This document shows positions 1 through 64,000 of a DNA stretch of 64,000 bases, piece after piece (the first letter of the stretch is position 1; each line of letters begins with the position of its first letter). A program made the translations under genes and the position numbers. Source of the stretch: Podarcis cretensis (lineage: Eukaryota). The DNA lies in the NCBI GenBank assembly GCA_951804945.1, contig OX638164.1:21700001-21764000 (forward strand). Direction: 5' to 3'. Below the pieces are notes generated by a model. That model saw only the letters and a list, made by a program, of their open reading frames with translations, was not told the origin of the DNA and did not search any database.

Positions 1-972
1 ATATAGCAATAAATTTCACACTTCTGGGCAACAAAGAGGTGTTGCCCCTGAGTCTGTCTGCTCAGGCAAGGTCCTTCAACATTGGCAGGTTTTAGATCCC
101 TGGCCCTCATTAAATGTTTCTGCCCTAGCATATATTAATGCACACCTACAAGCGCCATTGATGTGGCTAAATTACAATAAGCTTGAAGCTGAAAGGAGGC
201 GCCCCCCTGATGGCTGCATGGGGAATTAGGGGACTGTCAGGCCTGGGGTCTGGCTTGAAACAGGCCACCATGAAATCTGGGCCCTGGCATGTGGCAATGG
301 GCTTGTGGGCCAGGAACAGGCGGCATAGTCGTGAATGGGCTGGCAGGGGAAAACAGCAGACTGGATTACTGAGGTGAGACAGGGTAGGTCTGGTGTGAGG
401 CTTGGTGAGACATACCAAGGGAAAGTCTTGGTTAAGGAGATGAGTGATTCAGATTTCCAGAGCAGCTCACTAGGAAATGTTTGTAGCAGGACTGGTGAAC
501 CTTTTTCAATCCAAAGGTAGCAGTCTCTTCTGGGCCACTTTCTGGGGGCCACATGCAGTGGCTGGCAGAACCAGAGATAAAGTGGGTGGAGCAACAAATG
601 AAGCAGGGCCCCTGAAGGGTGTGGCCTATGGAGAGAGGGTGTGGCTGGCTGGGAAGGGGTGTGGTGTGGGGAGAGTCCCGAGGGCCAGATAGAGAGGAGT
701 GGAGGGCCACTTTTGCCACGCACCCCTGGCAAAAAAAGGACTGAAGTTCTTTATCCCTGGTTTACAGGGCCCAGTGCCATTCTCTCTGCCTCAGACCCTA
801 GAAAGCCCCTGTCACTCAAAAGTTTGATGGGCAATAGTCTGACCTTTCCATAAGGCAGCTTCCTATTTTCCTAAGCAATGTAATGTTCCCCAGTGAAGGC
901 AAAAGCAATTTGACGAGGTCATAAAATCTGAGACATCAGTAAAGCATTAAGGCTGTTGATCTCTGTTTGTAG

Positions 973-1135
973 GATCTGGTACAGACACTGGATATGGATG
1001 CATTGAAGGGCATGGAAAGGTCCACAGTCGCCAGGGATAGAGCCCAGGTCACCTTCAGTTCAGCCAAGGAGACCCAAGAAAGTGAGAGCTCCTCCATCAA
1101 GCTTTCTGGAGTCTTGCAAGCAAAGGGCTACTCAG
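973..1135 (+). CDS. Uncharacterised large gene, exon ([12 protein letters not shown]...LQAKGYS)
   Basis: tttgtag acceptor, G|gtgag donor, open frame, phase matches next exon. Confidence 0.7.
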
Positions 1136-4100
1136 GTGAGAGAGCTGGGAACACTTCCCTGCCATTTTTTTAAAAAGGGATTTTCTACAAGTGCCAGGCA
1201 CCCATTAGAACTGACCAAAATGTGAAAGCAAATAACGGTGTGTTTTTCATTTTTAAAATTCTCCTTTGTACCTTTTAATGTTCTCTTTTCTTACGGATAT
1301 TTCACTGTGACACTTGTGGTGACCCATGGAGCTTGCTTCTTTGCTCCGAATGTAGCTGTGTTCATGAGCAAATCTCCAAGAGGCATGAAAACAGCTGCTT
1401 ACAGGCTGTTAAGGAAGCCGTATTAACTGATTAATGCCTTGCTGAATTCTTTTAGGTTCTGAGTGGCAGGAGGCAACAGAGCTAATGAAAGTCCTGGGGA
1501 TTTTGCTGCGAAAAATCCATTTTGGGAAGGTGACAGTGAAGCCAGAAGGGGCACAGGGGCACAATGGGGCTAGTGGATCTGGCCTGGCTATCCGAGAGCA
1601 AGCTGGAACTCAGCAAAGATGCCCGGTAAGAATGAAGGTCTCCCTTTGGCACTCTCTCTCTCTCTCTCTCTATCTCTATCTCTGTCTCTCATTCCTGTGA
1701 TATTTGAACATTATTTCCTGTGTAGGGTACTAGCTCCCTGACACAGCGTGTGCTCTCTGGTGGGAAACGGGCCTCACTTAGCTCTCGTGGCTGTGAAGAC
1801 CAAGGTAAGGATGTGTGCAGCCTTTTTACCTGGCTATAAAACAGGGAAGGAGAACCTCCCACTTCCCTTGAGGGCTACATTCCCTTTGGGGTAATGTGTT
1901 TGTGGCCTGAAACAAAAGTCGATAGAGCCATCCCACCTCCTTTCTCTAATCCACATACCCAATCCACTGACATATCTGTCCATTCCCAGGTACACACGAT
2001 GACCCCAGTGCACACATGCAATTTGCGTGGCTGGGTGGGACTCTCGTTTGCTCCCCTGAAAAGTGATTCCCACCCCCCCTTCCTGTGAAAATTGCAGACA
2101 CAAAGGACTCTTGCAAACATCGGCACTTGAATCTGGTATCCTAAACATCCATACCCTTTCCCTGCTGAAGCTCCTCCGAAGCTGCTGTTGGCTTCAGAGA
2201 ACAAAACAAGTGCATGTGTTAACAGCAGGAAGGGGCAATTAGATCAGGGTAAGAGAGGAAATGGTTAACAATCTTTCTGAAAACACCGCTTTTCAAAGCG
2301 TGCAGAATCTTGAGAGCAGTGGCTTAGTTTAAAATAATACACACAAAACCACAGGAAATCCTAATTGCCCGTCTAGTTTCTCCCTGTCTGCGGTTGTTGG
2401 GAGGTGCAGTTCTCCTGAGCTGCCACTAGATGGAAACATAAGCCGCATGCGGTCTGCAAGCTTCAGAGCATCAGTTATGTACAGGTCATTTTTTCAGGCC
2501 ATGCAAGTGACCCTTGTGACAGTATGTTACATAACAGCCCCTCCCCGCTGCATGAATTTAGTAATCTGCATGAAGTCATCATCCTCATCCTTGTCTCTCT
2601 GAGTCTACAAGCAGCACCTTCAGCTGATATATGCCTTGTCTGTATTTGTCAGGGTTGGACCTGCAGCCTCGCAAAAGCAGCATGCTTGCTTGCGTAAGTG
2701 AGCTGGAAGTAGAGGCCCTGATGGCGACGTCCCCCCTTGCCAAGACCCTGGGCGAGATCAAGCAGTTTTTGGAGACATCCCAGCAGCCCCCACACTCGCC
2801 TCCTTCTCCAGGTGATAGAGCTGATTCCTGCATCTTCTGATACCCTTCATCCCTGTGTTTCTTGGGATTGCCTCAGAGAGGATGTGGGAATGATGCATAG
2901 AAACACATGCAAATCATTGAAGTGATTTGGTGATTCCTCCCCTTTGCTTCATTCCATCTTTAAATCTCCAGGGTTTAAAAAGGATGCGGGTGGCATTGTG
3001 GGTTAAACCCCAGAGCCTAGGACTTGCCGATCAGAAGGTCGGTGGTTTGAATCCCCACGACGGGGTGAGCTCCCATTGTTCAGTTCCTGCTCCTGCCAAC
3101 CTAGCAGTTCGGAAGCACGTCAAAGTGCAAGTAGATAAATAGGTACCACTCTGGCGGGAAGGTAAATGGCGTTTCCGTGCGCTGCTCTGGTTCACCAGAA
3201 GCAGCTTAGTTGTGCTGGCCACATGACCCGGAAGCTATACGCCGTCTCCCTCGGCCAGTAAAGTGAGATGAGCGCTGCAACCCCAGAGTCGGCCATGACT
3301 GGACCTAATGGTCAGGGGTCCCTTTACCTTTACCTATGGGGGTTTAAGCAGGAAACGTGTGGGGGGACGGGAAGCAAATCTCATGTGCACGCTGGCGGCT
3401 GTTAATATTATATCTGACTGTCTCTGGCAGCTAACCCTTAAGATGCTATCTGGGACTTTTTGGTTTAAAGTGATTAAGAAGCGGATGTGATAGGAGCCAT
3501 AAAATTATGCATGGCACAGAGATAGTGGATAGAGAAAAGCTTGTCTTCCTTTCTCATAATGCTAGAGCTTGTGGACGTCCAGTGAAGCTGAACTTCGAAA
3601 GCTCCCAGGACAGATAAATGAACACGGCACTCTCTCCCATAGGAAGCAGTGATGGCCAGCAACTTTGGATGGCTTTAAAAGAAGATTACACAAATTCATG
3701 GAGGATAAGGCTGTCAGTGGCTGCTAGCCATGATGGCAATGCTCTGCCTTCATTGTCAGAGATATATATGTTTCTAAATATACCATTTAAGAAAAACCTA
3801 ACTCCTGAAACATCCCTATTCATTTTACAAACATCCCTATTCATCTCACAAATACAGGGATAAGGCTATTTTAGGGACTGAGGTAATCCAGAAATAAAGA
3901 ACAATTTCATACTTTCAGAATAATGCTATTTTTAGACTTGAGGACCTTTGGCTCTGCAGATGTTGCTGAACTAAAACTCCCATCATCCCTAACCATCGGC
4001 CTTCTTGCTAGGACTGATGGGAGCTGTAGTTCAGCAACATCAGGAGGGCCAAAGGTTCCTCATCCATGATCCTAGACCCATGTTTCCCAAACCTGGTTGC

Positions 4101-7100
4101 CCAGCTGCTTTTGGACTACAGTTCCCATCATCCCTGACCACTGGTCTTGATAGCTAGGAATGATGGGAGTTGTAGTCCAAAAACAGCTGGAGACCCAAGT
4201 TTGGGAAACACTGTCCTTGACTATAGAATGACTTTCAGTGCCAACTTTCCATTGTTCTGTCCCCTTTTTCCAGGAGAAAACATAGATAATGGCTGCCTTT
4301 CTTCAGGACCTTCTGTTGATGCTGTGGTCCCCACTGATCTCACCAGCCTTTCACCTCGCCATTTTGTGGTTTACCGCTTTGCCTGCACTGTCACACGCCT
4401 TCTGGGAAGAGCCTTCTCTTTGCCAGCGCTGGTTCTCCTCTTGGCTCAAGCAGTACCCAAGCAAGGCCCTACGGAGGTTCAGTTTGCCAGAGATTCCTAC
4501 TATGATGCCACCAACAGGTTCCTGTATATACTTTCATCACACCTGGAGAGTGCTGGGGGTTTTGTGACGGTGCTGCTGAATGCCATGGCACACATCAAAG
4601 CAGGTATAGTTAGGTGGAAGGAAGCTGTCAGACCATCCAACCCAGCACTGTCAACTCTGACTGACAGAGGCATTCAAAAGTGCCAGACATGTTCTTTTTT
4701 ATATATATACTTGCCACCTGGTGGCAGAATTTAGCAGTGCAATGAAAATGACAGCCTTGTGCCAACATTCATGCTCTGAAACATCTAGATCAGGGGTCAG
4801 CAAACTTTTTCAGCAGTGGGCCGGTCCACTGTCCCTCAGACCTTGGGGGGGGGGGGGCGGACTATATTTTGGAAAAAAATAATGAATGAGTTCCTATGCC
4901 CCACAAATAACCCAGAGATGCATTTTAAATAAAAGGACACATTCTACTCATGTAAAAACATACTGATTCCCGGACCGTCTACGGGCCGGATTAAGAAGGC
5001 GATTGGGCTGGATCCGGCCCCCAGGCCTTAGTTTGCCTACCCATGATCTAATTCAATTATTTACTGCCTGTCCTCTTGAACTGGTCTTTGACCATAATAA
5101 TGAATTATTATTATTATTATTATTATTATTAGTATTAGTATTAGTATTAGTATTAGTATTAGTATTAGTATTAGTATTAGTATTACTACTGCCTGTCCTA
5201 ATGTCATTCTGATGTGGATTTCTCTGTCCCCTCTACCCAATGATAAAAAATAGGAGTGAAAGAAATGAATGGTCTCCTTCAGGAGGTTGTGGACTCTCCT
5301 TCCTTAGAGGTTTATAAGCAGAGGTTGGATGGCCATCTGTCATGGATTCTTTAGTTGAGATTCCTGCATTGCAGGGGTTGGACTAGATGACCTTCAGAGT
5401 CCTTTCTGAGTGTGATTCTATGTATTGCCAAGATGTTCAGACATTATTCAAGGGGAGGTAGAACTTGACATGGGGCTGCCATTTTTCCCAACAATCCCCA
5501 GTGTTTGTATTTTTTCACATGGTCCCTTGTTCCCTCCATGATATCTACAGCTAAAGGATACCAGGTCTCCTTTAACTGTAGATATGTCATGGAGTGAAAC
5601 AGGGATCTTCTGCATGCAAAAGCATGTACTTCATAGTACTGAAGGCTGATTTGAATGCCTGGAATATAATGATGAAATTCTGACAATTGCCATGTCAAAT
5701 GCAAAGAAGGCTGCTACACCCTGTGATCTAATGATATCCTTTCCGCATAATTGGGTGCAGGGAATTTTTTTTTTATCCTGTTTGTGTAGCAGGTATTTGT
5801 CACAACACTTCCTTCATTGTGATAAAGGTAAAGGTAAAGGTATCCCTGCCCGTACGGGCCAGTCTTGACAGACTCTGGTGTTGTGTGCCCATCTCACTTA
5901 AGAGGCCAGGGGCCAGCGCTGTCTGGAGACACTTCCGGGTCACGTGGCCAGCGTGACATCGCTGCTCTGGCCAGAGCCAGAGCCAGAGCCAGAGCCGCAC
6001 ACGGAAACGCCGTTTACCTTCCCGCTGGTAAGCGGTCCCTATTTATCTACTTGCACCCGGAGGTGCTTTCGAACTGCTAGGTTGGCAGGCGCTGGGACCG
6101 AGCAGCGGGAGCGCACCCCACCGCAGGGATTCGAACCGCTGACCTTTCGATCGGCAAGCCCTAGGCGCTGAGGCTTTAACCCACAGCGCCACCTGCGTCC
6201 CTGGTTTCATTGTGATAGTTTCCCCAATAATGTTCTACCTTTCTCGGTCTTCTTCTGCTGTTTGGGTAATATTGTAAGCAAGGACAAAAAGACCTTTTGC
6301 AGATCTTTTTTGTCTCTTCACTTCCTTCCTTAACCTTTCATTGCGCAAGATCATGGCAGAGGAAAGCAGAGAAACATCAGCTCCAAGAACTAGATCTGCA
6401 GAGCATATTACAGGAGAGAGTCTGGCCTCTTCCTTGTTTGTGCCTTATGCTAACAATAGCACAATGGAGGTGTGGGTTCCTGGCTTATGAGATGCTCTGC
6501 TGAAGGTTTTGCCTATTTCTAAATCTGCATCACACAAGCCCTGCCTAATAATGCAGACAGGCTTCCAAAAGGGCGAGCTGAAGATGGGTTTAGCTTACTG
6601 AATCTTCAAAACAGTCTCATCGCTTGACTGCTATGAGTAATTGGACAAAATTGTGGTTCAAACTTTAGCTAGCTTAAAAAAAATCTGTCTGGAGCTTGGC
6701 TCTCCTGAACTACATCTCATCTGGCCTGGATGGTTGCATGCAGAAAGGTGTAATATTGTGGCAAGGGACAGTGAACTGAACAAAACTCTGAATCTCCAGA
6801 TGGGAGTGTCTAATGGAAAGGGGCTTCCACATTGAGTGAGGCTACATCTGGAGGATTCAAAGAATTCTGATGACACAGATCGGTCTTTTTATCTTTCTCC
6901 CAGGCTCTAAGGAAGCTATTCCTCCAAACGTTGGCTTTTGGAAAGAGCTCAACACAGCAGTGGCTGCCCTAGCTGATGCCTTTTTCCAGTGTTCTTGGGG
7001 AGCAGAAGAGACAGCAGGGAAGGTAATAAGTTTTCAGGTGTTCCGGCCAGATGTGCATGCTGTAGCACTACAAATGTGGCTCTAAATTGTAAATGGCACT

Positions 7101-8244
7101 TTCTAAAATGGTTCTGGAGCATGAGCTGCAAATGATCTTGCCAAATTCAGAGAAGCACAAAATCGGAAGGATAGTTGAATTCATAAGCACATGAGGAGAA
7201 CCTGCTGGATTGTGCCAATGAGTCTATCATCCTGTTCTCACAGTGGCCAACTCTATGCCTGTGGGAAACCCTCAAGCAGGGCCTAAGCACAAGAGCCCTC
7301 AACTGGTAGGCAGAAGGATTACTGCCTTTGACTGTGGAGGTGCAGTATGGCCATCATGCCTAATAGCCATTGTCCTGCATAGATTTGCCCAATCCTCTTT
7401 TAAAACCATTCATGTGGGTGGCCTTCACTGTCCCATATAGGAGTGAGTTCCATTGTTGAACTAAGCGCTGCACAAAGAGGTAGTTTCTTTTCTCTATCCC
7501 CGAATTCCTATCCATTACAGTGGTACCTCTGGTTATGTACTTAATTCGTTCTGGAGGTCCGTTCTTAACCTGAAACTGTTCTTAACCTGAAGCACCACTT
7601 TAGCCAATGGGTCCTCCCACTGCCGCTGCACCGCCGGTGCACAATTTCTGTTCTCATCCTGAAGCAAAGTTCTTAACCCGAGGTAATATTTCTGGGTTAG
7701 CAGAGTCTGTAACCTGAAGCGTATGTAACCCGAGGTACCACTGTACATGATATAGGACATGGGTAGGCAAACTAAGGCCCATGGGCCGGATCCGGCCCAA
7801 TTGCCTTTTAAATCCGGCCCACAGATGGTCTGGGAATCAGTGTGTTTTTACATGAGTAGAATGTGTGCTTTTATTTAAAATGCACCTCTGGGTTATTTGT
7901 GGGGCATAGGAATTCGTTCATTTTCCCCAAAAAATATAGTCCGGCCCCCCACAAGGTCTGAGGGACAGTGGACCAGCCCCCTGCTGAAAAGGTTTGCTGA
8001 CCCCTGAATAGAAGTTTTAGAATCAGGCCAATTGATCCAGTGTGGTGTAATGGTTACAGTATATTGCTGGACTAAGACTTGGGAGACCAAAGTTCAAATC
8101 TCCAAGATCACACTGGGTGATCTTGAACATGTCGCCATCTCTCAGCCTAACCTACCTCCCAGGGTTGTTTAGAGGATGAAATTGAGAAAGAGAAAATTGT
8201 ACCCGTCACCTTGCTCTCCTTAGATGAAAAGTGGGATATAATGT

Positions 8245-8296
<52 letters not shown>

Positions 8297-11200
8297 CATA
8301 ATAATTCAGATCAGGATTCACAGAATCTAATTTCTCAGGCATCCCTACCTATTACTACAATCAGAAATAAAAGTTAGAAGTATTAAATTACAGAAAAAGG
8401 CTGCAGAATGTGAGTTGGAAGTTTTTAACTTCTGTGTATGCTTTCTGTTCTTTTGTTTTCAACCCCCAGCTTTTGGGTTGTGAAAAGAAAAACCCAAAAG
8501 CCTGAATTTCAAAGCAGCTGGATGCAAATAAAAATAAAAAAATAATCCCACGATGTCAGCAAAATCTTGGGCGCTCGATATTTCTGATGAATAGACCCTT
8601 TGATTAGGACCTCTAAAAGTTCTGCCTTCTGTGCTGATTCTTTCAGAATCCGATGAAAAATTGCTCGCCTGTTTGTTTAGCTGCTCGGTCGATTTTTGAA
8701 GAACTGCTGAGTCTCCGAATGTTGCCTGACTCTCGTTTCCTTGAGCAACACCCACGGGAAAGGTAGCTGATGTTGGTTTCACTAGATAAGTAATCCAAGA
8801 TTGTGACAGACAAATAATTGTACTCGTGTCATATTGCTGTGTTGCAATATTAGTGCATATATTCCAATAACAAGGGCATTTTTCAGTTGCACAATTGATT
8901 ATTTAGCTTATATAATGTTCCAATTCCTTCTTCCCTATCTCACCGAAATAGAGGAAGCTAGCCCTTTGTAATGAATTTTGTCTGTGTATTTAATATCGGT
9001 ACATATATATTATCTGAAAATGGTCCTGTTTTTCATTTACATCACTGATAACAATTACTGAGCTTAGAGATAATTCTGAGAACAGTCACTGAGCTCAGAT
9101 AATTCTATTGACATCTCCTTCAAGGAAGGGTTTGTGTGGAGTAAACTGCTAATAGTGGGAGCCCCATTTCTTGATAACTGGGCTACTGACAAGGAACAGA
9201 AGACTCTTGGAAAAAGGAGGCATCTGTCAATGTCCATTAGTTGACTCCATGCTTGTAGATTTGTGTCCGAAAGAAACCTTACCACCACTATAGTTTTCTA
9301 TGTGCCAGGCAGAGTCAGTGAATAAGGGTATCAGCTGCATATACACCATGCACCTTCTCTGCCTCCCCCAGAAAGAATCCTGGATAAACTGTTCCCAGGA
9401 TTCTTTTGGGAGTGGAAAACACACTTTAAATGTATGGTGTATGTGTGCAGCCATCTTCTCCTTTCCTAGTTGTAGAAATATTGGCTAGAGGGATCCAAGT
9501 GGTAAGCTGACAGGATCAGGCTTGGGTCAGATCCTGGCAGGCACAGGCAGCAAGTGCATTGGAGGGCCAGACAAAGAGTCTCAAATTGCAAAGGCAAGAG
9601 TTTATCATTTATTTTACTTTGGAAACAGTGTTTGCTGTGATGCAGTAACAAGACTGGGGCAAGATATTTCGGCACCTGTGGCAAACCACAAAATGGTGCA
9701 ACCCCCCCCCCCACACACACACACTAGGGAAGAAGGGGTGAATGAAGATATACATCAAGAAGATATACATCAAGAATGGGCGTGGGGGGGATAAAGATCT
9801 ACACTGGGAAAGTAGGGGAATCAAATCAACTTCACCTGGTGGTTGAAGTGGGAAACAAAGGCTGTCACAGGGCTCTCTCTGAATCATGCTGGATAGGTGC
9901 AGATCCTAGGAGACCCGAAAGGGCAGCCCCTGCCCATTTCCTCCCTAGGGATAGGAGGAGATCAGTACTGTCTCTAATTCAACAAGAAGCTGCTGTAGAG
10001 GCACCATTGGAGGTGCTACTGAAGAGAAGCCAGATCTTACTTCTGGCAACATCAGCAGGCAATGCTCTGCTGCCCCTCTGGATCCTGCCACTCAACATGG
10101 TCTCATCACATATTGCCTCATGGGTGGGCCAGTCCCATGCTATAAGGACCCAGGACCAGCCTGCCAGCAGCCCTGTCCTGCATTTTTTGAAGCAGCTTCT
10201 GGGAGTACAGAATTGCAATAGACAACATCTGAGGATTGTCTGTGTAAATAAATAAGTATGATGCCAGAGGCACATACCATATGCAACATAAGCTTGCTCA
10301 GAAGAATCGCTTAGATAACTGGAGCTATGTAGGGCGATATCCCTGCAGTAAAATGCCTTTCAAAAACCGTTCATTCATTTATCTACAGGATCTCATCTTC
10401 CCTTACAAGCAATGAATCAGACTCTGCCCTTGGGTAATATCCTGATACCAAATACAGGCAATCAACCCAGCAGTGCAGTTGTGCAACATCCATTCTTTTC
10501 CACGGGGATATCTCATAGTTCTCAGAAATTATTCTCAGTCTTCAATTATGCATCAATTATGTCCTCAATAGATAGAGGATTAAGAGACGATGTTGTGGCT
10601 GAAAGAGTTTCTAAGAAAACATGCTCTTACGTTTTTTGCTGGCCCAATGGTGTAAATTGAAAACACTCCACATTGGCCGATCTTGTTATGACCTCATTGC
10701 TCTGTGCAGCCTGCACCTGCCGACCTGTCAGCAACAAGTCAGCTGTATGCAAATTAGTATTAGAATTTTCATGCTTGGCAGTTGGAGGTATAACTGGCCT
10801 CCAGTTCTGGTTCTGCTTAGCTTGGAGCAGCTGGGTGCTGACTGAGCTCCATCAAAACTAAACTGGGGACAGGTTTTTTTTCTTCCTCATCCATCTGTGG
10901 GTTGGTCAGATTGGACACATGTAGCATTTTTCCTATTCTTTAGAAGGCAGAAGCAGTCAGAAATAGCCATGCAGTGGGAAAATGTGGACAAGGTAGGAGG
11001 AAGGTGATGTCTAACAAAACCTCCATGGGTAAAGGAATCTCCTTAGGGTGTTCCAGGCCCAACACACATCATAAGAACATAAGGGCTCTGCTGGATCAGG
11101 CCAGTGGCCCATCTAGTCCAGCGTCCTCTTCTCACAGTGGCCAACCAGAAGCCTGTGGGAAAGCTGCAGGCAGGACTTGAGCCCAAGAGCCCTCTCCCTT

Positions 11201-14200
11201 CCTGCGATCTCCAGCAACTGGTATTCAGATGCATTAATGTATCCAACCATCATGGCTAGTAGCCATGGATGGTCTTCTCCATGAATTTGTCCAGGCCTGT
11301 TTTGCTGGTGGCCATCACTGCCTCTTATGGGAGTGACTTCCATAGTTTAACTATGGACTGTGTGAAAAAGTGCTTTTTTAAAAAATCTGACCTGAATCTT
11401 CAAACATTCAGCTTTAGCTGAAGGTCCACTGGCTCCAGTGAGACAGCGTCCTCCATTGCCTCAGTGATTGATTTAGGCCACCAGGATGTCTGCAATGGCT
11501 CAATAACCTTCTGAAGCAAAGCAGCCATTTCAGGCAAGCTAGATTCTCTGGAACCAGATTGTTCACTTTCTAAACAGGCCCATCCTGCAAATAGCTCTGA
11601 TGTAGTAGCAAGTGTAGAATCTCTCAATTTTTGAATGAGTTAGTAGCAGTTGCACTCCACCCCTAACTCAATTTGGTCTGGGAGTACAGCACTGGTTTAA
11701 TATAACCCTCTCCGTCATGTGGTTCTTCCCTCCGATAAAGGAATGAGCCACAATAGATGATATTGGGAACCTAATGGATGCCTTGCTCCAGGAGGGCTCT
11801 CTAACCAGGTCAATTCTTTTCTCTCCTCTTTCCATCATTTCAAAGCATGGACAGAGAGCTTAATGCTAGCCCTCTGGATGCAGGCAGGTGCAACACACAG
11901 AAAATCCTACTTTCCTTTTTCCCCCTCTCTTCCTGTGTGTCTCAGATTGCAAGATTACAGAAGTTTCCTGCTGCAAGCAGAGCTTCAAAATATAATGGAA
12001 ACTTCAGGGCAACTTGAGGAAAGAGCACACAGCAGTGAGAGGAAGACTTGGGCAGGAGATTCCTCTGACCTTCAGGTAGCTCACTTGACCTTAAATCAAC
12101 TTGGCTCAACCTCCTGTAACTTAGAATAATAGAATTGTAGGGTTGGAAGGGATCTGAAGGGTCATCTAGTTCAGCCCCTTGCAAGACTTGTTTATGTCTG
12201 CTGTGTCAATATCATTTTTCTACAGTGGAAAGGAGTATGAGTTGTCCCATTGCACCTCCTACTTGCTCTAGTAGGTGGGGCCATGTAAATCAGGCTTGTC
12301 CACCATCCACCAGTGGAAGAAGACCCTTCCAGTTCTAGAAGAGTCTTTCTCTGATGTGCAGACCCTTTTTATGGAAATGTGTTGTTTTCTGGTGGCTGCC
12401 TTTTCATACCCCCCTTATGCAGATAGGGTGGGAAGGGGTTATTTATACGATGACTGGCACTTGGCCATTCTGAGCAAAACAATAATGGGCTTGCCAAAAG
12501 GTAAAAGGATGGGCAAAATGACCCCTGGTTCTAGATGAGCTGTTATTCCAAGACTGGAAGGCTCTGGACCCCAGACTACCTATTAAGGGAGATACATGGG
12601 TGACACTGGCCCATGTCTCTGTTGTGTACTTGTGAAAGCTGTGGAGAACCTCCTTTCTGCAGGCCTAATATAGCCTAGCAGTGGTTCTGGTTTGCTGTCT
12701 TCCCCAAGCCATGCCTACCCAGACTATACCGATCTCATCAGGTGGAGGGCAGGCAAAGGCTCCTTGTGGAAGTGGGTTTTGCAGGAGCCTCCCATCAGCC
12801 GACCAGAGTACCCATGGAACCTCTTTTTGCCTGCATGGTTTGATTTCAGATCATTCAGGCAAAAGAAAATGCTTCACTTGACATAATGTGTGTGAAATAG
12901 GTTGTTGACTCATGGGCAGATCTGACCACTGAATGGAAACAGCCCATGGTGTTGGGGGGGGGGGTCAAGATCCAGCCTGCTGGTCAGATCCAGTTCCCCA
13001 CCCTGCTATATAATATGATACAATACCCTTCATGTTTCATAGACTGTCACTCACTGAGGACAGGATAAGGCTATTGCAATGACACAGCATTGTGGTTTAA
13101 CAGCATTGTGGATAACATCAACATGTTATCAAAGAGACATGATGCGGGGAGGGAAGCATAGGTCAGTTCCATCCATGGATCTACCAATGATGTGCAATTT
13201 GGGCATCTGTGTGGCATGCCCAAGTGCATTAGAGGGTAGGGCTCTTGTGTCCTTTTCAGAAGGGCTACTCTTGCCTTTTTAGCAGTAAGAAATGACCTTC
13301 TGCAAATGATGAAAGTCTCTCTTCTACACAACTGTTCCAAAAGCAGCTGTGTCCTCGCTTGCATTTGGCCTCCTTCTTCTTAATGGTTTCCATTTTCTAG
13401 GTGAAGATTGAAGAGCTGGAGGAGATGCTGGATGGCTTGAATGAGGGCTTCTTCCAGCTGACATTGCAGGCCTTAACAATCCAAGAAGAAGAGGAACATC
13501 TGGACCGCGAACTCAGAGCACAAGAGGAGTCACCCTCATTTGCAGTATGTGCATACCACAATTTCATTGCAGGGGGCAGTGATGCAAATGACTATTATTT
13601 TAAATGCAGGTGAATATGCCTTGACAGTGCTCCTTGTATGCAAAGTGCTCAACAACCCAACATCTACACAACAGCCCCATAAGGCTGGGCATTGGGTTTA
13701 AGACTAGGAATGAACTAGGGAATAGTAATTTCGCATCCCTCTTTCAAACTCACTTCACACACATCATATGACAAGTGTGCTTGCTGCATGGATCCCTATG
13801 TCTACAATGATAAAAATGGCAATGCAAAGGAACATTTATTGAAACACTCTGGGGCATGTGGTGGACAAAAACCAGGAAATTGTAAGTTAGTGCCCAAGAG
13901 AGTGAGGCTGGGCAGACAGATCTCACTCATTCTATGATGAAGTTCCTCACTCAACATCTACTAGATAATCTGTTTACATCAGCCTTCCCCACCAGATGTT
14001 CCACGGCAGATGTTTTGGACTACCACCGCCATCAGCCTCCAGCCAGCATATCCAAAACATCTGGAGGGCATCCAGTTGGTTGAAGGTTGGCTTGCCTTCA
14101 TTGAACACTCTTCAGTCACAAACTTGAAGCAAGTGCTTTGTAAGGCATCAGAACTGGAGGAAGGAGGCCACACAGTCTGGTTTGCTCTTCTTGAGTAGCA

Positions 14201-14528
14201 CCAGAGTAATGAGAACCCAGATCTCCTGGTTTACAGCATCTTTCCTCAACCACTATTCCAGTAATTGCTTCAGGACAACTCACTGGCTTTCTTCTGCCTG
14301 TTTCCCACTTCCTCTCCTTCCTCCCCACCCATTGTACAGTCTGCAAGTTGTCTTCCTGAGGAGAAAGCACAGCACTTCTCGGAACATCTTGAATCTTGGG
14401 CTGCCAAGAGAGACCAAAGTGTGTTGCTGGGAATCAAGAGAAGTCTCATTGCGCAGAAAATCAAAGACGTTGAATCGGAACTGGCTCATTGTCTGAAAAT
14501 CCATCATGGTGGTCAGCTCAGCAGCTGA
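973..14528 (+). CDS. 3' part (last 10 coding exons, 532 aa + stop) of a large uncharacterised protein; C-terminus resembles the Gm9195/Gm32742/si:ch211-286b4.4-type giant proteins; 5' part lies upstream of the window
   Basis: Exons 973-1135, 1456-1625, 1726-1804, 2653-2811, 4274-4603, 6904-7022, 8647-8762, 11946-12075, 13401-13544, 14340-14528. All have AG/GT boundaries with matching phases, total 1599 nt with no internal stop, ending TGA at 14526-14528. Family call is recalled from the block [16 protein letters not shown]...[13 protein letters not shown]...[12 protein letters not shown] and is less certain than the gene model. Confidence 0.8.
1456..1625 (+). CDS. Uncharacterised large gene, exon ([18 protein letters not shown]...QQRCP)
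   Basis: ttttag acceptor, CCG|gtaag donor. Confidence 0.7.
1726..1804 (+). CDS. Uncharacterised large gene, exon ([13 protein letters not shown]...CEDQ)
   Basis: gtgtag acceptor, G|gtaag donor. Confidence 0.65.
2653..2811 (+). CDS. Uncharacterised large gene, exon (LDLQPRKSS...[15 protein letters not shown]...)
   Basis: ttgtcag acceptor, G|gtgat donor. Confidence 0.75.
2981..3335 (+). mobile_element. Sauria SINE
   Basis: tRNA-like head GGATGCGGGTGGCATTGTGGGTTAAACC, body with GTGCAAGTAGATAAATAGG, (ACCTTT)n tail. Confidence 0.9.
4078..4213. mobile_element. Short palindromic hAT-type MITE (related copies at about 3940-4068, 56611-56746, 59196-59328)
   Basis: Hairpin-like body around ctacagttcccatcatccct/gatgggagttgtag; TSD tcctagac/tccttgac. 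Confidence 0.7.
4274..4603 (+). CDS. Uncharacterised large gene, exon with the conserved-looking domain ([14 protein letters not shown]...NAMAHIKA)
   Basis: tttttccag acceptor, G|gtata donor, 330 nt open. Confidence 0.85.
4791..5045 (+). mobile_element. hAT-like MITE of about 250 bp (copy 1 of 3)
   Basis: Termini CAGGGGTCAGCAAACT / AGTTTGCCTACCCATG; closely similar copies at 7758 and 42296. Confidence 0.8.
5104..5187. repeat. (TTA)n / (TTAGTA)n microsatellite
   Basis: Seen directly. Confidence 0.95.
5825..6205 (-). mobile_element. Sauria SINE with TSD ttcattgtgata
   Basis: (AAAGGT)n tail on the + strand, full body, TSD at 5813-5824 and 6206-6217. Confidence 0.92.
6904..7022 (+). CDS. Uncharacterised large gene, exon ([27 protein letters not shown]...)
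   Basis: ctcccag acceptor, AAG|gtaat donor. Confidence 0.8.
7518..7743. mobile_element. Tc1/mariner (Tigger-like) MITE
   Basis: TIR CAGTGGTACCTC, TA target duplication. Confidence 0.85.
7758..8006 (-). mobile_element. hAT-like MITE (copy 2 of 3)
   Basis: Reverse complement of the 4791-5045 element. Confidence 0.8.
8245..8295. repeat. (AAC)n microsatellite
   Basis: Seen directly. Confidence 0.95.
8647..8762 (+). CDS. Uncharacterised large gene, exon ([38 protein letters not shown])
   Basis: tttcag acceptor, AG|gtagc donor; supplies the phase 0 to phase 2 link needed between its neighbours. Confidence 0.75.
11070..11410 (-). mobile_element. Ancient CR1/L2-type retroposon 3' remnant (related copies at about 7185-7500, 40730-41000, 45770-45820)
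   Basis: Shared cataagaacataag...ctgctggatcaggcc...cccatctagtccagc motif at several positions. Confidence 0.6.
11946..12075 (+). CDS. Uncharacterised large gene, exon ([18 protein letters not shown]...DLQ)
   Basis: long pyrimidine tract + ctcag acceptor, CAG|gtagc donor. Confidence 0.75.
13401..13544 (+). CDS. Uncharacterised large gene, exon ([20 protein letters not shown]..., coiled-coil-like)
   Basis: ttttctag acceptor, GCA|gtatgt donor. Confidence 0.8.
14340..14528 (+). CDS. Uncharacterised large gene, terminal exon (SASCLPEEK...[14 protein letters not shown]...SS*)
   Basis: pyrimidine tract + tacag acceptor, in-frame TGA. Confidence 0.8.
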
Positions 14529-15200
14529 GGGGAGACTGGCCAAAACTCTGAACCAGCAGGGAGCATTTAGTCGACTGTGTTTATTTCTTGCTGGAGTGAT
14601 CAACTCTTTACTTAAATACCTAAATCTCTTGGGACCTAAAGTATTGCAGTAGGGGTGAATCCAAGTAGCAAATTGGAGGCAACTGTTTTGGATACCAAAT
14701 GGTTTTAGGGCATGTGGATTACAATCTGGGGTCTTCTTATCATTTCTCTTTTTAAAATATTTGGGATCAGAGAGAAGGGGCTTTCAATGGCAGTGAGGGG
14801 ATTTCTCAACTTTTGTTGTAACTTTCAAAAGTTCACCAGTTTGCCTGCTACTGCTCCTTCCTTTCCAGTTAGTATCTAGGAAGGAAATTTTAAGTGCTCA
14901 GTAGATGTGCATTACTGATGTGTTGTGAGCAATATCATGTGAGTATTGTGCAGTTACAGAGTTATAATCCAATGTGCACATGATTTTCTTTGTACTTGCC
15001 AGTTTCAAATGAAAATAGGCAATAACTTTTTCAAAGGAGAAGGGAAGCCAAAAACAGGGTTTGGTCATTGCAGGTGTCAAAAATGAACAGAAGGAAAGGT
15101 GGTTAGTTCTGGCTCAAGATGACTTTGCATGAAAGAGAAGGTATGTATGGAATGTGTACACACAGAGAGGAAGTTTGAAAAATGGCAGTTTTGTTTACAG

Positions 15201-15202
<2 letters not shown>

Positions 15203-15251
<49 letters not shown>

Positions 15252-16150
15252 TTTTATTTATATCCCGCCCTCCCCAGCCGAAGCTGGGCTCAGGGCAGCT
15301 AACAACAATCAAAATAATCCAACGATTCTAAAAACATTTCATTATAAAAATTAATTAAAATCAAATTGACGGCAACCATTAAGCAAAATTCTGTGCAGAT
15401 TGCCAGAGAAGGGGGGTCAGGCTGCGCCCTGACCAAAGGCCTGGTGGAACAGCTCTGTCTTGCAGGCCCTGCGGAAAGATGTCAACTCCCGCAGGGCCCT
15501 AGTCTCTTGTGACAGAGCGTTCCACCAGATTGGAGCCGTGGCCGAAAAGGCCCTGGCTCTAGTTGAGGCCAGCCTAACCTCTCTGTGGCCTGGGATCTTC
15601 AAGATGTTTTTATTTGCAGACCGTAAGTTCCTCTGTGGGACATACCAGGAGAGGCGGTCCCGTAGGTACGAGGATCCTAGGCCGTATAGGGCTTTAAAGG
15701 TTAAAACCAGCACCTTAAACCTGATCCTGTACTCCACCGGGAGCCAGTGCAGCTGGTATAGTATCGGATGAATGTGATCTCGCAGCAAAGACCCCATAAG
15801 GAGTCTTGCCACGGCATTCTGCACCCGCTGGAGTTTCTGGGTCAGTCTCAAGGGTAGCCCCACATAGAACGAGTTACAATAATCCAGTCTGGAGGTGACC
15901 GTTGCGTGGATCACAGTGACTAGGTCAGGGCGAGAGAGATAAGGAGCCAACTGCTTAGCTTGGCGGAGATGAAAAAATGCCGCCTTTGTTATAGCTGTAA
16001 TCTGCGCCTCCATAGAGAGGGAGGTATCGAAGATTACACCCAAACTCTTAACGGATGATGCTGGCACTAATTGCACCCCCGCAAGAGATGGGAGTTGCCC
16101 CCTCAATCCCATATCGCCCCGTCCCAGCCAGAGGACCTCTGTCTTCAAAG
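15203..16150 (-). mobile_element. L2 LINE 3' fragment with (TAT)n tail
   Basis: ORF with VKSLGVIFD, TSRLDYCNS, LQRVQN, LHWLPV..RI.FK, RAFS..AP..WN motifs typical of L2 ORF2. Confidence 0.9.
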
Positions 16151-17112
16151 GAGACAAAATGACAGTTCTGAATTAATCTGATACACACCCAAAGAGTGGG
16201 TGGACATCTGAAAGGTTGCAGAATCCATAACTGCTAATCTGATGGATGCAGTTGAAAAATACGTGCATTATGTTGTAAAGTCGAGCAAAAATGTTAATTT
16301 CCATGGGAGATAAAAATGCAAATATAATAATGCCACATTTGAGAAATATTTGTTAGGTAGTTTATCTGAAAATCATCATGTAAATATTCAAAATGTGAGA
16401 GGAATCAGGATTGTGGTTGTGCCTCATGCTTCATGTTCTCAGTGGGAAAATAAATTCTGTTTGATCCTGTAACGAGTATCACAATAGTCACTATGAGCAT
16501 CTATAACAGCCGAACCACCTGACAAAGCAGACACTACTTGGAGAGCATTCGGATGTGGGGATTATTGTGTTACTTTGCCTGATTATAATGCTAGCGCCTC
16601 AGATTCTATCCCAGATTCTAATGTTCATTCCTTTTACACTGCATTACCCATTGTGTTATGGAACTGTGGCTTTTTTATTGCTACACTGCCTTTTCACACT
16701 AAATTTTCAATGACGGGAATAGAGCTGTGTGCTGGAATACCTCCCAGAGGTCAAGTGAAATTGCAACACACAAAAAACTCCCGTGCTTTTCTGGGTAACC
16801 GGGGTTGGAGACAGTTTTTCCCCCCCTCTGGAAGCAAATGCTGTGGAAATGAGTGCTAAACTTCTGCTAGATTTTTCCAGAAGTGGCTTTTATGTTGTAT
16901 AAGAGATCATGTGAAATTTGGAAATTATCAGGTAAGGAAATAAATGAAAACAGTATAAATTGCCCTCTGGATGCAGCCTCAGTGCCTCCTGCTACAACTA
17001 AGAGGGCCTAACACACTTTATGTTTGAGAAACATGACACCCGAAGTAGCATAATGGGGTATCCTGTACTTTAATTGGGTGAGTCCCCTTGGGTGGGTTCC
17101 CCATGCTTTAAT

Positions 17113-17468
17113 GCAGACACTCCAAGTGTCTCTCTTTTCCAGAGACAGTCTCAGATTTACAAAAACTGTCCTGGTCTCTGATTTGATCCCAGAATGTCTC
17201 ACTTTTCCTTAGAATATCCCTATTTTCATCAGCAAGATGTTGGAGGGTATGGCAAGACATCCTTATTTTCATTGGAGAAATGCTGGACAGTATGGAGTTG
17301 TGCAACCTCTGAGCCAAGGAGATAAGTAACTATATAACCTTTAGAAGACATTTGAAGGCAGCCCTTTATAGGGAAGGTATATAGTGTTTAATGTTTTATG
17401 ATGTCTTTGTATATGTTGGAAACTGCCCAGAGTGGCTGGGGCAACCCAGTCAGATGGGTAGGGTATAA

Positions 17469-17515
<47 letters not shown>

Positions 17516-17987
17516 TACTACTACTAGATGTTGTTGTTGTTGTTTAGTCATTTAGTCGTGTCCGACTCTTCGTGACCCCATGTACCAGAGCACGCCAGGC
17601 ACTCTTGCCTTCCACTGCCTCCCGCAGTTTGGTCAAACTCATGTTTGTGGCTTCGAGAACACTGTCCAACCATCTCATCCTCTATCATCCCCTTCTCCTT
17701 GTGCCCTCCATCTTTCCCAACATCAGGGTCTTTTCCAAGGAGTCTTCTCTTCTCATGAGGTGGCCAAAGTATAGGAGCCTCAGCTTCAGGATCTGTCCTT
17801 CCAGTGAGCACTCAGGGCTGATTTCCTTCGGAATGGATAGATTTGATCTTCTTGCAGTCCATGGGGCTCTCAAGAGTCTCCTCCAGCACCATAATTCAAA
17901 AGCAATTCTTCGGCGATCAGCCTTCTTTATGGTCCAGCTCTTGAACAGGACGCCCCAATTTTCATTGGAGAAATGTTGGAGAGTATG
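17113..17987. mobile_element. Composite DNA-transposon-like element with an internal L2 3' end, microsatellite and nested Bov-B
   Basis: Three repeats of a cc-t/c-attttcat...atg-t/c-tgga..gtatg unit (about 17218, 17261, 17953) bracket an L2 tail (about 17335-17470) and the Bov-B fragment. Confidence 0.55.
17527..17941 (-). mobile_element. Bov-B (RTE clade) LINE 3' fragment
   Basis: PWTARRSNLSIPKEISPECSLEGQILKLRLLYFGHLMRREDSLEKTLMLGK, (CAA)n tail. Confidence 0.92.
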
Positions 17988-18146
17988 CTAATGCTGTTCA
18001 TTTCAGACCTATTCGGATAACCAAGCACTTCCTTTATCCTAGATTTCCTGAGATCCTCATCCACATAGAAGTACATTAAGGCAGGTTCTTTGCTCGTGGA
18101 GGATGAGGTAATATTTACATGACTGGTAGAAAAGAGAGAAGGTTTC

Positions 18147-18205
18147 ATTGGCTCTGCTGCTGTTTACCAGGCTCATTGTTAGGGCAACATGTCACCCATG
18201 GAGAC
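18147..18205 (+). promoter_or_regulatory. Putative promoter cluster of the CXorf65/C22orf15-like gene: inverted CCAAT, forkhead site, two RFX X-box-like motifs
   Basis: ATTGG 18147-18151, TGTTTAC 18161-18167, ATTGTTAGGGCAAC 18175-18188, GTCACCCATGGAGAC 18191-18205; followed by a strong donor AAG|gtaagt at 18442 that would end a first exon. Confidence 0.5.
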
Positions 18206-18654
18206 GGAAACAAACCCAAGCAGCACTCAGCAATAAAGACACATGCATGCTGTTTCAGGCTGCTTGGAAAACAGCTACAATATCACTTTCATTTGCAAGG
18301 CTGGTGCAGAATTTGGGAACAAAGGTGGCAATTTACACCTGACCATCCAACGTTTTCCTGGCTCCGTGAGCTACATCAGTCCATCCCAGTTTTGGATTAG
18401 GGCTACTGATAGCAGCCTGCCATTGTCACATCATCCAGAAAGGTAAGTGATGGCTTGGGTCAGCAGGCATTTGTGGGTTGTCCTGCTACATTCTAATGCT
18501 GCATAGAAGAATAGCATGTTTTCCCCTCTCCATGTTCTCAATTCCTGGGCATTTGCTGAGGAGTCAGAGACTTCAACAGCATAATCAAGCTCAGTCTTTT
18601 ATATATTGACTTCATGGCACATTTCTTCCTTTCCCCTTCAGGTTTTCAGCAGAA

Positions 18655-18679
18655 ATGTTTGTAACTGTGCTTCATGGTG
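18655..18679 (+). CDS. CXorf65/C22orf15-like gene, first coding exon (MFVTVLHG)
   Basis: acceptor ttccccttcag ending 18641, gaaATG start, G|gtaagt donor. Confidence 0.8.
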
Positions 18680-21600
18680 GTAAGTGACCTTCTGGCCTTG
18701 AACCTTTGTTGTCTTGCAACAGGTGTGGGGAACCTTTGCCCTCCAAGGTTTGCAGAACTACACATCCCATCAGCCCCAGCAAGCACGGCCAATGGCCAGG
18801 GATGGTGGGAGCCAGCATCTTGAAATAGACTGGGAATCTGTGCAATTGTCTAAACACAGGGGGATACACATTTCCAGCACCTGGACCCAGTTAGCAACCC
18901 CACAGGCTGTATTTTCAGCTAAACTACAGTTTCCTTGCAATCTTCAAGGGCACATTATATTAGTCTAACCTGGAGGTTACAAGCATGTGAATGACAGCTG
19001 TTTCCCTTGGCTTTAACCTTGCATATGTTTTAAATTCATTATCGTTAGGTACTTTGGGAGATGTTTTACTGAAAGGTGGCATATAAATGGTTAAAATTAT
19101 TTTTCTTCAAAAAATGAAATCAATTTTAGCATTTTGTTTTTACATGGTAGAAAACAGGGCAGACATTTTTAACATTCACTGTGAAGTCCAGCGTCTCCTA
19201 GACGGCATCAAACGCCGCTGTGGCTGTGAGGACGAAGGTACAGTAGCTAAAAATCTTTGTGCACTTTGTATGTGTTTTTTTTGGGGGGGGGAGAGTGTGT
19301 ATCCATGCATTTAGATGTTTCAGTGGGTTACACTCACTGATAGTAAGCACCTTGATCCAGCAGAGACTTTGTCAAATCCTGGAGTGTGGAGGCTAATTGA
19401 GACAGCACTCAGTGCTCTGACACAGACATCCAGTCTCCTTGTGAGCATGTTTGCCTTTCTGTTAAAGCCTCCAAGGTATGTAGAAGCACATTCTTCAGAG
19501 AAGGCCTGACACAAATTGAACACGTGCAGAAAGCTCAAAATTTACGTTAGAAAAAAACAGGGATAGCATGTGAATGAATAACACTTGTCAGCTCTTGAAT
19601 CATGTGTTTCAGATGATATAGAGTTAGCAGACGAGAGTGGGCAGGTGAAGAATTTACTCCAGAACAAGCAGCGTTCCGCAACTGAGCTTCTGGGGGAACG
19701 TGAGGCCTATGTGCTCCTGGGTGTTACAAGTAGGTCGCTTGCACCAAATCTCTAGACTCCCATGTGGACAGGTATGGCAGTACAACTGCACAATGTGCAC
19801 CTAAAACCAAGGAAGTCTGAATCCAGTTCTCATGATAATTTATGCACACTGGAATCGGTACTATCTGTGCATGTAAAGGTAAAAGGTAAAGGACCCCTGG
19901 ATGGTTAAGTCCAGTCAAAGGCAACTATGGGATTGTGGCGCTCATCTCGCTTTCAGGCCGAGGGAGCTGGTGTTTGTCCACAGACAGCTTTCTGGGTCAT
20001 GTGGCCAGCATGACTAAACCACTTCTGGCACAACGGAACACCATGACAGAAACCAGAGCAGTGCACGGAAACGCCGTTTACCTTCCCGCCAGAGCGGTAC
20101 CTATTTATCTACTTGCACTTTGATGTGCTTTTGAACTGCTAGGTTGGCAGTAGCTGGGACCGAGCAATGGGAGCTCACCCTGTTGCAAGGATTCAAACTG
20201 CCAACCTTCCCAAGCCCAAGAGACTTAGTGGTTTAGACCGCAAGTTTAGACCTTTACCTGTGCATGTACAGATATGTGCACAAATGCACAGTTTTGCCTG
20301 TAAGGTCTGCTGCTGTGGGCCCTGAAACACTTTGCAAGAAGGTGAGCAGTTCCCTATTGCTTACAATTCTGCATTTGGGTCCACAAAGTGTAGCTACTTC
20401 TAGTGTTCTTTGCAGCCAATCCTATGCCTGTCACTCAGAGGCAAGGATAGGTGGATCTGTCTATTTTACCTCTGAGTCAATTTTGCATGCTTTCATTCCA
20501 CCCCATTTTCCTATGTATCTATGATTTTATAAAGAAAAATCTGCCTGAAAAACCATATTTAAAAACATATTTAACAATGTAAAGTATTTTATTAGAAAAC
20601 ATGTATTTCAGCATGTATGGGATCTCTTTTTTTTTTAATAATAATTTTTATTCGTTTTTCAAACAGATAACAAAAGTACCACAAAACAACATAATTTCCA
20701 ACTGATCGTTTCATACCCTTCTTTCTTTTGACTTCCCCATACCTCCCCATCCCTGCATTCTTGTTTAGTGATTCTTTAGCAACCCTTAGGTCCATTATCT
20801 TAATTCCCTTTCATAAAAGTTCCTTTAGTTTTTTTTTATTACTGCTGCAATTTCTTTACCTCTTACCCCCTGACATCTTAACATTCGTCAATTTTACAAT
20901 TGTTCTTGAGATATATTTTAAATTTCTTCCAGTCCTCTTCCACTGTCTCTTTCCCCTGGTCACGGATTCTGCCCGTCATCTCGGCCAGTCCCATAAAGTC
21001 AATCACCTTTGTTTGCCATTCTTCCAGAGTAGGTAGTTCTTGCGTCTTCCAATACTTTGCCAGTAGAATTCTTGCTGCTGTGGTGGCATACATAAAGAAA
21101 ATCCTATCCTTCTTTAACACCAATTGGCCAACCATGCCCAAGAGAAAAGCCTCTGGTTTCTTAGGAAAACTCCACCTAAGGACCTTCTTAATTTCATTAT
21201 AGATCATTTCCCAGAAAGCTTTAATCTTTGGGCAGGTCCACCAAAGGTGGTAAAAAGTGCCTTCAGTCTCATTACATTTCCAACACTTATTGTTAGGCAA
21301 ATGATAAATTTTTGCAAGCTTGACTGGGGTCATGTACCACCGATAGATCATTTTCATAATATTTTCTTTTAAAGCATTACATGCAGTAAATTTGATACCG
21401 GTGGTCCATAACTGTTCCCAGTCAGCAAACATAATATCATGACCGATATCTTGTGCCCATTTAATCATAGCTGATTTCACCGTTTCATCCTGTGTATTCC
21501 ATTTCAACAGCAAGTTATACATTTTTGATAAATTCTTAGTATTGGGTTCCAACAGTTCTGTTTCTAATTTTGACTTCTCTTTCTGAAATCCTATTTTTCT

Positions 21601-24600
21601 GTCCTGTTTAAATGTCTCATTTATCTGATGATAATGCAACCAATCTCGAACCTTAGGCTTTAGTTTCTCATAACTCTGAAGTTTCACCCTTTCACCATCA
21701 TATTCTAAAATTTCATGATATTTTGGCCATTTAGAGTCCATATTAAGCTTTTTTACTTCCCTAGCTTCCATTGGTGACACCCACCTAGGGGTTTTACTTT
21801 CCAGCAGATCTTTATATCTAATCCAAACGTTATACAATGCTTTCCTCACAATATGGTTTTTAAAACTTTTGTACACCTTTACCTTGTCATACCATAAATA
21901 TGCATGCCAACCAAAACTATTGTCATACCCTTCCAGGTCCAAAATGTCAGTGTTCTCAAGAAGTAGCCAGTGTTTCAACCAGCAGAAAGCTGCCGATTCA
22001 TAGTAAAGTCTTAAGTCCGGCAGGGCAAACCCCCCTCTATCCTTCGCATCAGTTAAAATCTTAAATTTAATTCTGGGCTTTTTGCCCTGCCAGACAAATT
22101 TTGATATGTCTTTCTGCCACTTCTTGAAACAATCCATCCTGTCCAAAATCTGTAACGTCTGAAATAAAAACAGCATTCTAGGCAATACATTCATCTTAAT
22201 AGTAGCAATTCGGCCTAACAAGGAAAGTTTCAACCTTGACCATATTTCCAGATCTTTCTTAACCTCTGCCCAAGTTTTTTCATAATTATCCTTAAATAAA
22301 TTCACATTCTTGGATGTTAAGTTTAACCCCAGGTATTTTACCCTTTTTGTTATTTCCAGGCCTGTTTCATTCTGAAAACTCTCTCTTTCTTCCATTGTTA
22401 AGTTTTTTTCCAACACTTTCGTTTTTTGTTTGTTCAATTTAAAACCTGCTACTCGACCAAATATTTCAATTAATTCTAATACTCTTTTAGTACTAGTGTC
22501 TGGCTGTTGCAAAGTCAATACTAGGTCATCTGCAAATGCTCTTAACTTGTAATGTCTAACTCCGACCTGAACTCCTTTAACCAACTGGTCCTTTCTAATC
22601 ATGTTTAACAAAACCTCCAGGACTGATATAAAAAGCAAAGGGGATATTGGGCATCCCTGCCGTGTACCTTTTTCTATAGGTATTTCTTCTGTAACCACAT
22701 TGTTTACAATTAGCTTGGCCTTTTGTTGAGAATATATTGCACCTATACCGTTTTCAAAACCTTGACCTACCCCCATCCCTTGGAGATTTTTTTTCATAAA
22801 AGTCCAGCAGATATTGTCAAAGGCTTTCTCCGCGTCTACAAAAATCAGGACTGCTTTCCTGTTAATGTCAACATCTAGCAATTCTAAAATGTCTATAATG
22901 TTCCTCACATTGTCTGACATATATCTCCCTGGGAGAAAGCCTGTTTGGTCCTTATGAATCTCCTCTATCAACACTCTTTTCAATCTTTTTGCCAAAATGT
23001 CTGCAAAAAATTTGTAATCCACATTGAGCAAAGATATAGGGCGGTAGTTTCTAACCTGGTTCTTCTCAGCTTCTGTCTTCGGTATAAGTGAGATAAAAGC
23101 CTCTTTCCACGATTCAGGTGCCTTTTTCCCCTTCAGGATTTCATTGCAAACTTCCTTCAATGGTTGTATTAAACATTCTTTCAGCATCTTGTAGTATTTA
23201 GCCGTCAGGCCATCTGGTCCTGGTGATTTTCCCAATTTCATATTTTGAATGGCACCCTCTATTTCTTGTTCTATTTCCTCATTTAGAGTCCTTTTACTTT
23301 GTTCTGGAATTTTTGGTAAGCCGTATTTTCTGATGAATTCTTCTATTTCTTGTTCATTAATTGGCCCTTGTGCATACAATTTCTTAAAAAAGCTTTGAAA
23401 GCAATTGTTTATCTCATTAGGTTTGTGGATAATTTTCCCATCCATTTCTAAACTGGTTACCGTGTTCATTTTCTGCCTTTTCTTCAATTGCCATGACAGA
23501 AGTTTCCCACACTTGTCCGCTGATTCGAAGGTTCTTTGTCTCTTTTGCTTTATCTTCCATTCTATTTGTTGGTTCATAAGCTCCATGTACTGCATCTGAT
23601 AAAACTTTATTTCTCTCAGAATCTCATGAGACTTTGGTTTGGACCTCAATTTCTTCTCTCCTTCTTTTATTTTTTCTAGGATTTTTTCCTTCCTCTCATT
23701 TTGTTGCTTCCTCTTTATAGAGTTCTGTTGAATTAGGAAACCTCGCATCACGGCTTTGCTTGTGTCCCAAATTATTCTTTTCTCCACATCTGTTTTCCTG
23801 TTAATCTCGAAATAATCTTTTAATGTTTTAAGGGCCTTCTTATGGATCTCTTCATCCTTAAATAGGGTGTCATTCATTCTCCATCTAAAGGATCCAGTTG
23901 TTGTTAGTTTCATCTCCATCTTCACCGCATTATGGTCGGAGCAAGTTTTTGGGCATATTTCTACTTTTTTTGTTCTTGACGCCAGACTACTAGAAATCCA
24001 AATTTGGTCTATTCTTGTCCATGTCATTTTTGCCTCAGAGAAGAAAGTTCCCTCTCTCTCTAGAGGATTCCTTGTTCTCCAAATATCAATCAAGTCCAGA
24101 GTTTCAGTCATTTCAAAAAAGATCTTTGGTAGTCTCCCTTCTTTTGAGATCACTTGTCTCTGTGCCTTATCCATGTTTGTTGAGACAACTCCAATGCCGT
24201 GTTCTAAACCGAATCTCAATGCCCGTGTTTCTAAACCGATTTTATATACATTTTAAAGCTCCTTTTGGTTAAAAAAAAAATTAACCAAGAACAGTATTGC
24301 AAAATTTGGAAAAATCTAGTGTTCTGATCTACACTCTAGTCCAAGAGATGAAAATCAAATTGGTTCATGTGAGAATTTGTGGAAATCCATTTTTTCAACC
24401 AGCTCTACTTGTGAGTGAGAACCCACTGAAAATAAGTTTTGCTTCTAATAGAATGTGCTTAGTTAGAACAACGATGCTAGCCACAGCTGTGATGGGCAGC
24501 TGTTCTGCCATGTCTTTGCCAGATAGCTCAACTCTTGCGCTTTATTCTGACTGCTAAACAGGACATTCCATCCCTACCCCTAACCACACACTATAATTGT

Positions 24601-26606
24601 TCTTTACTTTTGCCCTTTCCAGGAGGTGAAAGGCCTTCCAAGAGAGTATTTACACCTCTGTTGAAAGATGAGTCCGTCATTAATGCTAAGTTCCTAGGTA
24701 GGTGGGTGAACTTGCCTCCATTTATCTATGCAATTTGAAAAGCATCTTCAAATGTCAGTTTGTTGTTGTTTAGTCGTTTAGTCTTGTCTGACTCTTTGTG
24801 ACCCCATGGACCAGAGCACGCCAGGCACTCCTGTCTTCCACTGCCTCCCGCAGTTTGGTCAAACTCATGCTGGTAGCTTCGAGAACACTGTCCAACCATC
24901 TCGTCCTCTGTCGTCCCCTTCTCCTTGTGCCCAGGGTCTTTTCTAGGGAGTCTTCTCTTCTCATGCAAATGTCAGCAGTGGCGTAGCGTGGGGGTGCAGG
25001 GGGGGGCCGGCTGCACCGGGCGCAACATCTGGGGGTTAGGGTTAGGGGGCGCAAATCCACGGGTTAGGGGGCGCAAATTACTTGCCTTGCCCCGGGTGCT
25101 GACAACCCACGCTACGCCACTGAATGTCAGTAGTCAGCCAGAATTGCCATCAGGGCCCAGGGACTGACAACTGTGTGCACTTGCCAGTGAAAGAAGCTAA
25201 GCTTTGTCTGTCCCTGAGCCTAGTTGGCCCTGTCAAAGATGGATCGGTGCCTCTGGACAAAAATACACCTCCCATGCCAAAGAGACATGCCCATTTTCAA
25301 TGTAGGACAATAACTATTCAGAAATGTGGCTTGCCTCTTTGGAACTGGGAACTAGGTTTGTAAAAGGTCCAGCTGTACACTCTGCATGCACATGTCCCTT
25401 TTTAGATCTTCCACCTTCAGATGCAACCAAGAAGGGGTAAAGGGTTTTATGCCCCTTTGATTTCAGTGGAAAATAGGTGAGTGAAACTTTTATGTATACA
25501 TTTTATACTGCTGTCAGAATAGCAGTGGTTTGAGAGCTTTCCATCACTGCTGTGTGGAAACTTCTGGTGGCATCACAGAGGGTGGTCTGTAGCATCATGA
25601 GGACCTTCAGCCACTGTGCCAGAGGGCAGAAGACTGCTCCCTTAGTTAGATAATTGCTGATCCTCTATCTCGCTTTTTCATTGCACCGTTGAATTGCTTT
25701 GGTGAATTATATATTTCTCCTACCTGAAGCTAAGCTAGAGAGCTGGCAAGAGCGCAAAGTCCCCTCTCCGAGAGTAAAATCCAGAAAGACCAACAAAAAA
25801 GCAACCTTGGATATCCCAGCTGCTGAAGGTGAGCTTATAATTATTAAAGAGAACCTCCAGTTTATGACCTTTTGTGAGTCTTGATGGCTAATATAGAATC
25901 ATAAAATGAGTAGAGTTGGAAGGGATTCAGAGGAGCAATTCAGGAAAGATGGCATGTGTTAAATATGGAGAAGTGGAATTACATTTTTAGCCAAGTGAGA
26001 TTAACAAGCACCTTCAGAATCCATAATCAACTTGGTTTACTTATTGTAACCCAGCTATAGCATATGAATTTCAAAACTAGCAGCTCCTTCCCTGAGGACT
26101 GCCAGTCTTTTCATTGTCCAGGGGCAGTCAAGGAACAACGGCCAGGCACTGCAAGTTGCTTCAGGTGAACTGCTGGGTTGAGATATAAGCTTAAAACATA
26201 TTCAATGAATAATGGGTTGCTTTCCCCCTAACATGGTCACAACCAGATTTTAAAGGGTTATATGTATCACCTCAATGTCATCATTTAATGCTAGTTGAAG
26301 ATTGAAGATTGTTGTTGTTTAACATCAAGCAGTATATAAATTTTATGAATTAAATAAATAAATAAGTATTTAATGACCATTCTCTGAATGTACGGTTTGT
26401 TTTACATACAGAGACCAAACTTGACAAAAATCTCACGTTATTGTCCATATTTGCATGAAGTATTTGCTTTCACCACCTTGTTCACAGACGCGTTGGTGCT
26501 TACATGATTATTGTCTCTTTCCACTGTAGGCTTAAGGAATCATTCGCCTCACGGCAGCAGGACAAGAACGCCTGTTGCTTCTCCAAAACAAAGCAGAAAA
26601 TTATGA
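18655..26606 (+). CDS. CXorf65/C22orf15-family small protein (159 aa, 6 coding exons)
   Basis: Exons 18655-18679, 19151-19237, 19613-19729, 24623-24697, 25730-25828, 26530-26606. All introns are GT-AG and phase 1; 480 nt open. Protein: MFVTVLHGENRADIFNIHCEVQRLLDGIKRRCGCEDEDDIELADESGQVKNLLQNKQRSATELLGEREAYVLLGVTRGERPSKRVFTPLLKDESVINAKFLAKLESWQERKVPSPRVKSRKTNKKATLDIPAAEGLRNHSPHGSRTRTPVASPKQSRKL. The pattern MF-x-x-x-x-HG...N-x-x-C...I-x-L-x-D-x-x-G...A-x-x-x-L-x-x-R-x-x-Y-V...F-x-PLL matches my recollection of CXorf65/C22orf15. Confidence 0.85.
19151..19237 (+). CDS. CXorf65/C22orf15-like gene, coding exon 2
   Basis: ggtag acceptor, G|gtacag donor, CpG-rich coding-like composition. Confidence 0.85.
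19613..19729 (+). CDS. CXorf65/C22orf15-like gene, coding exon 3
   Basis: gtttcag acceptor, A|gtaggt donor. Confidence 0.85.
19876..20257 (-). mobile_element. Sauria SINE with TSD ctgtgcatgta
   Basis: Same body and tail; TSD at 19865-19875 and 20258-20268. Confidence 0.9.
20628..24193 (-). mobile_element. L1-clade LINE, 5'-truncated; ORF2 with partial endonuclease, reverse transcriptase and C-terminal CCHC region
   Basis: ORF 20878-24219 has TRIDQIW/SDH endonuclease end, GPDG, YRPISLLN, DAEKAFD, GTRQGCPISP, FADD, YLG and CWKC...H...C motifs; 3' UTR and A-rich tail near 20628. Confidence 0.95.
24623..24697 (+). CDS. CXorf65/C22orf15-like gene, coding exon 4 (RVFTPLLK)
   Basis: ccctttccag acceptor, G|gtaggt donor. 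Confidence 0.85.
24759..24965 (-). mobile_element. Bov-B LINE short 3' fragment with TSD caaatgtcag
   Basis: RGRQRTRWLDSV...EDRSAWRALVHGVTKSQTRL; TSD at 24749-24758 and 24966-24975. Confidence 0.9.
24976..25122 (+). mobile_element. hAT-type MITE with internal TTAGGG-containing repeats
   Basis: TIR CAGTGGCGTAGCGTGG / CCACGCTACGCCACTG, 8-bp TSD aatgtcag. Confidence 0.9.
25730..25828 (+). CDS. CXorf65/C22orf15-like gene, coding exon 5 (basic tail)
   Basis: ttctcctacctgaag acceptor, G|gtgagc donor, phase continuity. Confidence 0.7.
26530..26606 (+). CDS. CXorf65/C22orf15-like gene, last coding exon
   Basis: ctctttccactgtag acceptor, in-frame TGA at 26604-26606. Confidence 0.7.
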
Positions 26607-27791
26607 TCTCTTGTTGGATCTGAAATCGGAATCTCTTCCAGTTTGTGGAAATGCACCTGTTCATGTATGTTCCAGCGTGTCCCCTGCTCTGAGCTTGAGT
26701 CCACATAACAAGGCAGGCCAGGATTCTGAAGCCTGCATTATAATTCGCTGCCTTGGCACAAAACAGCCAATCAGGTGTGAGGTGGGGCTGGCTGAAGTGT
26801 ATATAAATCAGATCCTGTCCCCTGTTTCCCTCAATCTGTTTCTGATGTCTTACTAAAGCCTTTAAGCTGAAATGCTGCCTCTCGCTCGAACCAAAGCTGG
26901 ATCTAGACACATCAAAAAAGCGTTTCAGTTAAACGCGTACATTTAAACAGGGAAATCCGGTAGGTAAAAACGGGACTCCACAGCACCATCTGGTGGCACA
27001 GTGTTATATTGCATATACAACACATATAAATTGCTTTTTCTTTACCAATCTAGCTGAGTCCCTACGTATACCTTTTTCTGTTTCTTTGTGCAAATGTGAA
27101 TTTTTAGGCACCTTACCTGACAATAAGGTGCCTTGAATGCTGTAGGACTTACTTCTGAGTAAACAGGGATTATAACATTGTACTGTAGATGTGCTTGATT
27201 GGACAGGGTTGGGGAACCTGTGATCCTCCAGATGTTTCTTTTTGTCTCAATATGTACAAGTTTGACTAAGGTTAATTCAACAAAAGGCATTCTCCACTAT
27301 GTTTCTCGCTCTTTGCCTCAACCGTTGTAGGAACAATTTTGTGAGTCAGCCAGTGCTACAGCCATTCTGCACCAGAATTCCCCAAGGCTTATTTCTGAGA
27401 GTTGTTTCCAATCTTACTCCTCCTAGAAATAGTAATAAAAAGAGATGGTGCTTTTGAGCACACTGGTGATATTTCACAGTCAAGGGAAGCTGCTATACCA
27501 AGGATGGTGCAAGACTGTTAAGGAATGATGTATGGAGATGTGAGAAACCAGGTCATGACCTTCTCCAAAGAACAGATTAATAAATAATATTTTTAGAAAT
27601 AATACAACAAAATCCAAAATACAGTTCACCAAGGAATAAATTCCTCTGTTCCATCCAGACTTCTTTTAGGTCAGTCAGATGACTTTGAAACTAAATGGTT
27701 ATTGGCTAATGTTGACATTTAAAAAAAATTAGTTTATTGTATTGCATTTCTTTCCGACCAAGCTGGTACATGGTTCTCCCCTTCTCATTTA

Positions 27792-28050
27792 CCGTATTTT
27801 TCGCTCTATAAGGCGCACCAGAGCACAAGACGCACCTAATTTTTGGAGGAGGAAAACAAGAAAAAAAATATTCTGAATCTCAGAAGCCAGAACAGCAAGA
27901 GGGATCGCTGCGCAGTGAAAGCAGCAATCCCTCTTGCTGTTCTGGCTTCTGGGATAGCTGCGCAGCCTGCATTCGCTCCATAAGACGCACACACATTTCC
28001 CCTTACTTTTTAGGAGGGAAAAAGTGAGTCTTATGGAGCAAAAAATACAG
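27792..28050. mobile_element. Tc1/mariner-type MITE nested in a MIR-like SINE
   Basis: TIR CCGTATTTTTCGCTCTATAAG / CTTATGGAGCAAAAAATACAG, TA TSD; joined flanks resemble the SINE at about 50100-50250. Confidence 0.75.
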
Positions 28051-28392
28051 TAATTCCCCAGACAACCCATGAGGCTGGTTAGGTTGAGAAGCAATGACTG
28101 GCCCGAGGTGGCCCCAGTGAATTTCATAGCTGAGTAGGGATTCGAACCCTGGTCTTCTAGGTCCTAACTGCTACACCACTTTGGTTATAGCAGCATGGGA
28201 GTTGCAGGCTACTTTTTGACCCAAAGCAGTGTTGACTGTCAAGGGACTTTTAAAAATCTAAGTAGTTGGAGGAACCTTTGAATTTTAAGTTTTGATAATC
28301 TGCACTTCTGAAAATCAATGTGCTTCATCTCACTCTTGGAATACCTTAGTGCAGGTTTTTTGGCTGTGTGGGTGTGTGGGTGTGTAGTGATA

Positions 28393-28611
28393 CAGTGGTA
28401 CCTCCGGTTGCACATGGGATCCATTCTGGAGCTCCAGCCAGATCCCGAGGAATTCTCAACCAAAGGTGCCTGTTCTGTGCATGCGCGTGGCATCGTAGAG
28501 CACTTCAGCACATGCGTGTGTGGCAAAACCCAGAAAAATACTTCCAGTTTTGCCGTGTGTGTAACCTGAAGGATATGCAACCAGAGGTGTGCGTATCCAG
28601 AGGTACCACTG
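28393..28611. mobile_element. Tc1/mariner MITE, related family
   Basis: TIR CAGTGGTACCTC, TA TSD. Confidence 0.8.

Positions 28612-28619
<8 letters not shown>

Positions 28620-28655
<36 letters not shown>
28620..28655. repeat. (GT)n microsatellite
   Basis: Seen directly. Confidence 0.95.
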
Positions 28656-28658
<3 letters not shown>

Positions 28659-29014
28659 AGTCTGCTGCCTTGTGGGATATCTTCGGGAGAAGAAAAGGCT
28701 AAGAAGAAAACCATACACAAGTCCAGAGTGGAGTTCCTAAGATGGTTGGATGGTACTTTGTACGCCTTCTTCCAGTAACTCCTGCAGCCAAGCTGGTGCC
28801 AAATGTATTGCTATCCTTTCCCTTGGACCACATCAGTGAGGCTGAGAGGGTGTGTCTTGTCATCTGGGCAATCCAGGACCTCCATACACACTGTCCAGGC
28901 TTGTACCCCAGGGAGGTCACTTCAGTGATGCTAACACAGCAGTTTGATTTCACCCCTGGCAGCACATTCTATTGTCTCTGAAGATGGATGACACCAACAT
29001 TGGCTGCAAATAAT

Positions 29015-29200
29015 ATTGGACTGGCTGAATGTGGTAAGCACATGCACTGCATGCAGAAGGTCCCGGATTCAATTCCTGGCATCTCATGGTAGGACTGGAC
29101 GAAACCCCTTTCTAAAACCCTGGAGAGCAGCTGCCAGTCAGTGTAGGCAATCATGAGCTAAATGGGCCAGCAATCTGGCTTGGTGCATAGCAGCTTCCTC
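29015..29200 (+). mobile_element. tRNA-derived SINE (related reverse copy at about 52180-52365)
   Basis: gcacatg...tgcatgcagaaggtcccggattcaattcctggcatctc head. Confidence 0.6.
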
Positions 29201-31625
29201 TTGCAAACAGCATGACTGGAGAATGGAGGTTAGATAACTAGTAGATTATAAAGGGTTGTTCATTGAAACCCTATCTCCATAATTATATGAAGTTCTGCCC
29301 AACTCCATCTGGGTTTCAGAGCTTGATTCAGCACTGGCAACATTGCGCGTGCAATGCTTTTGTTTGCAATCATCAGAACTGGAAGGTTTGTTTCTCTCTC
29401 TCTCTTTTGTATAGCATGCTGCATTGAAACAGTTTGGGGCTATGTTGAAGATCAAAGTTGAGAGAGAAAGAGGCCCTCTTTTAAGAGGAAACTAGAAAAC
29501 TCCAGTGGATTTTCTCAAAGTTGAAGGTTTACAAGGTTAATTTCCAAGAGATCTGTTTCTCTTTGGAGTTGGGAGTGATCGAACAAATGCTGTCTGGGTA
29601 ATTTCTAAGTAAATGGAGTGGAAAAACAGGTGTCAATCATTCTCTGCCTTTTTGTTATCAAGATAGGCTTCAGATCAGGACATTCCTCAACTGCTGTAAT
29701 CAAGTGGTGTGCTTGTTGAAGTAGAAGAGAAAGTTTACAATAAATCATAGAATCAGTCCGGCTTTTTTCAGTTGGAATTCGCCAGAACTCAGTTCTGGCA
29801 TCTCTCAGGTGAGTTCTATTGCTATTCTAAGAGAACCAGGGAGGCATTCATGGTGAATTCCCGCACCTCTTTTTTAAGAAAAATATCACTGAATCAGAAT
29901 TGTAAAGTTGGAAGGGACCCCAAGATCATCTGGTCCAAACTCCTACAATGCAGGAATCACAGCCAACAAATCCTCTGGTCTATCAAGACCTGCCAGAGAA
30001 AACCCTTTGTTCTTTTGCCAATGTTTTAAGAGTAGGTGAATATAGAATGGAGTTGCATTAATAAGAGAAGCTGCAGATCCCTCTCATTGTTATAAATAAA
30101 TTCATCATAGTAGCCTAACCTTCCCCATTTTGTATGACAGCTGAGAAAGGAGAGGCCTGTAAGTTGATTGTTATTTATTTTTAAATAAATGCATAGGCCG
30201 CCTTTTGGGGGCATAGCTCACTCCATGTGGCTCACAATACCATTACATAACATAAATGAGCCAGGAATGGTCATGGAATTAATTTCTGATACAGACATGG
30301 GCCTTAAGGGGCTATGTTGATGAAATATACAGTCACTGTCAGTCACAAAGGAACAATGGATGTGTTGCTTAGATTGGGGTTGCACGAAACAATACTCTCT
30401 GACTTCCTTGGAACATTTTGTTCACCTGCACTCTCAAAAATAAATGGCACTTGACACCTCGGCATCTTCACACACAAATTCTATTGCAATTAGGCTGCTA
30501 GAAAGTTAAATTGGGGGTGATTTAAACTCTGTAAATGTGCATTGCGGTTTTCAATACTGCTTTGATTTAGCTTCGGTGGAAACAAGTCTGTATCTTGTTC
30601 TGATCTGAGCAGATGGAGCAGCCACATGCAGACTTGATGAAGATAAGGCATTTTTTCCATGTGAAAGGTCTAGTATCCTCAGGTAAAGTAGTGAACTGTG
30701 CTCTCCCTTTGTTCCTTCACAAGAATGTGGTGTTTCTGTTTATAAGTGTTTCTTGGGAACGTACCAGACCATTTAATTTCAAAGGGGCCCATAGTGGGCA
30801 ACAGCACAGAGCAGGTTAGGATATTATCCAGCAAAGGAGCCAGCTGACAAACAGTAAAACAAAGCCACTTCTTTGCCAACTTTGAAGCCAGGTGACCATC
30901 ACCTTGTTTGAACTTTTGCTTGCTGCTGTGAATAGGAATTATTCATCCAAATGTGTCTGTGTGGTTCCTAGGTGTAAAACGATGTCCGTCTAAATCATTT
31001 CCACCATATTCACAAAGATTGTTCATTGGAGCCTGGGTCATATGTGGAAATCTAAAAAAGAAACATTGTGGGATCCCACAAATAGAAGGAAATCTGCTGA
31101 TTTCGCACACATACAGCAGGAAAAATACCTGCACACACCCCAAAACAAAACATAGACCAAAAAACCATCTACTCACTGAAAACAAGCCCCCAACCGTAAA
31201 TGTTTAAAATTAAAATACTGGGAGATTCTGAGAAGATTGGAATGCACCAAAATCTAAGTGTGTCACACTGGGAACCCCAGCATCAAAGCAACTTTTGCCA
31301 TGCTGGGACTCAGCTATACAGCTGCAAATATAACATTTTAACAGTGCTTTAAGTGCATTGTACATAAGTGACACTAGATTGCGCTGGTGAGCTAATGGCA
31401 AATTCCATATATATTAAAAAAATTAAAAAGCATTTTCTCAACATTTTTTATATGTGTTTAGATTCAGCCGTGGTCTTGTTACCAAGGTGGAGACCTAACT
31501 GAAAAGTGTTCAGAAAAGATGTGTTCCCCAGGCTGACTGCATCAGCAACGCATGCCATTTGGCTCTGATTAATATAATGGGTACGTTTTTGGTACTTTAT
31601 TTCAGTACTATGAAGCCTTCCCATG

Positions 31626-31715
31626 CATAGCTGTCAACTTTCCCCTTTTTTAAAGGGAAATTCCCTTATTCTGAATAGGATTCCTCGCAATAAAAGGGAA
31701 AGGTTGACAGCTATG
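31626..31715. mobile_element. 90-bp hAT MITE
   Basis: TIR CATAGCTGTCAAC / GTTGACAGCTATG, perfect 8-bp TSD ttcccatg. Confidence 0.85.
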
Positions 31716-32380
31716 TTCCCATGTCACATAAAAACAGTGACATTTATGAATGACAAACAGATGCCCGTTAAGGCACATCTATAAGAGCCCATTGTTACAG
31801 GAGAATGCATTACTTGAAGCCAGATTCTTAGTTGCAAACTTTCCATTCATTTGCAAATCAGAGTTTAGAGATGAATTCCCATAACATTTGGAAGGGGAAG
31901 AGAGGAGCTTGGGATGTGCCAGTTGAAACTTGCACTTTCAATTTAAAAAAAACACTACACCAACGACTCCTACACACTTTATAAAAGCACAGGAGGGGCG
32001 GGGCAGGGTGGAAAGCCAAGGATTTCAAATGTGAGCAATTGAAAAAGGAAAGCAGGATGGACTGGTTGGGCCATTTCCATAACAACTTAGTATGGAATGG
32101 CATTAAAGGCATTTGACTTAGGAGTTCCAAAAATGTAACTCCTGGTAGCCGTACAGACACTGTTCATCATGGCTCTTGCTTTTGCTTCAGACTTGCTGCA
32201 GTGCCAAGTCTCAGATTGGAATGCTGCCTTCATTACAGACAGCAATAAAAGCAGAACTTGAAAGGTCTTGAATATATCCTCTTCACCACCTAATGGGGAT
32301 TAAGCTCTTTGTGCAGAAAAGGGCAAGCTGTGTTCCAGCAGATGATGCAGTTGCAGTGATCACTATGGGTGGGGGTTAGA

Positions 32381-32523
32381 CAGCTGGGATTGCTCAGTTG
32401 GTAGAGCATGAGACTCTCAATCTCAGAGTTGTGGGTTTGAGCCCCACACTGGGCAAAATTTTCCTGCATTGCTGGATGACTCTTGTGGTCCCTTCCAACT
32501 CTACAAATTATGCGATTCTGTGA
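32381..32523 (+). mobile_element. tRNA-derived SINE with CR1-like 3' tail
   Basis: Head GCTCAGTTGGTAGAGCATGAGACTCT...GGGTTTGAGCCCCAC, tail GGTCCCTTCCAACTCT...ATTCTGTGA. Confidence 0.75.
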
Positions 32524-32660
32524 AGCACCAGCCTGGTGAGTAGCCATTTGTAGCCTTTTCCATGAAGAATGAGGAGGCGAGAAAGGTGGGGTATAAATGT
32601 AATAATAAATAAATCAAGACCCAGACAGAAGAAGCAGGAGCTTTTTTGTAAAAAGTTATT

Positions 32661-32666
32661 TTTATT
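32661..32666 (-). terminator. Candidate ATP12A polyadenylation signal (AATAAA)
   Basis: First minus-strand AATAAA I found downstream of the stop codon, about 460 nt away. Confidence 0.45.
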
Positions 32667-33127
32667 ATCAAATTGTGATTGTACAGCATAAACCTCAGCA
32701 ACCCCACCTCTGGTTTGCACCAGCAGGCTCACAGTTGGACTGCTGTAGGCGACATCGTATGAACAAAAATGCAACTTTTAAGAAACCTAGTGCAAGACAG
32801 CGCCTTTATATTATTGCTGCGACAAACGGGCGGTTTCTTTCATTCTATATACAAGGGGGTTTCCTTTCCTTTGGACAGTTGCACACTTTAAACAAGAAGG
32901 GGTTAGGTGTTATAAAAATAGATAGCATTCAAGTTGGCAACCCAAGGGTAAGCTTTTACAGTACAGTTCAGATCTGCTTCGGATCTCCTACTTCTCTCTC
33001 TCAATTCTGATGAGATTCCTTCGCAATTGGTTGATATTGCACAGGCAAGCACCTTCAAGCAGCCGCTGCCAGAAGAGATAACCAAGTTGCCGTCTCCAGG
33101 GTGGAGAAACGAGTGACGGAGACGCTT

Positions 33128-58007
<24,880 letters not shown>

Positions 58008-60706
58008 GGTAGACTTCCTCTTTCTTTGACCTGGTGGAGCAATGGATGTCTCTCAGCCAAATAAATGTACCAAGTGAAGGCTCTTGGGTGAAAAAGTCAA
58101 GAGCCAATGAGCTCTGAGAGGGAGCAATGCTGGAACACAAGCTCACAGGGCTTGTAGCCTCCAGGAGAGTTAATGTTAGCTGGCTTCTTGTCCACACTTA
58201 AGCATCCTCTAGACAGGACAGGCTCACCTTCCAGAGCCCTGTGGGAAGAGACTGCTGCCTGCTGGCCCTTATGAATGTTGCCAAGCCACACCTCTTTAGC
58301 TGTCTGAGGCCAGCCCATTCTCTGCTTCATCAAATAGTAGGTGGAAAAATACCTCAGTAATGGGCATATGAGTTCCAGGTCAGGGCTTCTAATTACGCTT
58401 TGGCAATACTTTTTCCTCCACGAGGAAGCAAGGGCAACTTAGCATCTTTTGATCTACTCATGAGCTTCCTTCAAGACATCACTTTGACTCCCTGCTTTGT
58501 TCTAAAGGAAATCAATCCCCACACTTCATTGCCTTCCTTTCCAGATGTGCTGGGAGTACAAGGAGAGAGGAGAGATGGCTTAAAGTAATTTGTGGACTGT
58601 CATAGGTCTGGCAACACCTAGTTGGGCTCATCTGCATCATTGTAATTCAAGATACTTAGAAAATGCTAGGATTCTTTTTGCAGCCCTTAAATCTTAAGAA
58701 TGCAAGCCACAAGACTTTACAAGAGCAAGCAATCACAAGGCAGAGTTATATATTTTTTTCAGGGTTGATGTTGTAGTATTCAGCAGTTCTCTAAGAGGAA
58801 TGGAACCTGCTCCGGGTGGGGGGAAGATTTATTACTTATTTTAAAACTGAGTGATGTTTATCAGCAAACCAGGAAAGATCAGTTTCCTAAAGTCTAAGGC
58901 ATTTATGCTAAGGCAAGAGAAATCAAGTAAAAGTGTAATGAATGTTTTGTTCACAACAGGGCAATCAGTGGGAAAGAAGAGTCTAGCAGATTTCCTTATT
59001 TCTTATTTCAGTGTATACCTACTGGGATTATAGAACAAAAAATGCTGTTTGTTGTGTGAATTGGGGCTCCTTTGCATTTTCTCAATCTGTTGCTGATTAG
59101 TTGCATTGGGTCGCCCCAAATTTTAGGACAGAGGGAGAAAAAAATATGTCTCTGTCCATTATTTCCAAATTCAGAACTTTATAAACCTCATTCACAGGGG
59201 TAGCCAACATGGTGCCCTTCAGATGTCAGACTACAGTTCTGATCATTCCTGACCATTGACCATGCTAGTTGGAGCTATTGGGATTTGTAATGAATAACAT
59301 CTGATAAGCATCATGTTATCTACACCTGCCTTCATGGTCCCCTTATTCTTTAGTCTGAACTAAAGAGCCCTCAAATGCTTTAGCTTTTACTTATAGGGAA
59401 AGTTCTTCACTGTTACAATCATTTCACAATTCAGTTATGTTCATATTTGTGCAGAAGACACTGTGTTCACTGAAACCTATTCCCAGGGAAGGATTGTAGC
59501 CTCAGTTGTGACTTTCTCAACTCTGCACTGTTTCTGAGATGGGGCAACTAAAATTATACCAAATATTCAATATATCATTGGTGTATTGGTTCAGGAAGAG
59601 CAGATTAGGTTTGCATTAAAATGTGAGCTGAGCTGAATTAATTCCTGGATTTATACTAAGGTATTGTAGCATCAATAGTTCTATCACTTTCACCATCAAT
59701 ATCCTCATTAATAACTACATAATGTAAACTCCATCCTTGTCTGTTTCACTTCCGCTGTAAACTGCATGGGTGTTTTTCTCTGAGCTGTCCACCATGACCC
59801 CAATCTCTTTTGCAGGAAATATACATGTCCAATTTAGACCCTAGAAATGTATGAAATGAGGATTTTCCCTATATACTTCATATATAAGAAATAAGTCTCA
59901 TTCTTCATTCCCATACATTGATTCCCTTTTACCTTTCTGTTTGCTCATTTATATGGTGTTGAGACAACTTGTGGAGTACTTCACATCATGATAATTTGGT
60001 TATTTCACTGCTCACCTTTGACTCCAGATCATTTAAAAAAAAACCCCACTGATGATACTTGGGAACCCTTACTGCTTCATTTCCTCCTTTGTAAACATTG
60101 CCTGTTGGCTATATAATCAACCTCTACCAATTTACTTGGGAAAGAGATTAGCTCAACAGATCTGTAGCTTCCTGGTTCCTAGTCCTCTGTTATGGAAACT
60201 GATTTTGATCATCCCCTTGGTGCCCCACTAAGTCATGTGGGGGCTTACAGAGACCATTACCTTTCCAGTTGTGGCACCTTGCTTGCAAAAATATCTCCCA
60301 GGGAAGCTTTGGGCAGCTCAATACATTTTGCGGCCTTAAGCAAAGGAAAAGATGGTATCACTTCTCCATTACATGTACAGAAGCCAACTGGAGTAGAAGC
60401 TGACTCTTACATCAATGGTAGTGACATCACCATGTCCTCCGGCATCTGCAAGGGCAGCAGACTGATTTAGGGGTCACAGTGTTGGCCACACAGAGGGGAG
60501 CAGTTACTCTCACTGCTACCCACACAAACACACCCTCAGCAATTTGCTCCTCAGAGTCTTCCTTCGCATTCATTATTATTATCTTCCTTTCTTTTTCTTT
60601 TTTGGCCAGAATTCTTGCTCTTTTTAATTTCCTTCATTTGTACAAAACATACTTTTTTAACAAAAGCTCAGCCTTTTATAGCTTCCTTATTGAGCTATGC
60701 TGGTAT

Positions 60707-61065
60707 CAGGACCAGATTTAGGTCTGATGAGGCCCTAAGCTACTGAAGGTAATAGGGCCCTTTATATGTCCAGCTGTCCTTTGTCAACAACAAATTGTCT
60801 CTGTTTTTTGTGTTGAATATATGCTATATGGTAATTTATGGACCTAATAGGTATCTAAAGCCACATAACAAAATACATACATCATAGAAGCCTACACAAC
60901 ACAAAACACTGCTGCTGTATGTAGGTTTTCTTTTATTTGTTTTTTATCTTATATTTTGGAAATGTATACCCAGTTGTTGTTTTTCCTTTAATTTTTTTGG
61001 GGGTGCCCCAGGAGAGTGGGGCCCTAAGCTATAGCTTGTTTAGCTTATATGTAAATCCAGCCCTG
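60707..61065. mobile_element. hAT MITE
   Basis: Termini CAGGACCAGATTTA / TAAATCCAGCCCTG, perfect 8-bp TSD gctggtat. Confidence 0.8.
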
Positions 61066-61387
61066 GCTGGTATCCATGTGCCCTTTTTACTCATACTATC
61101 AAGGCTTTTGTCATACTGTTTTTAAATAACCTCCTGGCTTCCTGAAGAGATTCAACACTCTGGACTTCTCCTTCAACTCCTTTTTAACCCACTACCTTAT
61201 TTTAGAGAAATCCCATCTTCTGACATTTCCCCTTAATATTCCCTTTTCTGGTAATTCCTAGTGGTGAATTAATGGTGATTCCCAGTGGTTTCCAGCTCAA
61301 TAGTTACATCTCTAATAACTGGAGCCTGGATACCACTCTCTATAAAATGAATGCCCATCTCCTCTTGCTAAGTGTTCTATAGGACAG

Positions 61388-61552
61388 TGGGACACAGGCC
61401 GCACTGTGTTCTAAACCACTGAGCCTCTTGGGCCTGCCGATCAAAAGGTCGGCAGTTTGAATCCCCATGGTGGGGTGAGCTGCCGTTGCTCTGTCCCAGC
61501 TCCTGCAAACCTAGCAATTCAAAGACACACCAGTGCAGGTAGATAAATAGGA
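61388..61552 (+). mobile_element. Sauria SINE, 5' fragment
   Basis: Head through GTAGATAAATAGG, 3' part missing. Confidence 0.75.
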
Positions 61553-64000
61553 CAGTCATTTAGTGTATCTGAAAATCGTGACAGTCTTTTCCCCTCTATC
61601 CTCTTCCTCCTTGAGAGTATACGCTTTCAGAACCCCATCTCTGTAGGATCAGTTATCTCAAACCAGATGTTTCTCAGTTCCCATTGACTCCCCCACCCCA
61701 ATTTGGTTTAAAAGCTGCTTTCTATCCATTTGTTGTTGTTATTTTAAGCACCAATGGCCTGGTTCCATTTTGGTTTAGGTGAAGCATCTGTCCTTTGTAC
61801 AGCCTGCTCCCCAAATGTTCTCCAGTGCCTAGCAAATCTAGATCCCTCATCCTGGTACCACCGGCTTGTCCTTGGCAGTGGAATCTTGTGGCTCTTCCTG
61901 ACTAGTTGGTCTTGCACACGAAACAAGTGATAGCTCCGAAAATGCTATGTTGAAGGGTCTTTTCTTCAACCCTTTACCTAGCAACCTAAAACTGGTTTCC
62001 AGGACCCCTTGATTATAATGTTCAATGGCTAGGCTGATCTATACAATGGTTGCTAATTCCTTCTCCGAACGCAACAGCTTTGCATGAAACCATGATAATA
62101 TGGATGTGAAATGGGGGGGGGGGGAGTGTTAGTCCAAATCAACTTAATAATACCCAGGTGTGCACTTATAATAAATGGAACCTTGTGAATATATGACTGC
62201 ATATATAAAAGAAATGCTCTGAATCAGATAAAAAGTTTAGAAAACTGAAAATAAAATACCGGAAGCTGACATTTGCAAACCAAAGCTAACTTTTAAAGCT
62301 ATACCCATTAGCTATTATTTGTAAGGAACTCACAAGCTGACTTTCTCCATGTACATATGGCAAAATAAACTTATGTGTATTCTTCACAAATGCTGAGGTA
62401 CAAAGAGGTAATATGGGAAGGAAATGTTAGGTGATTCTCTTGAATCCTCCTGTTTGCTGTTAAATAGAGTTTCGGTTCACTTCTGAAACACCTATTGATC
62501 TTGGTGAAATCAAGTTGGATCTATAATTAGCCAAAACCAAATTAAATGCAAATTATGTATGCATGAATAATGGTATATGAATGAGCTAGTGTTCATTTCT
62601 TACTTCCCAAAACCTGATTCACACTTTCTAAATCCCTCAGTATGATTCAGCTACTATTGAAATCTTACCAGAGATGATGCAAGAAAAATGTGTGGGTGAA
62701 TGAATGAATGAATGCAGTTTAACATAACTTATTTGGATTAAGTTGGGTCCTCAGCGTGTGATGCTGAAGTAGGGTGCTTTCACAAGAAATTGGATGTGCA
62801 ACTCTCAAGCTATCTAGAAAAAATAAACTCTTCCCCAAGCATGTGTTATTTTCATGTGTTAAAACATTTGCATCCCTAAAACATTTTAATCCACGTGTTA
62901 AAAATCCATGATAATATGAGCATTAACCAAATGGAGTTTTAAAACCCAGTGAGAATAAACAGAAGAGCACAACAGGAAATTGATAACTAATTAGTTTCAG
63001 GAACAGGAAGCAATCAATAGGAACAGCAAAGCAGTAACCTTTCAGACCCAGCAAGTTCCATAGACTTTCTGAATAGCATTTGATTCACCTCTCATCTGGA
63101 GACATCAACAGATATTTACAATATTTACAGGTACAGTGCTTTGCTACATCTATTATTATTATGCCAACTGTGTCAATCTGTAGTATTGTTTATGGGCAGC
63201 ACTTATCAGGTGACCTAGCCAATGTGTGTCTCTAAGTGATCCCTTCAGCATCCAGATATCTCACTGTTGCTGGTTGCCACTAACACCTGCTTGGCTCCAA
63301 CAACTGCTACAACAGGTATTTTGCTCCAGGCGAGTATGGAGTGCTGGTGGGTGGTTTTGCAGCGGCATTTTTGTGTTTTTCTCCCTTTCTGCTCCAGCAC
63401 AGTCATCTGCACATGTGTGCGTGTGTGTGTGTTCGTCAAAGGTGGAGAACCTGTTGATCTCCAGATGTAATTGGATCCAAGCTCTCATGATCCCAGTCAG
63501 CAATGGCCAATGGGAAGATGGGCATCCATCAATGTTTGGAGGTTCCCCATCCCTGCAAAATCAAGAGGTAGCCAATTTGGTACTCTCCAGTTATTGCTGG
63601 ACTGCAACTCACATCATCCCAAGCCAGTATAGCCAGTGTTTGGGAATGATGGAAGTTTTAGTCTCATATCACCTGGAGATTCACACTTCCTGGTATGAGT
63701 AAGAGCCACAGAAATGGTGGAGGTGAAAGAACACCTAATGGTTCTACAACGAAAGCTAGGTTCTGTTGCTTACACTCTCAACACTCTGGCTCCAAGCCTG
63801 CCCCATATGAAGAATCCTCAAGAAATGCATTATGTGCAACCCATTTGTGCCTTGCTAGGAACTCAAGGAAGCTTCCCAAGGTAAACCACCACCATATTCA
63901 CCCATAAATCCAGTATCTTGGTGTTGTGGCTGTTTTTCTTCATGGAGGCTCAGCACAGCATGCTGCCAAAAATAAATGCAAAAATAAATGAAATAAATAA

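What the first reader, a model, noticed from the sequence alone, without database searches (positions are those of the whole stretch)
18655..26606. Hidden 159-aa CXorf65/C22orf15-family gene built from six small phase-1 exons
Seen: six exons of 25, 87, 117, 75, 99 and 77 nt with canonical splice sites join into one ORF that the six-frame track never shows whole. Recalled: the first ~100 aa follow the CXorf65/C22orf15 pattern, followed by a basic S/P-rich tail. In humans those two genes are on X and 22, not beside ATP12A on chromosome 13. Inference: this may be a third, little-described paralog kept in reptiles, and its N-terminal strand-strand-helix pattern suggests a ubiquitin-like beta-grasp fold.
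Basis: partly seen in the sequence, partly recalled or inferred. Interest (0 to 1): 0.8.

Follow-up and report, generated by a model that had tools for sequence, protein, structure and literature searches.

The report
Lizard CXorf65-like gene, already annotated
The six small exons form a real, spliced gene for a 159-residue protein with a ubiquitin-like domain and a basic tail, but related lizards already have it annotated as "CXorf65 homolog", and whether it is a separate paralog of the mammalian gene stays open.

Summary
Six exons (25, 87, 117, 75, 99 and 77 nt), all phase 1 with AG/GT borders, give an open 159-codon frame. Pfam PF15874 (the CXorf65 family) matches exons 2 and 3 in order. 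Transcript contigs from related species carry the exon 4-5 and 5-6 junctions, plus an in-frame skip of exon 5.

The gene is not hidden. Podarcis muralis (97% identical over all six exons) and Lacerta agilis already list it in RefSeq as "uncharacterized protein CXorf65 homolog". So do more than 100 other species, from corals to birds.

A tree of 57 sequences follows the species tree, with one copy per vertebrate. No mammal appears among the listed hits, although corals do.

AlphaFold2 on the Podarcis stand-in gives a confident beta-grasp domain. Two structure aligners return only ubiquitin-like domains, at modest scores.

The downstream convergent neighbour is ATP12A.

Human 13q12 and Xq13 are known paralogous blocks, so a duplicate lost in mammals is about as likely as a relocated, fast-evolving ortholog.

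The parts
18655..18679 (+). Coding exon 1 (25 nt): ATG and MFVTVLHG, followed by donor GTAAGT
   Evidence: The MF[IV]TVL start is nearly invariant in 62 homologs.
19151..19237 (+). Exon 2 (87 nt, phase 1): strand 2 and helix 1 of the beta-grasp domain
   Evidence: Pfam PF15874 E 5e-5, profile 5-31. 100% identical to Podarcis P0024.
19613..19729 (+). Exon 3 (117 nt, phase 1): the most conserved block (ELADESGQVKNL ... ERE.YVLL)
   Evidence: Pfam PF15874 E 2e-7, 31.4 bits against a cut-off of 27. 13 hits in the search of 1.84 billion proteins.
24623..24697 (+). Exon 4 (75 nt, phase 1): last strand (FTPLL) and the start of the KFLAKL helix
   Evidence: 96% identical to P0024. Donor 24697 is joined to 25730 and to 26530 in transcript contigs.
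25730..25828 (+). Exon 5 (99 nt, phase 1): end of the helix and the basic tail (9 K/R in 32 residues). It is a cassette exon, skipped in frame in some transcripts.
   Evidence: Joints 24697|25730 (X2), 25828|26530 (X1, X2, X5) and the skip 24697|26530 (X1). Lacerta agilis isoform X4 (P0036) lacks it.
26530..26606 (+). Exon 6, coding part (77 nt including TGA): Ser/Pro-rich basic end, ...SPKQSRKL
   Evidence: The tail ending SPKQS[RK]K is shared by squamates and turtles.
26607..26869 (+). 3' UTR, minimum extent
   Evidence: Transcript contigs of X1 and X2 run unbroken from 26528 to 26869 and then continue with unlike letters (tables 7 and 8). The true end was not determined.
18614..18664 (+). 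Upstream ATG, out of frame with the main ATG, opening a 16-codon uORF that overlaps the start codon. In Podarcis and Lacerta agilis the same ATG is in frame and gives RefSeq's 17-residue N-terminal extension.
19700..19729 (+). Last 30 nt of exon 3, removed when the internal donor C|GTGAGG at 19699|19700 is used. The loss is in frame and deletes much of strand 4.
   Evidence: The sequence is. Podarcis isoform X2 (P0030) reads ...ELLGER|GERPSK, exactly as this donor predicts. Its use in this species was not shown.

Best explanation
This is a genuine, transcribed and correctly spliced protein-coding gene. It is the lacertid copy of the gene that RefSeq calls 'uncharacterized protein CXorf65 homolog' (Pfam PF15874). 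It belongs to a slowly evolving group that has one copy per vertebrate and runs from cnidarians through sharks, ray-finned fishes, amphibians, turtles and birds to squamates. No mammal was seen in that group. It lies tail-to-tail with ATP12A. Shown here: the protein has an N-terminal ubiquitin-like beta-grasp domain of about 105 residues, ending in a conserved KFLAKL helix, followed by a basic, Ser/Pro-rich tail of about 50 residues that is predicted to be disordered. Inferred: the domain has no C-terminal Gly-Gly at its end, so the protein is not a conjugated modifier. It most likely acts as a small adaptor whose ubiquitin-like domain docks a partner protein, while the basic tail (KSRKTNKK, SPKQSRKL) carries it into the nucleus, as shown for the C-terminal NLS of mouse Gm614. 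It probably acts in germ cells. I put that functional part at about 0.35; the confidence given below refers to the identity of the gene.
For: Gene model. Family: and precomputed PF15874 on all homologs. Splicing: GT..AG joints at both tested junctions in runs from two organisms, while introns differ about 4% from the window and exon 5 about 1%. Orthologs: P0024 is 97% identical over all six exons. The tree of 57 sequences has a vertebrate clade at 100/99 support that follows the species tree. Fold: pLDDT above 90 over residues 17-125 of P0024 and below 50 in the tail. All top Foldseek and VIA-align matches are ubiquitin-like domains. Tail composition. Function by analogy: mouse Gm614 is nuclear, with an NLS at residues 172-191 (PMC7609865). 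Human CXorf65 falls with spermatid genes in azoospermia data sets (PMC8875138). The chicken homolog was noted in a testis study (PMC12373746).
Against: The fold scores are modest: Foldseek's best E is 2.7e-3 and VIA's best Z is 7.5, which the tool calls middling. The structure was predicted for the Podarcis stand-in, not the window's own joined product. The runs are only guessed to be RNA and their tissues are unknown. Junctions 1-2, 2-3 and 3-4 rest on homology and on RefSeq models of relatives, not on reads. The functional analogy uses mouse Gm614, whose orthology to this gene is unproven. No partner, localisation or phenotype is known for this lineage.
Confidence: 0.88

Rival explanations
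1. The ATP12A-side gene and mammalian CXorf65 would be duplicates from the two early vertebrate genome duplications, sitting at matching places in the paralogous 13q12-type and Xq13-type blocks. Mammals lost the conserved 13-type copy and kept the divergent X-type copy.
For: The ParaHox region on human chromosome 13 has paralogous regions on X, 4 and 5 from the genome duplications (PMC2944030 and PMC4471637). From my own knowledge, several gene pairs link 13q12-q14 with Xq13 (CDX2/CDX4, GJB2/GJB1, ZMYM2/ZMYM3, SLC7A1/SLC7A3, FOXO1/FOXO4). No mammalian protein reaches even the level of coral proteins in the profile searches. RefSeq gives these genes LOC numbers, not orthology-based symbols.
Against: This needs the X-type copy to have been lost, or to have gone undetected, in sharks, ray-finned fishes, amphibians and sauropsids. 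The word-limited searches found no species with both copies. No tree with mammalian sequences could be built.
Confidence: 0.45
2. A relocated 1:1 ortholog. The gene would be the direct ortholog of mammalian CXorf65, which moved next to IL2RG on the mammalian stem and then evolved fast.
For: The taxonomic distribution is complementary as far as seen. There is one copy per non-mammalian vertebrate and the tree follows the species tree, with mammals as the only gap. RefSeq names the gene by best similarity to CXorf65. The architecture is shared with mouse Gm614: a small protein with a basic C-terminal NLS tail.
Against: The neighbour here is ATP12A, not IL2RG. A move into the very block that is paralogous to the source would be a coincidence. 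The gene would also need a sudden, large rate increase after more than 600 million years of slow change.
Confidence: 0.45
3. It is the ortholog of C22orf15.
Against: C22orf15 flanks VPREB3 in all tetrapods studied except chicken (PMC9614664), whereas this gene flanks ATP12A. Nearly all sources name the group after CXorf65.
Confidence: 0.04
4. It is a chance ORF or a decaying pseudogene.
For: None beyond the small size of the exons.
Against: The frame is open, the family matches in order, the protein is 97% identical to a RefSeq protein, transcripts are spliced, and the gene is conserved from corals to birds.
Confidence: 0.01

Closest known systems
RefSeq 'uncharacterized protein CXorf65 homolog' of lacertids (Podarcis muralis LOC114585458, P0024/P0030; Lacerta agilis isoform X4, P0036)
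   Same: The same six-exon product: 92-100% identity per exon, the same split-codon residues and the same exon-5-skipped isoform.
   Different: In the window the upstream ATG is out of frame, so RefSeq's 17-residue N-terminal extension is replaced by a short overlapping uORF.
Mammalian CXorf65 / mouse Gm614
   Same: The same Pfam family according to its name and RefSeq labels. Both are small proteins with a basic C-terminal tail, and Gm614 carries an NLS there and is nuclear (PMC7609865).
   Different: In mammals the gene lies on the X chromosome, which I know from memory and did not test. Here the neighbour is ATP12A. No mammalian sequence appeared in any listed search result, so identity and tree position are unknown.
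C22orf15
   Different: It sits beside VPREB3 in tetrapods (PMC9614664), so it is a different locus.
Ubiquitin-like beta-grasp domains (ubiquitin, SUMO, Elongin B, TBK1 ULD, BAG6 UBL, doublecortin, Par3 NTD)
   Same: The predicted order of strands and helix, and the best structural matches (TMt 0.54-0.68; Z 6.3-7.5).
   Different: Sequence identity is only 4-19%. There is no Gly-Gly end. The domain has an extra conserved C-terminal helix and two invariant cysteines. The PDB profile search found no sequence match.

Membership tests
Pfam PF15874 (Il2rg, the CXorf65 family) | Match to the family profile above Pfam's gathering score (27 bits) | tested here: met
   Exon 3 alone scores 31.4 bits (E 2e-7). 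Exon 2 adds 23.9 bits on the adjoining part of the profile. All full-length orthologs carry a precomputed PF15874 hit.
Pfam PF15874 (Il2rg, the CXorf65 family) | Conserved N-terminal MF[IV]TV start and the LADxxGxxKNL and ERE..VLL motifs along the whole domain | tested here: met
   Alignments A1 and A2. 34 positions are at least 90% conserved in 62 sequences, and the window's exon translations carry them.
1:1 ortholog of mammalian CXorf65 | Tree position as sister to mammalian CXorf65 inside tetrapods | not testable with these tools
   No mammalian sequence was among the listed hits of the three word searches.
1:1 ortholog of mammalian CXorf65 | Conserved neighbourhood (IL2RG, FOXO4, MED12) | tested here: not met
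   The downstream convergent neighbour is ATP12A. Ten upstream ORFs gave no Pfam match, so the upstream neighbour remains unidentified.
Ortholog of C22orf15 | Position beside VPREB3 (PMC9614664) | tested here: not met
   The window shows ATP12A downstream and no recognised immunoglobulin-type neighbour.
Ubiquitin-like beta-grasp fold | The beta-beta-alpha-beta-beta-beta core, with best structural matches to ubiquitin-like domains | tested here: met
   AF2 pLDDT above 90. All top Foldseek rows (best E 2.7e-3) and all 50 VIA rows (Z up to 7.5) are beta-grasp domains. The scores are modest, so this holds at the level of fold class only, and it was done on stand-in P0024.
Conjugated ubiquitin-like modifiers | Exposed C-terminal Gly-Gly directly after the last strand | tested here: not met
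   After the FTPLL strand come a helix and a 50-residue tail, and there is no Gly-Gly.

The most novel reading that the evidence does not exclude
The ATP12A-side gene is the direct, slowly evolving descendant of an ancient single-copy animal gene that mammals have lost. Mammalian CXorf65 is its duplicate in the X-linked paralogous block. If so, every non-mammalian 'CXorf65 homolog' label asserts the wrong orthology, and the best-conserved member of the family has no mammalian counterpart.
Probability: 0.45. Interest if true: 0.45.

Novelty: already known. Interest (0 to 1): 0.3.

Why it matters
The gene model needs no correction and is ordinary annotation. The open point is modest but real. 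A small ubiquitin-like protein has been kept nearly unchanged from corals to birds, yet nothing comparably conserved turned up in mammals, where the only studied relatives (CXorf65/Gm614) are divergent. If the two are duplicates and not orthologs, results from mouse Gm614 should not be carried over to other vertebrates. The conserved form would then have to be studied in a frog, bird, lizard or invertebrate model.

Tried and rejected
1. Fetching mammalian CXorf65 or C22orf15 failed. I ran a word search with the full-length ortholog P0001, a profile of 30 sequences and a profile of 15 maximally diverse sequences at the loosest E-value allowed (one search was a parameter slip that I corrected). 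No mammal was listed. The 32 weakest hits were neither printed nor saved.
3. The protein atlas returned only PF15874 cluster names, without ids.
4. A PDB profile search found no sequence relative.
5. The scan's notes on this genome hold nothing on IL2RG, VPREB3, FOXO4, MED12, CHCHD10 or RNF17.
6. No paper mentions both CXorf65 and ATP12A, and none treats the family's evolution.
7. Pfam found nothing for exons 4-6 alone or for ten ORFs upstream.
8. I rejected a chance ORF, a pseudogene and C22orf15 orthology; the reasons are under the rival explanations.
Podarcis P0024 stood in for it.
Full report
**The observation**

The window has no N. The six exons lie at 18655-18679, 19151-19237, 19613-19729, 24623-24697, 25730-25828 and 26530-26606 on the + strand. 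Exons 2-6 are preceded by AG and exons 1-5 are followed by GT. All five junctions are phase 1. The parts add up to 480 nt, which is 159 codons plus TGA with no internal stop.

That script only counted frame and stops. The joined product was neither printed nor saved. All searches used single exons by reference. Full-length work used a database protein as a stand-in.

**Family**

Pfam PF15874 ("Il2rg", the CXorf65 family) matches exon 2 at E 5e-5 on profile positions 5-31. It matches exon 3 at E 2e-7 and 31.4 bits, above the 27-bit cut-off, on positions 34-71. The two matches are in the same order as the exons. Exons 4-6 have no Pfam match on their own.

**Transcripts**

I laid four runs on 24400-26900. 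The contigs show GT..AG joints at 24697|25730 (X2) and at 25828|26530 (X1, X2 and X5, from two organisms). One contig joins 24697|26530, which skips the 99-nt exon 5 in frame.

- Other contigs keep intron sequence, as pre-mRNA would.
- The runs differ from the window by about 4% in introns and about 1% in exon 5, so they come from related species, and the exon looks constrained.
- The runs are only guessed to be RNA, and their tissues are coded.
- The 3' UTR reaches at least 26869.
- Junctions 1-2, 2-3 and 3-4 were not covered by reads.

**Relatives**

The large HMMER search with exon 3 gave 13 hits. Among them is a full-length skink transcript product, P0001. Word and profile searches with P0001 and with alignments A1 and A3 found more than 150 proteins. 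All of them carry PF15874, and nearly all named ones are called "uncharacterized protein CXorf65 homolog" or "CXorf65-like".

- Groups covered: squamates, turtles, birds, frogs, salamanders, a caecilian, bichirs, gar, bowfin, sturgeon, an eel, catfishes, sharks and rays, amphioxus, a sea cucumber, an acorn worm, molluscs, a brachiopod, a nemertean and many cnidarians.
- The window comes from a lacertid. Podarcis muralis P0024 matches the six exon translations at 100, 100, 97, 96, 97 and 92%, in order, including the split-codon residues E, D, R, A and G.
- Lacerta agilis isoform X4 (P0036) is identical in exons 1, 2, 3 and 6 and lacks exon 5.

So the gene is already annotated and is not hidden.

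**Tree**

A maximum-likelihood tree of 57 sequences has a vertebrate clade at 100/99 support. Inside it, sharks and rays, ray-finned fishes, amphibians, then turtles plus birds and squamates follow the species tree. Each vertebrate has one copy; cnidarians have two or three.

Mammals are the only major vertebrate group absent from all listed hits, although coral proteins score about 1e-40. The 32 weakest hits were not listed or saved.

**Neighbours**

- On the minus strand, exons at 46122-46502 (E1-E2 ATPase) and 38286-38807 (hydrolase end) belong to a P-type ATPase whose 3' end points at our gene.
- The first of these exons scores 145.5 bits against solved ATP12A (7x20), compared with 124.6 or less for ATP4A-derived chains and about 118 for ATP1A1. 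The second also ranks ATP12A first, by a small margin.
- Ten upstream ORFs gave no Pfam match.
- Intron 3 holds an antisense, intact 1113-codon reverse-transcriptase ORF, which is a LINE.

**Structure**

AlphaFold2 on alignment A2 (62 sequences, P0024 first) gave pLDDT above 90 for residues 17-125, below 50 for the first 15 residues (most of the 17-residue N-terminal extension) and below 50 for the last 38. The elements run strand, strand, helix, strand, strand, strand, helix.

- Foldseek against the PDB returned Elongin B, SUMO1/2/3, ubiquitin variants, ISG15 and a UBX domain. The best E was 2.7e-3 and none reached 0.001.
- VIA-align against 48,161 chains returned 50 rows, all beta-grasp domains: ubiquitin, the TBK1 ULD, BAT3, ISG15, Dsk2, Hub1, doublecortin and the Par3 NTD. 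Z ranged from 6.3 to 7.5, which the tool calls middling.

- There is no Gly-Gly after the last strand.
- Two cysteines, Cys19 and Cys32, are invariant in the 62 sequences; their role is unknown.
- Conservation falls from exon 1 (0.89) and exon 3 (0.75) to exon 6 (0.39).
- Exons 5 and 6 encode 15 Lys/Arg against 4 Asp/Glu, and four Ser/Thr-Pro sites.

**How it likely works**

Shown: a ubiquitin-like domain followed by a basic tail that is predicted to be disordered.

Inferred: a non-conjugated adaptor whose domain binds a partner and whose tail acts as a nuclear localisation signal or a nucleic-acid contact.

- The analogy is mouse Gm614, which is nuclear, has an NLS at residues 172-191 and binds the caspase-1 promoter (PMC7609865).
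- Human CXorf65 falls together with spermatid genes in azoospermia data (PMC8875138).
- The chicken homolog came up in a testis study (PMC12373746).
- I put this functional reading at about 0.35. A microtubule or cilium role is a weaker alternative, suggested only by doublecortin-type matches that are tied with ubiquitin.

**Paralog or ortholog**

- C22orf15 is unlikely, because it flanks VPREB3 in tetrapods (PMC9614664).
- For a duplicate lost in mammals: the ParaHox region on human chromosome 13 has paralogous regions on X, 4 and 5 from the early genome duplications (PMC2944030 and PMC4471637). From my own knowledge, several gene pairs link 13q12-q14 with Xq13, where CXorf65 lies. No mammalian protein is close to this group.
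- For a relocated, accelerated ortholog: the distribution is complementary, with one copy per non-mammal.
- I rate the two as about equal.

**Limits**

**Verdict**

Its family and fold class are supported. It is already annotated in related lizards, and the paralog claim remains open.

Noticed in passing
window 20878-24219 (-), inside intron 3: An intact 1113-codon ORF with a reverse-transcriptase domain (RVT_1, E 2e-35). It is a full-length-looking LINE ORF2, antisense to the gene, in a low-GC stretch with strong strand skew.
   Followed up: partly
window about 24740-25150, intron 4: A short interspersed repeat with very high contig depth in all four runs. The part at 24968-25122 is absent from the contigs of organism A (joint 24967|25123), so it is an insertion or deletion difference between related species.
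   Followed up: no
window 18614-18664 (+): The upstream ATG that RefSeq uses for a 17-residue N-terminal extension in Podarcis and Lacerta agilis is out of frame here. It opens a 16-codon uORF that overlaps the main start codon.
   Followed up: partly
window 19699|19700 (+): An internal donor, C|GTGAGG, in exon 3 matches Podarcis isoform X2. That isoform drops 10 residues from strand 4 of the domain and so probably does not fold.
   Followed up: partly
window 38286-38807 (-) and 46122-46502 (-): Exons of a P-type ATPase whose best match among solved structures is ATP12A (7x20). The gene is convergent with the CXorf65-like gene.
   Followed up: yes
window 15417-16157 (-): A 246-codon ORF with no Pfam match. 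Its sequence looks like the C-terminal part of a retrotransposon ORF2, but this was not tested.
   Followed up: no
window 1-14600: Another note of the scan places the C-terminus of a large uncharacterised protein here. The ten longest ORFs I tried gave no Pfam match, so the upstream neighbour remains unidentified.
   Followed up: partly
homologs P0111/P0121/P0140 and P0113/P0139: The sea anemone Exaiptasia has three loci of this family and the snail Babylonia has two, whereas each vertebrate has one.
   Followed up: partly
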